64,000 bases of DNA from an uncultured Gammaproteobacteria bacterium (lineage in GTDB: Bacteria; Cyanobacteriota; Vampirovibrionia; LMEP-6097; CAYGPN01). The notes beneath the pieces were generated by a model that saw nothing but the letters and a program-made list of their open reading frames with translations, made no database searches and was not told where the DNA came from. The stretch is taken from assembly GCA_964352085.1 (NCBI GenBank), contig CAYGPN010000001.1, positions 95,823 to 159,822 of the forward strand. Direction: 5' to 3'. Both the position numbers and the translations under genes were made by a program. Positions 1 through 64,000 of the stretch are shown here, in pieces. Within the stretch, counting starts at the first letter, position 1, and each line of letters begins with the position of its first letter.

Positions 1-1
1 A

Positions 2-556
2 TCTATTGAAGTTACTGATAATCTGGATCTTAAAAAACCATTTTCAGTTATTGTTGCTGGTTCAGCTGGTGAAGGAGTGCAGTTTGCATCGCAAATGTTT
101 TTGCAAGCTGGTGTTAAAAATAATCTAAATGTGATGCAGAAAAATGATAACCCGGTTACTATCGGTACTGGATTTTCAATGACTGAGCTTAATTTCTCTA
201 AAGAAGAGATACTTTATTCTGGTATTGAAGCTGCTGATTATATGGTTATTACATCCATTGATGGTTTTAAAAGATTAAAGCAAGAGCTAGCTCATGCTGA
301 TGAGCATACTATTGTTGTTATGTGTGATAGTTTGCCAGAGCCAGATACTAAAGCTAAAGTGATCCGCAAACCTTTTAGAGAAAATGCTAAAAATAAACGT
401 GTTTGTAATATTATGGCTTTAGGTCATTTGTTTAAATACCTTCCAGACTTTCCTGTTAAGGCTTTTGAAACAGTGATTAGAGATGCTGGGAAAAATGTAG
501 ATCAGACTTGTGAAGCCCTCAACTTCGGCTACCACATGGGGTCAGACCCGGAATAG
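2..556 (+). CDS. 2-oxoacid:ferredoxin oxidoreductase gamma-subunit-like protein (5' partial, runs off window start)
   Basis: The frame stays open upstream of track ORF 77..556 back to base 2 (...KKPFSVIVAGSAGEGVQFASQMF...). This glycine-rich opening resembles POR/KOR gamma domains. The last codons (GSDPE) lie inside the left inverted repeat of the adjacent RAYT unit. Confidence 0.5.
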   Translation, partial: SIEVTDNLDLKKPFSVIVAGSAGEGVQFASQMFLQAGVKNNLNVMQKNDNPVTIGTGFSMTELNFSKEEILYSGIEAADYMVITSIDGFKRLKQELAHADEHTIVVMCDSLPEPDTKAKVIRKPFRENAKNKRVCNIMALGHLFKYLPDFPVKAFETVIRDAGKNVDQTCEALNFGYHMGSDPE

Positions 557-1549
557 CGGAAATTTTACATTATTTCTTTAACAATGCTTTCTAAGTAAGG
601 TGAGACTTTTAATTTTTTATCAAAACCTTTTACCATCTTTCTTGTAGCGTCTTCTTTGGAACCACCAATAATCTCTCCTATTTCTTTTAGTTTCAGCTTG
701 GTTTTTCCTCTTAGTAAATATGCTGTCATTTCTTTTTTGATTCTGTTGTTTAGATCGTAATTGTTTAATTGCTCATTTATATTGCTAATAATTTCTTCTT
801 GGTTTTGAATTTTAAGATCCTCTTGCGTAGAGACCATAAATTTTGAATTCTTCCAATATGAGCAGCTTTCAAAATCTATATTTCTTGTATCTGATTTGTT
901 TGTGTATTCATGAAAATTTGTTACAGATTTTAAATTGTTTCCATTAAAAATATTTGATAACCAATCAACTTTATTGAATTTTTCTGTAGGCTTGACTTCC
1001 TTGTAAGCCTTGTAACTAGACCATTTGAACTCACTTGCTTTGTTAACAATGCCTGCGTATACCGGATTCAGATGAATATATCTTGATAGCTCTAGTGCAT
1101 AACTTAAGTCTTTGACTTCTTTGTTTTTGTATCTGCCTTGAAATAAATGTCCACAACGATTATATTTCTTATTAAAAAACATTGTGTATTGGCTGCTAAT
1201 TTGTTGCATTATTTCTGATAGATTTGCTTCAGGTGTTTCAATGAAGAAGTGAAAATGATTGGGCATTAAACAATAGCAGTGAACAAAATAATTCAAAGGC
1301 TGACAGTATTTATTGCAAAGTTTTAGAAAAAACTTATAGTCACCTTCTGATTTAAAGATCTCGCACTTGTTATTACCCCTGTTGAAAACGTGGTATTTGG
1401 CTCCCTTGTATTTTATTCTTGTAGGTCTAGGCATGAATAAATTTTATGCATAAACATTGACTTAATAAGCTAGGATTAGGGTTTTGCCTAAGTTTATTTT
1501 TGGATTGTTATAGAAATATAATGAAATTCCGCTATTCCGGGTCTGACCC
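539..1549. mobile_element. RAYT/IS200-like unit: Y1 transposase gene bracketed by 23-bp perfect inverted repeats
   Basis: GGGTCAGACCCGGAATAGCGGAA at 539..561 is the exact reverse complement of 1527..1549. Each copy contains a palindrome (GGGTCAGACCC; CCGGGTCTGACCCGG) that can form a hairpin. The unit sits between two convergent genes. Confidence 0.7.
565..1434 (-). CDS. REP-associated tyrosine (HUH/Y1) transposase-like protein with C-terminal DnaA-domain-IV-like HTH
   Basis: HUH motif LMPNHFHFFIE and catalytic-Tyr context SRYIHLNP, both typical of IS200/RAYT Y1 transposases. The C-terminal LKLKEIGEIIGGSKEDATRKMV resembles the DnaA C-terminal HTH (xLxxIGxxFGG). Confidence 0.75.
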   Translation of the reverse strand: MPRPTRIKYKGAKYHVFNRGNNKCEIFKSEGDYKFFLKLCNKYCQPLNYFVHCYCLMPNHFHFFIETPEANLSEIMQQISSQYTMFFNKKYNRCGHLFQGRYKNKEVKDLSYALELSRYIHLNPVYAGIVNKASEFKWSSYKAYKEVKPTEKFNKVDWLSNIFNGNNLKSVTNFHEYTNKSDTRNIDFESCSYWKNSKFMVSTQEDLKIQNQEEIISNINEQLNNYDLNNRIKKEMTAYLLRGKTKLKLKEIGEIIGGSKEDATRKMVKGFDKKLKVSPYLESIVKEIM

Positions 1550-1554
1550 GGTGT

Positions 1555-2727
1555 TTAGAAGGCAGCTTCACCAGTAATAGACTTGCCAAGAATTAAAGTG
1601 TGCATATTTTCTGTGCCTTCATAAGTAATCACAGACTCTAAATTACACATGTGTCTCATGATTGGGTATTCCCAGGAAATACCATTAGCACCTAGAAGAT
1701 CTCTCGCTTCGCGTGCTGTGTTTAATGCCATGCGAGTATTGTTTCTTTTTATTAATGAAATGTGTTCATGTTTTCCTTTACCGGCATCTTTTAGTCTTCC
1801 AATCTGAAGAGTTAAAAATTGAGCTTTAGAAATTTCATTTAACATCTTAACTAAATTTTGCTGCACTAATTGATGTGAAGCAATTGGTTTGCCATGAAAC
1901 TGTACTCTTGACTTCGTGTAAGCAAGCGCTTCGTTATAACAAGCCATAGCCGCCCCCATCGTCCCCCAGCCGATTCCATAGCGTGCTTGAGTTAAACAGC
2001 TAAGTGGATATTTAAGACCACCTTCAGCTGTACCAGGAAGAAGGTTTTCTTCTGGAATAAAACAATCACTAAAAACTAACTCTGAAGTTACTGAAGCTCT
2101 AAGTGAATGTTTCTTTTTCATCAAAGGTGTAGTGAATCCTGGAGTATCCTTTTCTACTAAAAATCCTTTTACCTCTCCATCATGCTTAGCCCAAACCACA
2201 GCCACATCGGCAATGGATCCATTTGTAATCCACATCTTTGCTCCATTAAGTTTATAACCACCATCAACTTTCTCAGCTCTAGTTTCCATACCTGCTGGAT
2301 TTGAGCCGTGATCAGGTTCTGTTAAGCCAAAGCATCCAATTGCTTTGCCGCTAGCTAATTTAGGAAGCCATTTCTCTTTTTGTTCTTCTGAGCCGTATTT
2401 GTGAATTGGAAACATCACCAAAGAGCTTTGAACAGAAACAAAAGATCTAACTCCTGAATCAGCTGCTTCAAGCATCATATTTATAAGACCATAAGAAACG
2501 TAGTTAACACCAGCGCATCCATAACCTTCAAGAGGCGCACCAAAAAAACCTAATTCAGCCATTTGTGGGATTAGATGTTTTGGGAATTCATCTTTTGCGT
2601 AGCATTCATCTATAATAGGCAGAACTTCACCATTAACAAAATCTTTTGTTGCATTCATTATCATTTTCTCTTCATTGTTTAGAAGAGAGGCGAAATCTAC
2701 AAAATCAACTAGCTCTATTGCTTGCAT
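1555..2727 (-). CDS. gcdH: glutaryl-CoA dehydrogenase (acyl-CoA dehydrogenase family)
   Basis: Long colinear resemblance to GCDH: CFGLTEPDHGSNPAGMETRA, WITNG, LRAS, ARYGIGWG, LKRNN, ITYEGT..H.LILG..ITG..AF. Confidence 0.85.
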   Translation of the reverse strand: MQAIELVDFVDFASLLNNEEKMIMNATKDFVNGEVLPIIDECYAKDEFPKHLIPQMAELGFFGAPLEGYGCAGVNYVSYGLINMMLEAADSGVRSFVSVQSSLVMFPIHKYGSEEQKEKWLPKLASGKAIGCFGLTEPDHGSNPAGMETRAEKVDGGYKLNGAKMWITNGSIADVAVVWAKHDGEVKGFLVEKDTPGFTTPLMKKKHSLRASVTSELVFSDCFIPEENLLPGTAEGGLKYPLSCLTQARYGIGWGTMGAAMACYNEALAYTKSRVQFHGKPIASHQLVQQNLVKMLNEISKAQFLTLQIGRLKDAGKGKHEHISLIKRNNTRMALNTAREARDLLGANGISWEYPIMRHMCNLESVITYEGTENMHTLILGKSITGEAAF

Positions 2728-2808
2728 TAGTAAAAGTCTATCAATTAACTAATATTGTTGCCAATTTAGCAAAAATTAGTGCCAGGCACCAAAATTAGCA
2801 TTAGTTTC

Positions 2809-3669
2809 TTAAATTAGTCTTGCATTTTGTAAAGGTAATCTGTGCCTTGCTTCATCCACTTCATTAGGGCGAATTTCAGCAAATAGTATTTCTTCTTTAT
2901 CTTCACTTGCCTGAGCTATGACTTCTCCCCAAGGTCCAATAACCATTGAATGACCGTAGCACTCAAAGCTGGATGAGCTAATGCCGTATTGGTTTGGTGC
3001 AACTATAAAAACTGAATTTTCAATTGCGCGCGCGCGAAGTAAAGCTTCCCAGTGAGCTTTGCCTGTTGTTTTTGCAAATGCTGAAGGCAGAAAAACTATT
3101 TCAGGCATATTTGATCTGATTTTCCCGTCATCATATAAGAAGGATCTAAAAAGCTCAGGAAATCTAAGGTCATAGCAAATAGCCATAGCCATATTTATAT
3201 CTTTGTTTTGTCCTTTGAATCTTTCGCTAAAAATATCTTTTTGTTTTGTATCCCCAAATGCGCGGCTGCCACTTTCTTTTATAACTTTGCCAATATCAAC
3301 ATCAAAAAGATGAATTTTAGAATATTTAGATAAAAGCTCTCCTTCTTTATTCATATAGAAGGCAGTATTTAAAGGTTTGCTAGTATCGTTTGGATTTTCT
3401 TCTAAAAGACTTCCGCCCATAATGCTTACTTGAAACTTTTTAGCTAACGCAGATATTTCATCAAAAAATTCATTGCCAGCTTCAAGCTTTTCCGTGTTAT
3501 TTTTTTCTTCATTTGGATCACCACGAAAGTTTATAAGTTCAGGTAAAGCAATTATATGTGGATCATAGCTGCTTGCCGCTCTTGATATTAGATCCGTCAC
3601 TTTTTTAAGATTCTCTGATCTATCTGTTCCAGTTTCTAATTGTATGATTGCTAAATTTAAAGTAGCCAC
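2809..3669 (-). CDS. carbon-nitrogen hydrolase (nitrilase superfamily, Nit/omega-amidase-like)
   Basis: LPEL near the N-terminus, a catalytic-Cys context AICYDLRFPELF, and a C-terminal WGEVIA segment, as in CN-hydrolases. Confidence 0.8.
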   Translation of the reverse strand: MATLNLAIIQLETGTDRSENLKKVTDLISRAASSYDPHIIALPELINFRGDPNEEKNNTEKLEAGNEFFDEISALAKKFQVSIMGGSLLEENPNDTSKPLNTAFYMNKEGELLSKYSKIHLFDVDIGKVIKESGSRAFGDTKQKDIFSERFKGQNKDINMAMAICYDLRFPELFRSFLYDDGKIRSNMPEIVFLPSAFAKTTGKAHWEALLRARAIENSVFIVAPNQYGISSSSFECYGHSMVIGPWGEVIAQASEDKEEILFAEIRPNEVDEARHRLPLQNARLI

Positions 3670-3691
3670 TCTATCATTATGTCACACCGGT

Positions 3692-3719
3692 GGGATCACC
3701 ACGCTTCGCTCGTGATGAC
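3692..3719. repeat. hairpin repeat family copy (GGATCACCACG...CGTGATGAC variant)
   Basis: GGGATCACCACGCTTCGCTCGTGATGAC, immediately 3' of the 3722..4294 ORF. Related to the copies at 7039, 32062 and 57525. Confidence 0.7.
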
Positions 3720-3721
3720 TC

Positions 3722-4294
3722 TTATGCCTGCGCAATAGTCGGTGTGCGTTTTAAATATGCATCTTTTGCAGATTGTGGTTCATTAAATCTTGTTGGGCTA
3801 GGTAAACCCATAAATGCATTAAGCTCTTGAGATCCTGCTTTTGCATTGTATTTAAGTTGCTGTGCTTTAATTTTTAATCTTGCTTTTCTAGTATCTAAAG
3901 TATCTTGCTTAGGATCTAAACCTTCAAGCAATGTCGATGCTTCTTCTGGACTAGCTTTTGCGATCATTTCATTAAGCGCAGATTCTGGATCTTTTCTTTT
4001 AGCTACTCCGCCATCTGCTTTTGAATCATCAACTTTACTAAGCTTGCTTGAAAAAGCTTCAGACTGCTTTGCTCTAATAATGCTTGCAATCATGTTCTCT
4101 ACATTGCTTTGACCCTTAGACCTGGCTTTCCCTAGTAGCTGAGTGAGCACTTCTATAGGTAGACTTTTTAAACGTTCAGAAGCATCGATCCCGCCTTTAT
4201 TAAGCTTGGAGTCTTGTTCTTTATCCTGAGACTTATCGAGGCCTTGCTGACGGCCTAGTTGGACTTGCCTCAATTGGTTTTTATCAATTGGCAT
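3722..4294 (-). CDS. hypothetical protein (K/Q/S-rich, 190 aa)
   Basis: Long ORF in an AT-rich background, divergent from dnaA. No recognisable motif. Confidence 0.6.
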   Translation of the reverse strand: MPIDKNQLRQVQLGRQQGLDKSQDKEQDSKLNKGGIDASERLKSLPIEVLTQLLGKARSKGQSNVENMIASIIRAKQSEAFSSKLSKVDDSKADGGVAKRKDPESALNEMIAKASPEEASTLLEGLDPKQDTLDTRKARLKIKAQQLKYNAKAGSQELNAFMGLPSPTRFNEPQSAKDAYLKRTPTIAQA

Positions 4295-4428
4295 CTTGTT
4301 TCAACTATATTCAGCTTTCGTTAAGCTTTGGTTAAATAGGTAAAAACGACTAAAATCAAGTGAAATTATTATCATCACAAAGCAAATTGCCAGGTGATAT
4401 ATTGAATATCCCTACTCACGGTAGTCGT

Positions 4429-5838
4429 ATGAACAAAACTGACGATTTAACTAAAACACAGAATATTGAAGAGATATGGCAGGACGTTTTAAGCCATCTA
4501 TCAAAAAAGCTTAAAAAGCCTAGCTTTGATACATGGATTAGGCCTACCAAGCTTATATCCATAGATGATAGCTATGCAACGATCGCTGTAAAGAATGAGT
4601 TCGCGCGCAATTTCATCTCTCAGAGTTTCATGGAGCCGCTTCAAAACGCTTTAAAAGAAATACTTGCAGCATCATTGGGTTTAAGACTTGTTGTTGATGA
4701 GTCAATAGAAAATACAGATGAGGGACAAGCTAGTATTGCGTCTATCGCAGAACCTTCTCTAAAAGAAGAAGATAAAGATTTAGAGCAAAACTTTAATATT
4801 CAAATTCTTAACAAAATAAGAAAAGTTGAGACCAATCTAATAGATAAATTCATGTTCGAGAATTTTGTAGTTGGTCAATCAAACGAATTTAGCCACAAAC
4901 TTGCAAAGGCAGTTGCTGATGAGAAATTCATGGAAGCGCCTGTCTTTGTAAGCTCCGATTCAGGTCTAGGAAAGACTCATCTAATGAATGCAATTGGTAA
5001 TGAAGCTAAAATGCATGATAAAAAAGTTCGTTATGTAAATGGCGAGCAATTTGCTAACGAACTTATTGATTCAATTAGAAAAAATAATACTTATGATTTT
5101 CGCAAGAAATATCGTGAGCTAGATCTTCTTTTATTTGATGATCTTCAATTTTTACAAAATAAAAAAAGCTCACAAGAAGAGTTCTTCCACACCTTTAATT
5201 CTATTTCTGACAAGGGCGGGCAGATAGTAGTTAGCGCTGATAGAAGTGCTGATGCTTTAACTCTTGAGCCAAGACTTAAATCTAGGCTAGCTGGTTCCGT
5301 TACAGCAGAGATTGTTAGACCTGATTATGATATGAGACTTCAAGTTCTAGAGCATATCTCTTTAGCTGAAAATCTTGATCTTTCTCCAGATGTTTTAGAT
5401 ATTCTTGCAAAGCGTTTTCCTAATAATATTCGTGAGCTTGAAGGCGCTGTATGTCGTTTGAATGCTTACCAAAGTTTTAGTAACGAGATGATAGATGATG
5501 AGTCTGTAATCAAGCTTTTTGGTAGCTACCGTCATGGTGGACCTTTTCATGGTTTGACTATAGATAAGATCTCAACTGTCGTAGCTAAGTATTTTGGAAT
5601 TAAATTAAGTGATTTAACTGGGACTAGAAGACTTAAAGATTTCACAAAAGCGCGTCACCTTGCCATCTACCTAGCCTATGATCTTTTGAATATTAGTTAT
5701 TCAAGAATAGGTGAATACTTCTCTCACCGCAAACATAGCTCTATTATTCATTCAGTTAGACTAATTAAGACAGAGGTTATGAAAGATAGATCTTTGGGCT
5801 TGATGATCGATGATATTAAGTCTCGCTTCAGTGCATGA
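4429..5838 (+). CDS. dnaA: chromosomal replication initiator DnaA
   Basis: Walker A SDSGLGKTHL, LLFDDLQFL, sensor and box motifs, and the C-terminal HTH RHLAIYLAYDLLNISYSRIGEYFSHRKHSSIIHSV. The ORF is open from 4360. I prefer ATG 4429 (MNKTDD...EEIWQDVL) because of the usual DnaA N-terminus. Confidence 0.9.
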   Translation: MNKTDDLTKTQNIEEIWQDVLSHLSKKLKKPSFDTWIRPTKLISIDDSYATIAVKNEFARNFISQSFMEPLQNALKEILAASLGLRLVVDESIENTDEGQASIASIAEPSLKEEDKDLEQNFNIQILNKIRKVETNLIDKFMFENFVVGQSNEFSHKLAKAVADEKFMEAPVFVSSDSGLGKTHLMNAIGNEAKMHDKKVRYVNGEQFANELIDSIRKNNTYDFRKKYRELDLLLFDDLQFLQNKKSSQEEFFHTFNSISDKGGQIVVSADRSADALTLEPRLKSRLAGSVTAEIVRPDYDMRLQVLEHISLAENLDLSPDVLDILAKRFPNNIRELEGAVCRLNAYQSFSNEMIDDESVIKLFGSYRHGGPFHGLTIDKISTVVAKYFGIKLSDLTGTRRLKDFTKARHLAIYLAYDLLNISYSRIGEYFSHRKHSSIIHSVRLIKTEVMKDRSLGLMIDDIKSRFSA

Positions 5839-5892
5839 TGACTTTAGCTAAATCGTTTTAGCTAAAAATCATTTATCATTGAAGGAGATACT

Positions 5893-7038
5893 ATGAATTC
5901 AGCTAAAGAGGCTTTGGTAGAAAAACTGAAATACGATAGGCAAAATCCATACGCAGCAAAGTTAGTTGAAAACTATACACTTAATGCTAAAGGTTCGGAT
6001 AAAGACACACGCCATTTCTCAATTGATCTTGGTGATAGCGAAATTTCTTATAAACCTGGTGACTCACTTTATGTATATGCTAAAAATGATCCAGCTTTAG
6101 TAGAAGAACTTTTATCATTAGTAAAGCTTGATAAATCTAAAGAAGAAGAAGTAGCTAGATTTACTGAAGCTGTGAATTTGACTCGCCCTTCAAACAAGCT
6201 TTTCAACCTGATTCTAGAGAAAACACATGCAGCATGCCCGCCTTTTTCTGCTTCACATAATTATAGTTGCGCTGAGCAACTTCACGAAAAATTTAATGGC
6301 TATGGTGTTCTTGCTTTAGTGAAACACTTTAATGAGATTAAATTCAGCTCAGATGAAATTGCTGATAACTCATCTAAACTTCTACCGCGCGCCTATTCGA
6401 TAGCATCATCTATTAACGCGCATCCTAATAAGGTAGAGCTTTGTATTGCAATTGTTGATGAAGAAATAAATGGGCAGCCTATAAAAGGCGTTTGCTCAAA
6501 TTATATGGCGCACCGCGCAAAAATGAATGAAGCGGAGATGAAAGTCTTTGTTCATAATAATGATAAATTCAGACTACCAGCGGATCCTAGCGTAGATATT
6601 ATTATGGTAGGTCCTGGAACTGGGATCGCTCCTTTTAGAGCTTTTATAGAAGAAAGACTGCACGTTAATAAAAGTGAAAACATAACTAAGCCTGGACGTA
6701 ACTGGCTTTACTTTGGTGATAGACGCAGAGAATTTGATTATATTTATTCTGAGGAGCTTGAAAAATATGAAGCTGATGCTGCTTTAAAAGTAACTACTGC
6801 TTTTTCACGCGACCAAGAAGCAAAAATTTACGTGCAAAATCGCATGACAGAGCACGGCGATGAGATATATGAGTGGATTAAAGGTGGAGCTTACTTCTAT
6901 GTTTGTGGTGATGCTCGTCGCATGGCAAAAGATGTGGATAAAGCTTTAAAAGACATTCTCGGCGCTCATGGTGAAGATGCTGAAGAATATGTAAAACAAA
7001 TGAAGGCAGATGGACGTTACTGCCGTGATGTTTATTAG
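5893..7038 (+). CDS. FAD/NADPH-binding oxidoreductase, CysJ C-terminal / FNR-like module (no flavodoxin domain)
   Basis: RAYSIASS (FAD RxYS motif), GPGTGIAPFRAF (NADPH site), YVCGD, and a terminal GRYCRDVY like the sulfite reductase flavoprotein / P450 reductase C-terminus. Confidence 0.8.
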   Translation: MNSAKEALVEKLKYDRQNPYAAKLVENYTLNAKGSDKDTRHFSIDLGDSEISYKPGDSLYVYAKNDPALVEELLSLVKLDKSKEEEVARFTEAVNLTRPSNKLFNLILEKTHAACPPFSASHNYSCAEQLHEKFNGYGVLALVKHFNEIKFSSDEIADNSSKLLPRAYSIASSINAHPNKVELCIAIVDEEINGQPIKGVCSNYMAHRAKMNEAEMKVFVHNNDKFRLPADPSVDIIMVGPGTGIAPFRAFIEERLHVNKSENITKPGRNWLYFGDRRREFDYIYSEELEKYEADAALKVTTAFSRDQEAKIYVQNRMTEHGDEIYEWIKGGAYFYVCGDARRMAKDVDKALKDILGAHGEDAEEYVKQMKADGRYCRDVY

Positions 7039-7300
7039 CGTCATTGCGAGCGTGCCCGTCATTGCGAGCGTGCCCGTCATTGCGAGCATAGCGAAGCAAT
7101 CCATGGATCACCACTAGGGAGGGTTGGTGTAAACGAGAGATTTTTACGCAAGCATAAGTCTCCGAACCACTGCCGCAGGCAGTATAGGCTTCTCGTGATG
7201 ACGAGCTGTCATTGCGAGCGTAGCGAAGCAATCCATGGATCACCACGTCGCCTTCGGCTTCTCGTGATGACGCGACGTCGCCTTCGGCTTCTCGTGATGA
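7039..7300. repeat. composite cluster of hairpin repeats (17-bp CGTCATTGCGAGCGTGC tandem units, GCGAAGCAATCCATGGATCACCAC units, CGCCTTCGGCTTCTCGTGATGAC units)
   Basis: Direct reading. It starts 1 nt after the stop of the upstream gene. The track ORF 6878..7246 (-) is a repeat artefact (LLRYARNDG...). Confidence 0.85.
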
Positions 7301-7394
7301 CGAGCCACCGATAAGCCAAGATCATCCTTCTATACCAGGGTAATTACCCATAAATAATCAATAATCTGCCAATAATGATTACAGTGGTTCATAA

Positions 7395-9392
7395 GTGATT
7401 CTAGTTTCATTATCTTTAGGCATAATATTTGGCTCGCTACTTTTTGTTTTAGCGGGATATAAAATAATGCTGCCCGCACTTTTACTTACTTGGTTATCGT
7501 CTTTCGGTTTAACCACATATAGAAAATACCAAAAAGAACTTTATATCTTTATTCTCGCGACGCTCTTTATGTTTTTTAACTATAATTTGCGCCTTGAATT
7601 TCTAGATAACTTTGATATTGAGAATTATCTTTTAAAAAATCATGGTGAATATCATCTCCAGATAGCAAATCGTCCTAAAGAAAACTATTTTTTCCAAAGC
7701 GAATTTGAAGTTGAGATTAAAGATGCGAGCCCTAGTTTAACTAATTCTCTGCAAGAGTATTTTGTGCCAGTAAAATTTCTTGCGAAAGCCAAATCCACTC
7801 AGGGTTTGGAATACGGTGATATTCTTTCAATTAAGGAGCTAGATAGTTTTTATAGAAATTCTTCATTAGAGCTAGTACCAGTTAATCATAAGTTAAAAGT
7901 TGAAAAACTAGAGGGCTTTAAAGCTAAAGTTAATAGAAAAAATAAAGTTTTAAATAAGCTAGTTAAAGCAGAGTTGGAGTTTGTGGATCATAAATTTTCA
8001 TGGGTTTATACGATGCAAAAAAAGATTAAGCAATTCTATTTAGAGAAATTAGGCGCTTATGATGGTGCTATTGTTTCTAGTTTGCTTTTAGGTTCTAGAG
8101 TTTCTGATATGCCTTATGACTTTGCGCAGCAAGTGCGTAATCTAGGTTTAGGTCACTTCTTTGCGGCATCTGGTTTTCACCTTCTGGTTCTCTCGCTCTT
8201 TTTAGGCTGGGTTATGGGTATAGTAGGACTTTCACGCCGCAATTCTAGTTTTTTAATTATTTTAGCGACTCTTATTTACTCAGCTTTAGCTGGCTTTAGC
8301 CCTTCTATTATTCGAGCTGCTGTAATGCTTCTAGCTTTTCTTACTTTACGCTTGCTTGATAGGGAAGTAAAAAGTTTAAGTCTGCTTACAGTCTTAGCTG
8401 GTCTCACTTTATTGTTTGATCCTTTTGCGATTTATGATATTGGTTTTCAATTTAGTTACCTTGCTACTTTTGGAATTATAGTTTGGATGAGCCCGATTAA
8501 AGAGAAATTATCTAAGCTCCCTGATTATCTCGCTGATCTTTTATCCGTAACTATTGCAGTCCAGATTATTTTATTACCTTTAATTGTTTACTATTTCCAT
8601 AGTATGCAGGTCTGGTCTATTGTCGCTAATGTGGTCTTCTCTCCCATACTTTCGCTTTTAGTAGTTCTATCTTTTATGGGTTTGTTCTTTTTTATAAAGC
8701 CTTTAATTGTTGTCGCTAAGTGGATCTTTGCTAGTGCTCAGCATTTGCCTTTTCTTGATTTTAGGGTTGAAATAGATCTAAGTACTTTTGTTTTAATGTC
8801 AATGTTACTTAATCTAATTGCTTATTTTATTCTTGCTAAGAAAGATTATTTGGATTCTAAGAACCCAGTTGTGCGTCAGTTTAAACCTGCACTTTTTAAT
8901 AAATACATTAGAGCTAGTATGATCTTCGCTTTAAGTTTTATGATCATCGCTACAAACGCGATGCCGCCAGGTGTAAAAATTATTGATGTTAAAAATGGAA
9001 GGATTAGTTTTGATAATGCAATTAAAAAACTTCCGTCAGATCCAAGTACGCAGATGATTTTAGGAACTCCTGAAAAAGAAATTCAAAACATTGAAACATA
9101 TAAGTATAAAGGTTTTAGTGCAATCCTTATAAATGATAGAAGCAAAATCTCAAATCTAAAAGGTTTGAGACAAGCTCAGCTACTGGTTTTGCCTAATTTA
9201 AACTCTAAAGATATATACATGGATACTATTCTGGAGATAGTTAAACCACAGTTTATTATTACCTCGATGAAAAGAGAGTCTACTAAGGCAAAGGCTAATT
9301 TAAATATACTTAGCTCTTATACTCACACTATTTTAAATTCAGGTAGACTTTATGTAAGTGATAAGTATTGGTCAATAACGAGGCAGGTTTAA
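7395..9392 (+). CDS. comEC: ComEC/Rec2-family DNA internalisation channel protein
   Basis: Polytopic membrane protein with the competence-domain motif GLGHFFAASGFHLLVL and many TM helices. The C-terminal region is not clearly a metallo-beta-lactamase fold. Confidence 0.75.
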   Translation: MILVSLSLGIIFGSLLFVLAGYKIMLPALLLTWLSSFGLTTYRKYQKELYIFILATLFMFFNYNLRLEFLDNFDIENYLLKNHGEYHLQIANRPKENYFFQSEFEVEIKDASPSLTNSLQEYFVPVKFLAKAKSTQGLEYGDILSIKELDSFYRNSSLELVPVNHKLKVEKLEGFKAKVNRKNKVLNKLVKAELEFVDHKFSWVYTMQKKIKQFYLEKLGAYDGAIVSSLLLGSRVSDMPYDFAQQVRNLGLGHFFAASGFHLLVLSLFLGWVMGIVGLSRRNSSFLIILATLIYSALAGFSPSIIRAAVMLLAFLTLRLLDREVKSLSLLTVLAGLTLLFDPFAIYDIGFQFSYLATFGIIVWMSPIKEKLSKLPDYLADLLSVTIAVQIILLPLIVYYFHSMQVWSIVANVVFSPILSLLVVLSFMGLFFFIKPLIVVAKWIFASAQHLPFLDFRVEIDLSTFVLMSMLLNLIAYFILAKKDYLDSKNPVVRQFKPALFNKYIRASMIFALSFMIIATNAMPPGVKIIDVKNGRISFDNAIKKLPSDPSTQMILGTPEKEIQNIETYKYKGFSAILINDRSKISNLKGLRQAQLLVLPNLNSKDIYMDTILEIVKPQFIITSMKRESTKAKANLNILSSYTHTILNSGRLYVSDKYWSITRQV

Positions 9393-10249
9393 TGGAAAGC
9401 GAACAAATCATATCAATAGACTTAGGAGGCACAAAAACAAGTGTCGCTTTGTTTAATAATGGCGAGATTGTAAATGAGGATAATTTTCCTACGCCAGATA
9501 AGCCTGAAGATTTTTTAGTTATGCTTCAAGCAAAGCTAAATGATCTTGATCTTAAAAGTGTGTCAGGCATTGGTGTTGGCGCGGCTGGATACTGGGATGA
9601 GAATTGCATTCTCAAACAATCTCTTAACCTTCCTAAATACATAGACTTTCCTATTTGGAAAAATCTCTCTGCTTCTCTTAACTTGCCCTTATTTTTGAAA
9701 ACAGATGTCGAGCTTGCTGCTATGGGTGAAGCTGTCTATGGATTGAATAATCAGTACAAAAGCGTTCTTTATATAAACATGGGTACAGGATTTTCTGGAG
9801 CTTTATATAAGGATGGCGAGATCTTCACTACTTCATACTCGCCAACTATTAGATTAGATTATTTAGTGCTTCCACAAGTAAAAGAAGCAATTCAAAATAA
9901 TCAGATTTTGAGTAATGAAAACTCTATGAGTGAAAACACCCAGCCAAATGAAAATACTGCTCAAGATAATCTGAAAAACTCAGGGCAAGATATTTTGCAC
10001 CTATCTACTACTATTATTAACTTGGCTTTCACGCTATCTCCAGAGATTATAGTGATTGGTGGCGGAAAAGCTAATGAAGATAGCTGGAATAGTACTATTC
10101 AGCCTGCAATTGACCAGGCAATGCCTTATTTGCACGAAAACCTCACTTATAAGATCAAAATCCAGCCTGCTAAGCTGAAAAGCCCTACACTTTATGGTGG
10201 ACTAAAGCTTGTCAAAGACAGTATTTCAAGCCTTGAAGGCGTGAAATAG
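9392..10249 (+). CDS. ROK-family sugar kinase (glucokinase-like)
   Basis: N-terminal ISIDLGGTKTSVALF and VIGGG near the C-terminus. The preferred start is ATG 9392, overlapping the comEC stop (TAATG). The track ORF opens at 9368. Confidence 0.7.
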   Translation: MESEQIISIDLGGTKTSVALFNNGEIVNEDNFPTPDKPEDFLVMLQAKLNDLDLKSVSGIGVGAAGYWDENCILKQSLNLPKYIDFPIWKNLSASLNLPLFLKTDVELAAMGEAVYGLNNQYKSVLYINMGTGFSGALYKDGEIFTTSYSPTIRLDYLVLPQVKEAIQNNQILSNENSMSENTQPNENTAQDNLKNSGQDILHLSTTIINLAFTLSPEIIVIGGGKANEDSWNSTIQPAIDQAMPYLHENLTYKIKIQPAKLKSPTLYGGLKLVKDSISSLEGVK

Positions 10250-10318
10250 CCTGCCCAGTCTGCTTTACTAGCATTAAAATATTTTAATGCAAAATATGTA
10301 AATATTTATTGAAAAAGC

Positions 10319-10348
10319 TTGACAAGTATATATACGCTTTGCTAATAT
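10319..10348 (+). promoter_or_regulatory. sigma70-type promoter candidate (TTGACA-18 nt-TAATAT)
   Basis: TTGACA at 10319..10324 and TAATAT at 10343..10348, about 140 nt upstream of the 1180-aa ORF. Confidence 0.5.
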
Positions 10349-10491
10349 GGTAAGCGTAATACAGATCTAGATAATAAAATTTCTGGAAAAGTATTACAAA
10401 GACCCCAAAACCGAATAAATAAATGTCAAAATACATAAATGCATTTCTTTATAAGGGAGTAGGAATATAAGGAACAAAGAGGATAATAAAC

Positions 10492-13400
10492 ATGGCATCA
10501 GTCGATTTTAAAAATAATGCTTTACTTGATTACCACAAGAATATTGTTGAGATCAAAGAAAGAAGCAATAGTATTCGCGCTCAACTTAGAAGAAGAGATT
10601 ATGATTTCTCCGCTAAAAAGAAAGTTGATCCAAAAGCTCAAAAAGTCGCTAATGAAAAATTAGATCAAGAGCTAAGTACTGTTTTAGCCGCTATGAAAGA
10701 TGGAGATGCTGGTGATTTATTCCTTGACACCAAAGCTGATTCTACTGATCCTAGTTATTTTAAATTAATTACAGCGCAGATTAATCCTGAGTCTGAATCA
10801 GTTAAGAGTCTAAACTTTGTTTTAGACAGTATTGAAGAACAAATTGATACTGTTACTAAGTTTCCTAGAAGTAACAAGTACTGTGTTTTGTTTGATAGAA
10901 GTGATTTAGAAAAATCAAAATCATACTCAGCTTTATTATTTAACCTTGCAAGAATTAGAGTTAAGAGTGGTGATGATACTTCTGATGTTCATGTTAAATT
11001 AAGAAATAAAGCAAGAGATCTAATTGAAGCTGCTGAGCAAGCGGTTGTAAAAAAACGTGACAATCATAAATTTAAAGCAGATGAGAGAAATGCAATACTT
11101 AGTCTTTCACTTGGTGCATCAGGCAACCTTAAAAATTTAGGTGATTCATTAACTGAGCTTGGTGCTCTAGATGATTATGATCCTTATAAAGGTGGAAAGA
11201 GTCAATTAGCTAAAGGTATCCAAACTATTTATGGAAATACTGGCTTTGCTGAATTACTGGCTACTAGTTTTCAAGCTACTGTTGACTATGTAACAACTAA
11301 AGAGATTAACCCTACTGACTTCGAGTCTAGTTCAGATTATGATGATTTAGTAGATAATTTACGTGCATATAATGAAAAGATCTTTGATTCTTTTGAAAGA
11401 GCCAAAGAGACTAAAATTAGCCGTTATTCTAAATCTACTTCACCTAATAGTCAAAAAATAGTTGAAGGTATAGAAAAAAGAGCTTCTTGGTACAGAGATG
11501 TTTTTGTTTCTGAAGGTGATGAAGACCTTGATAGAAAGAAAGCTGCTATTTTCAATATTGCTAGAGACTTTGCTTCTTCAGCTATTAACCAAGAGAAGAT
11601 TTCAAGAAAAAGAGAAGAAAAAGCTTCCCTACTTCAAGGAATTAAAGAAGGTAAAAGAAGAGGTCCTCAGATCATTACTATACCTAAGTGGACTCTTCAA
11701 GATAGAGATAAGCTTGAATTAACTAAAAGGCTATATGAAAAAAATAGTGCTTTAGTTGAAGAAGTTAGAGAAAAAGTTAAAAATACCGATGCCTCGAAAA
11801 TTGATGCTGTAGATAGTTATTTTCAGAATGAAAGAATGTCTCTTCTTAGTAAAAGAATGGAAGAGGAAGCTCCTGATGCTCTTAGCGTAAATGTTATAGA
11901 TCCAAGTAGTGCTTCTCATTTAGTTCCTAAGGCTCTTTTAGAATCAATAATGAATAAAGTCAAAAATGGTGAAGGTCTTGATCAACAATCAGATCATCTT
12001 CTTAAAGATGCTTTTGCTACTTTTATTGCTGGTCATGAAGACAGATTTGCTTTTAGATTTGGTTCTTCAGCAATAACATCAATTGAATGGGATCAACTGA
12101 AAATTGATGCTAATGCTGCAGGCGCATCGACTGAAGATAAAGAAAAATTTGAAGATATTAAAACTTCAGCTAACAGACTTGCTTATCAAGCCGAATTGAC
12201 TAAGCTAATAGAAAGATTATCTAGAACTGGTGATACTAGACTAAGAGCCGAAATTCCAAATGGAGTTACTGTTAATAGAGCTAGTGCTAATAATAGTGAT
12301 TTACAACAATACCTTCCTTTTCTTGAAGAAAAAGCTAGGTTCTCTGACAATATTGACATCCCTAGATATAAACTTCAGTCTGAGGTTGATGAGCTTGTTG
12401 GTAGAGCAACAGATACTTTAAGTACTGGTGATTGGGCTAAACTTAAAGACCATGGAAACACAATAACTATTAACTTCCCTAAAGTTAAAGAATGGATTGA
12501 AAGAGATATCACTCCAAGTAATCCTGATGACGCTAAGCTTAAACAAAGAGTTGAAAACTATATTAGAGAAGAAATTTCTAGTAAGAAAGAAAAAGAAGCT
12601 ATTGATAAATTTGCTAAAACTTTAACCACTTCAATCAGCATTTACGACAATCTGGTTGGTGAATATGGCTCTGCAGGGCGTGGAACAATGGCTGATCCAA
12701 TCGCTGCTTGGAATTCAATGAGAGCTAAACTTTCTTTGAGCAAAACTGATGCTGAGTATGTGAAACTTTTTGGTGATAAGAATAAGAGAGGTCTCCTTGA
12801 TGAAGCTATTTCTCGTGAGCCTTGTTTTACAGCTAAAATCAGCAAAGATATTTTAAACGATGATAGTAATCTTCGCTCACTCGTTCAAAATGTATCTAGT
12901 TCTGCTAAATTAAAACTTAAGGATGCTGAGGCTGAATTTAAAAACGAAGAGCTTATTAATTCAACTGCTCGCGAGAAAGTAGATAATATTCTTAAAACGA
13001 CTAAGGGTGTTATTCTTGATAGAGTTAAGTCAGTTCTTCTTGATGCATTTAATAACCCTAACAGTCCACTTGCTGATGTGATTCCTTCACTTGCGAGAGA
13101 ATTAGGAGCTGATAAAGCCGATGCCATTGGTACTAAACTACGTAACCAAATTAATGAAATTGAGAGAAATTTAAACTCTAACTATCCAGCTGAGACTGTA
13201 GCTTTGATTTCTGATACTTCAAATCAAGCGTTGGTTAAGGCAGATAATATTAGATCTTCAATACCTGAAGATGATTCAAATAGACGTAGAGATGCAATTG
13301 AATCACTAGAAGCTATTATTAGTGATATTAGAACTAATTCTAAGGCTACAGGTTCTTTACCAAGTGAAAAAGATATTAGAGATACTTTTGCTTCTGTAGT

Positions 13401-14034
13401 TGATACTAAGAAAGAAGAACCATTTGAAACTTCTCAAAGACATCTTCAAGAATTGAAGGGTATGTTTACAATTCTTAGAAAGATCTATCAGAATGATAAA
13501 GCACGTGATTATGTTGAAAACTCTTTAAGTATTCAAAACAATTCACTTGTTTCTAAATTTAAATCCGCTATTAGAGTTTCTTTCAAAGGTAAGGATTCTG
13601 ATGAACAGATTAGTAAGGTTAATGAACTTCTTAAGAAGATAGAAAAAGATTCTAATGTTGAGAAGCGTGAAAAGTTAGACGAAGCTATTCTTGATATTGG
13701 TGATGATGGCATTATGTTCTCAGGTGATGATGAATCACCTTTAGCTAAAGGGATTATGAAACATCTTAAGTCAGTTCTTAAAGGTTTTGAGACTATGTTT
13801 AGAGGTATGTGTACTGACCCTGAGCATGATGCTAAGAAATTTAAAGCTGCCTACACTCAAGCTGAAGAAGCGACAAGTGGCGCTAAGATTGATGCTGATA
13901 ATATTTTTACTTCATTAATGATTAAGAAGTTTAAAGATTTAGAAAACGCTTTGATGACAGGTGTTTCTAATGCAACTAAGCAATCTGGTGCATCTGCAGA
14001 ATCAAGTACTGAAGAGGCTTCAGAAGAAGCATAA
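10492..14034 (+). CDS. large hypothetical protein (1180 aa, K/E/D-rich, no signal peptide or TM seen)
   Basis: A 3.5-kb uninterrupted ORF in AT-rich DNA. SD AAAGAGGA upstream. No recognisable catalytic motif. Confidence 0.85.
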   Translation: MASVDFKNNALLDYHKNIVEIKERSNSIRAQLRRRDYDFSAKKKVDPKAQKVANEKLDQELSTVLAAMKDGDAGDLFLDTKADSTDPSYFKLITAQINPESESVKSLNFVLDSIEEQIDTVTKFPRSNKYCVLFDRSDLEKSKSYSALLFNLARIRVKSGDDTSDVHVKLRNKARDLIEAAEQAVVKKRDNHKFKADERNAILSLSLGASGNLKNLGDSLTELGALDDYDPYKGGKSQLAKGIQTIYGNTGFAELLATSFQATVDYVTTKEINPTDFESSSDYDDLVDNLRAYNEKIFDSFERAKETKISRYSKSTSPNSQKIVEGIEKRASWYRDVFVSEGDEDLDRKKAAIFNIARDFASSAINQEKISRKREEKASLLQGIKEGKRRGPQIITIPKWTLQDRDKLELTKRLYEKNSALVEEVREKVKNTDASKIDAVDSYFQNERMSLLSKRMEEEAPDALSVNVIDPSSASHLVPKALLESIMNKVKNGEGLDQQSDHLLKDAFATFIAGHEDRFAFRFGSSAITSIEWDQLKIDANAAGASTEDKEKFEDIKTSANRLAYQAELTKLIERLSRTGDTRLRAEIPNGVTVNRASANNSDLQQYLPFLEEKARFSDNIDIPRYKLQSEVDELVGRATDTLSTGDWAKLKDHGNTITINFPKVKEWIERDITPSNPDDAKLKQRVENYIREEISSKKEKEAIDKFAKTLTTSISIYDNLVGEYGSAGRGTMADPIAAWNSMRAKLSLSKTDAEYVKLFGDKNKRGLLDEAISREPCFTAKISKDILNDDSNLRSLVQNVSSSAKLKLKDAEAEFKNEELINSTAREKVDNILKTTKGVILDRVKSVLLDAFNNPNSPLADVIPSLARELGADKADAIGTKLRNQINEIERNLNSNYPAETVALISDTSNQALVKADNIRSSIPEDDSNRRRDAIESLEAIISDIRTNSKATGSLPSEKDIRDTFASVVDTKKEEPFETSQRHLQELKGMFTILRKIYQNDKARDYVENSLSIQNNSLVSKFKSAIRVSFKGKDSDEQISKVNELLKKIEKDSNVEKREKLDEAILDIGDDGIMFSGDDESPLAKGIMKHLKSVLKGFETMFRGMCTDPEHDAKKFKAAYTQAEEATSGAKIDADNIFTSLMIKKFKDLENALMTGVSNATKQSGASAESSTEEASEEA

Positions 14035-14058
14035 TTATCCTTAAGGAGGGAATTTAAG

Positions 14059-14970
14059 ATGAGTAGTGTTGAAAATACAGGCGGACCAAAGCCAATAGTT
14101 CCACTAAAAACTGGTGAAGTAACTGAAGCAACTGATTCTAATAAAGGACCAGTTCGCAATAGACCGGTAGTGGAAGTAACAGGCGATGGAGCAAAATCTA
14201 TAGCGGGACAAACAATTGTAAATATTGGTGAACCAGAGGCTGCCATTATTCATGCACTTAATAATCCTAAAGAGGCAGGAACTGGTGCTAGTCGTCTTTT
14301 GCAAGATTCCCCAGGTCTTATTGTTTTCTCTATACAACGAAATCCTGAGATACTGAGAGCTGAAAAAGTCGTTGAGATTTTAGAAAAAGCAATTAGTGGT
14401 GAAGATCAAAATAATAATATATCTAATGCAGATGAAGTTTTGGCTGCTTTATCAAAGAGCCCGTTATCAAGCCTGAAAAGGCTTGGTCCAAAAACAATTG
14501 CAATACTTAAAAGGCTTGACGAAGTTTCTAAAGCTACAGAGCCAGATGCTATTGAAGAGGCTACTAAAATAGTGACAAAGCCAGAAATTGCTGAAGAATC
14601 TACAGAAGAAGTTGCAGTAACTGAAGTAGAGCCAAAATCTTCAGAAGAAGCTACAGCATCTGAAGCAGAACCAAAAGCTACTGAAGAGACTATTTGGGCA
14701 ATTCCTCCTAGGACTTTTCCTACAAAATGGGATATTCATTCTAGTATTAAGAAAGATGAATCTGCACTTAAATCTACTAGCCCTACTGCTATTGATGCAG
14801 AAACTCCACAAAACGATGATTTGACTGATGATGCTAATCCTAAGAAGGAAATAGAGAATACTGAAAATGCTAAGAGTATCTATTATGAAAATAGAAATAC
14901 AAAATCTACTTATGATTTATCCAAACTTATGAAACAGTATGGCTTATCTGAAAAAGATGAAGCAAAATAA
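14059..14970 (+). CDS. hypothetical acidic protein (303 aa) with EPK(S/A)xEE(A/T)T repeats
   Basis: Strong SD AAGGAGGG 7 nt upstream. Followed by a clear terminator. Confidence 0.8.
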   Translation: MSSVENTGGPKPIVPLKTGEVTEATDSNKGPVRNRPVVEVTGDGAKSIAGQTIVNIGEPEAAIIHALNNPKEAGTGASRLLQDSPGLIVFSIQRNPEILRAEKVVEILEKAISGEDQNNNISNADEVLAALSKSPLSSLKRLGPKTIAILKRLDEVSKATEPDAIEEATKIVTKPEIAEESTEEVAVTEVEPKSSEEATASEAEPKATEETIWAIPPRTFPTKWDIHSSIKKDESALKSTSPTAIDAETPQNDDLTDDANPKKEIENTENAKSIYYENRNTKSTYDLSKLMKQYGLSEKDEAK

Positions 14971-14993
14971 AGAGATAAATTGCTGAAATTTTA

Positions 14994-15033
14994 ATAGCTA
15001 TATTTGCCTAGGTGAATACAGCTATTTTTTTTT
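14994..15033 (+). terminator. Rho-independent terminator
   Basis: ATAGCTATATT / AATACAGCTAT stem (10 of 11 bp), a 10-nt loop, then a T run of 8. Confidence 0.7.
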
Positions 15034-15159
15034 GAAAGCATTGCTAAACCTACACTTTGAAGATTAAAAACCCTTAATCTACCTGTATTAATGTATTTTT
15101 TTATCAAATAGCTTTATACAGCTTCTTTGTATGTGTACATATACAGGAGGAATGTATAA

Positions 15160-17751
15160 ATGTCAGTACAGCCAGGAAAATTAGAATCATGGAAAAGATG
15201 GGATGCCCTTCACTCGTTGGGTAATGCTCTTGATCATGTTCCTCTTGCTGGTAGTTATAGAAGACGTAGAAGATCAGCTCAAATGGGTGAGCAAGTAGCG
15301 ACTCAAGTTGTTGGTAACCTACAAGATTCTAGTGGTAACACTATATACGAGCCAGACCATGGAATGATTGGTTGGAAGCCTGCTAAAGCAGCAGCTGGGT
15401 TTTTACACTCTACAGGTTTTGAAGCTACAGCAAGATGGATAGACTCTGCTGCAGGACTATCTCTTAGCAGAGCAGATGATTTAAAGGCTGCAGAAAAAAA
15501 TATTGCATCAATAGAATGGGAACGTGATCCTAAAACTGGGAAGTACGTTATCACTAACAAGGGTAACTATAATGCAAAATTAGGCAAACACCGTTTCGCT
15601 GATCTACTTATCACTGATTTAAGAATTTTAGAAGAAGCACTTACTAAAGAAAATGGATCTGGTTTAGTTGATGCATTTGATTATTTTTCCCCATCTTCTA
15701 AAAACCCTAAAGTTTTGCAAGTACTTGCTGCAGTAGCTTTTCATGATAGTGATGAAGTGGATCTTTTACACTCAGTTCAAGAGCCAAGACAGAAAGCAAA
15801 GAATATTTTACTTCAAGTTTTTAAAGCACATGCTAAAAAATCAGGATTAACTGAAGGCGAGAGATTACCAGCTGAAAACTTCATTAGGCACTTTGGTCAT
15901 GAAACAGCACAAAAAAGAACTATGGCTATGCTAACACTTCTTAATGAAGTAGATCCTTCGCAAGGTGGAAGTAAAGGATACAGAAAACAAATTTTAGATA
16001 AGATTTCTGATGCTAAGCACTCATTAGGAAATGATAATGTTGCTAACTTATATGCTTCAATAATTTCAATTGAATTAGATGATTTTCTTGCAGACCCTTT
16101 TTCAAAAAGATATTTAGGCCATGCAGATTTTGCTTATTCAGATCCTGAGAATGAAGCAGTTGCTTCAGTTTTAAAAAAATTCCAAGATGTTTTTACAGCA
16201 GCTTTGCCTAAGTGGAAAGACTTTGATGCTGAAAGTCAGCCTATGGTTAAATCATTTATAAATTTAATTAAATTAGTACCTGGTGATACTGCTAGAGATC
16301 AGCATGTAGAAAAAATACATACTGAAATTAGAGATATGTATTTGGTACAAAAAAACTTAGATAGAGAAGTTAAAAAGTTAGAGGAAGTTTTTGATGCTTT
16401 TTCTCATTCTGTTGCCACTGAAGATGAAGTTCATATGCATGTGGGTTACGCTTCTAAAGCCCAGCTTGATGAATACCTTACTAAACTTGGTAAGCATGGT
16501 GACTTTATTGCAAGCTTAACTAGTCCAGCTGATAACACAAGAGCTAATGCTTTAAGATTCCTCAGATCTGTATCTAATAGTCCTTTTATCATGGTAAAGG
16601 CTACTAGAACTCAAATGGTAGATGTGGAAAATGAACTTAAAACTGCTCGTGCTGCAGCTGAAACGCATACTAGTAAAGTAAGAAGAACTAGACTTTCTAT
16701 AGCTCATGCTAGTAAAGCTTTACCGGGACTTGCTAAATCCTTGATAGAATCAGCAGCTTTTAAAGATTTAATTGATGAAAATGGTAACGCTAAGATTGAT
16801 GATTTCTTCTCTGATGTTGATGGTGAAACTGCTTTCTTTAAAAAAACATTTGAATCAGTTCTAAATGATGAGATTATTAAGGAAGTAGCAAATAAAAGAC
16901 ATCAAATAACTAATTTGGAAATTCTTAAAGCTGAAAAAACTAAATTTGAAACTGATATGAAAGATAGATTTGGTCAAACTTTAAATGGTGTAGTTGCTGA
17001 TGCGGATTTGGCTGATTATTATAAAGCAATGTTAGGTTCTTCTTATGAGACAAATATTAGTCCTTACATAGAGGAATTTAATGATGCTACTACTTCTGTT
17101 TCTAGAAAAGAAACTTTAAAAGGTTTAATGTTTGCAAGGTTAGTGTATCATTCATCTTCTAATCAAATGGAGACAAAGATTTATACTAAACAAAATCCTG
17201 TTACGAGAATTATTAAAAAGACTAGAGAATACTATGCTTCTATAAATCAACCTCGCAGTATATTACATTCAACTTTAGGGTTACCAGCTGCAGAGTTTGC
17301 TTTTAGTGCTACAAATGCAAATGATTTTAAAGCTTTCTGTGTTAATTATGGAAATATGATCAAGCATGGTGGAACTATAAAAACAAAAGAAGATAAGATT
17401 GAAAGAATTCAAGAAAAAATAGATGCTTTTAAAGCTAAGGATATTAATAATGATGACTATAACTCATTAGCTAAAAGGATAGATGGCTTTGTTCTTGATA
17501 CTGTTAAAGATATTTATCATGAGTATAATGCAGCATTTACTGACTTTACTATTGCTATTGCACCTCAATTCCCTGATTTGATGACTAATATCAGAAAAGT
17601 CTTAGTGAATTTTGTAGAATCATTATTAACTTACTTAACACCACATCCTGGTTTTATTGATGTCATTGATAACGGTTCATATAGATCTAAAATTACAAAA
17701 ACCTTAATGGAAGTTGCTGATGAGTTTGAATCTACAGGCTGGTTAGTATAA
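15160..17751 (+). CDS. large hypothetical protein (863 aa, soluble-looking)
   Basis: Long ORF with SD AGGAGG upstream. No recognisable motif. Confidence 0.85.
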   Translation: MSVQPGKLESWKRWDALHSLGNALDHVPLAGSYRRRRRSAQMGEQVATQVVGNLQDSSGNTIYEPDHGMIGWKPAKAAAGFLHSTGFEATARWIDSAAGLSLSRADDLKAAEKNIASIEWERDPKTGKYVITNKGNYNAKLGKHRFADLLITDLRILEEALTKENGSGLVDAFDYFSPSSKNPKVLQVLAAVAFHDSDEVDLLHSVQEPRQKAKNILLQVFKAHAKKSGLTEGERLPAENFIRHFGHETAQKRTMAMLTLLNEVDPSQGGSKGYRKQILDKISDAKHSLGNDNVANLYASIISIELDDFLADPFSKRYLGHADFAYSDPENEAVASVLKKFQDVFTAALPKWKDFDAESQPMVKSFINLIKLVPGDTARDQHVEKIHTEIRDMYLVQKNLDREVKKLEEVFDAFSHSVATEDEVHMHVGYASKAQLDEYLTKLGKHGDFIASLTSPADNTRANALRFLRSVSNSPFIMVKATRTQMVDVENELKTARAAAETHTSKVRRTRLSIAHASKALPGLAKSLIESAAFKDLIDENGNAKIDDFFSDVDGETAFFKKTFESVLNDEIIKEVANKRHQITNLEILKAEKTKFETDMKDRFGQTLNGVVADADLADYYKAMLGSSYETNISPYIEEFNDATTSVSRKETLKGLMFARLVYHSSSNQMETKIYTKQNPVTRIIKKTREYYASINQPRSILHSTLGLPAAEFAFSATNANDFKAFCVNYGNMIKHGGTIKTKEDKIERIQEKIDAFKAKDINNDDYNSLAKRIDGFVLDTVKDIYHEYNAAFTDFTIAIAPQFPDLMTNIRKVLVNFVESLLTYLTPHPGFIDVIDNGSYRSKITKTLMEVADEFESTGWLV

Positions 17752-17754
17752 ATT

Positions 17755-18147
17755 ATGAATTTAGAATATTTAAGACTAAAAACTCATTTTAAGAAGAAAA
17801 CACTTGGTGAAGATGTTTCTAATGATGATATTTCTGTTGATAGCAAGATTGTCGCTGTTCATGATCATCTTAGTCATTTAATGTCTAGGATGGATGATGA
17901 GAAATACGATGCTGATTCACAAATTCACACTTTGAAATGTTTGAGTAAATTCCTGGACTATGATAACGTCAAAAAGTTTTTAGTTAAAAAGAGTAGAGAA
18001 ACGTCATTAAAAGCTGTTAAAGCTGAGATTAGAAATTTGTATGAAGGAAGGCTAGATACAAGTGAGCTAGATGAGACTATTGAAAATGTCCGTAAAGATA
18101 TGGCTCTTCGTAAGAAACTACTTAAAGAAATGGAAGATATGGATTAA
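17755..18147 (+). CDS. small acidic helical hypothetical protein (130 aa)
   Basis: Starts 3 nt after the 863-aa ORF stop. D/E-rich. Confidence 0.65.
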   Translation: MNLEYLRLKTHFKKKTLGEDVSNDDISVDSKIVAVHDHLSHLMSRMDDEKYDADSQIHTLKCLSKFLDYDNVKKFLVKKSRETSLKAVKAEIRNLYEGRLDTSELDETIENVRKDMALRKKLLKEMEDMD

Positions 18148-18160
18148 TTCAGTAGCAGAT

Positions 18161-18961
18161 TTAATATAAAGGTCTTTTAACTACTTTTGATATTGACTCA
18201 ACGAAATCTTTCGTAATTTTGTCTGGGAGCTTGTACAGTATGCTTTGAACACCACCGGGATCTTCTCCGTTCTCCATTACAAGCATTAGATTTTCATGAA
18301 TTTTTTTAAAACCTCGGACAATACGTCCCCATGGTGAGCTTGCATCTTCATAAGGCTCTCTGGGTTTCATAGATAGCGTCGCTTGACGCTTCTCGCCAGG
18401 TGCACGTTCGTGGTATCCTAAGCCTTCTTTTAAAGAATCGGTAAAACCGTTCAAAAGAGTATCAATCCCTGTATCATTAGTCCAGCTATCTAAGAGTTTA
18501 CTTAAATCACTTAAAGTCCTTTGTGCTTTATTCTTAAAGTCTTCAATAGCTATTTCTTTTTTTCCAGAGTCATCAATCATTCTATCTAGGGATTCTTTAA
18601 ACCCTAGAACAAATTCCTTTAAATGTGAATATGCAGAATTAGACCTGTTTGAAGTATAGCTGGTATATGCATATTTCAAGCTTTCAAAAGTTCTTTCGGT
18701 TAAACCTTTTGTTATTCTATTTTGTCCAAGCTTTTCAAAAAAAGAACTCAAATATTTTATATTCTCTGAAGCAAAAGAATTTTCTATCCATCTTTTTCTT
18801 GTTTCTATAACTGAATCGTCTTGCTTTGAGCTGAAGCCACTTGATGCTTCTTGTTTATCTTTTGGATCATCTTTGTAGAAGCGCTTTCCATTCTTGAGAA
18901 AGACTGATTGTCTTTTGTATTCCTTTGGAAAATAACTCTCGTTTAGTTTCATCATAATCAT
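18161..18961 (-). CDS. hypothetical protein (266 aa)
   Basis: Its start overlaps the upstream ORF stop by 1 nt (TAATG). Third gene of a coupled operon. Confidence 0.75.
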   Translation of the reverse strand: MIMMKLNESYFPKEYKRQSVFLKNGKRFYKDDPKDKQEASSGFSSKQDDSVIETRKRWIENSFASENIKYLSSFFEKLGQNRITKGLTERTFESLKYAYTSYTSNRSNSAYSHLKEFVLGFKESLDRMIDDSGKKEIAIEDFKNKAQRTLSDLSKLLDSWTNDTGIDTLLNGFTDSLKEGLGYHERAPGEKRQATLSMKPREPYEDASSPWGRIVRGFKKIHENLMLVMENGEDPGGVQSILYKLPDKITKDFVESISKVVKRPLY

Positions 18962-19743
18962 TATACTTCTTTTGTCCTCATCTCCCTGTAATCTTCTCTT
19001 GCATTTATAATTTTCATGTTTTTACAGTAGACAGAAATTAGACTTTCTATAAAAAGCTGCTTTTGCTTTGAATCTAGTGAAAACCTCTCATTATCTATTA
19101 ACATAGATTTATGAAACTGATTAGGGTGAGTGTTAGACCAAATATAAAATAGATATTCACGTAAATTCAAATTCAAGTGATCATTTAAATCAATTCCATA
19201 ATCCCATGATTTTTGTGATTGTTCGTATGCCTCTTTTACTCTGATTAAGAGCTCCTGCCCGTAGCTTGTTAAGCCTTTGTCTTTAATCAGACCTATGCTC
19301 TCTTCGTATTCTTCACGAGGATCAACAAATATTTTGAAAATATTGTCTGCTTTAGCTGGGTCATTTTGTTTTAAATTAAACAGTGCATTTATAAAGATTT
19401 TGGATGATTGCTGTAAGTCTTTTATTTCTTCATCAGAGGCATCCACGCTATCCCATATAATTCCTAAAAGTCTTTCAGCTTCTTTTGTTAATTTATCTGA
19501 TAGCTGTTTATTGATTAGGGTTCTTAATTCTGGTATCTCTTTTGCTATCTCCTGAGCGCATTTATAGCTTGCAGCTTTAGCTTCACAGTCTATTTCAGTA
19601 GTTTTTTCATTTATTTGGCTTGCTAGTATTGAAGTGCCAGTTATTTCTGATTTTTGAATACCATCTTTTAATTCCTGGAGCTTTTCATTTGCGGAGCCAG
19701 AAATTTGATTAAAGTATTTTATAAAGATTTTTTCTAAATTCAT
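18961..19743 (-). CDS. hypothetical protein (260 aa) sharing an N-terminal domain with the 1014-aa protein
   Basis: ATGA start/stop overlap with the upstream ORF. Shared blocks with the 1014-aa protein: KLQELKDGI vs RLQEIRTGI, IPELRTLINKQLSDKLTKEAERLLG vs HPELTDKIYKRAVSDLNKTAQLLG, FINALFNLKQNDPAKADNIFKIF vs WLEAVFKLVKAGKQEEAKTIFANF. Confidence 0.8.
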   Translation of the reverse strand: MNLEKIFIKYFNQISGSANEKLQELKDGIQKSEITGTSILASQINEKTTEIDCEAKAASYKCAQEIAKEIPELRTLINKQLSDKLTKEAERLLGIIWDSVDASDEEIKDLQQSSKIFINALFNLKQNDPAKADNIFKIFVDPREEYEESIGLIKDKGLTSYGQELLIRVKEAYEQSQKSWDYGIDLNDHLNLNLREYLFYIWSNTHPNQFHKSMLIDNERFSLDSKQKQLFIESLISVYCKNMKIINAREDYREMRTKEV

Positions 19744-22700
19744 GGTAATTTAACTGTGAAGATCTTATTCTCACCCTTGGTATCGCTAGTAAATGTTATG
19801 AGGTCGCCTGACTTTAAATTTATAAAATCATTGTACTCATTAGCTTTATTTGAACTATTTTTAATTGGCGCTTTAACAAGATGTTTAATCCTTAAATCCT
19901 CTTCTGTAGGTAGCTGCTGAAGAACAACTCTGTTATCACCGATGAAATTCATACCAATTTTGTGCTCTACGCCGTACAGCTCTATTTCATGATTTTCAGC
20001 TGAGTTTTGACTATTATGTTCTTTTAGTAACTCAGTGCCATCTTCTTCTGTAAGTATTGTTGGGTGATAAGGGTAGCTTTGTCCTTGGAAGCTTGCTTTT
20101 ATAACTTTTTGATCTATTAAAGTTGCTTTACTCTCTTCCCCATCGATTCTAAATCTGTAATTACCATCACCAAGGTAGCTAAGGGTTCTATATTCATTAT
20201 CTCCACAGAGCATACTAGTATCTTTATCTGAAGAATCGTAGGGTATAGTGAAATCTATAAGTTCACTTTCAGCTTCTTTCTTTATAGTATATTTGCTGTT
20301 TTCACTTTTAATTAGAATCTTTCTTATTTTTGCATTTGAAATTATTTTATTTAGAGATTGTATAAAGTCTAATCTTAGTTTTAATTTAGGGCTAACTCTT
20401 CTTAAGAAGACTTGATGCGTAGGGTTATTTATATCAAGCTGATAATCGAAAATTGTGTTATCTGTTCTTATGCTTAGTTTATATTTTTTATCACTATCCA
20501 TTGGGCTTAATTCATAATAAGCCTTTTTCCTTCCATCGTTTGTCTGTAGAGTACCATGGTAACTACCTGCTATTAATTCTTTGTTCGTAACTTTAAGTGC
20601 ATTGGAAAACCTTAATACCCTTTCTACTTCTGTATTATAGTGGAAAATTTTATCGAATTGAAAGTTTTGGAACTTTGTGAAATTATCATCAGTGATCTGC
20701 ATATCCGAATCAGAGAGGCTTAATTTTAAGCTTGATGCTTGGTTAGTAGAGTATGAATTTATTATCCCTGATACAGGTTTAGGAAAATCACTTTTAATAC
20801 TAATCTGGCTTTCCGTTCTATTATCAGCTTGATTTTGATTTTTTACGGTTAATTCTGATTTTTCAAGTACTTTGTTTGGACCTATGAAAATAGGGCTGTG
20901 AGTCATTGCATAGAGCTCGTTCATTATTGCATCAAGGCGATTTGGATCACCTTTAAAAGCTACTGTTAGTTTTCTATGAAGTACTTCAAAAAATTGCTCT
21001 TCATTATCTGTAAGTTTAAACAGGTCCTCAATATTTTCAAGCTCAGATATTCCCCTGCCGATTAAGGTAAATAGTTTTGTGTTGGCAGCTATGTCTAGTT
21101 TTTCTAGTCTTTGATCAAATTCTGTATGAAATTCATTGGTGTTTATGCCAACTCTTATATATTTCCCATTTGTATTTTTATCTCTAGTCAGCTCAGAGCT
21201 TCCCATCCCTAGTTTTTCAAACTCTCTCGGTCCAATATATATTTTTTGCTTTTCTGAGTTGCCAATTTTTATTCTTATGTAACCCCCATCTTTTGGAACT
21301 TCTAAATTAAATTTTCTTGAGAATTTTGTGTAAGCCTGTCTTTTAACTTTAAGGAGTTCTAATAGTGTTATAAAGAGGTAAATTCTGTGAGCTTTCCTCT
21401 CACCAGTTGTTAATTTTGAGAGCTTTTCAATATTATCTCTAAAAAATATTTCAAAACTTTCTTTAGACTTCTTTGATTCTTCTTTTACTAAAGCTTGATT
21501 GTACGTTAAATTTTTACGAATCAGTAGGTCGCGTACCCGCTCATATGTTGTAACTTTTGCTATGCTGCTGTAAAATAAAGGCTTATCTTGTTTTTGTTCA
21601 TATTTTAGACCTATATTTGAAGCAATATGCTCTCCAGTTTCTTCTGGTGGATTAAACTGTTCTGGTCTCAACTCAGCTAAATCTATAAGTGAAAGGTAAT
21701 TAATATTCTTCCATTTTTTGAGTGGATCATGGCTTAGCTTTGTTCTAAGAATATTTATTTGGCTATCTTTTTTTGACAATTCAAGTGTGGTTTTCTGTTC
21801 ATTAAAATTGAGTCTTACTTGAAAAACATTTCCTACTCTATCTAAGCTTAAAGATAGTACTCTTGACTTATCGTTGGTCTTTAAGTTAGCCTGCATTCCA
21901 CCACTGTCTGTTTTTCTAACATCATCAATTGCAAGAGTGTTTAAAGCCATTAATGCACTTCTGTTCAATTCACCATCTATAGTAAATATTCCTGCAATTA
22001 ATTCGTCAAATAGCTTATTGTGAAAGTCGTTTATTGTAGTTGTGTCGGTTATCTTTATTTCTTGTATACCATCATTTATAGACATAGCCACTATCCCTCT
22101 TTCATTAGAGATGATTTTTGCGGGTTTAGTATATAGAATCGCTTCAGTGCTTGTGGTGTTAGTTGTTTTATCGTGTTTCTGTGATCTGAGCTCTCTGTTG
22201 TCTTCTCCTAAAATATTGTAGGTGGTTAAAAATTCTTGATCTCCAGTAACCCTGTGAGCAAAAGACATAAAACTTTGTAGCTCTTTTTCGTTATCATGAA
22301 AAGTATCTATTAGTAATTTAGCGAGTTTTCTATAGTCCCCATCTTCCTTTGCTGATTTAGTACTATTTGTAACTAACCTTTCTGTTATCTCATCACTGGC
22401 TTTTAGGAAATTTGCAAAAATAGTTTTAGCTTCTTCTTGCTTGCCAGCTTTAACTAGCTTGAAAACTGCTTCAAGCCAGCTATCAAATTTCATTTTTAAA
22501 GTGCTTTTCTCTTCTTCTGAATTTTTCTTTGAGCCTAGAAGTTGCGCTGTTTTATTAAGATCTGATACTGCTCTTTTGTAGATCTTGTCAGTTAATTCTG
22601 GGTGACTTTCATTCAGTGCCTTTATGCTTTCTGCAGCTATGGCATCTACGCTGATTGCTTCTAAGCTTCTATGAGCTTCAGTTAAATCTTTAATGTCACC

Positions 22701-22784
22701 ATTATTAATTCCAGTACGAATTTCTTGAAGCCTTTTACTAAAGGCTTTTGAGAAACTTTCGATAGTCCTAGCTATGTCTTTCAT
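19740..22784 (-). CDS. large hypothetical protein (1014 aa)
   Basis: A 3-kb ORF, 92 nt downstream of hipA on the same strand. No signal peptide, TM segment or catalytic motif recognised. Confidence 0.85.
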   Translation of the reverse strand: MKDIARTIESFSKAFSKRLQEIRTGINNGDIKDLTEAHRSLEAISVDAIAAESIKALNESHPELTDKIYKRAVSDLNKTAQLLGSKKNSEEEKSTLKMKFDSWLEAVFKLVKAGKQEEAKTIFANFLKASDEITERLVTNSTKSAKEDGDYRKLAKLLIDTFHDNEKELQSFMSFAHRVTGDQEFLTTYNILGEDNRELRSQKHDKTTNTTSTEAILYTKPAKIISNERGIVAMSINDGIQEIKITDTTTINDFHNKLFDELIAGIFTIDGELNRSALMALNTLAIDDVRKTDSGGMQANLKTNDKSRVLSLSLDRVGNVFQVRLNFNEQKTTLELSKKDSQINILRTKLSHDPLKKWKNINYLSLIDLAELRPEQFNPPEETGEHIASNIGLKYEQKQDKPLFYSSIAKVTTYERVRDLLIRKNLTYNQALVKEESKKSKESFEIFFRDNIEKLSKLTTGERKAHRIYLFITLLELLKVKRQAYTKFSRKFNLEVPKDGGYIRIKIGNSEKQKIYIGPREFEKLGMGSSELTRDKNTNGKYIRVGINTNEFHTEFDQRLEKLDIAANTKLFTLIGRGISELENIEDLFKLTDNEEQFFEVLHRKLTVAFKGDPNRLDAIMNELYAMTHSPIFIGPNKVLEKSELTVKNQNQADNRTESQISIKSDFPKPVSGIINSYSTNQASSLKLSLSDSDMQITDDNFTKFQNFQFDKIFHYNTEVERVLRFSNALKVTNKELIAGSYHGTLQTNDGRKKAYYELSPMDSDKKYKLSIRTDNTIFDYQLDINNPTHQVFLRRVSPKLKLRLDFIQSLNKIISNAKIRKILIKSENSKYTIKKEAESELIDFTIPYDSSDKDTSMLCGDNEYRTLSYLGDGNYRFRIDGEESKATLIDQKVIKASFQGQSYPYHPTILTEEDGTELLKEHNSQNSAENHEIELYGVEHKIGMNFIGDNRVVLQQLPTEEDLRIKHLVKAPIKNSSNKANEYNDFINLKSGDLITFTSDTKGENKIFTVKLP

Positions 22785-22876
22785 TTGACGTTTATAAATA
22801 TTAACATATCAATGTGTATCTACTTCATAGTATGTATAGAATCTAGTGTTTTCCCTGGTTGCCTGTGGCAAGTTCT

Positions 22877-24133
22877 CTACAAACCCAAAAGCAAATTGCT
22901 TTCTATCCATTTGATTTCTTTGTTTTGAACTTTAGCTTTTTTAGCATAAGCTTTGAACTGAGAGAAAACCTCGATGTTATGGTTTATGATTTCTTTTGCA
23001 TTTTTTATATGGAAGTTCTTTGCATAAATCATCAAATCCTCTCTAGTTATATCTTTTGATTTACCGTTTACTAGAAGGTTGTGTTCTTTAAGCCAAAAGT
23101 TCTCTGGGTTATAAGCAAAGTTTAAGTCATAAGCTGGTGCAAGAGACCATTTGGCGTCTTTGTTCATCAGAAATGAAAAGTTTTTACTATGGTCGTCATG
23201 ATTTCTGCCTACTACATTAAAGACCATTCTTCGAAATAATTCTTCTCTCTCTTTGTAAGAAAGTTTTAAAGGGTTTGTAATTCTAAATAAAGTCTCGTAG
23301 GAATGTACTCTTGCTTGATTGTAATCGAGGTGTGCTAGAGCGCAAAGAGTTTGCATGTGTAATTTCTCTCCAGAATCTTCTCTATCAAAACGCTTTGTGA
23401 TAAAGTGGCTTCTGCCATTCTCTTCTAATAAGCGCGATTCGCTTATTTCTATACCACAGTCTTTTGCAAGTAGATAGTAAGCATATTCAATGTTGGTATA
23501 GCCCATGGGCTTGCCTAGATTGTCTTCGCCAACTCCATCAAGCTTGATGATCCAATGCTCAAAATCTTCGTGATTAATTTGCCCAGAGTGAATTTCTCCA
23601 GTCTTAGGGTTCATAGCAATGATAGCTTTGGCTCTAGCGCCACCAGCTGACGAACCGATTTGAATAATATTATTTAAATCATCAGTTGAGCTTTTAAAGT
23701 TAACTCTTTCATTTAATATCTTTTGTGACAGATCTACAAGAGTCTTAATTTCAAGCTTTGAATTTGACTGAGTGTTATTTTGGTTTGGGGAAAATTCTAG
23801 AGCACCCATTGCTCTAGTACCCAAATAGCAAAGTCTATCTAGAGTAGATATTTGAGATAGAGATATTCCTTGACTGCTAAACCATGCATCAATCATTTGA
23901 TTACCATATTTATCCGGGAGCGAGTCTGCAAGCAGTCCTGGTAGTCCATGGTATGTGTCTGGGTTTAAATCAAAACTCCAGCTTTGATTTAAAGTTCTTG
24001 GCATCATAATTGGCGATAAATCATAAAGTAATGGAAACTTATCATCATATTCAAAGCTTAGAGTTTGAGAATTATTGTAAGCTGCATAGCCAACGATCTT
24101 CCCCCACATTTTGATTTCAATTTCACTAATCAT
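22877..24133 (-). CDS. hipA: HipA-family serine/threonine kinase toxin
   Basis: GSSAGGARAKA, RNHDDHSKNFSF and LAPAYDLN motifs. Overlaps hipB by 8 nt. Confidence 0.9.
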   Translation of the reverse strand: MISEIEIKMWGKIVGYAAYNNSQTLSFEYDDKFPLLYDLSPIMMPRTLNQSWSFDLNPDTYHGLPGLLADSLPDKYGNQMIDAWFSSQGISLSQISTLDRLCYLGTRAMGALEFSPNQNNTQSNSKLEIKTLVDLSQKILNERVNFKSSTDDLNNIIQIGSSAGGARAKAIIAMNPKTGEIHSGQINHEDFEHWIIKLDGVGEDNLGKPMGYTNIEYAYYLLAKDCGIEISESRLLEENGRSHFITKRFDREDSGEKLHMQTLCALAHLDYNQARVHSYETLFRITNPLKLSYKEREELFRRMVFNVVGRNHDDHSKNFSFLMNKDAKWSLAPAYDLNFAYNPENFWLKEHNLLVNGKSKDITREDLMIYAKNFHIKNAKEIINHNIEVFSQFKAYAKKAKVQNKEIKWIESNLLLGL

Positions 24134-24443
24134 TAGACTTACTCGCTCTTTGTCTTTCTTTCTTATTTCTGTTTTTATACTTTTCTTTTGGAGAAAAGTC
24201 TTTTGCTTCTAGTAATTTGTTTATTCTTTCGATGTCTCCAAAGAATCTTAGAATACGAATGAAGGTTTCTAGGTTAATGGCTTTGCCACTTTCAAAATTT
24301 TTAATGGTACGCTCACTAACACCTACTTCAAGTGCTAATTTTTCTTGGCTGATATCAGCTTTGAGGCGTCTTTTCTTTAGGCTCGCTCCAAGAACTCTTA
24401 AGATTTCAGCATCTGTTTGCCAAATGGTAATTGCCTGGTCCAC
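24126..24443 (-). CDS. hipB: XRE-family HTH antitoxin (HipB-like)
   Basis: ISQEKLALEVGVSERTIKNFESG is an HTH_XRE motif. GTG start, immediately upstream of and overlapping hipA. Confidence 0.8.
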   Translation of the reverse strand: MDQAITIWQTDAEILRVLGASLKKRRLKADISQEKLALEVGVSERTIKNFESGKAINLETFIRILRFFGDIERINKLLEAKDFSPKEKYKNRNKKERQRASKSND

Positions 24444-24556
24444 GTATATATTATACCCATAAAGGGCAAAATATTAGCTTTAATGGCTTGAAATTGATCT
24501 TAAAGGGTAAGATTTTGCCCCTTAAAAGGCTTGCGGGAAACTAACTATTAAAAACC

Positions 24557-25228
24557 CTAAAGCACACAACCAGCATCTGTGACTTTGTCTCTTAAATATT
24601 CTTCTCTATTTTCTGGAAGTGGGTGAGTACTAAAGTACTCCATGATTTTATGCGTCTTTTCTTTGCTGGATATTTTTTGGAAAAATTCTAGTTTGTTTGG
24701 TGATTTGCAGTAAAACTTATTCATTAATGAAACAGCAAAATGGTCTGCTTCTCTTTCTTTACTGCGGCTGTAATGGAGGTTGTGGAATTGATTCGCGCCA
24801 TCGTAGATATTGCTGTAGATAGTTTTCTTTTTAAAAACAAGTGCTTTAAATAAGCCTGTAATCCCAGTTCTAAAAATACTTTTATAAACATGGTGAGACT
24901 CTAGGTGCCCAAGTTCGTGAGCCATCACAAATGCTAGAGCAGCTTCATTTTCTAGGAAATTTATCAAGGCAGTGTTGACCACTATCTTATTACCTAAGCT
25001 TGCAAATGCATTGAGGTCTTCAGACTCAACAATTTGTAAGTCGTATTGGCTTATATCTTTGCCAATGCCTTTGGCAAACTTTTTTAGCATTTCACTTACG
25101 CTGTCTTTTTGTTCTTGGTTTACAGTGACTTTGATTTTATAAGGCTCAGTTTGCTCTTTCTTTGTTTCTTCAGCACTGGCTGAGTGAAAAGAGATAGATA
25201 AAGCTATGATGAAAAGATATTTAAACAC
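24557..25228 (-). CDS. secreted M48-family zinc metallopeptidase
   Basis: Signal peptide MFKYLFIIALSISFHSASA and HELGHLESHH (HExxH), with a downstream E (READHF). Confidence 0.8.
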   Translation of the reverse strand: MFKYLFIIALSISFHSASAEETKKEQTEPYKIKVTVNQEQKDSVSEMLKKFAKGIGKDISQYDLQIVESEDLNAFASLGNKIVVNTALINFLENEAALAFVMAHELGHLESHHVYKSIFRTGITGLFKALVFKKKTIYSNIYDGANQFHNLHYSRSKEREADHFAVSLMNKFYCKSPNKLEFFQKISSKEKTHKIMEYFSTHPLPENREEYLRDKVTDAGCVL

Positions 25229-25393
25229 GTAATAATACTAACATTTGAAAAGTGAAATTTAGCAAGTGCTAATACGAAATAGATCTTTATTTTCTGGGAA
25301 TAATAAGCATAGTTAGCTGATTTTCAGTTTATTTAAAAAATAAACTAGAATACTAACAGTGCTCATCAATTTGAGCATTTCTTATTTCAAGGC

Positions 25394-26110
25394 ATGGCAA
25401 AAAAGAAGCAACTCACAAAAGAAGAAATCAAAGAGACTTTAAAAATTACTAGCAAGACTAGTAATCGTGGAAGGGACATCGCGCAATTTATGCCGATAGT
25501 TGAAATGATCGCTCGTAAAGAATCTCAGTCTATTTCTAATCACGTTATTAGTTACGATGAGCTGGTTAATACTGGCTTGATTGCTGTTAATAAACTAATC
25601 ATCACAGCGAACTCTACAAAAGACACAGAGTACAACTCCAGTTACATTGCTCAGTCAGTTAAATGGGCAATGAAAGATGAAGTGAGATCTAGGCAGTCTT
25701 GGTTTGGAGTGAAGAAGACTGAGCCAATTGATAAAAAAGCTATTCAGAAAAAAGCTGATGCTAGTGAAACGACAGAAGTTAAGACTCTGGATGATGCTCG
25801 TAAGGCTGTTTTCGAGGTGATAATGTCTGTGGAGGGTTTGCATGAAGATGTGGGTTTTTCGCCTACTGATGAGTCACCTGAGCACCTTGAGCAATTAGAA
25901 CTAGTGGAAATGAAAGAGAACCTTATGAAGTCAGTGCATAAGCTTCCAGATAATTTACGTAGTGTTGTTGAAATGAGATTTTATAAAAATATGAGTGGTA
26001 ATGAAGTGGCTAAGGAGCTAGGTGTTACTCCTTCTAGAATTTCTCATATGATTAATGAGGCTGTTAAGAAGCTTAAAATTTCAATGGTCGCTGCTGGTTA
26101 TAAAGATTAG
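25394..26110 (+). CDS. RNA polymerase sigma factor, group 3 (FliA/SigF-like)
   Basis: Region 2-like segment YDELVNTGLIAVNKLI...YIAQSVKWAMKDEVR and region 4 HTH MSGNEVAKELGVTPSRISHMINEAVKKLK. Confidence 0.75.
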   Translation: MAKKKQLTKEEIKETLKITSKTSNRGRDIAQFMPIVEMIARKESQSISNHVISYDELVNTGLIAVNKLIITANSTKDTEYNSSYIAQSVKWAMKDEVRSRQSWFGVKKTEPIDKKAIQKKADASETTEVKTLDDARKAVFEVIMSVEGLHEDVGFSPTDESPEHLEQLELVEMKENLMKSVHKLPDNLRSVVEMRFYKNMSGNEVAKELGVTPSRISHMINEAVKKLKISMVAAGYKD

Positions 26111-26119
26111 GAGTAAATC

Positions 26120-27499
26120 GTGGTAGGCGGTCAAGGTGATGTCAGCGGCGTAGGAGGTTCTAAGGGACCTAAGATTACTCGCATTGACATTGGCAAACAA
26201 AAGCCCGGACAACAAGCCCAAGAGCAGCCTACAGCTCCTAAAAAGGGCGCTGAAACAGCGAGAGAAAACAAGACACACTTTACTAAGCCCTCTGCTTCTC
26301 AAGACACTCTAGCTGCTAATAAAACTGGAACAGAAACTACAGTAGATAAAAATAAAGCAGATAGTCAAAAGCAAGAAAATTTACAGAAAGATTCTAGGCA
26401 AACAGAAACTGGTCTTAAGAAAGATTATGAAATAAAAAATGTGGGTGTTGAAGCCTTTTTAAAATCGAGAAAAGCAAAAAGAAAAACTAAAGGTGGAAAA
26501 TCCAAAAAGCAAAGAGGCAACCCACCAAAACCAAATTTAAAAACCAGATTATCACCTAAAGGTGCAATTAACCCGAGGCGTCCTTTGCCAGCGATTCCAG
26601 GAAGACTCAAGTCTCTGACTCACATGAACCCTAAAGATCAGCTTCAAGAAGTTGTGAAATTTATGGAAGCTCAGCCAGCTTACCAAGATCCTAATCTTAT
26701 TGCTCAGTATGCAAAACAGCTTTTAGCTAAAGGTGCTGATGCTAATTCAGAGATTAATTCTTTTGGAAAAATGCTTGGGCTAAATGAATCTATAGCTAAT
26801 ATGGATCGTGAAACTATTATAGCGACTATTACAGGCGCGCTTGATAACAGTGATTTAGGTGACGAGCTTAAAGCCATGATTAATGATGTGCTTGGGCTTT
26901 TAGCGCAGCAAGAGATGCATCCACTTAAACCTCTAATTTTACTTTTTATGCCTTTCCCTTTCTCTTTGATGATGCAGGATTTGGATGAAGAGTTTTGGAT
27001 TGATGATGATGAGCTCTTTGAAGATGAAGAAGAGCCTGGTGAAGAAGGTGATGAGGAAGAAGAGTTTGAAGAAGGCTCAGAAGAAGAGCAGGAGCAGGTC
27101 TTTGATAAAGATTTTCATGCTGATGTAGAAGCGAGTATTTCTATTTCTACTTTAAATTACGGTAAAATGCACATTAATATTTCTCATGATGCTGAAGCTG
27201 ATAAGTTTAAAGTTTTACTTAAAGGTGATCCAATGGCTGCTGATCTTAGTTATGTGCTTGAAGCGGCTTTAGAAAATGCTATGGGAGAGAACTCTGAGCT
27301 CTTTCAGAAAGAAATGAAACATTGGCACGACAATGTTTTAAAAGTTACAGAATCTCGTTATTTAAAGATAGATTCTTCGGGGAAGATGAATGAAAAGTTT
27401 ATGCAGGCTTGTAACGTGATTTTAAATACTGTTGTTCAAAATGATCCTGAAAATGATAATGGCGGCGACATAGAGGCTGAATATAAGGTGATAGAGTAG
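26120..27499 (+). CDS. hypothetical protein with basic N-terminal half and poly-acidic tract (459 aa)
   Basis: GTG start 6 nt after AGGAG and 9 nt after the sigma gene stop. Contains a DDDELFEDEEEPGEEGDEEEEFEEGSEEEQEQ tract. Confidence 0.75.
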   Translation: MVGGQGDVSGVGGSKGPKITRIDIGKQKPGQQAQEQPTAPKKGAETARENKTHFTKPSASQDTLAANKTGTETTVDKNKADSQKQENLQKDSRQTETGLKKDYEIKNVGVEAFLKSRKAKRKTKGGKSKKQRGNPPKPNLKTRLSPKGAINPRRPLPAIPGRLKSLTHMNPKDQLQEVVKFMEAQPAYQDPNLIAQYAKQLLAKGADANSEINSFGKMLGLNESIANMDRETIIATITGALDNSDLGDELKAMINDVLGLLAQQEMHPLKPLILLFMPFPFSLMMQDLDEEFWIDDDELFEDEEEPGEEGDEEEEFEEGSEEEQEQVFDKDFHADVEASISISTLNYGKMHINISHDAEADKFKVLLKGDPMAADLSYVLEAALENAMGENSELFQKEMKHWHDNVLKVTESRYLKIDSSGKMNEKFMQACNVILNTVVQNDPENDNGGDIEAEYKVIE

Positions 27500-27503
27500 G
27501 TTA

Positions 27504-28058
27504 ATGACTAGTTTAGATAAGGAAAGTCAAAATCATTTGCGTTCTGTTGGCAGAATAGCTGGCTTTCACGGACTTAAAGGTGAAATTAAAATTTTCCCTT
27601 TGATGAATAATCCTGAGCATTTTAAAACTTTTAAAAAACTTTATCTCCAAGATAATGAAACAAATGAATATATTCTTCATGATATAGATAGCATTCGTAT
27701 TCATAAAACCATGGTGCTAGTTAAGCTTAAGGGCTATGAGGATAGAACCGCTGCTGAAGTTTTAAGTGGACAAGTATTTGTGCCTGGTGATGAGTTAGAA
27801 GATTTAAGTGAAGATGAGTTTTACATTGCTGATTTAATTGGGCTCAAAGTTGTGGATGAAGCGTCTAATCTAATAGGAGAAGTTATAGATTTTTCTGAAG
27901 ATGGACAAGAAAAGATTTTTATAAAAGTCGCTGCTGAACATAATCCTAAAAGAGATATGATAGTTCCTTTTGTTGATGAATTTATAGTATCTATCGAGAT
28001 GGATAAGAGCGAAATAAAAGTAAAAGCTATAGAGGGTTTATTGGAGCTTGCAAAATAA
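27504..28058 (+). CDS. rimM: 16S rRNA processing protein RimM
   Basis: VGRIAGFHGLKGEIKI plus a PRC-barrel-like C-terminus. Typical length. Confidence 0.85.
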   Translation: MTSLDKESQNHLRSVGRIAGFHGLKGEIKIFPLMNNPEHFKTFKKLYLQDNETNEYILHDIDSIRIHKTMVLVKLKGYEDRTAAEVLSGQVFVPGDELEDLSEDEFYIADLIGLKVVDEASNLIGEVIDFSEDGQEKIFIKVAAEHNPKRDMIVPFVDEFIVSIEMDKSEIKVKAIEGLLELAK

Positions 28059-28696
28059 TGACTAAACCTCAGGTGAAAATTTGCGGAATTACAAATCTTA
28101 TTGATGCGAAAAATGCTCTTTCTTTAGGTGCAGATTATATTGGTTTTATTTCAATTAACACTTCACCAAGATTTATTACTATTGATCAGATTCATGAGAT
28201 CGCAAATGATCTAACTGAAGAAGAGAAAGCTAAATGTGTTTTAGTGACAGATGAAAATATAATTGATCAGATAGTCTCTGACTGCTCTTATTTAGGTTTT
28301 AAATATGTCCAACCCTACGGAGATCACCAGCTTAAAGATTTGAGGTCTCTGAGCCTTTTTGAGCTAAATATTCTTAAACCTCTTGGTGTAAAAACTTCTG
28401 AAGATATTAAAGATATCGGATCCTACAGTGACTTTGTGCGTCTATTAATACTCGACACTAAAACATCAGAGAAGCTAGGTGGTACTGGTAAATCTTTTGA
28501 TTGGGATATTTTTAATGAAGCCAAGTCTCTGACCAAGGTGAAACTTGGCTTAGCTGGTGGTTTAAATCCCGATAATATAGCTGAAGCCATAACTAAAACA
28601 AAAGCAGATCTTCTGGATCTAAGTTCAGGACTAGAGTCTAAGCCTGGGATAAAATCATTTGAAAAAATGAAGCAACTCTTTTTAAATATTCATTAG
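28058..28696 (+). CDS. trpF: phosphoribosylanthranilate isomerase
   Basis: VKICGIT start, LDLSSGLE near the C-terminus, and a TAATG overlap with rimM. No other trp genes are in the window. Confidence 0.8.
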   Translation: MTKPQVKICGITNLIDAKNALSLGADYIGFISINTSPRFITIDQIHEIANDLTEEEKAKCVLVTDENIIDQIVSDCSYLGFKYVQPYGDHQLKDLRSLSLFELNILKPLGVKTSEDIKDIGSYSDFVRLLILDTKTSEKLGGTGKSFDWDIFNEAKSLTKVKLGLAGGLNPDNIAEAITKTKADLLDLSSGLESKPGIKSFEKMKQLFLNIH

Positions 28697-28709
28697 TTTG
28701 ACTGTAGCT

Positions 28710-28740
28710 GTCATTGCGAACGAAGTGACGCAATCCATAC
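28710..28740. repeat. hairpin repeat family copy
   Basis: GTCATTGCGAACGAAGTGACGCAATCCATAC, 14 nt after the trpF stop. Confidence 0.75.
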
Positions 28741-28759
28741 TCAAATGTCAGGAATCTAT

Positions 28760-28931
28760 CCGATAAGCTGTTAGTAACTAATGAATAAGCCCGATAAGTG
28801 TTCAGTAAAATCCTAAAATTTAACCGATAAGATATTTATAAATTATCAGAAAAGTCAAATGTATGTATATTATTTCTTTTGAAAAATATAGAGTCTTTTA
28901 TTAAAATGAGTTCTAAAAATACTCCGATAAG
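28760..28931 (+). promoter_or_regulatory. array of 4 direct CCGATAAG boxes upstream of pgi
   Basis: Exact CCGATAAG at 28760, 28791, 28824 and 28924 (spacing 31, 33 and 100 bp), each followed after 3 nt by a WTTGWA-like hexamer. Confidence 0.7.
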
Positions 28932-29083
28932 CAAATAAAGTATAATATATTTAATGAAACAATACTAGGGATAAGGCTTCTATATAAATTACAATTAATA
29001 TAGGTGATTAATGAGTAGAGACTTAATTGGATTTGCTTATCATTTATAATATGAAAGTCATTAATTGCTTTTAAGGGGGCCAA

Positions 29084-30520
29084 ATGCCAGACAATTCAAA
29101 GAGATTATTAGAAGCTTCGCTTAACATTAGCATTCCAAAAAACAAGTCAGTTAGCAAAACTGACCAAATAATGCAATTTTTCGAGAACCCCAAAGGCATT
29201 TACGCAGATCATTTTTGCGAACTATATGAAAAAACTTTAAATTCGCTTATCGGATCCTCTTCCGGAAAAGAGGAATTGGAGTATTACAAATGGCTTGACT
29301 TCAATTATCTTCGTGAAATAAACCAATCTAGCGCTAATTTAGCTAAAGCACTAAAAAACAAGGGCTATGTGAATTTACTTGTTGTAGGCATGGGCGGATC
29401 TGGAATCAACGCCCTGGTACTTAAGAATGCTCTTTATGACAATGCTGAATACAAAGCTGGCAAGCCTTATATCGATGTCCATAATAATATTGACCCTAGT
29501 GCACTTAATCGCAAATTAAGCTTCATAAAAGAGACGGACAAGCTTTCTAAAACTGCCTTCGCTTTCATCTCAAAGTCTGGCAACACAGATGAAGTAACTA
29601 GAAACATCTATCACGTTCTTGATTTCCTTACAGAAAACAACGAATCAAGGAAGCTTGCAATAGAGCAATTTGCTAAGCAAGCCGTATTCATTACTGAGAT
29701 TAATCCTAATAACCAGTTGAATAAACTCAGAAAAGAAATCAAAGAACTATGCGGTATTGAAATAGCTCTCATCGAACATCATCCAGAAATAGGCGGACGC
29801 TATTCAATGTTCTCTCCTGTTGGAATGTTTCCAGCTCAGATGATGGGACTTGATACAAATAGACTGCTTATCGGAGCAGAGTCTTCTTTTGAAGATTTGA
29901 CTAATTCTAAAGAGCTAGAAAATTCACAAGTCGGTAAGCTCGCACTATATGACATTATTTTCCAAAGACAAGGCTACCGGAATAGGTACAGCATGGTTTA
30001 TTCTGATTCACTTGAAGCTTTAAATAAATTTCGAGCTCAACTAAAAGGCGAATCACTTAATAAAAATGGAATAGACTCCACTATGCACCTAGCTGGTATA
30101 GGTACTGTTAACCATCATTCAGACATGGAATTACTTTTTAAAGATGGTAATCAAGTCGTATTGGAGCAAATACTATTTAAAAATCCAATCAAAGACCACC
30201 AAAACACTTATGACGAAATCAAATGCATTGAAGACTATCAAGGTCAGTCAGCTCATATCAGCTTAATTCAGGGGCATATACTGCCAATCTATCAATATCT
30301 AATAGATAATAAGCACCCGGTATTTATTACAGTAATTGATGAGCAAAATGAAGAGTCGCTGGCATATTACTTAATGCAAGACATGCTAGTTACAGTAATG
30401 CAAGCAGGCTTGCAAGACAAACTTGATGATGCGATAAGACAACATGAAGTTGAAAAATACAAAAAATCGATCAAAGAGCAAATCAAGAAAAATAAATCTA
30501 AAAATGCAAAAGAAGACTAA
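29084..30520 (+). CDS. pgi: glucose-6-phosphate isomerase (divergent PGI/SIS family)
   Basis: VVGMGGSGINA, ISKSGNTDE, and the PGI signature-like PEIGGRYSMFSPVG. Confidence 0.8.
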   Translation: MPDNSKRLLEASLNISIPKNKSVSKTDQIMQFFENPKGIYADHFCELYEKTLNSLIGSSSGKEELEYYKWLDFNYLREINQSSANLAKALKNKGYVNLLVVGMGGSGINALVLKNALYDNAEYKAGKPYIDVHNNIDPSALNRKLSFIKETDKLSKTAFAFISKSGNTDEVTRNIYHVLDFLTENNESRKLAIEQFAKQAVFITEINPNNQLNKLRKEIKELCGIEIALIEHHPEIGGRYSMFSPVGMFPAQMMGLDTNRLLIGAESSFEDLTNSKELENSQVGKLALYDIIFQRQGYRNRYSMVYSDSLEALNKFRAQLKGESLNKNGIDSTMHLAGIGTVNHHSDMELLFKDGNQVVLEQILFKNPIKDHQNTYDEIKCIEDYQGQSAHISLIQGHILPIYQYLIDNKHPVFITVIDEQNEESLAYYLMQDMLVTVMQAGLQDKLDDAIRQHEVEKYKKSIKEQIKKNKSKNAKED

Positions 30521-30733
30521 AATTCAAATTTTCATCAAAAATACCGAAATTAGTCAAAATAATACACGCTTTTCGGTCCAGTAATTCAAAAACACTGTCC
30601 TAGCAGGCTTTAAATTCAAAATAATTAAGAGTTATCTTAAGTTTAATTAAAAACAAGACTTACAATAGTCTTATCGGGGCGGCTTCTATAAATCAGATTA
30701 CGACATAAGTACAGGCTGCTTAAAACAGATCTT

Positions 30734-30859
30734 TTAGAGACCTAGCCAATTCTTGTCAGGATTGTCTTTATTGACTTCCCGAGCAACAACTATACAAAAA
30801 ACCATAATTGCTAAAACACTTAAAACCATTAATAAAACTATTAAAAATTCTTCAGTCAC
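30734..30859 (-). CDS. candidate 41-aa single-TM micro-protein (not in ORF track)
   Basis: GTG start 7 nt after AAAGGAG. Translation VTEEFLIVLLMVLSVLAIMVFCIVVAREVNKDNPDKNWLGL. A weak hairpin plus T-run lies downstream near 30651..30676. Confidence 0.4.
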   Translation of the reverse strand: MTEEFLIVLLMVLSVLAIMVFCIVVAREVNKDNPDKNWLGL

Positions 30860-30987
30860 GTAATAACTCCTTTACTATATCTTTTTTGAGCTGCCATAAA
30901 AACATATATGAAACCTAGAAAAGCCAGATACCAAAAAGAGACAATAACATTGATATCAAAAAACTCTTAATTCATGGTCTTTCTTCG

Positions 30988-31238
30988 CTTATCGGGATCA
31001 ACACTTAGGTTTTAAAAGAAGCTATAAATAAATAATAATTCTAGAATCACTTTAAGCTTATCGGACTTTATTGTATCCCGCTAGTAATATTTCAATACTC
31101 TTATCGGACTAACGTTCGCAATACTTACAAAAAACTTATCAGCTTAATCTTGCAATCTTTCAATAGTCTTATCGGGCTTCTTTCTTTTAGCTTCAATATG
31201 CTTATCAGCAATTTAAACTTTCACAAAAGACTTATCGG
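30988..31238 (-). promoter_or_regulatory. array of 7 CCGATAAG/CTGATAAG boxes (minus-strand orientation)
   Basis: Plus-strand CTTATCGG at 30988, 31057, 31100, 31168 and 31231, and CTTATCAG at 31135 and 31201. Spacing of the last six is 43, 35, 33, 33 and 30 bp. One more copy lies at 30670. Confidence 0.7.
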
Positions 31239-31262
31239 AAACCTTAGACTAAGAATTTTTTT

Positions 31263-32039
31263 TTAGAATTTTAAATTTATCCCATTTCCTTCACCAGTGC
31301 TTCTTGTAGAAACTGGCATTTCTTTATAAATTCTATTTGCCAATCTTGAAAAAGGCAAACTCTGTAGCCAAATTTTTCCAGTACCTGATAGTTTTGCTAG
31401 AAACATTCCTTCTCCACCAAGAAACATAGATTTAAGTCCACCAGCAGTTTTTACAGAAAAATCTATCCCTTCAGAATAAGCCACGATACATCCAGTATCA
31501 ATCAAAATAGAACTATCTCTTAGATCCTTTTCTATCACCGTGCCGCCTGCATGCACAAAAACCTTGCCATTACCCTCTATTTTCTCCATAATGAAACCTT
31601 CTCCACCAAAGAAGCCTGCTCCTAATTTCTTATTAAAAGCTAGAGAAAGCCTAGTGCCATGTGCAGCAGTTAAAAAAGATTGCTTTTGGCAGTAGATAGA
31701 ATGGCTAGGAATTTGAGAAAGATCAATAGCAATAATCTTGCCTGGGTAAGGTCCAGCAAAAGCCACCGTCTTCTTTGCCTGAGATTGATTAGTGAAGTGT
31801 GTGATAAAGATAGACTCACCCATTATCATGCGGCTACCCATATTCATAAGCTTAGATATAGCACCATCAGCTTCTCTACTACCATCACCAGCCTTAGCCT
31901 CAAAAGCAATGCCATCATCCATATAGTTCATTGCACCAGCTTCAGCTATCACTGTTTCCTGCGGATCAAGCTCCACCTCTACAAGCTGCATATCATCTCC
32001 AAGGATCTTAAAGTCTATATCATGGGTGTTTCTATTCAT
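31263..32039 (-). CDS. TIGR00266/AIM24 (DUF124) family protein
   Basis: Colinear family-typical blocks: [64 protein letters not shown] and [14 protein letters not shown]. Confidence 0.85.
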
Positions 32040-32061
32040 AAGATTAAATTAACACAGATAT

Positions 32062-32199
32062 GGATCACCACGAGCACCTTCAGTGCGGTCGGGGATATAA
32101 GGTATCTTACAGATGCTAGTTTGTGTAAGCCCCTCCTGCTCGTGATGACGTCATTGCAAGCAAAATGATGTCATTGCGAGGCGCAGTCGAAGCAATCCA
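32062..32199. repeat. about 87-bp structured repeat element plus two GTCATTGC(A/G)AG units
   Basis: 32062..32148 is roughly 80 percent identical (by eye) to the reverse complement of 39427..39513. It is followed by TCATTGCAAGC and GTCATTGCGAGGCGCAGTCGAAGCAATCCAC. Confidence 0.8.
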
Positions 32200-32276
32200 C
32201 AAAGAAGCTAAGACTTTTAACCAGACCTTAACTTATCCATGATTATTTAAGCTATACCACCAATTAGGGAAGAAAC

Positions 32277-35200
32277 ATGAGTACTCAATTCAACATTTCA
32301 ATAGACAACGCAACAGGCGGACCATTTAGTATAGTGTCGCCAGTATTGAATAGTACAAATTTTTTAGATACACCCACACTTAAACCAAATGATAGAACAA
32401 AACTAGATCAATTCATAAAAAACCCTGATGAGAAAAGTTACGAAGAAATATTTGGAACGAGGATCAAGAAAAACGATAGCAGCTTTAATAGAGATGGTTT
32501 ACTCGAAGATCATAATAAATTTTTAAGCGTACTAGCACAAGAGGACGCAGCAAATGCAGGAACTGCAGGTTATAAAGCTAAAATACCACAGTACTTAGAA
32601 GCTATTAAAAAAGTAGACAACAATGGGAAAATCGAAGTTGCAGATATCGCAAAAAGCACTAAACCAGAAGATCAAAAAGCATACGATACAATCATGCAAC
32701 GCTATGGCTTATCAGACAAAGCCAGTGCACCTATAAACGCTAAACACAAGAAATTAATTGACGTAAAAGAAACTAAGGCTAAGGATCTTGGAAAAGAACT
32801 CAGAAAAGAGTTTGATAAAAATACAAACATAACAACACTCTCTAGAGATAAGAAAAAAACTGAAGATCTAAAGAAAGCAAGACAAGAATTCATAACTGAA
32901 GCATTAGCTAAATTCAGTCCTGAAGATAGAGCAAAAATAGCTGAAGGTTTCTTTGATGGTAATTCCGTTCAAGGAGAAGTAAGTGACCTAGAAGGATTCA
33001 AAAAAGACTTGGGAGCGCAAGGACTTAAGTTTAATGGAACAGACTTTGAAGGTGATGGCTTAAAACAACTTGACGGAGAAGGGAAAGAGTTAACAAAAGC
33101 ACAAATACAAGGTAAACAGTTACTTTCAAAACTGGGCGCACAAACAGATCCAACAAAAGTGAAAGACGCACTAAATAATTTCACACCAGAACAAATTGAA
33201 AGCATGGGTGGAATTGAAGAAGTAAATAAAGTAATTAACCAAAAAGGCTTATATGCTTACACTGATATTTCAAGAAACTCTAAAGGAGAACCCATTAAGG
33301 TTGATCCTAAAACAAAGAAAGAAGAAATAGTCAGCCCAGCAGCAGCAGATAGAGTATATAAAGCAATAAAAGCAGAAACAAATAACAAACCTATCAATTT
33401 CACTAAAGATATTGGTGAAACAATAAGGTCTGGAAGTGACAAAGAAATAGTAGAGATGATTAAGGGCATAAAATCAAACCCTACTATACTAAAAGAAACA
33501 ACCAACCAATTAGAAAGCAGTGACAGAAATGACATAAAAGGCTTAAAAGAGACTATAAGCAAACAAGTAACAGCTCAAAAGCAAGCTGATAGTCAGATCT
33601 CAAAGATTAAAGCTGAGTTGAATATAGTTGAAGCAGATAAAAAGAAGATTGAATTTGCAAGAAACTCTGTGCGTGAAGACCTTAAAGCTGCAGACAATCA
33701 AAGAGAAGCAAAACTAAAAGCAGCAATGGAAACTGCAAAAAAAGATTCTCTTGATAAAAATCCAAAAGCAGTTAAGGATTTAGAAAAAATTATTGAAGCT
33801 GCAGAAGATGGTGAAGCTGTAACAATAAACGGAAAAACATACAGTTTTCATAGCAGCAACAGCGAGGGAAGTATCGTCAATAAAGACTTTGATGAAAGTA
33901 ACCCCAAAGTCAGATTAGCGAAACTAAGAACCAGCATAGAAAGCTACCTCGCTGATAACGCTAGCAAAGTAGATCAAGGAGAGAGAGGCTTTCTTAAAGA
34001 AGATGCATTAAATAAATTTGTAAGTAATAACGCTGACACTATAAACAACAGTGAGCTAGTCAAGCAAGCTGTGCATAGTGAGCTACTTAAGCCAACTGGA
34101 CTCAATCTTAAAAGCTCAAGTATAGGACCCGTAGATTATGCGGAATTAACTGGACATGCAAAAACTTCATATAATCACAAACTTGCTAAACCTTTCAAGA
34201 TAGCAGATGAAAAACTTACACTTTCAAAAATTAAAACAGCTTTTGGTACAGTAACTGATAGTAATACTATCTATAAACACGATGTAAGAACATATGCACC
34301 TCTACAACAAGCTGTTACAAAACATAGTAATGGTGTCAACCATGGTAATTTTGATTCAAAATTTGATTCGCTTACAGCAGATCTAGATAAAGCAATAGCA
34401 AGTGATACAAATTTAAAAAGCTTAACTCTTGACGAGCAAGCAAGCTATAAAGCTAATGCAATAAAACAATTCTTAAGAGAAAGCGAAGCAGGAAACTTAT
34501 ACTTAGCTAAAACTAAAGAAGCCGATTTGACAAGTCAAATAAAAGCTAAAGATACTGTAATAGTTGCCAAAAAAGGAGAGCTTCAAAGAGCTTCAGACAG
34601 ATCAAAAGATTTTGCGACACTAAGAAAAAAGAATGAAGAAAGACTTAACAAAGCAGAAACAAGAGTTCAATTATATGCCGGTAAAACTGATATTGAAAAA
34701 ATCGAAGAAAGATTAAAAAAACAATACACAGCTTACATTGATGAGCAAGCAGGAAGACCTGTTGAGTATGATGATGCAGGAAATATCGTAGAGTACGTGC
34801 CAGGCAAACTATCTAAAGGTCAAATATCTGCAAGACAAAAAGAAATTGATGCAAGAAATGCTAGAGATGATAACCCACATATTTCAGATGAGCAATTAGT
34901 AGAACTGGGTGAAAATCTTTCGTATGCAGTAGTTCGAGATACAAAAGCTGGAGAGCCATTTGAAGTTGCTTATAAAAGAGCATTAGACCAAATTGATGAA
35001 TTAAATCCTGGACAAACAGATGCAGAAATTGGTAAAACTAACAATAGAGGATTATCAAAACGTCAAACAGACATTCTTTTAAACTCAATGATGATAGACC
35101 ATACAGGCGCTTCTGATGACCTAGCTGACTTTGTGAATGATAAACCAGGAACACTTGCCACAATAAATAGAGAAACTGGCGAGCGCTTTGGCTACATAGC

Positions 35201-35558
35201 AGGAAGACAGCACGGCAAAGGCTGGACTTCAAGCGATAGTTTAACTTTAATGGGTAGCGGGAGCACAGTTTTACATTCAGGTAACTCAGTAACTCATGAT
35301 TTATTAGAAGCAGCAAGAGGCGGGAAATTAGAATTATTGCCAGACAAAGTTGATAGTGGAATAAAACAATCAATGGTGGCTTTTGCTAAAGCAGCTGAAG
35401 AGGAAGCAGCAATGGCACAACAAAAATCACAAATCTATGGACAAATGTTCCAAGGAGTAAGTAAAAGTTTACAAGGCATGTCAGGAAGTGTAGAAAGACT
35501 TTATGCTGCTAAAAATGGCTACAACCTTAATGGCGTGAGATACGACAGATATTCATAA
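32277..35558 (+). CDS. large hypothetical protein (1093 aa, K/E-rich, soluble-looking)
   Basis: A 3.3-kb ORF with SD-like AGGGAAG upstream. No recognisable motif. Confidence 0.85.
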   Translation: MSTQFNISIDNATGGPFSIVSPVLNSTNFLDTPTLKPNDRTKLDQFIKNPDEKSYEEIFGTRIKKNDSSFNRDGLLEDHNKFLSVLAQEDAANAGTAGYKAKIPQYLEAIKKVDNNGKIEVADIAKSTKPEDQKAYDTIMQRYGLSDKASAPINAKHKKLIDVKETKAKDLGKELRKEFDKNTNITTLSRDKKKTEDLKKARQEFITEALAKFSPEDRAKIAEGFFDGNSVQGEVSDLEGFKKDLGAQGLKFNGTDFEGDGLKQLDGEGKELTKAQIQGKQLLSKLGAQTDPTKVKDALNNFTPEQIESMGGIEEVNKVINQKGLYAYTDISRNSKGEPIKVDPKTKKEEIVSPAAADRVYKAIKAETNNKPINFTKDIGETIRSGSDKEIVEMIKGIKSNPTILKETTNQLESSDRNDIKGLKETISKQVTAQKQADSQISKIKAELNIVEADKKKIEFARNSVREDLKAADNQREAKLKAAMETAKKDSLDKNPKAVKDLEKIIEAAEDGEAVTINGKTYSFHSSNSEGSIVNKDFDESNPKVRLAKLRTSIESYLADNASKVDQGERGFLKEDALNKFVSNNADTINNSELVKQAVHSELLKPTGLNLKSSSIGPVDYAELTGHAKTSYNHKLAKPFKIADEKLTLSKIKTAFGTVTDSNTIYKHDVRTYAPLQQAVTKHSNGVNHGNFDSKFDSLTADLDKAIASDTNLKSLTLDEQASYKANAIKQFLRESEAGNLYLAKTKEADLTSQIKAKDTVIVAKKGELQRASDRSKDFATLRKKNEERLNKAETRVQLYAGKTDIEKIEERLKKQYTAYIDEQAGRPVEYDDAGNIVEYVPGKLSKGQISARQKEIDARNARDDNPHISDEQLVELGENLSYAVVRDTKAGEPFEVAYKRALDQIDELNPGQTDAEIGKTNNRGLSKRQTDILLNSMMIDHTGASDDLADFVNDKPGTLATINRETGERFGYIAGRQHGKGWTSSDSLTLMGSGSTVLHSGNSVTHDLLEAARGGKLELLPDKVDSGIKQSMVAFAKAAEEEAAMAQQKSQIYGQMFQGVSKSLQGMSGSVERLYAAKNGYNLNGVRYDRYS

Positions 35559-35638
35559 GCCTTAACAAGGACTTAACCTAAAAACGATAAATTATATACA
35601 TAGGCAGCATTAGCAGCTTACTTAATACAGGAGAACGA

Positions 35639-36295
35639 ATGTCTCAGCTTAGAGTCGGATCAGGAAATAACAGCGATAAAGTTAGAAAAACATCTAGCTC
35701 TAGTAAAGCGCGTGTTAAAGAGCAAACTAAAAAAGTTAGCTTAGGCACTGATGGCTTTAGTTCTAGTGGCACATCAAATAGCGCTTCTAGAAACTTACAA
35801 AGCTCAACAAACAATTCACCAAGCTACTCAGGCGGTTACACCTTTAATACAAAAGGTTTAAGTCCAGGGCAAGTAGCAAGCGCAGTTGGTTATGGATCAA
35901 GAGCAAAAATGGCGGGTTATAGAAATTACATGGATAGAGCTAAGTATGAAGCTAATGAAAAATTAACAGCAGAAGTTGTTGCTAATGACGCTGAGCTTAT
36001 GGGAATAGCTGACGCTGAAGGTAATCAACTTACAGCAAATCTACTAAATCTTATGCAAACTCAAGGACTAAGCCCTGAACAGTTTAAAGTAGAAGCTAAA
36101 AAACTAATTAACACAACAAAAAATAAAATTGAAGCCAAAACAAATAGAGCAAAAGAAGACAAAGTGAAATCACAAAGAGAGACAGTGATGAATAGGAACT
36201 TACAGAAAATGTCAAGATTCACTGGAAAAGAGCTAACAGATGAAGATAGAATTCAAATAGAAGAGTTAACTAAGGAAATCATCATAGAGGATTAA
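35639..36295 (+). CDS. hypothetical protein (218 aa, S/N-rich N-terminus)
   Basis: SD AGGAG 5 nt upstream. Confidence 0.75.
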   Translation: MSQLRVGSGNNSDKVRKTSSSSKARVKEQTKKVSLGTDGFSSSGTSNSASRNLQSSTNNSPSYSGGYTFNTKGLSPGQVASAVGYGSRAKMAGYRNYMDRAKYEANEKLTAEVVANDAELMGIADAEGNQLTANLLNLMQTQGLSPEQFKVEAKKLINTTKNKIEAKTNRAKEDKVKSQRETVMNRNLQKMSRFTGKELTDEDRIQIEELTKEIIIED

Positions 36296-36777
36296 TGAAA
36301 GATAACGCACTACAAGCAGCAATACCTAGCAAAATCTCTGCGCCAGGGACAAAGCTAGCACGTACAAAGAATCTAGAAAAGAAAGAAGCAAAATCAAGCA
36401 CGGAAACAAAATCTGATAGTTTTACTAAGCAGATTAACAGTAAGTTTGACTATGTTTCAAGAATGAATAATGCAGGAAAGTTTTTTGATGAAAAGATAGC
36501 AGAAAAAAGTAATGCTATCGCAAGACAATCAGGAGTAGTGGAAAAAGCTGAAACTGAAACCATCAAAGTAAATTACAATAGCTTGCGCAAATCAGAAGAG
36601 AAGGCTGATTTGCCGAGTTTTGTAACAGACACAAGAGCTTTTGAGCGTTATAAAAAAGAATATGATGCAGGGAAAATGAAGATAGAGAAGTCGGCTAATG
36701 GTTTAGATTATGAGTTTTCACTAAATACCGCGCATGGTAGCGTCTCAGGCGTATTCAAACGCCCTGTAGAAGCATAG
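36295..36777 (+). CDS. hypothetical protein (160 aa)
   Basis: TAATG overlap with the upstream ORF. Confidence 0.7.
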   Translation: MKDNALQAAIPSKISAPGTKLARTKNLEKKEAKSSTETKSDSFTKQINSKFDYVSRMNNAGKFFDEKIAEKSNAIARQSGVVEKAETETIKVNYNSLRKSEEKADLPSFVTDTRAFERYKKEYDAGKMKIEKSANGLDYEFSLNTAHGSVSGVFKRPVEA

Positions 36778-36829
36778 GATGGATCGCCGCAGTCCTTCGG
36801 ACTTCGCGATGACAGCGAAGCAATCCATA
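36778..36829. repeat. hairpin repeat family copy with TTCG-loop stem
   Basis: GGATGGATCGCCGCAGTCCTTCGGACTTCGCGATGACAGCGAAGCAATCCATA, starting 1 nt after the stop codon. Confidence 0.75.
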
Positions 36830-36892
36830 AATTCGAACTTCTCTTAACCTGAATTTAACCATAAAAAGCTTTAATAAGTGTGGAGTTAAGTC

Positions 36893-37570
36893 ATGGCAGG
36901 AAATTCAATATCAATATCATCAGCAAAAACATTCCAAGCAGAAGCATCATTTTATGGTGGTGGAATCAATGGAATAGCAAATTGGGCAAATTCAATGATG
37001 CAGCTAGTTCAGCGAATTGATGAGATTGAAAACCCAGAAAAATACGGCGGAGGAAGCGCTGGTGGAAGCTCAGGATTAAACAGTTCAAATAGTTTTGTAG
37101 CAACTAACCCAGGACAATTTTCAGTAAATGCTCCAGAAATTACAGAAAAAGATAAGGCTGTAGATGAACTTAACAAGCAAGATGCATCTATGCAAAATAG
37201 ATACGTTAAAGCTAAAGAATCAGAGCCTACCGGTTTTGATAAAAAGAAAGATGCTTTAGAAGGCACATTAGAAAAAAGAGCAGGTCAATTTGAAAGCTAC
37301 ACTAAAGAACTTCAAGATAAAAAAGAAAAAGGTATACCACTTACAAAAGCTCAAGAAGATTATTTAAAAGCAGGAGAAAGCTACCAAGCTGCAATATCAA
37401 AATTTCAAACAAAACTGGGAGCTCCAGGACAGACAAAAGCCTCTGCACCAAAAGCAGCAACTAAAACAGAAGGCGCAAAAGCAGAAACAGCTAAAGATCA
37501 AGTAAGTGCTAGAACAAATCAGAGAATACTTAGAGATCATCCTGGAGTAACAGGCATTGCTACAGGTTAA
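36893..37570 (+). CDS. hypothetical protein (225 aa, G/S-rich then K/A-rich)
   Basis: SD GGAG upstream. Fourth gene of the 32.3-37.6 kb cluster. Confidence 0.75.
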   Translation: MAGNSISISSAKTFQAEASFYGGGINGIANWANSMMQLVQRIDEIENPEKYGGGSAGGSSGLNSSNSFVATNPGQFSVNAPEITEKDKAVDELNKQDASMQNRYVKAKESEPTGFDKKKDALEGTLEKRAGQFESYTKELQDKKEKGIPLTKAQEDYLKAGESYQAAISKFQTKLGAPGQTKASAPKAATKTEGAKAETAKDQVSARTNQRILRDHPGVTGIATG

Positions 37571-37575
37571 TAAAA

Positions 37576-38340
37576 TTAATAAGCCAAATCAGTATTTTGA
37601 GTAATCACTATTTGAAGTTCCTGTCCTTTATAAACAGAAGCTCCATCACCTCTTGAGAAAAGAGCTATAACACTGCCAGCAAGAAGTGTTCCGACTACAG
37701 GCACGCCAGCTGTTGCAATAGAAACTGCTTTACCAGCAGTAGAGTCTAATAAATTATTAGTTGGAGCCATCGCTTTATCTCCAAAACCAGTTTGAGGATC
37801 TAATAAACCATCTTTATTAACCACACCTAGCTGGAAACTAAGATCGGCATCTAAAGGCACATAGTCGCCTTGTGGAGTCATCAGAGAGTCAAGTTTAATA
37901 CCAAGCTTACCAGCTCTACTTAAAAATCTAGGTTTCTTTAAAGTAGATACTTTACCTCTAATCCAGCTATCCTTAGGAACAATAAGTTTTTTTAAACCTG
38001 ATTTAGAACTGATAAAAAAATCATCAAGCACTCTTGCTTTAAAATTATCACCAATAGAAGCACTACTTGCAGATAGTGGAGACTCTACTTCCATGCGAAG
38101 CCTAGTTTTTATAGGAACCTGACCTATAGAAGTTTTAAGTTTGAAAGGCGCTGCTGCAAATTCAGACATGCCACTAGGATCAACAGGCTCGCTTGTAGAT
38201 TTATGCTTTTCAATATCAGATCGACTTGGCTCTCTAAGATCAAGTTGATCAAGGTTAATGCTCTCGTCATTAATGCCAATAGCCATTGAAGAGTTCAAAA
38301 GCTGCGCTGATATACATAAAACTAATAAAAATAATCTCAA
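37576..38340 (-). CDS. secreted hypothetical protein (254 aa)
   Basis: Signal peptide MRLFLLVLCISAQLLNSSMA and a Gly-rich hydrophobic C-terminal stretch. It shows only a weak, unverified resemblance to TrbI/VirB10-type beta domains. Confidence 0.7.
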   Translation of the reverse strand: MRLFLLVLCISAQLLNSSMAIGINDESINLDQLDLREPSRSDIEKHKSTSEPVDPSGMSEFAAAPFKLKTSIGQVPIKTRLRMEVESPLSASSASIGDNFKARVLDDFFISSKSGLKKLIVPKDSWIRGKVSTLKKPRFLSRAGKLGIKLDSLMTPQGDYVPLDADLSFQLGVVNKDGLLDPQTGFGDKAMAPTNNLLDSTAGKAVSIATAGVPVVGTLLAGSVIALFSRGDGASVYKGQELQIVITQNTDLAY

Positions 38341-38580
38341 TTTTCCGTCCTTTCTGCCGATTAACTCTATAATAACACCGCTTTACGTGGAGTTATTGAG
38401 TACTTCTATATAAAGAAGTAAAAAAGAGGCAAATAGTTTCTTTGTATTTGCAACTAAAACAATAGTAATACACAAAGAAAGCCGAAAAGCTAGTATCAAT
38501 AAGGAAATTTAATCTAGGAATCAGTCAGAACACCTAGAAGATTTACATATCCAAAATGATACTATAGATGCACAAAAGAA

Positions 38581-39261
38581 ATGGGTGGTAAAGAGAAAAA
38601 CAGAAGATTTAAAAGTTTAGCTAAAAAGCTAGCTATCACTCTTGCGCTATTTTTAAACATTTTACTAAATATAAATTCAGTAAAAGCAGAAGTGATTGCA
38701 ACTCAGAACTTGATTAAAGAAAGCACTATAGACCTTATAGGAGCTGCAGAAGAACCTTTAATTATGGACTCTCAAAGCAAATATATTTTAAAAATAGCAA
38801 ACATAGACCCTAATGCAAGTCATATAAAAATTAAAGTAAACAAGAAAGCAAAAAAGAAATCCAACTTAAAACTAATAAGCAAAAGAGCTATAGAAGTTCA
38901 AACTGACGCACAAGGTAATAGATTTGCTTTAATAAAAATTAAAACTAAAAACAAATCAAGTGTACACAATCTAAAAATGAAAATGTACCAAAAAGATCAA
39001 GAATTATTTAGAACAGTAAGATACGAAGATTTGAAACTGAATGTAAGTGGTTTTGAAGCTTGCCCAAGAAGATCAAAGCCTGTTTGCGGTACTAGAACAG
39101 TATCAGAATACTGTCCTGATCCTAATAGTGGAATTTGCTTTCAAACATTTGCAACAGAGCATAAGACTTTTGATAACTTTTGCAAGCTAGAAGAAGCTGG
39201 TTTTGATTTAGAAAGTACTAAGGCTTGCATCCAAGAGGGTGTATTTTTAGAAAACTATTAA
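38581..39261 (+). CDS. secreted hypothetical protein with 6-Cys C-terminal module (226 aa)
   Basis: N-terminal hydrophobic signal/anchor LAITLALFLNILLNINSVKA, with six cysteines in the last 70 aa. Confidence 0.7.
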   Translation: MGGKEKNRRFKSLAKKLAITLALFLNILLNINSVKAEVIATQNLIKESTIDLIGAAEEPLIMDSQSKYILKIANIDPNASHIKIKVNKKAKKKSNLKLISKRAIEVQTDAQGNRFALIKIKTKNKSSVHNLKMKMYQKDQELFRTVRYEDLKLNVSGFEACPRRSKPVCGTRTVSEYCPDPNSGICFQTFATEHKTFDNFCKLEEAGFDLESTKACIQEGVFLENY

Positions 39262-39281
39262 AAGTTATTGAGAGCATAGCT

Positions 39282-39513
39282 GTCATTGCGAGGAGCAAAG
39301 CGACGAAGCAATCCATACGTCATTGCCAGAAGCGAAGCGACGAAGCAATCCATACGTCATTGTCAGAAGCAAAGCGACGAAGCAATCCATACGTCATTGC
39401 CAGAAGCAAAGCGAAGCAATCCATACGTCATTGCGAGCAGGAGGGGCTTACACAAACTACCATACGTGAGATAAGTTAGATCCCCGAACGCACCGAAGGT
39501 GCTCGAAGCAATC
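39282..39513. repeat. 4 tandem 34-37-bp hairpin-repeat units plus about 87-bp structured element
   Basis: Units GTCATTG(C/T)(G/C)AG(G/A)AGC(A/G)AAGCGACGAAGCAATCCATAC at 39282, 39319, 39356 and 39393, then 39427..39513. Track ORFs 39225..39479 and 39286..39474 are repeat artefacts. Confidence 0.85.
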
Positions 39514-39803
39514 TAAATATAAATTTGAGCGTATAAGTCATGCCAATTAGGATTTAATTTTTCTATTAAGCTAATTTTTCTTGCTCTAGAACCAGCTTTA
39601 ATTTGCTTCTCTCTTGCTATGGCTGCATCCATAGATTCAGCTAATTCATAATAAACTAATAATTTATAAGCATACTTAGAGCTAAAACCTTTCATGATTT
39701 CATTTTTGTGTTCATAAACTCTTTTTATTAAGTTAGAACTAACTCCAGTATAAAGTGTTCCGTTTCTTTTATTAGCCATAATATAAACAGTTGGGATTTT
39801 CAT
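39513..39803 (-). CDS. GIY-YIG nuclease superfamily protein (small, COG2827-like)
   Basis: VYIMANKRNGTLYTGVSSNLIKRVYEHK (GIY...YTG motif), YYE, and REKQIK(x)W-type conserved Arg/Glu. 96 aa. Confidence 0.8.
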   Translation of the reverse strand: MKIPTVYIMANKRNGTLYTGVSSNLIKRVYEHKNEIMKGFSSKYAYKLLVYYELAESMDAAIAREKQIKAGSRARKISLIEKLNPNWHDLYAQIYI

Positions 39804-39851
39804 AATATTATTCTATTTAAAATAATTATTAATCAGGGATATCACTATCTT

Positions 39852-39917
39852 GGATTGCTTCGCCCTTCGGGCTCGCAATGACATCTACGCTCGCAATGAC
39901 ATCTATGCTCGCAATGA
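39852..39917. repeat. hairpin repeat (GGATTGCTTCGCCCTTCGGGCTCGCAATGAC) followed by 18-bp GCTCGCAATGACATCTAY tandem units
   Basis: Direct reading. The last unit encodes the C-terminal ...ESLRA and the stop of gpmI on the minus strand. Confidence 0.85.
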
Positions 39918-41531
39918 TTCAGCCATAGCTTTAGGCTTATCAAGTTCAAGAAATTCTAAAATAGTTGGAGCTATATTAGCTAAAGCAAGATCCTCAGACT
40001 GTTTTAAAGAAATATCATCTTTAGAGTTATAAATTACAAAAGGTACTTTATTAGTACTATGCGCCGTACGAATATCACCATTATCCTCAGTTACCTGATC
40101 AGCATTACCGTGATCAGCAGTGACCATAAGTACATAGTCATTAGCCTTAGCTGCATCACAAACTTTAGCTAAAGACTTATCCACAGCTTCTATAGCACTG
40201 ACTATCGCACCCCACTTGCCTGTGTGCCCAACCATATCAGGATTAGCAAAATTACAAACAATCAGCTCATAAGTATTTTTATTAATAGCATCTAGTAAAG
40301 TCTCAGTCAATTCAGGCAAAGACATTTCAGGCTGCAAATCATAAGTAGCTACTTTAGGACTTTTCACTAAGCCTCTTGTTTCGCCTACAAAACTATCTTT
40401 TTTTCTAACATTAAAAAAACTAGTAACGTGATTAAACTTTTCAGTTTCAGCAGTTCTAAATTGTTTAAAGCCTGCACTAGAAACCACTTCACCTAAGCTC
40501 AGAGAAAGGTCTTGCACAGGAAAATCCTCATCTCGAAAAGCAATTGGCAGTTCTAAAGCATTTGAATATTCAGTAAAACAAAGATAATAAAGATTTTCAA
40601 GTTCTAAGTGCCCGTGATCTTTACAAATACTCTCACTAAAACCTTCAAAAAGTGACATTGAAGCAAGCTCGTCTTTTCTAGTCTTATCAGCTGAAGAGAA
40701 ATATTCAAAGAGCATTGAAATTTGCCTAGCTCTATCTGGTCTAAAGTTAAAAAATATCACAGCATCTTTATCATCAATCAAACCTTCTTTATTAATCAAA
40801 GTAGGCATAATAAACTCATCAGAGTCACCCGCAGGGTTTTTGCCAGATTTTGCGAACTCATAGCCATGCTTAATAGCATCAACTGCAGTTTTTTCATGCA
40901 AACAATTAGACTTAGAATTTAATTTCTTTAAAACACAGTCAAAATACTTTTTATTTCTATCCCAGTTCTTATCACGGTCCATTGCCCAGTAGCGTCCTGA
41001 AACTGTTGCGATATTAACTTTCTTCTGAAGGCTTTCTAGCAAGTGAGCTGCAACATAAGGCGGATCATCGCGTCCATCCGAGATAGCGTGAAGATAAAGA
41101 TTATCAGTGTCCAGACCTTCTTTTTCTGCCATCTCAACAAGAGCATTAAGATGACCAATATGAGAGTGGACATCACCTTCAGAAATCAAACCCATCAAAT
41201 GAAGCTTAGAACCATGATATTTAACGTGCTCAAAAGCGTTTTTAAGTTTTTTATTTCTAAAGAACTCACCATTTTTGACCATATCAGAAATCATAGTTAG
41301 TTTTTGTTTAACTACTCTACCAGCACCAATATTTTCATGACCAACTTCAGAATTACCCATAATGCCATCAGGCAGTCCTACCTGAGTGCCACTAGCGTGC
41401 AAAAGCGCACGCGGACATTCAGCCCAAAGTTTATCAAAACGAGGCGTAAGTGCAGCCTTAATAGCATTGCCCTCTGTTTTATCAGAGTGCCCCCAACCAT
41501 CAAGAATTAGCAATATTGACTTTTGCATCAA
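39903..41531 (-). CDS. gpmI: 2,3-bisphosphoglycerate-independent phosphoglycerate mutase
   Basis: LILDGWG, MGNSEVGHENIGAGR, TADHGNA. Confidence 0.9.
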   Translation of the reverse strand: MMQKSILLILDGWGHSDKTEGNAIKAALTPRFDKLWAECPRALLHASGTQVGLPDGIMGNSEVGHENIGAGRVVKQKLTMISDMVKNGEFFRNKKLKNAFEHVKYHGSKLHLMGLISEGDVHSHIGHLNALVEMAEKEGLDTDNLYLHAISDGRDDPPYVAAHLLESLQKKVNIATVSGRYWAMDRDKNWDRNKKYFDCVLKKLNSKSNCLHEKTAVDAIKHGYEFAKSGKNPAGDSDEFIMPTLINKEGLIDDKDAVIFFNFRPDRARQISMLFEYFSSADKTRKDELASMSLFEGFSESICKDHGHLELENLYYLCFTEYSNALELPIAFRDEDFPVQDLSLSLGEVVSSAGFKQFRTAETEKFNHVTSFFNVRKKDSFVGETRGLVKSPKVATYDLQPEMSLPELTETLLDAINKNTYELIVCNFANPDMVGHTGKWGAIVSAIEAVDKSLAKVCDAAKANDYVLMVTADHGNADQVTEDNGDIRTAHSTNKVPFVIYNSKDDISLKQSEDLALANIAPTILEFLELDKPKAMAESLRA

Positions 41532-41554
41532 TTAAAAGAATAGCATTAATAAAT

Positions 41555-41576
41555 GGATTGCTTCGCTCGCAATGAC
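41555..41576. repeat. minimal hairpin repeat copy
   Basis: GGATTGCTTCGCTCGCAATGAC, between the gpmI start and the PBP gene stop. Confidence 0.7.
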
Positions 41577-41580
41577 AGCA

Positions 41581-43371
41581 TTAAAGCTTAACTATCTTAT
41601 TTTCAAAGTATTTTTCGAATATTTTACGAGCAACAGGCGCGCAAACACTACCGCCATGCCCAGCACCCTCACCAAATACAGCAACAGCAATCTCAGGCAT
41701 TGGTTTTATCCTATCTTCGTCCTCATCGAAATTAGCAGCCTTACCATTAATTTTTAAGTCTTTATAAACAGGACCATAAGCAACAAACCAACCATGCGTA
41801 GATCTTTTATAACCATGGACTTCTGCAGAACCTGTTTTTCCAGCAAGAATAATATCTTTTAATTTAGAAGCCTGCCCAGTACCTCTATCAATACAAAGCT
41901 CCAAACCTTCTTTAACTACATTTAAACTTTTATCAGAGATTTTAATAGTACGCTCTGGTTTTTCCTTTTTTTTATCTTGGACTAAATGTAACTGCGGCAT
42001 AACACCATTCATAGCAATTGTAGAAATCATTCTAAGAGCTTGAAGTGGCGTAACCATCAAGAAACTTTGACCAATTGAAAAATGCAAAGTATTGCCTGGA
42101 TACCATTTTTCTTTTAAACGTTTCTGCTTCCATTCAGGACTAGGAAGTATTCCATCACTCTCGCCAAGAAGCTCAACTCCTGTTGGTGATCCAATACCAA
42201 ATTTTTCAGCTACTTCACTTAGCCATTCAGGCTTTAACCTACGTCCTATTTGATAGAAGTAAGTATTTCTAGACCACGATAAAGCAGTTGGAAGATTCAT
42301 TTGAGCAACTTCACCAGTCCAGTCACCAAAATTAAAACCACCAATACTAATATTTCCAGAAACTTTCAAGACTTCATCACGCGCAGCAACACCATGCTCA
42401 AGAGCTGTCAAAGCAGTAATGGGTTTAAAAATACTACCCGGCGTGTATGAAGACAAAGCCCTATTTAAGAAAGCTTTAGAAGCTGTAAGCTCCCTGTAAA
42501 CATTAGATGAAATAGGTTTTGTAAAAATATTCGGGTCAAAACCTGGATTACTAACTAAAGCGAGTATCTCACCATTTTGAGGATTAGCAACCACAACAGC
42601 ACCAGGCATCTTGCCCATAGCTTTTTCAGCAATTTTTTGCAGCTCAATATCTATAGTTAAGTTTAAATCGTGACCGCGAACAGCCTTTCTAAAAGTCTTA
42701 CTTGGGATATGAGAAGATACTAAAGTCCTTCCGTATCTATCTACTGGAACTCTTTCTTCTCCATTTACACCACGAAACTGATCATCAAAAACTCTTTCTA
42801 ATCCTTCCTTACCAACAATATCTCCAAGACTAAGATTTATGTCTCTTCTTTTTTTAAGTTCATTAGGACCTACCTGACCGACATAGCCTAAAAAATGTGA
42901 ACCAATATTACCGTAAGGGTAAAAACGAATAGCTTGCCTCTCAACAGCTATACCAGGAAGTTTTTGATAATTTTCAAAAATTCGAATCGCCTGTTCAACT
43001 TTAATATCATTATCTATAGTTAAAGGTAATGGAATTGAAGGTTGCATTTTCATAAAGATATCCATGAGCTCATTACTGGGTTTATCTAAAATTTTTGATA
43101 AGGAAACAGCCACCTGTCTTTTTTTCTTAGTTTCTCTAAGCATAGAAGGGTAGACTATTACACTAAGTGATTGTTTATTTGTAGCTAAGATATTTCCATT
43201 TCTGTCATAAATAACACCACGGGGCGCTCTGGTTACTAAAACACGCGTTGAATTATTTTTTGCAAGCTCACTATACTTGCGGTGTTCGATAACCTGAAGC
43301 TGAAGCAATCTTAAGCCCAAAATAGAGAAAAGAATAATAGTAAATGTTGAAAATATTATTGGCTTTTTCAT
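41581..43371 (-). CDS. mrdA: class B penicillin-binding protein (PBP2-like transpeptidase)
   Basis: N-terminal TM anchor, RGVIYDRNGNILATN, SxxK as GSIFKP, and KTGSAE. Confidence 0.8.
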   Translation of the reverse strand: MKKPIIFSTFTIILFSILGLRLLQLQVIEHRKYSELAKNNSTRVLVTRAPRGVIYDRNGNILATNKQSLSVIVYPSMLRETKKKRQVAVSLSKILDKPSNELMDIFMKMQPSIPLPLTIDNDIKVEQAIRIFENYQKLPGIAVERQAIRFYPYGNIGSHFLGYVGQVGPNELKKRRDINLSLGDIVGKEGLERVFDDQFRGVNGEERVPVDRYGRTLVSSHIPSKTFRKAVRGHDLNLTIDIELQKIAEKAMGKMPGAVVVANPQNGEILALVSNPGFDPNIFTKPISSNVYRELTASKAFLNRALSSYTPGSIFKPITALTALEHGVAARDEVLKVSGNISIGGFNFGDWTGEVAQMNLPTALSWSRNTYFYQIGRRLKPEWLSEVAEKFGIGSPTGVELLGESDGILPSPEWKQKRLKEKWYPGNTLHFSIGQSFLMVTPLQALRMISTIAMNGVMPQLHLVQDKKKEKPERTIKISDKSLNVVKEGLELCIDRGTGQASKLKDIILAGKTGSAEVHGYKRSTHGWFVAYGPVYKDLKINGKAANFDEDEDRIKPMPEIAVAVFGEGAGHGGSVCAPVARKIFEKYFENKIVKL

Positions 43372-43426
43372 AGATTTAGCTAATAAAACAGTACAAAATA
43401 AAGACTACCACTATAATGATCTTAGA

Positions 43427-44140
43427 ATGATTCAGATAAAAAATTTATGTAAATCATTTGGGACTAACGAAGTCCTCAAAAATATAAGCTTGGAAGTTTC
43501 TAAAGAAGAAGTCCTGGCTTTGATTGGTTTTTCTGGCTGTGGCAAAAGTACCGTATTAAAAATAATAGCTGGCTTAACTAAAGCAAATTCAGGTGAAATT
43601 AAACTTGGCGAAGGTGAATTAGGTATGACATTTCAATATTCTGCCTTATTTGATTCGATGACAGTAAGAGAGAACCTACTTTTTGCACTTAAAAATGAAG
43701 AGGCTAATCTTAGTAAAGAAGAAAAAAATAAACTAATAAGCCAAAAGTTAAGCTTACTTGGGCTTGCTGGAAAAGAAGAAAACTATCCATCGGAGTTATC
43801 TGGAGGGATGAAAAAAAGAGTAAGTTTTGCTAGAGCAATTATAAAAGATCCAGATATTATTTTATTTGATGAACCTACTGCTGGTCTGGATCCTGTAGCT
43901 AGTACTATTGTTGAAGATTTAATTGTAAAAGCACAAAATGAAACTAAGGCATCAAGCATTGTTGTCACTCATCAAAAAAGTACAATTCTAAGAACTGCAA
44001 CTAAAGTAGCTATGCTTTATGACACAAAGATCGTATGGGAAGGAAGCCCACAAGAACTCTTTGATGAAAATAATTCAAATAAATACGCAAAACAATTTAG
44101 AGAAGGGCGAGTAGAAGGTCCTATGGAAGTAAATGTTTAA
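43427..44140 (+). CDS. ABC transporter ATP-binding protein (MlaF-like)
   Basis: Walker A GFSGCGKST, signature LSGGMKKRVSFARA, and Walker B IILFDEPTAGLDP. Confidence 0.7.
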   Translation: MIQIKNLCKSFGTNEVLKNISLEVSKEEVLALIGFSGCGKSTVLKIIAGLTKANSGEIKLGEGELGMTFQYSALFDSMTVRENLLFALKNEEANLSKEEKNKLISQKLSLLGLAGKEENYPSELSGGMKKRVSFARAIIKDPDIILFDEPTAGLDPVASTIVEDLIVKAQNETKASSIVVTHQKSTILRTATKVAMLYDTKIVWEGSPQELFDENNSNKYAKQFREGRVEGPMEVNV

Positions 44141-44141
44141 A

Positions 44142-45899
44142 TTAGTCATCCATGACTTTTCCAGCAAAAGTATTCATTGCCATTTTTACAGTCTCATCTA
44201 ATTTATGACTACCAGAATTTTTAAAAGAACCTTCTTGAGGATTTCTTTCAGGTTCAACAGAAGCATCAAAATTTTCAGTGACTGCATCTAGCTTCGGGCT
44301 TAGGCTTTCAACTACTTTAGCAACTGGCTCTGGAGCTTTAGCTTCAAATTTCGGAGGCTCTGGGGCTTTAACTTTAGGCTTATCAGCATAAGGACTAGAC
44401 TCAGTTTCTTTTTCAACTTCAACAATATTAAGTTCACTAATATTATCTCCGTGAGCTTTTTTAATCGCTGAAAGAATTTCTTCAGACTTAGTTTCAAGTT
44501 TAGATTTTAAAAATTTAAATCTTGCAGGGATTTCGATAAGAGCAGCATTGCCTTCAAGCTTAGCCAAGTTTGCTTTACTACTTAGATAAATGCCTTTACA
44601 AGCTGGAGAGAGGTATTCTAGAAAGCCAGCATCAGCATTAGTATCAAGAGCTGGAGCAGCAGGACTTTGAGGACTAGCGTCAGCTGTCACTTCCTTAACT
44701 TGACTTTCTTTAACAGGTGCCTGGCTTGGAGAAGTAAATTTAGGTCTGGCTTCAGGGCTTGGTCTTGCTGGAGCACTTTGAGCAGGTCTCTGGCTAGGCG
44801 CGCCGCTTTCTAAAATCTCTAATCGTTTTAAAAGATCTTTAGTAATAGCAATATCTTCACGGTAAGCAAGTTTTAATAAAGCTGCTTTCACTAATGATTT
44901 AGATTGAGAACTTTGCTTAAGTCTAAGTTCAAGCTCAGACAAAATATCAATCATCTGAACAAGCTCGGAATTTTCAAAATGATGCTCGCCTTTTTCTAAA
45001 AGTTCAAGCATAAAATTACTAAGTTCTTTAGTTACTTGATTAGCTTCTTTACCTTTTCCAAAAACTTTATCTAAAGTGCTGATCAATAAAGCAGCATCTT
45101 TTTTTGCAATTCCACCCACAAAAGCATTCAAATCTTCAGTGCTAAGCCCACCAACAAGCTCTAAAACCTTATCAAGCGTAATTAGATCTTTAAAAACACT
45201 AAGTTGATCCAAAAGACTAAGCGCATCTCGCATACCACCATCTGAGCGTTTTGCAATAAGCTCTAGAGCTGGATCTTCAATTTTAATTTCTTCTTTATCA
45301 GCTACATATTTAAGGCGTTTTACTTGGTCAGCTAAAGAAATTGGTCTAAAACTAAACTTTTGACAACGACTTACTATCGTAGGCAAAACTTTATCTTCTT
45401 CAGTAGTTGCTAGTATAAAAACAACTTTCTCTGGCGGCTCTTCAAAGACTTTCAATAATGCATTGAAAGCAGCGTTAGAAAGCATATGAACCTCATCTAT
45501 AATGTAGATTTTAAAATTACCAGCAACACTAGCCAAATTTACTTTGTCAATTAAAGATCTAGCATCCTCAACATTACCGTGACTAGCTGCATCAATCTCA
45601 ACTACATCAAGACTAGTAGAATTTATAATCCCAACACAGCTTGAACATTTACCACAAGGGTCAATGGTAGGCTCGTGATTAGATTCAGACTCCCCAAGAC
45701 AGTTCAAACTTTTAGCAAAAATTCTAGCGCTACTAGTTTTACCAGTACCTCTTGGTCCAGTAAAAAGATAAGCATTTACTAGCTTATTATTATTAATTGC
45801 ATTTTTAAGAGTCTCTTTAATTGACTCTTGCCCAACCAACTCATCTAAGGATTGCGGGCGGTATTTAAGAAATAATGGTTCGTAGCTAGTTAAAGACAT
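44142..45899 (-). CDS. dnaX: DNA polymerase III subunit gamma/tau
   Basis: GPRGTGKTSSARIFAKSLNC, Zn-module CGKCSSC, IIDEVHMLS, SRCQKF. Confidence 0.9.
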   Translation of the reverse strand: MSLTSYEPLFLKYRPQSLDELVGQESIKETLKNAINNNKLVNAYLFTGPRGTGKTSSARIFAKSLNCLGESESNHEPTIDPCGKCSSCVGIINSTSLDVVEIDAASHGNVEDARSLIDKVNLASVAGNFKIYIIDEVHMLSNAAFNALLKVFEEPPEKVVFILATTEEDKVLPTIVSRCQKFSFRPISLADQVKRLKYVADKEEIKIEDPALELIAKRSDGGMRDALSLLDQLSVFKDLITLDKVLELVGGLSTEDLNAFVGGIAKKDAALLISTLDKVFGKGKEANQVTKELSNFMLELLEKGEHHFENSELVQMIDILSELELRLKQSSQSKSLVKAALLKLAYREDIAITKDLLKRLEILESGAPSQRPAQSAPARPSPEARPKFTSPSQAPVKESQVKEVTADASPQSPAAPALDTNADAGFLEYLSPACKGIYLSSKANLAKLEGNAALIEIPARFKFLKSKLETKSEEILSAIKKAHGDNISELNIVEVEKETESSPYADKPKVKAPEPPKFEAKAPEPVAKVVESLSPKLDAVTENFDASVEPERNPQEGSFKNSGSHKLDETVKMAMNTFAGKVMDD

Positions 45900-45933
45900 C
45901 TAGATAATAAGTGTAGCTTATAGGCTTGAATTC

Positions 45934-46743
45934 TTACAAGCCAACATCATAAATATAACCATCATCACGCTTTGTATCCAGCAAAGCATCTTGAATATCA
46001 AGTCGATAGCTATTAATCAGGTTAGAAGACAAATCTCGAGGACGGTTAACATCTATTTTTATATCAGCTTTTATTACAGCATTATTAGTTTCAGAATTTC
46101 TACCCATTACTAAAATACGGTCAGAAAGTAAAAGTGCTTCATCTACACTATGAGTTACAAAAATCACGCTTTGCTTATAATTACCAGAATTAATCTCAGA
46201 CCAGATTCTAATTAACTCTTTGCGCATAGAATTTCTAGTTTGAGCATCAAGTGCAGCAAAAGGCTCATCCATCAAAAGCAAGTCCGGTTTAACAACTAGA
46301 GCGCGAGCTAAAGCTACTCTTTGTTTCATGCCACCAGAAAGTCCATTAACATTTTGACGAGCATGTTTAAGCAAACCTACCATTTTTAAATAACGCGCTG
46401 CTTGAAGATTTCTTTCTTGTTTATCTTTAACAGTATTTTCTAAACCAAAAGCTACATTATCAATAACATTTAGCCAAGGGAAAAGTGCATACTCTTGAAA
46501 AACCAAAGTACGGTTAATGTCAGGTCTAAGAACTTTCTTTTCTCTAACTAAGATCTCTCCTTTTTCGGGCTTCACAAAACCAGCAATCATACCCAAGAGA
46601 GTACTTTTCCCGCAGCCACTAGGTCCAAGAAAACAGGTAAACTCGCCATCTTTTATATCAAGATTAAAATCCTCAAAAATCTTATCTCTAGAAGATTTAG
46701 CAGCTGAAAAAGATAAGGATATGTTTTTTACTTCTACAGCCAT
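45934..46743 (-). CDS. ABC transporter ATP-binding protein (NitT/TauT nitrate/sulfonate/taurine family)
   Basis: GPSGCGKSTLL, LSGGMKQRVALARAL, LLMDEPFAALD. Confidence 0.8.
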   Translation of the reverse strand: MAVEVKNISLSFSAAKSSRDKIFEDFNLDIKDGEFTCFLGPSGCGKSTLLGMIAGFVKPEKGEILVREKKVLRPDINRTLVFQEYALFPWLNVIDNVAFGLENTVKDKQERNLQAARYLKMVGLLKHARQNVNGLSGGMKQRVALARALVVKPDLLLMDEPFAALDAQTRNSMRKELIRIWSEINSGNYKQSVIFVTHSVDEALLLSDRILVMGRNSETNNAVIKADIKIDVNRPRDLSSNLINSYRLDIQDALLDTKRDDGYIYDVGL

Positions 46744-47567
46744 TAGCTTTCAAAACCCCAAATTCTGTGTACTGATTTTTCGACCTGCCTAAAAAAAACA
46801 TTGTCAGTAATATATCCAAGAATTGCAATTATAAGAATCATAGACAGAACTTGAGACATATCAGCAAGACTTCTACCAAGCTCAAGAGTCTGTCCTATTC
46901 CAGCGCCAGTTACAAAAAGCTCACCAGCAATCAGCGCTCGCCATGCAAAAGCCCAACTTAATCTAAGACTAGTAACTAACTGAGGAACGATAGCTGGCAA
47001 GATAACTCTTATATAAAGGTCCAAATATTTAGCACCTAAAGTTTGCGCTGCTCTAATTGTTACCTGAGGAATCGTTTTTACAGCAGTCTTAACACCTAAT
47101 GCTGTTGGTATAAAAGCTTCAAGGATAACTATAAATAAAACAGCAGCCTCAGAAATTCCAAACCAGAGCAAAGCCAAAGGCACCCAAGCGACACTAGGAA
47201 TTGCTTGAAGAGCCGTTAAAGTCGCGCCTATTGTATTATCCAGAAAACTATATCTAGCTATAGCAATTCCAGAAAAAAGACCAAATGAAACCGCAAGCAA
47301 ATAACCAAAGATCACTCTTTTAAGTGATTGCAGTATTGCTTCCATGTAACTAGCCTCATTAAAACCAAAAATCAAAGTATCTAAAACATCTTGAGGACTA
47401 GGTAACAAGTAACTAGGATAAATTTTTAAACTAGCTACTAACTGCCAAATTGAAATTAAAAGAACTAAAAAAACAATACGGTGCAAAAAGACATTAGACA
47501 ATAAAGCAAATTTTGAATCTGCTGTCACTTGACCTGCCGTTCTTCGGTTTTTCAATACCTTAAGCAC
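46743..47567 (-). CDS. ABC transporter permease (NitT/TauT family)
   Basis: Polytopic membrane protein that overlaps the ATPase gene by 1 nt. No binding-protein gene is adjacent. Confidence 0.75.
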   Translation of the reverse strand: MLKVLKNRRTAGQVTADSKFALLSNVFLHRIVFLVLLISIWQLVASLKIYPSYLLPSPQDVLDTLIFGFNEASYMEAILQSLKRVIFGYLLAVSFGLFSGIAIARYSFLDNTIGATLTALQAIPSVAWVPLALLWFGISEAAVLFIVILEAFIPTALGVKTAVKTIPQVTIRAAQTLGAKYLDLYIRVILPAIVPQLVTSLRLSWAFAWRALIAGELFVTGAGIGQTLELGRSLADMSQVLSMILIIAILGYITDNVFFRQVEKSVHRIWGFES

Positions 47568-47656
47568 TTCGATGATTTTAACACCTTCAATAATTAACCA
47601 GATCTTAACGCTATCTTGATAAGTTAAGCTATCAGAGCAATTTCACGGGAGAGAAA

Positions 47657-49429
47657 ATGTCAAAAAACATCAAAAAAATAGTCCAAACAGCAGCCTTAAT
47701 CATGATTATGGCACTTAGCATAGGCTCAGCTGAAGCAATAATCGCATTTGGCTTAAGTAATGGCAGAAGGCTAAATCTTGATGGTAATAATACTTTTGAT
47801 ATAGATTTTGAAATTACGGACACTAAAGCAATTAATGACCATCAAACAGAATTGACTTTTAAGGTAAAAGATCTTCAAGATAAAGGTGATGTACTAAATT
47901 TAGCTTGGGACCTTATTAGAAGTGATTCTTCAATAGATAGAATTACTGACTTCAGTGATGTAGCAGGTGTAGATAAAAGTGTTCAAGCAATATATAGCGA
48001 AAAAGAACTCAATGATGGTGTGCTTATTACTGTTGAAGTATATAGAGGAACAGGACCAGATGCAGCTGAGCACAAAGTAAAAAGAATTAGAAAGAATGCT
48101 GCAGGCGAAATAACAATAGTAGATTCATCAAGAAGTGAACTATTATCCAATGATATAAGAAGCATAAACACAAGCTATAGAACAGTCCCAGACACTCAAC
48201 AATTCAGCTCTACCGGCTTTAATACATTTAGAATTAATCCTGGTAAAAATACTTTGGATCTAGATATTACCGTTAAAAGTTATACACATCATGGTGACAA
48301 TATTAATTACGCTCCAGAGTTTGTAAGAATTGAAGTAGAAAATCAAAGAGGTGTGGTGATTATCAATAAAACATTTACTAATGATAATCCAACATTTGGA
48401 GCTATGCCATTTGTAAATGTTCAAGACTTTAATTTCAAAGTAAAACTAGAAGGACTCAGAAGCTTAGATTCTTATAATTTTAAGTTAATTACAAATGAAA
48501 AATTTCCAGTCACGTTTCACTCACCATTATTATTTGAAACAAGGATAGAAGCAGTACAAAGCTTTATAAGCCCTGAAAGCACAGAAAGCGACAGTGAGAA
48601 TGAAGCAGATAACAGTACTGGTAATGGTTCTGAAAACAATGATGAAACTGATAATAATGGCGATACGGATGCTGATGAAGTTAATGATGGCGAAGTTTGT
48701 GGTCAAGGTTTCACCCCAGGTTCTGGGACAATTAATACATGCGGAGATCCAGATAATTCGGCTGATGACGAAACAACTAATGATGGATCAGAAGATACCG
48801 GAAGCACTGGCGGTGGATCAGGAAACACGGAAAGCACAACTGGTAGTGGATCAGGCGACACTGGAAACACTGGCGGTGGATCAGGTAGCACGGGAAGCAC
48901 TAACGGTGGATCAAACGATACTGGATCAACAGATAATGATACAGGAACAGATGATGATGAGATAGAAACAAGAGACGAAGACCGTTTTGGTGATGAGACA
49001 GAGACAAATATCCCAAACAATGATGATCAAGAAATTAGTGAAACTACAGTAGTAATTCCAAATAGAAACAATCCAAACACCGGAGAAATAACTCTAGTAA
49101 TATCAGAAGGTGAAAACAGAAGCTTAAAAGCCGGTGAAGAACTAACTTATCAGATCAAAGTAAATAGCAAGATTTTTAAATTTGACAAATATAAAAAGAA
49201 AGGGACAGCTATAGTAGGAAATGACGGTTTACTTAAACTTGAAACACTAAGTTTTAAGGAAAAAAGAAATAAACAAAGAGTAGCTAAACTTTTAAAGTCA
49301 CAAGGTAAGCTAAAGCTACTAAAAATAACTATTCGCGAAAAAGAGAAATCAAGAGTTTCAGTTAAACGTGGCGAAAGACCTAAGAAAATCAATAAAGTTA
49401 TTAGCAAAGAAACTATAATTCTAGACTAG
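47657..49429 (+). CDS. secreted/surface protein P1 (590 aa): signal peptide, beta-rich region, acidic G/S/T/D/N linker, basic C-terminal domain
   Basis: Signal peptide ...MALSIGSAEA. Linker GSTGGGSGNTES... The C-terminal roughly 130 aa align with the C-termini of P2 and P3. Confidence 0.85.
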   Translation: MSKNIKKIVQTAALIMIMALSIGSAEAIIAFGLSNGRRLNLDGNNTFDIDFEITDTKAINDHQTELTFKVKDLQDKGDVLNLAWDLIRSDSSIDRITDFSDVAGVDKSVQAIYSEKELNDGVLITVEVYRGTGPDAAEHKVKRIRKNAAGEITIVDSSRSELLSNDIRSINTSYRTVPDTQQFSSTGFNTFRINPGKNTLDLDITVKSYTHHGDNINYAPEFVRIEVENQRGVVIINKTFTNDNPTFGAMPFVNVQDFNFKVKLEGLRSLDSYNFKLITNEKFPVTFHSPLLFETRIEAVQSFISPESTESDSENEADNSTGNGSENNDETDNNGDTDADEVNDGEVCGQGFTPGSGTINTCGDPDNSADDETTNDGSEDTGSTGGGSGNTESTTGSGSGDTGNTGGGSGSTGSTNGGSNDTGSTDNDTGTDDDEIETRDEDRFGDETETNIPNNDDQEISETTVVIPNRNNPNTGEITLVISEGENRSLKAGEELTYQIKVNSKIFKFDKYKKKGTAIVGNDGLLKLETLSFKEKRNKQRVAKLLKSQGKLKLLKITIREKEKSRVSVKRGERPKKINKVISKETIILD

Positions 49430-49618
49430 AATTTATCAAAATAATAAACCTCGCGACTTCCTAAAATCATAGGTAAACACACTGACTCCGCTAGAAAGGA
49501 GCTTTAACAAGTAGAATAAATGGACTAGTCAAGTGAAGAAGACCTTAATCTAGCCTTAATTAAAACAAGATAATATGCATTATCTGGGATTTAAGGAAGC
49601 CAGAAAGGGAGTACAATC

Positions 49619-52249
49619 ATGCTAAAAAAGAAAGAGAAACTGAGGAGTAGCTATTTGCAAAATCCAATTAGAAACTTATTTATATCAATATTATTTACTT
49701 TTTTAGTAGCCGTGCCAGCTCAAGCTGTAGTTGACGGTAGCATGAATGTTAATTTACCAAAACTAGAAGGTCAATCAAACACTACTTATCTAAGAGCTGA
49801 AATAAATAATTTTCCACCTAACACAACAATTCAAGATTATACTTTTGATTGGGATACAGATCAAGATGGTAGCTTTGACAAGTCAGGAAGAGAAGTAGGT
49901 GTATTTTATCCAGACCAACTTTTTATAAATGGAAATGGGGTAATTTTCAATCAACTACAAACCATTACATTAAAAATTACAAATACTAAAAATAATGAAA
50001 CACTTACTCTAACACAAGCTTTAGAAGTATTTAACAGAAGACCTTCTGCTACTTATGTTACAAGCACAAGAAAAAGACCTTTCATAATTAACGGTTGTAT
50101 GACTAACCCTCAAAGAGACTGTGACGTTTCATATGGAATAGATTTTGTAGCAACAGTTGATGACGAAAACCCAAATAACATAAATCACAGAGTAGACTTT
50201 AGTAACGCTCAAAACAATAGCAATTTTAATTTAAGCCTTCAAAGCAATTCAAATGATTTTTCATTAACCTATGCAGCAGCTGGCACTTATAATGTAGCTA
50301 TCATAGCGACAGATATATATAGTCTAAATAGTCAGCAAGAATTTTTGACAATTACTATTCCAGAAAATATTAGACCTGATGTGCAATTCAGCAGTTCTGG
50401 AACTACTGTAAACGTTCCAGTAAACTTTGATGCTTCAGCATCTAGCGATAGTGATGGCTCTATAGCTCAATATGCATGGGATTTCAATAGTGACGGGACT
50501 TACGAGCAAATAACTGACATTAACAATCTAAGAAAAATTACTAGTCATATTTTTAGCACAACTGGAAATAAAACTATCACTTTAAAAATTACAGATGATA
50601 GCGGGCAAAGTAGCACAAAAGTGATGAACCTAAATATCACTACAAAGACAAACAACGCACCAGAATTAAAACAAATTGGTGCACAAACTTTTACTGTTGG
50701 TCAAAAACTAAGCCTTCCTCTAGAAGCAACAGATAATGATCAAAATGACATATTAGATATTAATTTAATTGGCGTAGCAGCAGGAAGCTTCACAAATCTT
50801 GTTAAGAGTGTAGGTAAAACTAATGTACTATATGAATTCACACCAAACTCAAATGCTTCATTTACTAGAACATTCTGCGCAAACGATAATACTGGAACAG
50901 CTAATTCACAAGACTGTGAAACTGTAACTTTTACAGAAGCTAACAACCCAGCTCCTCAAGTTAACAACGCACCAACTCTTAATCCAATTGGCGCTCAGAC
51001 ACTTACAGTAGGGCAAGCTACAAGCATAGAAATTACAGCTGCTGATCAAGATATAAATGATGATTTAAACATTATTGCTAATGGCAACACCAATGGTGGG
51101 CTAATAGAAAATATTAGAAAAGCTCCTGGTGACACTAGAGTAGACTTTAATATAACTCCAGCAAATGATACTGACTTTAGTCTAGAGTTTTGTGCAAACG
51201 ATGGCACAGATAGCGACTGTGAAACTGTACAATTTACAGTTAACGATCCTCAAGCACCTGTTAATGACCCACCAAGCTTCACTACAGTACCTACTAACAC
51301 TATTGCTGGTGAAGTTGGCAAGGAACTAACTTTTACAGTTATTGCTAAAGATCCTGAAAATGACACTGCAAACACAGATATTATCGAGCCAACAAACATG
51401 CCAAGTGGAGCAGTTTTCACAAAGACTATTAATGGAAATGATATAGAGTTTAAATTTACTTTCACTCCAACAGCTCAGCAAACTGGAGACATCACATTAA
51501 GCTTAGGTTTAACAGATGGCACAAATACAGTTAGTAATGCTGCAGTTGTAAATATCACTGTTACAGATCCAAATTCTGGCGGCGGAAATACCGGCGGCGG
51601 TAACACTGGTGGTGGAAATACCGGCGGCGGTAACACTGGCGGTGGCAACACAGGTGGTGGTAATACCGGCGGCGGCAACACTGGCGGTGGTACTACTGGT
51701 GGAGGAACAACAACTGGTGGTGGTAACACCGGCGGTGGAACAACAACTGGTGGTGGTAACACCGACGGTGGAACAACGACTGGTGGTGATGACACAACAG
51801 ATCCAGTCATAGATCCAGTTCCTGACAACACTAGCAAAGATATTATTGAAACAGAAGTGCAAGTAAACAACACTACAAGTACTGGTCAAGCAACAATTGA
51901 AATAAATAAAGCTGAAGCAGGACTTCAAACACTTAGTGAAGGTGATGAGTTCTTATTTGTAATTAAGCCAAACAAGAAAATTTTCAAATTCAATAAATTT
52001 AAAAAGAAAGGAATAGCAACTATTGGTAACAACGGAAGTTTCATGATTCCATCTATTCAATTCAAGATCAAGAAAAACAAACATAGAGTAACTGAAAAGC
52101 TTAGAGCAAAAGGCAAACTTAAACTCTTTAAAGTAACTGTAAAAGAGAAAAACAAAACAAGAGTTAAAGTCAAACGCGGTAAAAAATCTAAAAAGAAACG
52201 TAAGATTATTTCAAGAAAAACAATAATTCTTGAAAAGGAGTCTAACTAA
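49619..52249 (+). CDS. secreted/surface protein P2 (876 aa): PKD domain, 3 cadherin-like/Ig-like repeats, GGGNT linker, basic C-terminal domain
   Basis: Signal peptide ...VAVPAQA. PKD motif FDASASSDSDGSIAQYAWDFNSDGTYE. Repeats of the type NNAPELKQIGAQTFTVGQ...ATDNDQNDIL. Confidence 0.9.
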   Translation: MLKKKEKLRSSYLQNPIRNLFISILFTFLVAVPAQAVVDGSMNVNLPKLEGQSNTTYLRAEINNFPPNTTIQDYTFDWDTDQDGSFDKSGREVGVFYPDQLFINGNGVIFNQLQTITLKITNTKNNETLTLTQALEVFNRRPSATYVTSTRKRPFIINGCMTNPQRDCDVSYGIDFVATVDDENPNNINHRVDFSNAQNNSNFNLSLQSNSNDFSLTYAAAGTYNVAIIATDIYSLNSQQEFLTITIPENIRPDVQFSSSGTTVNVPVNFDASASSDSDGSIAQYAWDFNSDGTYEQITDINNLRKITSHIFSTTGNKTITLKITDDSGQSSTKVMNLNITTKTNNAPELKQIGAQTFTVGQKLSLPLEATDNDQNDILDINLIGVAAGSFTNLVKSVGKTNVLYEFTPNSNASFTRTFCANDNTGTANSQDCETVTFTEANNPAPQVNNAPTLNPIGAQTLTVGQATSIEITAADQDINDDLNIIANGNTNGGLIENIRKAPGDTRVDFNITPANDTDFSLEFCANDGTDSDCETVQFTVNDPQAPVNDPPSFTTVPTNTIAGEVGKELTFTVIAKDPENDTANTDIIEPTNMPSGAVFTKTINGNDIEFKFTFTPTAQQTGDITLSLGLTDGTNTVSNAAVVNITVTDPNSGGGNTGGGNTGGGNTGGGNTGGGNTGGGNTGGGNTGGGTTGGGTTTGGGNTGGGTTTGGGNTDGGTTTGGDDTTDPVIDPVPDNTSKDIIETEVQVNNTTSTGQATIEINKAEAGLQTLSEGDEFLFVIKPNKKIFKFNKFKKKGIATIGNNGSFMIPSIQFKIKKNKHRVTEKLRAKGKLKLFKVTVKEKNKTRVKVKRGKKSKKKRKIISRKTIILEKESN
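51578..51787 (+). repeat. in-frame 15-bp (and 18-bp) tandem repeat encoding (GGGNT)7 then GGGTT/GGGTTT variants
   Basis: GGCGGCGGAAATACC / GGCGGCGGTAACACT / GGTGGTGGAAATACC units read directly. The antisense track ORFs here are artefacts. Confidence 0.9.
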
Positions 52250-52442
52250 TGAAGACTCTCAAGTACTTATTCAGAAAGGGTTACAAGCTTAGCCTAATAA
52301 TTTAAAAATAGGTAAGAACACCTAAGCAGATGATTTTAAATAAAAAATCCTAGTATTTTTTTATGAAATATCAAGCCTGTATGTATCTATATATGTTATT
52401 ATTTATAATTGGAACACTCATATTTAAGGGAGAAAGAGAAAA

Positions 52443-55400
52443 ATGGCAAACCTAAGGAACTTTTTAATTGCAACATTAGCTTTATTTTTAAGCTACAGCG
52501 CGGCTTCTGCAGAAGCAGTTAACACAACTGTAAGAGGCCCAGGCAAGGATTTTAACGGAAATCCTATCGCCAACACAATCACGACAAATACATTTAATTT
52601 GAATCAAGTAGATTCAGACAAATCAGCCATTGATATCAACTTATCTTTTGGCAGGTTTACATTTGTAAATTCAAACCCTCCACTAATTTATGTACCAGAG
52701 CAAGTTAGACTAAGACTTTTAGACTCAGACACTAATGCTGTCGTAATGGATAGAACAGAAGTTAATTCGGGTCAGGTTGTGGGTGGTTCCTCTGCACTTC
52801 CTCCTTTATTTCTAATCAATATAAGTAATGTAAGAGTTAACCCAAGTCAAAATTTAAAACTAGAGATTTCAGTTATAAAGGACACTAGCCTCCCTAATGG
52901 TTTCCTTTCTAGTAACGGAACACAAAGACCATATCGAGTAACAGGAAACGTGAACCAAGTAATCTTTGATCCCAATCAAGCAGATCCTGGAGCTGGTTCA
53001 ATTGGCGACACTGTTGTTTTTAGAGGTTTTGAATTTGGAGTTGGTTTAAACACTAGACTTGATAGTAATACTCAACAAACTATTTTAGATTTCACCGTAA
53101 ATAACTGCCCAAATTGTGTTGGCATTAGTAGAGTTGAATTTGATTTTCAAGCGAACAATACCAACCAAAATGGAACTGCAGATTTTGATGCTGTATTAAT
53201 AGGGAATGAAATCAACTCTCCACCAGCTGTAGCTAGCTTTGGTGTTTCTGGTGGTTTACTTCCAGAAGTTGTTGAAATCAGAGTTTATGAAGGGACTTCA
53301 AATGAATTGAAGTTTAGATTCTATAAGTTAATTAATAGAGATGGCACTATGTCTAATGCATCAAACGCTCTTGGAGAACTTCTGATAGGTAATGATGTTA
53401 GTAATATTGCTGCAAACAACCCATTTAATCAAGGTACGAATGACACGGATTTTGTAATTTTCAATGGTTTTGAATTCGGCGTAAACATGATTACAAGACC
53501 TACTAGCCCAGGAAATGTTGAATTAGCATTCAATGTTGATCATTGCCCAAGTTGCACAGATATTACTAAAGTAGAGTTTGACTTCCAAGCAAATGATATT
53601 GATCAGCAAAACACTCCTGGAATCACTGCTGATGCGACTTTAACGGCTCAAGACATCTTCATTACTCCTAAACAAGCTAAATTTTCTATTGCAACAGGTT
53701 TGCTACCTGAAGTAGTTGAAGTAAGAGTGTTTAGATTAGTGAATGGTTCAGAGCAATTCTACTTCAGACTATTCAAACAAATTGGTAGAGATGGAAGCTT
53801 CATTAATGTTTCAGATGCTATAGGAAACCCACTTAACGGAAATGATGTGAGCAATCACCAAGCTAGAAGCAAAAACCCATTACCTAATACCGCAGTTGAT
53901 GTTGTATTTAACGGCTTTGAATTCGGTGTAAATATGACACTAAGAGCAGTAAATCCAGGTGAGAACAATCTAGACTTTACTGTAAACAAATGCCCTAACT
54001 GTGTAGGTATTTCCAGATTACTATTTGATTTTGATCCTCAACTCGGAGCAAGAAATGTAATTGATGCAAGTCTAGAAGACCATGAAATCTTCTTTAACCC
54101 TCGCTTAGCTAGAATAACTGTAGCTCCTGGATCACTTCCAGAAGTAGTTAAAATAACTGTACAGCAAGGTACTTCACAAGATACTTTCTTCTCTTTCTTT
54201 GTAGCAGTTGCAAGCAATGGAACAATTAGTTTAGCTGCTGATGAAGATGGAACTCCATTAGTTGGTAATGATGTTAGTAATCTAGCAATCAACAGTGGTG
54301 GAAATACAGCTCCTCCTACTAATGTTTGTGACCCTGCATTAAATAGATGCCTGCCTTTCACAGGAACAGCTGATATTATTGATTTCACAGATTCAGACAA
54401 TAAAGCAGAGTTTGATATTGATGTGAAAAACGATGGTTCAACTTTGAAAATTAACGTTAAGGTTAACCCATCATTATTACCTCAACAAACTCCAGTTTCA
54501 TTCCCTGCACAAAACGTAACGCTTACTTTAACTGGCAATGGAGTTAATGAAACTATTACAAGCACTGACTTAGATACAGCTACACAAATCTTTGAAACAG
54601 AGCTAAATATAAATCCAATAAATAGCGGAAGTTACCAATTAGAAATTGAAGTTAGAAACCCTGGTGGTCTTGAAGGAATCCAACATGGATTTGGCTTAAC
54701 TGTTACTGAAACACCAGCAAATACACCAACTCCAACACCTACTAATGTTTGTGACCCAGCAGTTAACGGTTGTATTCCTTTTACTGGCAATGCGCAAGTA
54801 AAAGACTTCACTGATGCTAACAACATAGCTGAGTTTGACATTAGTGTTCCTGATGATAATTCAGACTTGAAAGTTAACGTTAAAGTGAATCCTTCGCTTG
54901 ACGCTCAGCAAGCTGAATTTGAAGCAGCAAATGTGACACTTACCTTAAGTGGTAACGGTGTGAATATAACTGTTACTAACACTGACTTAGATACTGCAAC
55001 TAATATCTTTGAATCAGAATTATCTGCGACTAACTTAAACAACGGTACTTATAAACTAACAATTGAAGTTGAGAATCCAAGTGGTTTAGAAGCTATACAG
55101 CATGGATTTGGTTTAACAACTGAGATAACAACTCAAACTCCAAACCCAACGCCGACGCCAACTCCGACACCAACGCCGACGCCAACTCCTACGCCAACTC
55201 CTACGCCGACACCGGCTCCACTTCCGACGCCTACACCAGATCCAGACCCGATCCCTGGGGATGACGGTGAAGTAACTGACGATGATGGTTTAATTGGAAT
55301 CGTACCTAGAGTTGATGTTGATATCTTCAACCCACAAAAAGGTGGTTCAGTTGAAGTGAAAGTAGGTGACATCTTAGATGGCAACACTGGTAACGTAATT

Positions 55401-55748
55401 AGTCTAGATGCTAATAAAGTAGTAGCCTACAGAATCAAACCTCACAAATCAGTCAAAATTCCTAGAAAGGAAAGATTCGGTCTTGTTCAATTTAACGATG
55501 CAGGAATTGGACAGCTAGAAGCTGATATAGACTACTTAATTAAGTCTGGTAAACGTGGTAGACGTGCTGCTAGAAGACTAGAGAAGAAAGGTAACACTCC
55601 TTTATTCAAGATCTTCTTAAGAGAAGTACCTGCTAGCGTTCAAGAGCTAGATACAAGCAAGAGAAAACAAAGACGCAAGTTTAGACGCAATTTTAATCGT
55701 GCTCGCAAGAACCTTGCTAAAGATATAATCCGACTAAACGCTAATTAA
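52443..55748 (+). CDS. secreted/surface protein P3 (1101 aa): 3x about 145-150-aa repeats with CP(N/S)C motif, 2x about 141-aa repeats, (PT)n linker, basic C-terminal domain
   Basis: Signal peptide ...SYSAASAEA. Repeats start near 53006, 53442 and 53892, and near 54318 and 54741. Confidence 0.9.
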   Translation: MANLRNFLIATLALFLSYSAASAEAVNTTVRGPGKDFNGNPIANTITTNTFNLNQVDSDKSAIDINLSFGRFTFVNSNPPLIYVPEQVRLRLLDSDTNAVVMDRTEVNSGQVVGGSSALPPLFLINISNVRVNPSQNLKLEISVIKDTSLPNGFLSSNGTQRPYRVTGNVNQVIFDPNQADPGAGSIGDTVVFRGFEFGVGLNTRLDSNTQQTILDFTVNNCPNCVGISRVEFDFQANNTNQNGTADFDAVLIGNEINSPPAVASFGVSGGLLPEVVEIRVYEGTSNELKFRFYKLINRDGTMSNASNALGELLIGNDVSNIAANNPFNQGTNDTDFVIFNGFEFGVNMITRPTSPGNVELAFNVDHCPSCTDITKVEFDFQANDIDQQNTPGITADATLTAQDIFITPKQAKFSIATGLLPEVVEVRVFRLVNGSEQFYFRLFKQIGRDGSFINVSDAIGNPLNGNDVSNHQARSKNPLPNTAVDVVFNGFEFGVNMTLRAVNPGENNLDFTVNKCPNCVGISRLLFDFDPQLGARNVIDASLEDHEIFFNPRLARITVAPGSLPEVVKITVQQGTSQDTFFSFFVAVASNGTISLAADEDGTPLVGNDVSNLAINSGGNTAPPTNVCDPALNRCLPFTGTADIIDFTDSDNKAEFDIDVKNDGSTLKINVKVNPSLLPQQTPVSFPAQNVTLTLTGNGVNETITSTDLDTATQIFETELNINPINSGSYQLEIEVRNPGGLEGIQHGFGLTVTETPANTPTPTPTNVCDPAVNGCIPFTGNAQVKDFTDANNIAEFDISVPDDNSDLKVNVKVNPSLDAQQAEFEAANVTLTLSGNGVNITVTNTDLDTATNIFESELSATNLNNGTYKLTIEVENPSGLEAIQHGFGLTTEITTQTPNPTPTPTPTPTPTPTPTPTPTPTPAPLPTPTPDPDPIPGDDGEVTDDDGLIGIVPRVDVDIFNPQKGGSVEVKVGDILDGNTGNVISLDANKVVAYRIKPHKSVKIPRKERFGLVQFNDAGIGQLEADIDYLIKSGKRGRRAARRLEKKGNTPLFKIFLREVPASVQELDTSKRKQRRKFRRNFNRARKNLAKDIIRLNAN
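55141..55250 (+). repeat. in-frame Pro-Thr dipeptide repeat (about 6-bp periodicity)
   Basis: Encodes NPTPTPTPTPTPTPTPTPTPTPTPAPLPTPTPDPDP. Confidence 0.9.
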
Positions 55749-55772
55749 AGAATAGGATTAGACTTAAAAAAG

Positions 55773-55803
55773 AGACCTCAGCCAAAAGCTGGGGTCTTTT
55801 TTT
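55773..55803 (+). terminator. Rho-independent terminator after P3
   Basis: AGACCTCAGC / GCTGGGGTCT 10-bp stem (one G-U), loop CAAAA, then a T run. Confidence 0.75.
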
Positions 55804-55881
55804 ATATACCTGTAAAAACCCATAGTCAGAAAACATAAACAACTAAGAGATCTAAATAAGACTAGCGAGCTAAATATGCCC

Positions 55882-55915
55882 AAAAACTAAAAAGACTGTA
55901 GGTCATCTACAGTCT
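55882..55915 (-). terminator. Rho-independent terminator of the 66-aa ORF
   Basis: AGACTGTAG / CTACAGTCT 9-bp stem with a 5-nt loop, followed on the minus strand by TTTTAGTTTTT. Confidence 0.65.
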
Positions 55916-55941
55916 TTTCACCACCAATTGTTTAGTTCTGC

Positions 55942-56142
55942 TTATGAGCAGTTTAAAATCATTATTCTTCCACCTACCAGAACTGATTTGATCTCATGGT
56001 CAACGAAGTTCTCAGTTAAAGCTCTACCTGCAGTCTCTAAATCAGCTGCGGTTTTACGAATAGATGCAGGCAAAGTACGGAAATAGTTAATTCTATTTGC
56101 GATTTGCTGCTTTTCGTTTTTTGTTAGTGTTGGTGATTGCAT
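55942..56142 (-). CDS. small hypothetical protein (66 aa)
   Basis: GGAGAGAAGAAGGAAA purine-rich SD region upstream and its own terminator downstream. Confidence 0.55.
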   Translation of the reverse strand: MQSPTLTKNEKQQIANRINYFRTLPASIRKTAADLETAGRALTENFVDHEIKSVLVGGRIMILNCS

Positions 56143-56334
56143 GGTGTTTTCCTTCTTCTCTCCTATATATAAAGCGAAATTACAGGTATATTTGACAATA
56201 TATATAGCAAAATAGTCTAAAAAACCTAGCTGAAAACACCTAAATGCCTTTATACTAGGGAAAAATTAAGAAATATCGATAAAAATACATATAGATTGCA
56301 GATAATAGGGCAAAAAGGCTATTATTAGTGAGCT

Positions 56335-56937
56335 ATGGCGAAATACACAGGACCTAAAGACAAAATATCAAGAGGATTCGGCGAAATTCTATCTGGAATG
56401 CCGACCTTCGAAATCGCAAGAAGACCATATAAAGCTGGGCAGCACGGCCAACGTAAGCCTAAAGCATCAGAGTATGGAATCCTTCTTAAAGAGAAACAAA
56501 AGCTAAGACTTAGCTATTTTATTTTAGAAAAACAATTCTACAGATACTATCTAAAAGCATCTCGCAAAAAGGGACCTACTGGTGAAATCCTTTTGCAAAT
56601 GCTTGAGACTAGGTTAGACAACCTCGTTTATAGACTTGGTTTTGCGCAGACTTTACCTGCCGCAAGACAACTAGTGAACCACGGACATATCACTGTTAAT
56701 GGGTATAAAGTAGATATCCCTTCTTACGCTGTTAAGCCGGGTGATCTAATAGTTGTTAGAGAAAAATCAAGAAAAGTACCTCAATTACTAGAAGCTATGA
56801 AAGAGCATGTTTCAACTCTTTCTTACATACAAAGAGAGAAGGATTCTTTTGAAGCTACATTGTTAGCAATGCCTACTAGAGATGAAATCCCTGTTTCAGT
56901 AAATGAACGTATGATTGTTGAGTACTACTCTAGATAA
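56335..56937 (+). CDS. rpsD: 30S ribosomal protein S4
   Basis: MAKYTGPK..., LLQMLETRLDNLVYRLGFA.T...ARQLV.HGHI.VNG. Confidence 0.95.
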   Translation: MAKYTGPKDKISRGFGEILSGMPTFEIARRPYKAGQHGQRKPKASEYGILLKEKQKLRLSYFILEKQFYRYYLKASRKKGPTGEILLQMLETRLDNLVYRLGFAQTLPAARQLVNHGHITVNGYKVDIPSYAVKPGDLIVVREKSRKVPQLLEAMKEHVSTLSYIQREKDSFEATLLAMPTRDEIPVSVNERMIVEYYSR

Positions 56938-57058
56938 AACTAAAGATCTGATTGTTGAGGTCTTTTATATAGCGGATTATGACTGCGTCAAATCCTTCTA
57001 GATAGTAAGTAACTACGCTCTTAATTCAAATTTAACGCTATATTGGTTATATAAATAT

Positions 57059-57520
57059 ATGAATAAAGTTCTACTAGCTTTGCTTATGTTTTTAACGCTC
57101 AACTCAGCGGCTTTAGCTGAACCCTTTAAACTTGGTGCTAGCCAAAGCGATAGCAGCTACGAGCAATCGAATAAAGGCGTTATTGGAATTCGCTTTGAAA
57201 AGCTACACAGTAGATACAGTAGAAAAAGTATTGGAACCAGACCAAGAATAGTTGAAGTCTATCCTGGCACACCTGCTGAAAGATCAGGTTTAAAAGCAGG
57301 TGACGAGATTGCAAAAATTAATGGCATAGCAACAGAACCATTCAACTCTAACCAAATTTTCAGCTTAATGGCAGGACCTCCAGGAGCGCCGCTCTATTTA
57401 GAAATCATAAGTAGTGGTCCTTACGGTGGTCAATTGAAAAAGAATGTAACCGTTATGAGGATGGACATGAATCGTATTGAATCTGATAACATTTTTAGAA
57501 TTTATAAATATGGCTACTAA
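57059..57520 (+). CDS. secreted PDZ-domain protein
   Basis: Signal peptide ...LNSAALA. PDZ core IVEVYPGTPAERSGLKAGDEIAKING. Confidence 0.75.
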   Translation: MNKVLLALLMFLTLNSAALAEPFKLGASQSDSSYEQSNKGVIGIRFEKLHSRYSRKSIGTRPRIVEVYPGTPAERSGLKAGDEIAKINGIATEPFNSNQIFSLMAGPPGAPLYLEIISSGPYGGQLKKNVTVMRMDMNRIESDNIFRIYKYGY

Positions 57521-57524
57521 GCGT

Positions 57525-57622
57525 CACGTCATCACGAACGAAGTGAAGTGATCCATACACGTCATCACGAACGAAGTGAAGTGATCCATACACGTCATCA
57601 CGAACGAAGTGAAGTGATCCAT
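57525..57622. repeat. 3 tandem 33-bp units CACGTCATCACGAACGAAGTGAAGTGATCCATA
   Basis: Direct reading. A GTCATCACG...GTGATCC variant of the hairpin family. A degenerate tail runs to about 57652, abutting the Nudix ORF start. Confidence 0.9.
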
Positions 57623-57655
57623 CTAGATTGCCACGCCACTTTATGACTCGCAATA

Positions 57656-58240
57656 ATGGCTTTGCTCGAGATGACGCCTGATAAAATTAATAAAATGATC
57701 GAAAAGACAGTATCTAGCAAAATGATTTTTAAAGGGTCTTTCCTTAATGTAGTGCTAGATGATATAGAAATTGAAGACACAGAAATTAAGTCAAAAAGAC
57801 TTTATATAGAACACAATGGTGGCGTTTGCATAGTTCCAGTCCTAGATAACGGTGATCTAGTACTAATCAAACAGTTTCGCACACCACTAAAAAAAGTTAT
57901 TTATGAATTCCCTGCAGGCAAAATAGATCCAGGTGAAAGCACACTTGAAACAGCAAAGAGAGAGCTTAAAGAAGAAACTGGATACAATGCAAAAAGCTGG
58001 CAAGAAATAGGCGAGACCTACCCATCGCCAGGCTATTCAACTGAACTATTACACATCTATATAGCAAAAGATCTAAGTGCAGGAGAAACTGACTTAGATC
58101 ATGGTGAGTTTGTTGAAGTTGAAAAAATGTCTCTGAAAGATGCTTTAAGCAAAGTTCAGAGCGGTGAGATACGTGATTCTAAAACGATAAACGGCTTGTT
58201 TTTTCTAACAAACACGTTTGACGACAAATCCCCTATTTAA
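57656..58240 (+). CDS. ADP-ribose pyrophosphatase-like Nudix hydrolase
   Basis: Nudix box GKIDPGESTLETAKRELKEETGY. The true start may be a later Met (57671 or 57695), because the first codons lie at the edge of the repeat. Confidence 0.8.
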   Translation: MALLEMTPDKINKMIEKTVSSKMIFKGSFLNVVLDDIEIEDTEIKSKRLYIEHNGGVCIVPVLDNGDLVLIKQFRTPLKKVIYEFPAGKIDPGESTLETAKRELKEETGYNAKSWQEIGETYPSPGYSTELLHIYIAKDLSAGETDLDHGEFVEVEKMSLKDALSKVQSGEIRDSKTINGLFFLTNTFDDKSPI

Positions 58241-58244
58241 TGTT

Positions 58245-58505
58245 TTAGAATACGATGATAGAGTTGCGAAGACCCTCTACTACAGCTTGTGTTCTGTTTC
58301 TAACACCTAGCTTAAGAAGAATATTTCTTACGTGGTTCTCAACCGTTTTAGTGCTTAAACTAAGCTCCGTAGCGATTTCTGGATTTTTCAAACCATCTTT
58401 CATATATGTAAGCACTTCAAGCTCACGATTAGAAAGACTCTTCTTCTTTGTAGCGGGCGCAGCCATTGCCGCGTGATCACTCATCATTTCTTTGTAGTGT
58501 TCCAT
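58245..58505 (-). CDS. LuxR/GerE-type HTH solo protein (86 aa)
   Basis: LSNRELEVLTYMKDGLKNPEIATELSLSTKTVENHVRNILLKLGV. The track start overlaps lpxK by 29 nt. An internal Met at 58466 would remove the overlap. Confidence 0.75.
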   Translation of the reverse strand: MEHYKEMMSDHAAMAAPATKKKSLSNRELEVLTYMKDGLKNPEIATELSLSTKTVENHVRNILLKLGVRNRTQAVVEGLRNSIIVF

Positions 58506-59502
58506 ATCTCACTTTTTCCTTAATTCTAGTGAATAAATCTAGAGGATTTGGTCGAATGATCAAATCAGCTCTAGAAAAGGATGCTTTATACTCATCAGGA
58601 ATTTTGACATAATCCTTCTGAGTGCATATGAGATTCATACCCGATGAAATCAGCTCCCTAACCTCATCTATAGTGAACTGATGATGGTCAGGAAAAGAAA
58701 TAGACTTAATGGACTGAAGCTTATCTTTAGAAAGAGCTGGAACTAGCTCACTAAGATGGTTTAAGAGAAGGTTAAAAAAACTTTGATTATCAGCCAAAGC
58801 AGAGAAGGCACAGATCTCCTTCGACGGATCTAGTTCAGATGATATAGAAAGATCATATGCGATATAATCCTTTCCAGAATTAGCTTTAATCCAGTCATTG
58901 TCTACTTTAGTATGGATTAAAAAATCTACTTTAGAACCATTCCAAGGAAACTCTCTAAAGAAACCATCATTATTAATATTTTTAAGAATGATACTTAAGT
59001 CACGATCAAGTTTCACATGCTGCTGACCATCATCAAGAATAAGCAAATCAGAATGAAGCTCTTCAGAAGCATAAATTCCAGCGAGATAACGATCCTTGCA
59101 AACCACTACATTAATCTCTTTACCGCCTTGCTTATGATAGTCAGCCAAATCTTTAGCCATCATATATGGCTCATCACCAACAGCATTAGGATGATAGTTT
59201 TGAAAATTATCATGCTTTAAAAGTATAGGTTTATTAGTTACTTCACTGCCTTTATAGCCTCTTGAAAGAATGCTTACTTTATAACCCTCTTCACTAAGCT
59301 CTTTAGCAAGTTCAAGAGTAAATGGAGTTTTACCACTACCACCAAAAGAAAAATTACCCACAGAAATCACATAAGCATCAAGCTCCTTATGCTGCAGAAG
59401 CCCAAAGCTATAGAAAAGACATCTAAGTGAGTGCACTAGCTGGTAAGGGAAAGAGAGAAGAAATCTCAAATAAAATTTAATGCGTTTTAAGTCTATGTTC
59501 AT
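58477..59502 (-). CDS. lpxK: tetraacyldisaccharide 4'-kinase
   Basis: VGNFSFGGSGKTPFT P-loop typical of LpxK. Overlaps waaA. Confidence 0.85.
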   Translation of the reverse strand: MNIDLKRIKFYLRFLLSFPYQLVHSLRCLFYSFGLLQHKELDAYVISVGNFSFGGSGKTPFTLELAKELSEEGYKVSILSRGYKGSEVTNKPILLKHDNFQNYHPNAVGDEPYMMAKDLADYHKQGGKEINVVVCKDRYLAGIYASEELHSDLLILDDGQQHVKLDRDLSIILKNINNDGFFREFPWNGSKVDFLIHTKVDNDWIKANSGKDYIAYDLSISSELDPSKEICAFSALADNQSFFNLLLNHLSELVPALSKDKLQSIKSISFPDHHQFTIDEVRELISSGMNLICTQKDYVKIPDEYKASFSRADLIIRPNPLDLFTRIKEKVRYGTLQRNDE

Positions 59503-60832
59503 TACTTAAGAACTCCTTTAATTTATTTGCGGTATTAACTACAACTTCTTTATTTTTATCTACAAGATTAAGTGCTTTAGCTCCCATTAAAGTAAGCTCA
59601 TCTTTATCAGCAAGGATTCTTTTAAGAGCAAATTTTAAGTCTTGAAGTGTTTCACCAACTATAAGCGCGCCCTCATTTTCCATCATGGCAACAGTTTCTC
59701 TATTTTTGAAATAATTTGGACCAATTAAAACAGGTACACCATAAGCTGCTGGCTCTAAAACATTATGACCACCTACATCATCAATCACAGTCCCGCCCAC
59801 AAAAGAGATAGTTGAAATTGAAAAGAGCTTAGCTAAATCACCGATAGTATCAACTAAAAGAATATCGTTTTGATCACTAACTATTCTGCACTCGTCATCA
59901 CCATTAAGCGTTTTAGTTTTAAACTCAGTTAACTGAGGCTTAATTTTAGAGAATCGAACTGTTTCAAGCTGAGCTGCTGATTGAATAATATCTTCAACTA
60001 TAGTGAACCTTTCAGGGTGCCTTGGTGCAATTATAATTTTAAGCTTTGGAAAATCAACTTTAAGCTCATGGAAGATACTTAGTATGTAAGCTTCTTCGCC
60101 CGGGTGAGTGCTAGCAGCTATAAAGATTTGGTCATCTGCTTTGTAGCCAAGCTCGCTTCTAAGAAGCTCTGATCTACTTTTATCAATGGATCTATAAGCA
60201 GCAAATTTAATATTGCCAGTCATATATAAACGCTTCTTATCAACGCCAAGTTCTAAAAATTTACGGCAATCATTTGGTGACTGAGCAAGCACTAGAGATA
60301 TTTGGCTAAAAACCCATCTGAAAAAAATCTGAAAAGATTTATAACTATTAAAAGATTTATCAGCAAGCCTAGCATTAAGAACTACAACCGGAATATTCCT
60401 ATCTCGAGAAGCTGAGATTAGAGCAGGCCAAATCTCTGTCTCCATAAGGACTAGAGCTGAAGGGGAGATTTGATCTAAAACCTTAGAAACTATAAAAGGG
60501 TGATCATAAGGCATGTAAATTAAAGTAATTTCTCTATTTTTAATTTTCTTTGCAAGCTTTTTAGCAGCCATATCTTGAGCTGTTTGGGTGCTTGTGCTTA
60601 AAACTATATTCACTCCTTCAAATAAAGTTAAAAGTGGCATTAAAGCATTTAATTCACCAACAGAAACTGCATGAAACCAAATAGAATGAGCTTTAAAGTG
60701 AAACGGCATAGAGCCTAATTTCATAGACAAACCTTTTTTCCATTTTTTTATAAAAGTAAATGCAAGAATAGATAAGACTGGAAGCAAAAATGTCCATACT
60801 AAAAGATATAAGATCTTAAATAGCCTTATCAC
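59477..60832 (-). CDS. waaA: 3-deoxy-D-manno-octulosonic acid (Kdo) transferase
   Basis: WFHAVSVGELNALMPLL and the C-terminal GT-B block GGHNVLEPAAYGVPVLIGP. Confidence 0.85.
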   Translation of the reverse strand: MIRLFKILYLLVWTFLLPVLSILAFTFIKKWKKGLSMKLGSMPFHFKAHSIWFHAVSVGELNALMPLLTLFEGVNIVLSTSTQTAQDMAAKKLAKKIKNREITLIYMPYDHPFIVSKVLDQISPSALVLMETEIWPALISASRDRNIPVVVLNARLADKSFNSYKSFQIFFRWVFSQISLVLAQSPNDCRKFLELGVDKKRLYMTGNIKFAAYRSIDKSRSELLRSELGYKADDQIFIAASTHPGEEAYILSIFHELKVDFPKLKIIIAPRHPERFTIVEDIIQSAAQLETVRFSKIKPQLTEFKTKTLNGDDECRIVSDQNDILLVDTIGDLAKLFSISTISFVGGTVIDDVGGHNVLEPAAYGVPVLIGPNYFKNRETVAMMENEGALIVGETLQDLKFALKRILADKDELTLMGAKALNLVDKNKEVVVNTANKLKEFLSNEHRLKTH

Positions 60833-60885
60833 TCTATATTTTTAACACTAAAACTAAGAAAAAGCCCTAGATTTCACAATAAACA

Positions 60886-61518
60886 CTAATTCTTAGCACT
60901 AGATTTTACACGTTCATCTTTGCTATCAGCAGCTTGCCAATAAGCATCATTAGAGCAATCGTCAGCTATGAATAATGGCGCATTCGGATCGAGCTTTGAT
61001 TTATCAAAATTCTTAGTAATTTTTTCTAACATAGAGTCAAGCTCTATATACCTATCAGCCACATCTATAAGCTTTGGTGCTGTATTGTGCCTAAAGCCAG
61101 CCACCTCTACCCGCGCACCTTTAAAAGCGACAGCGTTAACAGCATAAGCAAAATCTTCATCACCAGATACAAGAATAGCTGTATCATAACTGTCAGACAA
61201 ACTAAGCATATCTACAGCAATTTCTACATCTAAATTTGCTTTTTTTGAGCCATCAGGAAAAGTTTTTAACTCTTTTTCAACAACTCTATAACCATTTCTT
61301 CGCATCCAAAGCAGGAAGCCTTTTTGTTTTTCTGCATTTTCATCAACTCCAGTATAGAAAAAAGCTCTAAGCAAAGTACCACCATCACACATAGACGATA
61401 ATAATTTAGAATAATCTATTTCTACTCCAAATATTTTTGCCGCATGGAAAAGATTATTTCCATCAATAAAAACTACTAACTTACCTTTACTAACAGCCGG
61501 ATTTTTTTGTTCAGACAT
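60886..61518 (-). CDS. NYN/LabA-like domain protein
   Basis: VVFIDGNNLFHAA, ANLDVEIAVDML and AILVSGDEDFAYAV, the acidic NYN/PIN-like residues. Confidence 0.75.
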   Translation of the reverse strand: MSEQKNPAVSKGKLVVFIDGNNLFHAAKIFGVEIDYSKLLSSMCDGGTLLRAFFYTGVDENAEKQKGFLLWMRRNGYRVVEKELKTFPDGSKKANLDVEIAVDMLSLSDSYDTAILVSGDEDFAYAVNAVAFKGARVEVAGFRHNTAPKLIDVADRYIELDSMLEKITKNFDKSKLDPNAPLFIADDCSNDAYWQAADSKDERVKSSAKN

Positions 61519-61674
61519 TCAAGAATCTCCATTTCCCCCGGTCTCACATTTACTCTCTATTTAAGCTTGTGCCACAAAACTGAACTTTAAAATCTTTCAG
61601 TTTGGCTTTTATAATTATTTAAAAATAAGCGAACTAATAATTTGAACATCAACCGGCTCCTCAGATTTAAAGGT

Positions 61675-63246
61675 TCAAGCTCCCACCAATTCAATCCTGT
61701 TAAATACTGGTTTAAGTTCTGTTGACATTCTAACACCTGATAGATCTGAAGACAAAGAACTATAATTGTAAATATTGACAAGAAGCTCTCTTCTTTCAGA
61801 TTTATTAATCTTTTCTTCATCAAGGAGCCCTAATTGTTCCATAATACGATTAGACAAATTCGGGCAAAGTGGGGCCAAAAATATAGCAGATCTTCTACAA
61901 GCTTCTAAAGCCGTATAAAGATATTTCGCAGCTTCATCTTTTTTAGCTTCTTTTATAAGCTTCCAAGGAGCCGCATCATTGAAATATGCATTAACTTTAT
62001 TTAAAGCTATAAATAATTCATCCAAAGCCGCATGCGAATTAAATTTATCCATATGAGAAATAAATGATTTCTCCAAAGCTTCAAAACTATCTTTGATTTC
62101 AGGGTCAAACTGACATTGTGGAAGCTCACCATCAAAATTCTTTTTAACAATATTTAAACTACGGTTTAAAAGATTGCCTAAATTATTAGCAAGGTCTGTA
62201 TTAAGTTTTTGAATAAAATTATCAAGAGTAAAATCCCCATCACGCCCAAAGACTAAATCTCTTAAGAAATAGAACCTGACAGCGTCAGAGCCGTAGCTCG
62301 CTGCAAGCTCAACAGGATCGATTACATTACCAAGAGTCTTGCCCATCTTCATGCCATCTTTAGTTAAAAAGCCGTGCCCAAAAACCATCTTAGGAACAGG
62401 ATAGCCAGCAGACATAAGCATTGCAGGCCAGTAGACCGCATGAAAACGAAGAATATCTTTTCCTATAATATGAACTATCTTTGACTCCTTAGACCAATAC
62501 TTATCTCTGTCTTCTTTTAATTCTGAAACATAGCCCAAAAGAGCATCAAACCAAACATAGATTTTCTGATCATCATCATTATCATCAGCAGACAAATCTA
62601 TACCCCATTCAATACCTAGACGCGAAATAGGAAAATCTCTAAGACCATCTTTAAGCCAACCTAAGACTTCATTTTTTCTATAATCAGGTGAAATGAAATC
62701 TGGATTCTTTTCTATGTATTTTTTTAGCTTATCTTCGTATTTAGAAAGAGCAAAGAAATAATTCTCTTGCTCATACTCATCAACAGCTTTTTTATGAGTT
62801 GGGCAGAGTCTTTTCTCACCAGCTTCGTCTTCATCAAGATCTTTTTCTAACCAAAAATCCTCGCAGCTAATACAATAGAGACCTTTATACTTTCCTTTAT
62901 AAATATCACCATTGGCGTGAACTTTTTTAAAGAACTCTGTTACGAAAGCTTTATGATTTTCTGAACTCGTTCTAACAAACTTATCGTATTGAATATCTAA
63001 AATTCCCCAGAGCTTTTTAAACTCAGCAGTAATATGATCACAGTGAACTTGAGGAGCCTTGCCATTTGCCTTAGCTGACTTTTCTATTTTCTGACCATGC
63101 TCATCTGTCCCAGTTAAGAAACAAACATCTTCGCCACGTTGCATCATATGACCAGCAATGAAATCAGCTGCCATAGTCGGGTACGCGCTGCCAATATGAG
63201 GCAGGTCGTTAACGTAAAACAAAGGTGTGGTTATATAAAAAGTCAC
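61675..63246 (-). CDS. metG: methionine--tRNA ligase
   Basis: YVNDLPHIGSAYPT (HIGH), Zn knuckles CISCEDF...CPTHKK, and KMGKTLGN (KMSKS). Confidence 0.95.
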   Translation of the reverse strand: MTFYITTPLFYVNDLPHIGSAYPTMAADFIAGHMMQRGEDVCFLTGTDEHGQKIEKSAKANGKAPQVHCDHITAEFKKLWGILDIQYDKFVRTSSENHKAFVTEFFKKVHANGDIYKGKYKGLYCISCEDFWLEKDLDEDEAGEKRLCPTHKKAVDEYEQENYFFALSKYEDKLKKYIEKNPDFISPDYRKNEVLGWLKDGLRDFPISRLGIEWGIDLSADDNDDDQKIYVWFDALLGYVSELKEDRDKYWSKESKIVHIIGKDILRFHAVYWPAMLMSAGYPVPKMVFGHGFLTKDGMKMGKTLGNVIDPVELAASYGSDAVRFYFLRDLVFGRDGDFTLDNFIQKLNTDLANNLGNLLNRSLNIVKKNFDGELPQCQFDPEIKDSFEALEKSFISHMDKFNSHAALDELFIALNKVNAYFNDAAPWKLIKEAKKDEAAKYLYTALEACRRSAIFLAPLCPNLSNRIMEQLGLLDEEKINKSERRELLVNIYNYSSLSSDLSGVRMSTELKPVFNRIELVGA

Positions 63247-63255
63247 AGATAAAAT

Positions 63256-63420
63256 TTACTCAGCAGTTTCAGCTTCAATAGCAGCTGCAGCTTCATCAGA
63301 TACAGTCTCTAAACTTTCATCAGCTTCATTAGCTGTGCCTGCTGAATTTTTAGGTATAAAGCAAGACGGGCAACACGCCGTTAAAGACATTCCAAGTAAA
63401 ATTGCTATTAAATATTTCAT
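63256..63420 (-). CDS. candidate 54-aa lipoprotein (not in ORF track)
   Basis: MKYLIAILLGMSLTAC has a lipobox (LTAC). An ATGA start/stop overlap couples it to the upstream 79-aa ORF. It ends 9 nt before metG. Confidence 0.5.
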   Translation of the reverse strand: MKYLIAILLGMSLTACCPSCFIPKNSAGTANEADESLETVSDEAAAAIEAETAE

Positions 63421-63656
63421 ATTAAGTTTTCTCCACTTGCTACTAAATTTTGGAAAGCTTTTTCAACCTTCGCTCTTTGCTCATCGCTAGTAGCTCTTTG
63501 ATAAGCAGCTCTATAAGCTGTCTCTTTTTTACAGTTTTTAGTAAGCATATACTTCTTAACTGCGATTTCCATATCCTCTGAGTTCAGAAGATTATCGATA
63601 TCAGATTCTAAATTCATGCCTCTGCAATCCATAACTAGTATTTTACTACAAAGCAA
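63417..63656 (-). CDS. small hypothetical protein (up to 79 aa; start uncertain)
   Basis: ORF coupled to the lipoprotein micro-ORF. Alternative Met starts at 63632 or 63617. Confidence 0.5.
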   Translation of the reverse strand: MLCSKILVMDCRGMNLESDIDNLLNSEDMEIAVKKYMLTKNCKKETAYRAAYQRATSDEQRAKVEKAFQNLVASGENLI

Positions 63657-63805
63657 TCTCTAGCAGAGACCTGTCAATATAATTGAAGTTTATTTTGATA
63701 ACTTTTACAGTAAGGCATCTTACTAAAACTAATGTCATCTATTGAAGTTGTTTTAGCAAAATACACTTCCTGTAAAAGCCAAAAAATAAAAACTTCAATT
63801 ATTTA

Positions 63806-63835
63806 GAAAAAAAAGACCCAGCTTTCGCCGGGTCT
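63806..63835 (-). terminator. Rho-independent terminator downstream of rplL
   Basis: AGACCC(A)GC-TTTC-GC(C)GGGTCT stem-loop, followed on the minus strand by a T run of 8. Confidence 0.7.
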
Positions 63836-63849
63836 TTAAATTTAAGTTA

Positions 63850-63901
63850 GATTGCTTCACTCATCATTGTGAGCAGCGAAGCGACGTGGCGATCGCATGA
63901 C
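63850..63901. repeat. hairpin repeat family copy
   Basis: GATTGCTTCACTCATCATTGTGAGCAGCGAAGCGACGTGGCGATCGCATGAC, between the rplL stop and its terminator. Confidence 0.7.
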
Positions 63902-63906
63902 AACTA

Positions 63907-64000
63907 TTACTTAAGAGTTACAGTTGCGCCTGCAGCTTCAAGATCAGCTTTCATTTTTTCAGCTTCATCTTTAGCTACGCCTTCTTTGATTGCTTTAGGT
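63907..64000 (-). CDS. rplL: 50S ribosomal protein L7/L12 (3' end only, runs off window)
   Basis: Minus-strand translation ...[28 protein letters not shown] matches the conserved L7/L12 C-terminus. Confidence 0.85.

Follow-up and report, generated by a model that had tools for sequence, protein, structure and literature searches.

The locus described here raises the question of why a divergent gene of the phosphoglucose-isomerase family (pgi, + strand, 29084–30520) is enclosed by two inverted sets of a short DNA box, and what might act on these boxes. Within the window, by which we mean the whole stretch of 64,000 nucleotides that was analysed, the exact core CCGATAAG occurs 13 times against 0.83 copies expected, and none of 100 shuffled sequences reached 13. 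The first-pass annotation of this DNA had estimated about one exact copy per window, in agreement with the computed value, and its box coordinates are all correct, including the two copies in pgi and the one at 7308, which is the sole exact copy outside the 28760–31238 block; the other 12 lie within it. Four exact copies on the + strand, with cores at 28760, 28791, 28824 and 28924, form the left set (28760–28942), which points to the right and has a CCGATAAG-N3-WTTRWA-like form. Eight lie on the − strand, at 29246, 29867, 30670, 30988, 31057, 31100, 31168 and 31231; the last five, together with CTGATAAG variants at 31135 and 31201, make up the seven boxes of the right array (30978–31238), which points to the left.

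Most copies lengthen to CCGATAAG-N3-ATTGWAA. In 44 non-coding copies from six lineages, this extension reads aTTGwAA and carries about 0.4–0.6 bits per position at +12 to +17, so that the 17-bp box proposed earlier has a real extension, although one weaker than its core. The box is best described as an asymmetric site of about 19 bp, consisting of the invariant 8-bp core and ATTGWAA three bases downstream. The 33-bp phasing that had also been proposed holds for the right array of the window but not beyond it, since close spacings over eight lineages vary between 30 and 46 bp (median 37) and match the helical repeat only weakly (Rayleigh p about 0.03). What is constant is the minimum: boxes are never spaced by less than 30 bp in the eight lineages, as would fit mutual exclusion between bound proteins. 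Searching the literature for the 8-mer yielded nothing but primers, and a scan of a genome collection for triple boxes gave, among the matches listed, tandem coding repeats unrelated to the block.

The block sits between the convergent genes trpF and an AIM24-family gene, and its two non-coding gaps measure 387 and 742 bp, all as first annotated. The 742-bp gap is not empty, however: it contains the conserved 41-aa micro-ORF B (30734–30859, − strand; one predicted membrane helix and a conserved C-terminal NKDxPDKNWLG), the remnant of a micro-ORF A (30860–31000, − strand), which is interrupted by stops and a frameshift in the window and intact in the relatives L006 and L007, as well as a palindrome of 25 bp that is likewise conserved. 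In the window, scans for Rfam families and tRNA genes were negative, those of the block for sigma-70-type promoters and terminators stayed at chance level, and family searches with micro-ORFs A and B and with the 459-aa and 1093-aa neighbours returned nothing informative. Two other long non-coding stretches of the window (39262–39902 and 55749–56334) hold REP-like repeats and small ORFs, without origin- or terminus-like features.

Arrays are present in eight lineages, between which the rest of the intergenic DNA cannot be aligned. Across the 69 boxes of these eight loci the same rule is obeyed: each locus has a single switch of orientation, every box to the left of the switch point being on the + strand and every box to the right on the − strand, and the copies inside pgi comply. 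The left set comprises one to five + boxes in all eight lineages. Synteny had been put forward as a check: the chromosomal landmark at which the block lies is the same among lineages whose shared proteins are only 26–66% identical, and this landmark and the GC skew described below are, of the checks proposed, the decisive ones.

Conservation extends into the coding sequence. Two boxes lie inside pgi, in frame and antisense to it, reading CTT ATC GG (Leu-Ile-Gly) on the pgi strand: site 1 (29236–29253, − strand, core 29246–29253) covers codons 55–57 and site 2 (29857–29874, − strand, core 29867–29874) covers codons 262–264. CTT ATC is used at all 11 Leu-Ile-Gly sites of six pgi orthologues, even though CTT makes up only 0.23–0.36 of the Leu codons and ATC only 0.19–0.36 of the Ile codons, which argues that these boxes are held at the DNA level by selection on synonymous sites. 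At site 1, CTT ATC GG occurs at the same codon in five orthologues, and array-less relatives have no Leu-Ile-Gly there; the site 2 box is found in six of six pgi-bearing lineages, and array-less relatives show L-x-G with a variable x. The two sites clearly illustrate a signal in the DNA that constrains the encoded protein. The gene itself is nevertheless dispensable to the arrangement. In lineages L186 and L191, an unrelated 330-aa ORF stands in the place of pgi, yet the arrays, the palindrome, the extension motif and the orientation rule are all retained. The arrays are therefore not tied to pgi, which is a passenger and not a defining part of the block. Taken together, these data uphold the earlier view of the boxes as a conserved, selected motif of protein-binding type in two inverted sets; none of the three hypotheses attached to that view (operators, origin iterons or transposon ends) survives as it was stated.

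A first indication of function comes from strand composition. When G/C and A/T skews at third codon positions were read on one strand regardless of gene strand, both changed sign at the block, with a change-point at 29.1–30.2 kb (Mann-Whitney p=3e-7). Gene by gene, 19 of the 22 left genes are positive and 21 of the 24 right genes negative. In cumulative form, the third-position G-C and keto skews reach their peaks at 29,086–29,125 and the T-A skew at about 30,150, within a switch zone of 28500–30400. DNA to the left of the block is G,T-rich and that to the right C,A-rich, with G/T-rich oligomers biased by up to 24:0 on the strands running into the block; such G,T-rich strands are the leading-strand signature of converging forks, that is, of a terminus. 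The GC-skew check suggested earlier gives the same flip, with terminus polarity, at the block of the four relatives sequenced on both sides (L134, L135, L008 and L186), and L009 and L011, relatives without arrays, show no flip at pgi. That the block is the replication terminus of the chromosome, where the two forks meet, is therefore well supported. On either side, the boxes occupy the leading strand and are aimed at this terminus region. The skew marks the average meeting point of the forks; it does not show that forks are blocked.

The terminus also carries a candidate recombination site. A 25-bp imperfect palindrome, TCAAGATAATTTAGAGTTATCTTGA, is present in all eight lineages (17/17 identical in five of them) and unique in the window, where it reads TCAAAATAATTAAGAGTTATCTTAA (30616–30640; clade consensus YTCAAGATAATTTAGAGTTATYTTGA). 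It was recovered solely through cross-lineage k-mers, a scan of the window with the canonical dif pattern having given no convincing match. Its arms TCAAGATAA surround a TTTAGAG centre, and this layout, the single copy in the window and the location in the skew-switch zone all correspond to the format of a dif/Xer core site, in which two inverted arms of about 11 bp flank a 6–8 bp centre over a length of about 28 bp. The inner ATAA-N7-TTAT resembles E. coli dif (GGTGCGCATAATGTATATTATGTTAAAT), and nine of 11 bases of the right arm equal the E. coli TTATGTTAAAT (PMC3325230), although the palindrome differs from an E. coli-type dif in its 7-bp rather than 6-bp centre and its nearly symmetrical arms. 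By sequence likeness, then, this is a putative dif site. No Xer recombinase gene lies within the window. The JGI metagenomes contain no exact copy of the extended palindrome, and 43 viral matches to its 17-mer were set aside as chance, the flanking TTGA being missing.

The two opposed sets flank a terminus, and the reading that we favour, at a probability of roughly 0.45, is that they are sets of polar protein-binding sites which, by analogy with Ter, may form a compact fork trap. Each site would be bound by an asymmetric, probably monomeric, sequence-specific protein, and the bound arrays would act as one-way barriers to the replisome, presumably the machine that is stopped. A fork would cross the first set that it meets and halt at the second, so that the forks would fuse only within the few hundred bases that separate the sets, directly adjacent to dif. 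Known fork traps have opposed polar sites, redundancy, sites within ORFs and dif in the trap area (PMC10331603, PMC8347550), and the block resembles Tus-Ter in each respect, with asymmetric ~20-bp sites that form two opposed groups flanking the point where strand composition switches. The differences are also considerable. Here four to eight sites are packed into 200–300 bp and the trap would span about 0.3–2.5 kb, whereas E. coli has 10 sites across hundreds of kilobases. To our knowledge, arrays of this density are without precedent in bacterial Ter systems, which counts against a trap. The opposite half of the site is the strongly conserved one here, and the sequence alignment itself is awkward: with TerB taken to be AATAAGTATGTTGTAACTAAAGT, the box and its extension share AG-N4-TTGTAA with the Ter core at identical spacing, and if Tus-Ter polarity were carried over under this alignment, the arrays would exclude forks rather than trap them.

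Two further points weigh against the fork trap. Among the window ORFs scanned there is no match to the Tus (PF05472) or RTP families, and an all-against-all comparison of flanking ORFs, which found no gene family common to all eight loci, yielded no candidate for a shared binding protein. Moreover, whereas dif in E. coli is placed between the innermost opposed sites, the palindrome is 0.4–1.7 kb from the orientation switch, among the minus set. In RTP-Ter of Bacillus subtilis the inner trap is likewise compact, with opposed TerI and TerII tens of bp apart and several protein molecules per barrier (PMC10331603); however, RTP sites are paired half-sites bound by dimers, and no gene for a terminator protein with a site in its promoter is identifiable here. 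In eukaryotic rDNA, multi-copy polar sites (Sal-box/TTF-I, Reb1, Fob1 Ter) jointly form one-way fork barriers. They are likewise arrays of polar protein-binding sites, as proposed here, but they belong to another domain of life, are located in rDNA instead of at a chromosome terminus, and use Myb-type or Fob1 proteins.

The known fork-trap systems number two, Tus-Ter and RTP-Ter. Each has a narrow distribution and they arose by convergent evolution, which means that traps can originate independently, and whether most bacteria have a barrier is an open question (PMC10331603). The fuller claim, that the block is a third, independently evolved bacterial fork trap, with dense opposed arrays of 19-bp sites within about 2.5 kb around dif, some of them fixing Leu-Ile-Gly codons, and with a protein unrelated to Tus or RTP, we hold a little more tentatively than the trap itself. 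If true, trapping forks beside dif would be a recurrent solution, found here in a compact, array-based form adjoining dif in a deep uncultivated lineage labelled Cyanobacteriota in MAG records, and the workings of polar barriers could be tested on the arrays, which at about 250 bp per side would be very small and portable.

A different machine could read the same polarity. The boxes may be FtsK/Xer signals, either a locally concentrated equivalent of KOPS that loads FtsK and orients it towards dif, or accessory sites controlling Xer recombination at the palindrome; we consider this unlikely, but it is the alternative to be taken most seriously. The invariant core has the same size, 8 bp, as KOPS (GGGNAGGG), and as in the FtsK-XerCD-dif system with its KOPS/SRS, a polar leading-strand motif converges on the terminus and a palindromic site of the 28-bp class sits at the skew switch (PMC3325230). 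In six lineages, one box lies 33–47 nt from the palindrome and is aimed at it; in the window this is the 3-prime box (30660–30677, − strand, core 30670–30677), 33 nt away. Moreover, in the 61 kb outside the block, C[CT]GATAAG occurs six times facing towards it and never facing away, compared with analytic expectations of about 2.5 and 1.8. These six outlying copies lack the extension, however, the exact core is not over-represented there (one copy), and other octamers are far more skewed, such as TTCTTGAT at 15:0. A further difficulty is geometric. KOPS should switch orientation at dif, but here the switch is displaced, and each of the eight lineages has one or two conserved boxes that face away from the palindrome. 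Within the window, the motif is also gathered in local arrays instead of being dispersed, and the 7-bp extension, an extra conserved half-site, together with the 30-bp minimum spacing implies a footprint larger than that of an 8-bp KOPS. Were the FtsK/Xer interpretation true instead, the locus would still define the polar motif and the dif site of a phylum in which neither has been described.

The boxes might instead be transcription signals, namely FliA/WhiG-type −10 elements or operators that drive convergent transcription of pgi and of the micro-ORF operon, which we regard as improbable. The CCGATAA of the core matches seven of the eight bases of the sigma-28 −10 consensus GCCGATAA, the E. 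coli fliL promoter having GCCGATAAG, and E. coli has many FliA sites that are intragenic or antisense (PMC4183435); here CCGATAA never varies, but it is preceded by Y and not G. A gene for a FliA/WhiG-family sigma factor lies at 25394–26110 and is syntenic in L006. This gene, 3 kb from the block, and the −10 likeness of the core are among the points that count against a fork trap. The intergenic arrays had been described as lying upstream of, and co-oriented with, a transcription unit; this is so in the window and five relatives, where the proximal box is 90–170 nt from the start codon, but in L186 and L191, which lack pgi, the arrays are not upstream of co-oriented genes. With the conserved pgi-internal boxes being antisense as well, the hypothesis of operators for pgi and the micro-ORFs does not hold as stated. 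Neither does the promoter architecture fit: a sigma-28 promoter would have a −35 TAAA about 15 bp upstream, but 43 aligned boxes show neither a TAAA peak nor any information content from −40 to −9, the second conserved element is downstream of the core, and units 30–46 bp apart cannot all hold RNA polymerase simultaneously. The sigma gene is, in addition, unlinked to the block in L186, L135 and L008, and in L186 the arrays run independently of the orientation of neighbouring genes. Transcription also leaves the coincidence with the skew switch unexplained, unless the head-on transcription complexes themselves are the polar fork barrier.

If the boxes were Chi-like polar signals, clustered so as to stop a RecBCD/AddAB-type nuclease on both sides as it degrades DNA from ends made at fork fusion, the arrays would make up for the incomplete efficiency of recognition at any one copy. 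The 8-nt polar core on the leading strand is of the right kind, and the single switch places every copy in the active orientation for enzymes leaving the switch point. This is nonetheless a very improbable explanation, as Chi motifs are abundant genome-wide whereas the remaining 61 kb of the window hold that one exact core, and recognition of a single-stranded octamer explains neither the conserved extension nor the 30-bp minimum spacing.

The possibility that the block is a replication origin, with non-canonical DnaA boxes or the iterons of a bipartite oriC as had been hypothesized, is rejected. It drew on the TTATC that the reverse complement of the core, CTTATCGG, shares with TTATCCACA, on the AT-rich flanking regions, on dnaA being 24 kb away, on canonical DnaA boxes not being enriched, and on the P423S, D433K and T435S changes at base-contact positions of DnaA (PMC7561715, PMC5043019). 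The locus is indeed linked to replication, but its skew polarity is the reverse of that of an origin in five lineages, a dif-like site lies within it and the flanking genes converge on it. There is no box upstream of dnaA, and the box matches just 5/9 of TTATCCACA; the lack of enrichment of canonical boxes is itself unlike an oriC. The DnaA signature does not track the arrays, being RKHSS in relatives down to 39% identity and RKHTS at 36%. The DnaA-box idea, attractive through D433K, was dropped on finding this signature common to all relatives examined and the skew polarity wrong. Also rejected, and the weakest of all, is the hypothesis of a non-autonomous Tn7/Mu-type transposon that has pgi as its cargo and the arrays as its multi-site ends: two inverted sets of several ~20-bp sites, unequal in number, do resemble Tn7 and Mu ends, but the block is single-copy, coincides with the skew switch and keeps its position and hyp459-rimM-trpF flanks between lineages as far apart as 26–51% protein identity, with no transposase, no terminal inverted repeat beyond the box, boxes inside the supposed cargo and a cargo that varies among lineages.

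The locus is a precise sequence marker of the terminus and dif of this clade, and as such aids the finishing of MAGs and peak-to-trough estimates of growth rate. Homologues in MAGs recorded as 'Cyanobacteria/Cyanobacteriota bacterium' are 50% identical to the window protein for pgi and 42% for DnaA.

The core of the repeated box, CCGATAAG (8 bp), has 13 exact copies in the 64-kb window versus 0.83 expected, a count obtained in 0 of 100 shuffles, and 12 of the 13 exact copies fall within a single block at 28760–31238. This bears out the enrichment claimed in the first-pass annotation, which had estimated about one exact copy per window. The gene calls also match the arrangement described there, with trpF at 28058–28696, a divergent PGI-family gene (pgi) at 29084–30520 and the AIM24 gene on the minus strand at 31263–32039, and the positions of its two inverted box sets, with two further copies inside the coding sequence, were confirmed. 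The four exact boxes upstream of the pgi-like gene are on the plus strand; the two within it and the six downstream are on the minus strand, and in the right array two variants, CTGATAAG (31135 and 31201), close gaps between exact copies. The only other exact copy in the window, as had been noted, is located at 7308–7315, in the same orientation as a comEC-ROK (glucokinase-like) gene pair 87 nt downstream of it; it has no extension, and with 0.8 copies expected it may be due to chance.

Alignment of 44 non-coding copies from six lineages showed an invariant 8-bp core preceded by a pyrimidine, with no conservation upstream of the core in these copies, and recovered the proposed 3′ element as a weaker aTTGwAA at +11 to +17. 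Since this second element keeps a constant distance to the preceding core, not to the next one, core and element together form one asymmetric ~19-bp site. Adjacent close boxes are 30–46 bp apart, never less than 30 bp, in the eight loci, and they follow the helical repeat only weakly; the suggested ~33-bp phasing applies to the right array of the window alone.

The exact pgi protein was found on short metagenome contigs only. Its closest homologues (48–66% identity) are located on the relatives' contigs L006/L134, L007/L135, L008, L132 and L133, all with plus boxes upstream and minus boxes downstream of pgi, a pattern kept even with different flanking genes. Boxes also recur at the same two in-frame Leu-Ile-Gly (LIG) positions inside the pgi orthologues (one position in L133). 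Two array-less contigs with pgi homologues of ~52% identity, L009 and L011, contain neither boxes nor a long spacer, and their proteins lack LIG at both positions. In the array-bearing pgi genes the LIG sites read CTT ATC in 11 of 11 cases, despite low shares of CTT among Leu codons (0.23–0.36) and of ATC among Ile codons (0.19–0.36) in the same genes; thus, selection at the DNA level holds the box motif inside the pgi coding sequence.

The JGI metagenomes, scanned for the box pair with extension, yielded two more lineages, L186 and L191, which share the hyp437-rimM-trpF neighbours with the window (26–51% identity) and have seven boxes extended in the same way (N3-WTTGTAA), plus the palindrome and the skew flip described below. 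Both lack pgi, the enclosed gene being an unrelated 330-aa ORF on the strand opposite to trpF. The arrays are therefore independent of pgi, and the earlier idea of operators dedicated to pgi regulation is excluded, since the arrays persist without it. The position of the block is syntenic over deep divergence, and the orientation rule is strict: all eight loci (69 boxes) have exactly one switch from plus to minus boxes, always 0.4–1.7 kb from the palindrome in the direction of trpF.

G−C and A−T skews at third codon positions were expressed for the plus strand regardless of gene strand. Left of the block, GC3 skew is positive in 19 of 22 genes and AT3 skew negative in 19 of 22, and from pgi rightwards GC3 skew is negative in 21 of 24 genes and AT3 skew positive in 21 of 24 (left versus right, Mann-Whitney p = 3e-7), for genes of both strands. 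An unbiased change-point search placed the G−C and keto maxima at 29,086–29,125 and the T−A maximum near 30,150. L134 (maximum 7441), L135 (maximum 3866), L008 and L186 (maximum 10197) show this flip at the block as well, its polarity agreeing with that of the window with respect to the boxes; in L009 and L011, which lack arrays, no flip occurs at pgi. G/T-rich oligomers are biased by up to 24:0 to the strands running towards the block and flip there; TGTCTG (24:0), TTTATTG (24:0) and TTCTTGAT (15:0) are candidates for the lineage's genome-wide polar motifs of the KOPS or AIMS type. Since the leading strand is the one rich in G and T in essentially all bacteria (e.g. PMC3317982), forks converge on the block, which we take to be a replication terminus and not an origin, with a probability of roughly 85%. 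The suggested GC-skew check thus revealed a switch at the block, but its polarity is that of a terminus; this polarity and the dif-like site exclude the proposed origin iterons. The dnaA gene (4360–5838), only ~25 kb from the switch, shows no skew flip and no canonical DnaA-box cluster nearby. DnaA domain IV carries P423S, D433K and T435S at base-contact positions (PMC7561715, PMC5043019), and its RKHSS signature recurs in every relative examined to as low as 39% identity (with RKHTS at 36%). This peculiarity therefore does not track with the arrays and was dropped as support for an origin; being group-wide, it indicates that the DnaA box is probably non-canonical in the whole group.

Besides the boxes, the 11-mers common to the non-coding parts of the loci define a single element, AGATAATTTAGAGTTAT, identical in five lineages and 44–159 nt past the pgi stop. 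The palindrome, whose consensus over eight lineages is YTCAAGATAATTTAGAGTTATYTTGA, has inverted arms, TCAAGATAA, on either side of a 7-bp centre and is preceded by a conserved AAATCAGGCTTT. The copy at 30616–30640 is the sole match in 64 kb, and the relatives' copies are at 9345–9369 (L134), 2844–2868 (L135), 2392–2416 (L008), 3009–3033 (L132), 1978–2002 (L133) and 8634–8661 (L186). It is similar to E. coli dif, GGTGCGCATAATGTATATTATGTTAAAT (PMC3325230), in the inner ATAA...TTAT and in the right arm. Single copy, 28-bp class, exceptional conservation and position at the skew switch give it the appearance of a chromosome dimer resolution site, making it the probable dif/Xer site of the clade, with the 7-bp centre and the lack of a recombinase gene in the window as caveats. 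This centre and the nearly symmetrical arms suggest a single-recombinase system.

A polar site that flips once where forks meet must have a reader that moves along DNA relative to the terminus. A one-way barrier of the Ter type fits best among the readings, because of the ~19-bp asymmetric footprint, the mutual exclusion of neighbours, the sites inside ORFs, the redundant copies, the single switch point and the strictly local distribution. We tentatively propose, at slightly under even odds, that the boxes are fork barriers, and infer protein binding, polarity of action and the replisome as target. Forks coming from the left would pass through the plus set and halt at the minus set, and those from the right would pass through the minus set and dif and halt at the plus set; the opposed one-way sets would limit fork fusion to ~300 bp, between 28931 and 29246. 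Like the in-pgi boxes, the outer E. coli ter sites lie inside ORFs (PMC8347550). Among the window ORFs scanned, none matched the Tus or RTP family. Box and extension have AG-N4-TTGTAA, with the same spacing, in common with the E. coli Ter core, a lead only, and the polarity so implied would be inverted.

It is possible that the boxes are instead sigma-28-type promoter signals, as the core equals the sigma-28 −10 element (PMC4183435) and the gene of a FliA/WhiG-like sigma factor is found 3 kb upstream; however, a −35 element is missing, the second element follows the core, RNA polymerase could not occupy such closely spaced units side by side, and the L186 arrays are not ahead of co-oriented genes. 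A KOPS-like function is weakened by those conserved boxes whose direction is away from the palindrome, and by the absence of dispersed extension-bearing copies from the window, and a Chi-like one by the rarity of the motif outside the block. Tn7/Mu-type transposon ends are excluded by the syntenic position, at which the supposedly inserted cargo varies, by the boxes inside this 'cargo' and by the lack of a transposase in the block.

The sigma gene and the following gene for a 459-aa protein occupy 25394–27499 (best PDB matches 7LQ4 and 1RP3, sigma), and no flagellar genes were found in the window. The 459-aa protein is conserved, has no known domain, and its gene adjoins rimM-trpF in five lineages. 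Two small membrane peptides are encoded on the minus strand of the spacer that follows pgi, and one of them has decayed in the window. Their conserved micro-ORFs A and B (30734–31000, minus strand) adjoin the palindrome. The intact one is ORF B (41 aa, C-terminal NKDxPDKNWLG); ORF A (MVPE+RKNAS...SHTVLWE) is complete in L006 and L007, and in the window and in L008 stops and a frameshift break it up. Directly right of the block lies a 1093-aa protein (32277–35558), and in L135 a large protein of 1463 aa (5444–9835), both with no known domain; the large protein at this position matches the C-terminal domain of DNA polymerase III beta faintly (E=0.03). No family match was obtained for several further window ORFs of 860–1180 aa. 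The terminus-proximal region also holds an IS200/IS605-type Y1 transposase (565–1434) and a hipBA toxin-antitoxin pair (22877–24450), and in L135, too, a Y1 transposase lies to the right of the block. A REP-like hairpin repeat, GTCATTGCGA...GCAATCCATAC, is dispersed through the window at 28705–28740, 36820, 39270–39430, 39848–39910 and 63624, its 11-mer having 7 matches in the window versus 0.8 expected, four tandem units of ~37 bp each among them. Inverted copies flank a small minus-strand ORF that by appearance is a candidate GIY-YIG nuclease, and one copy adjoins the first box.
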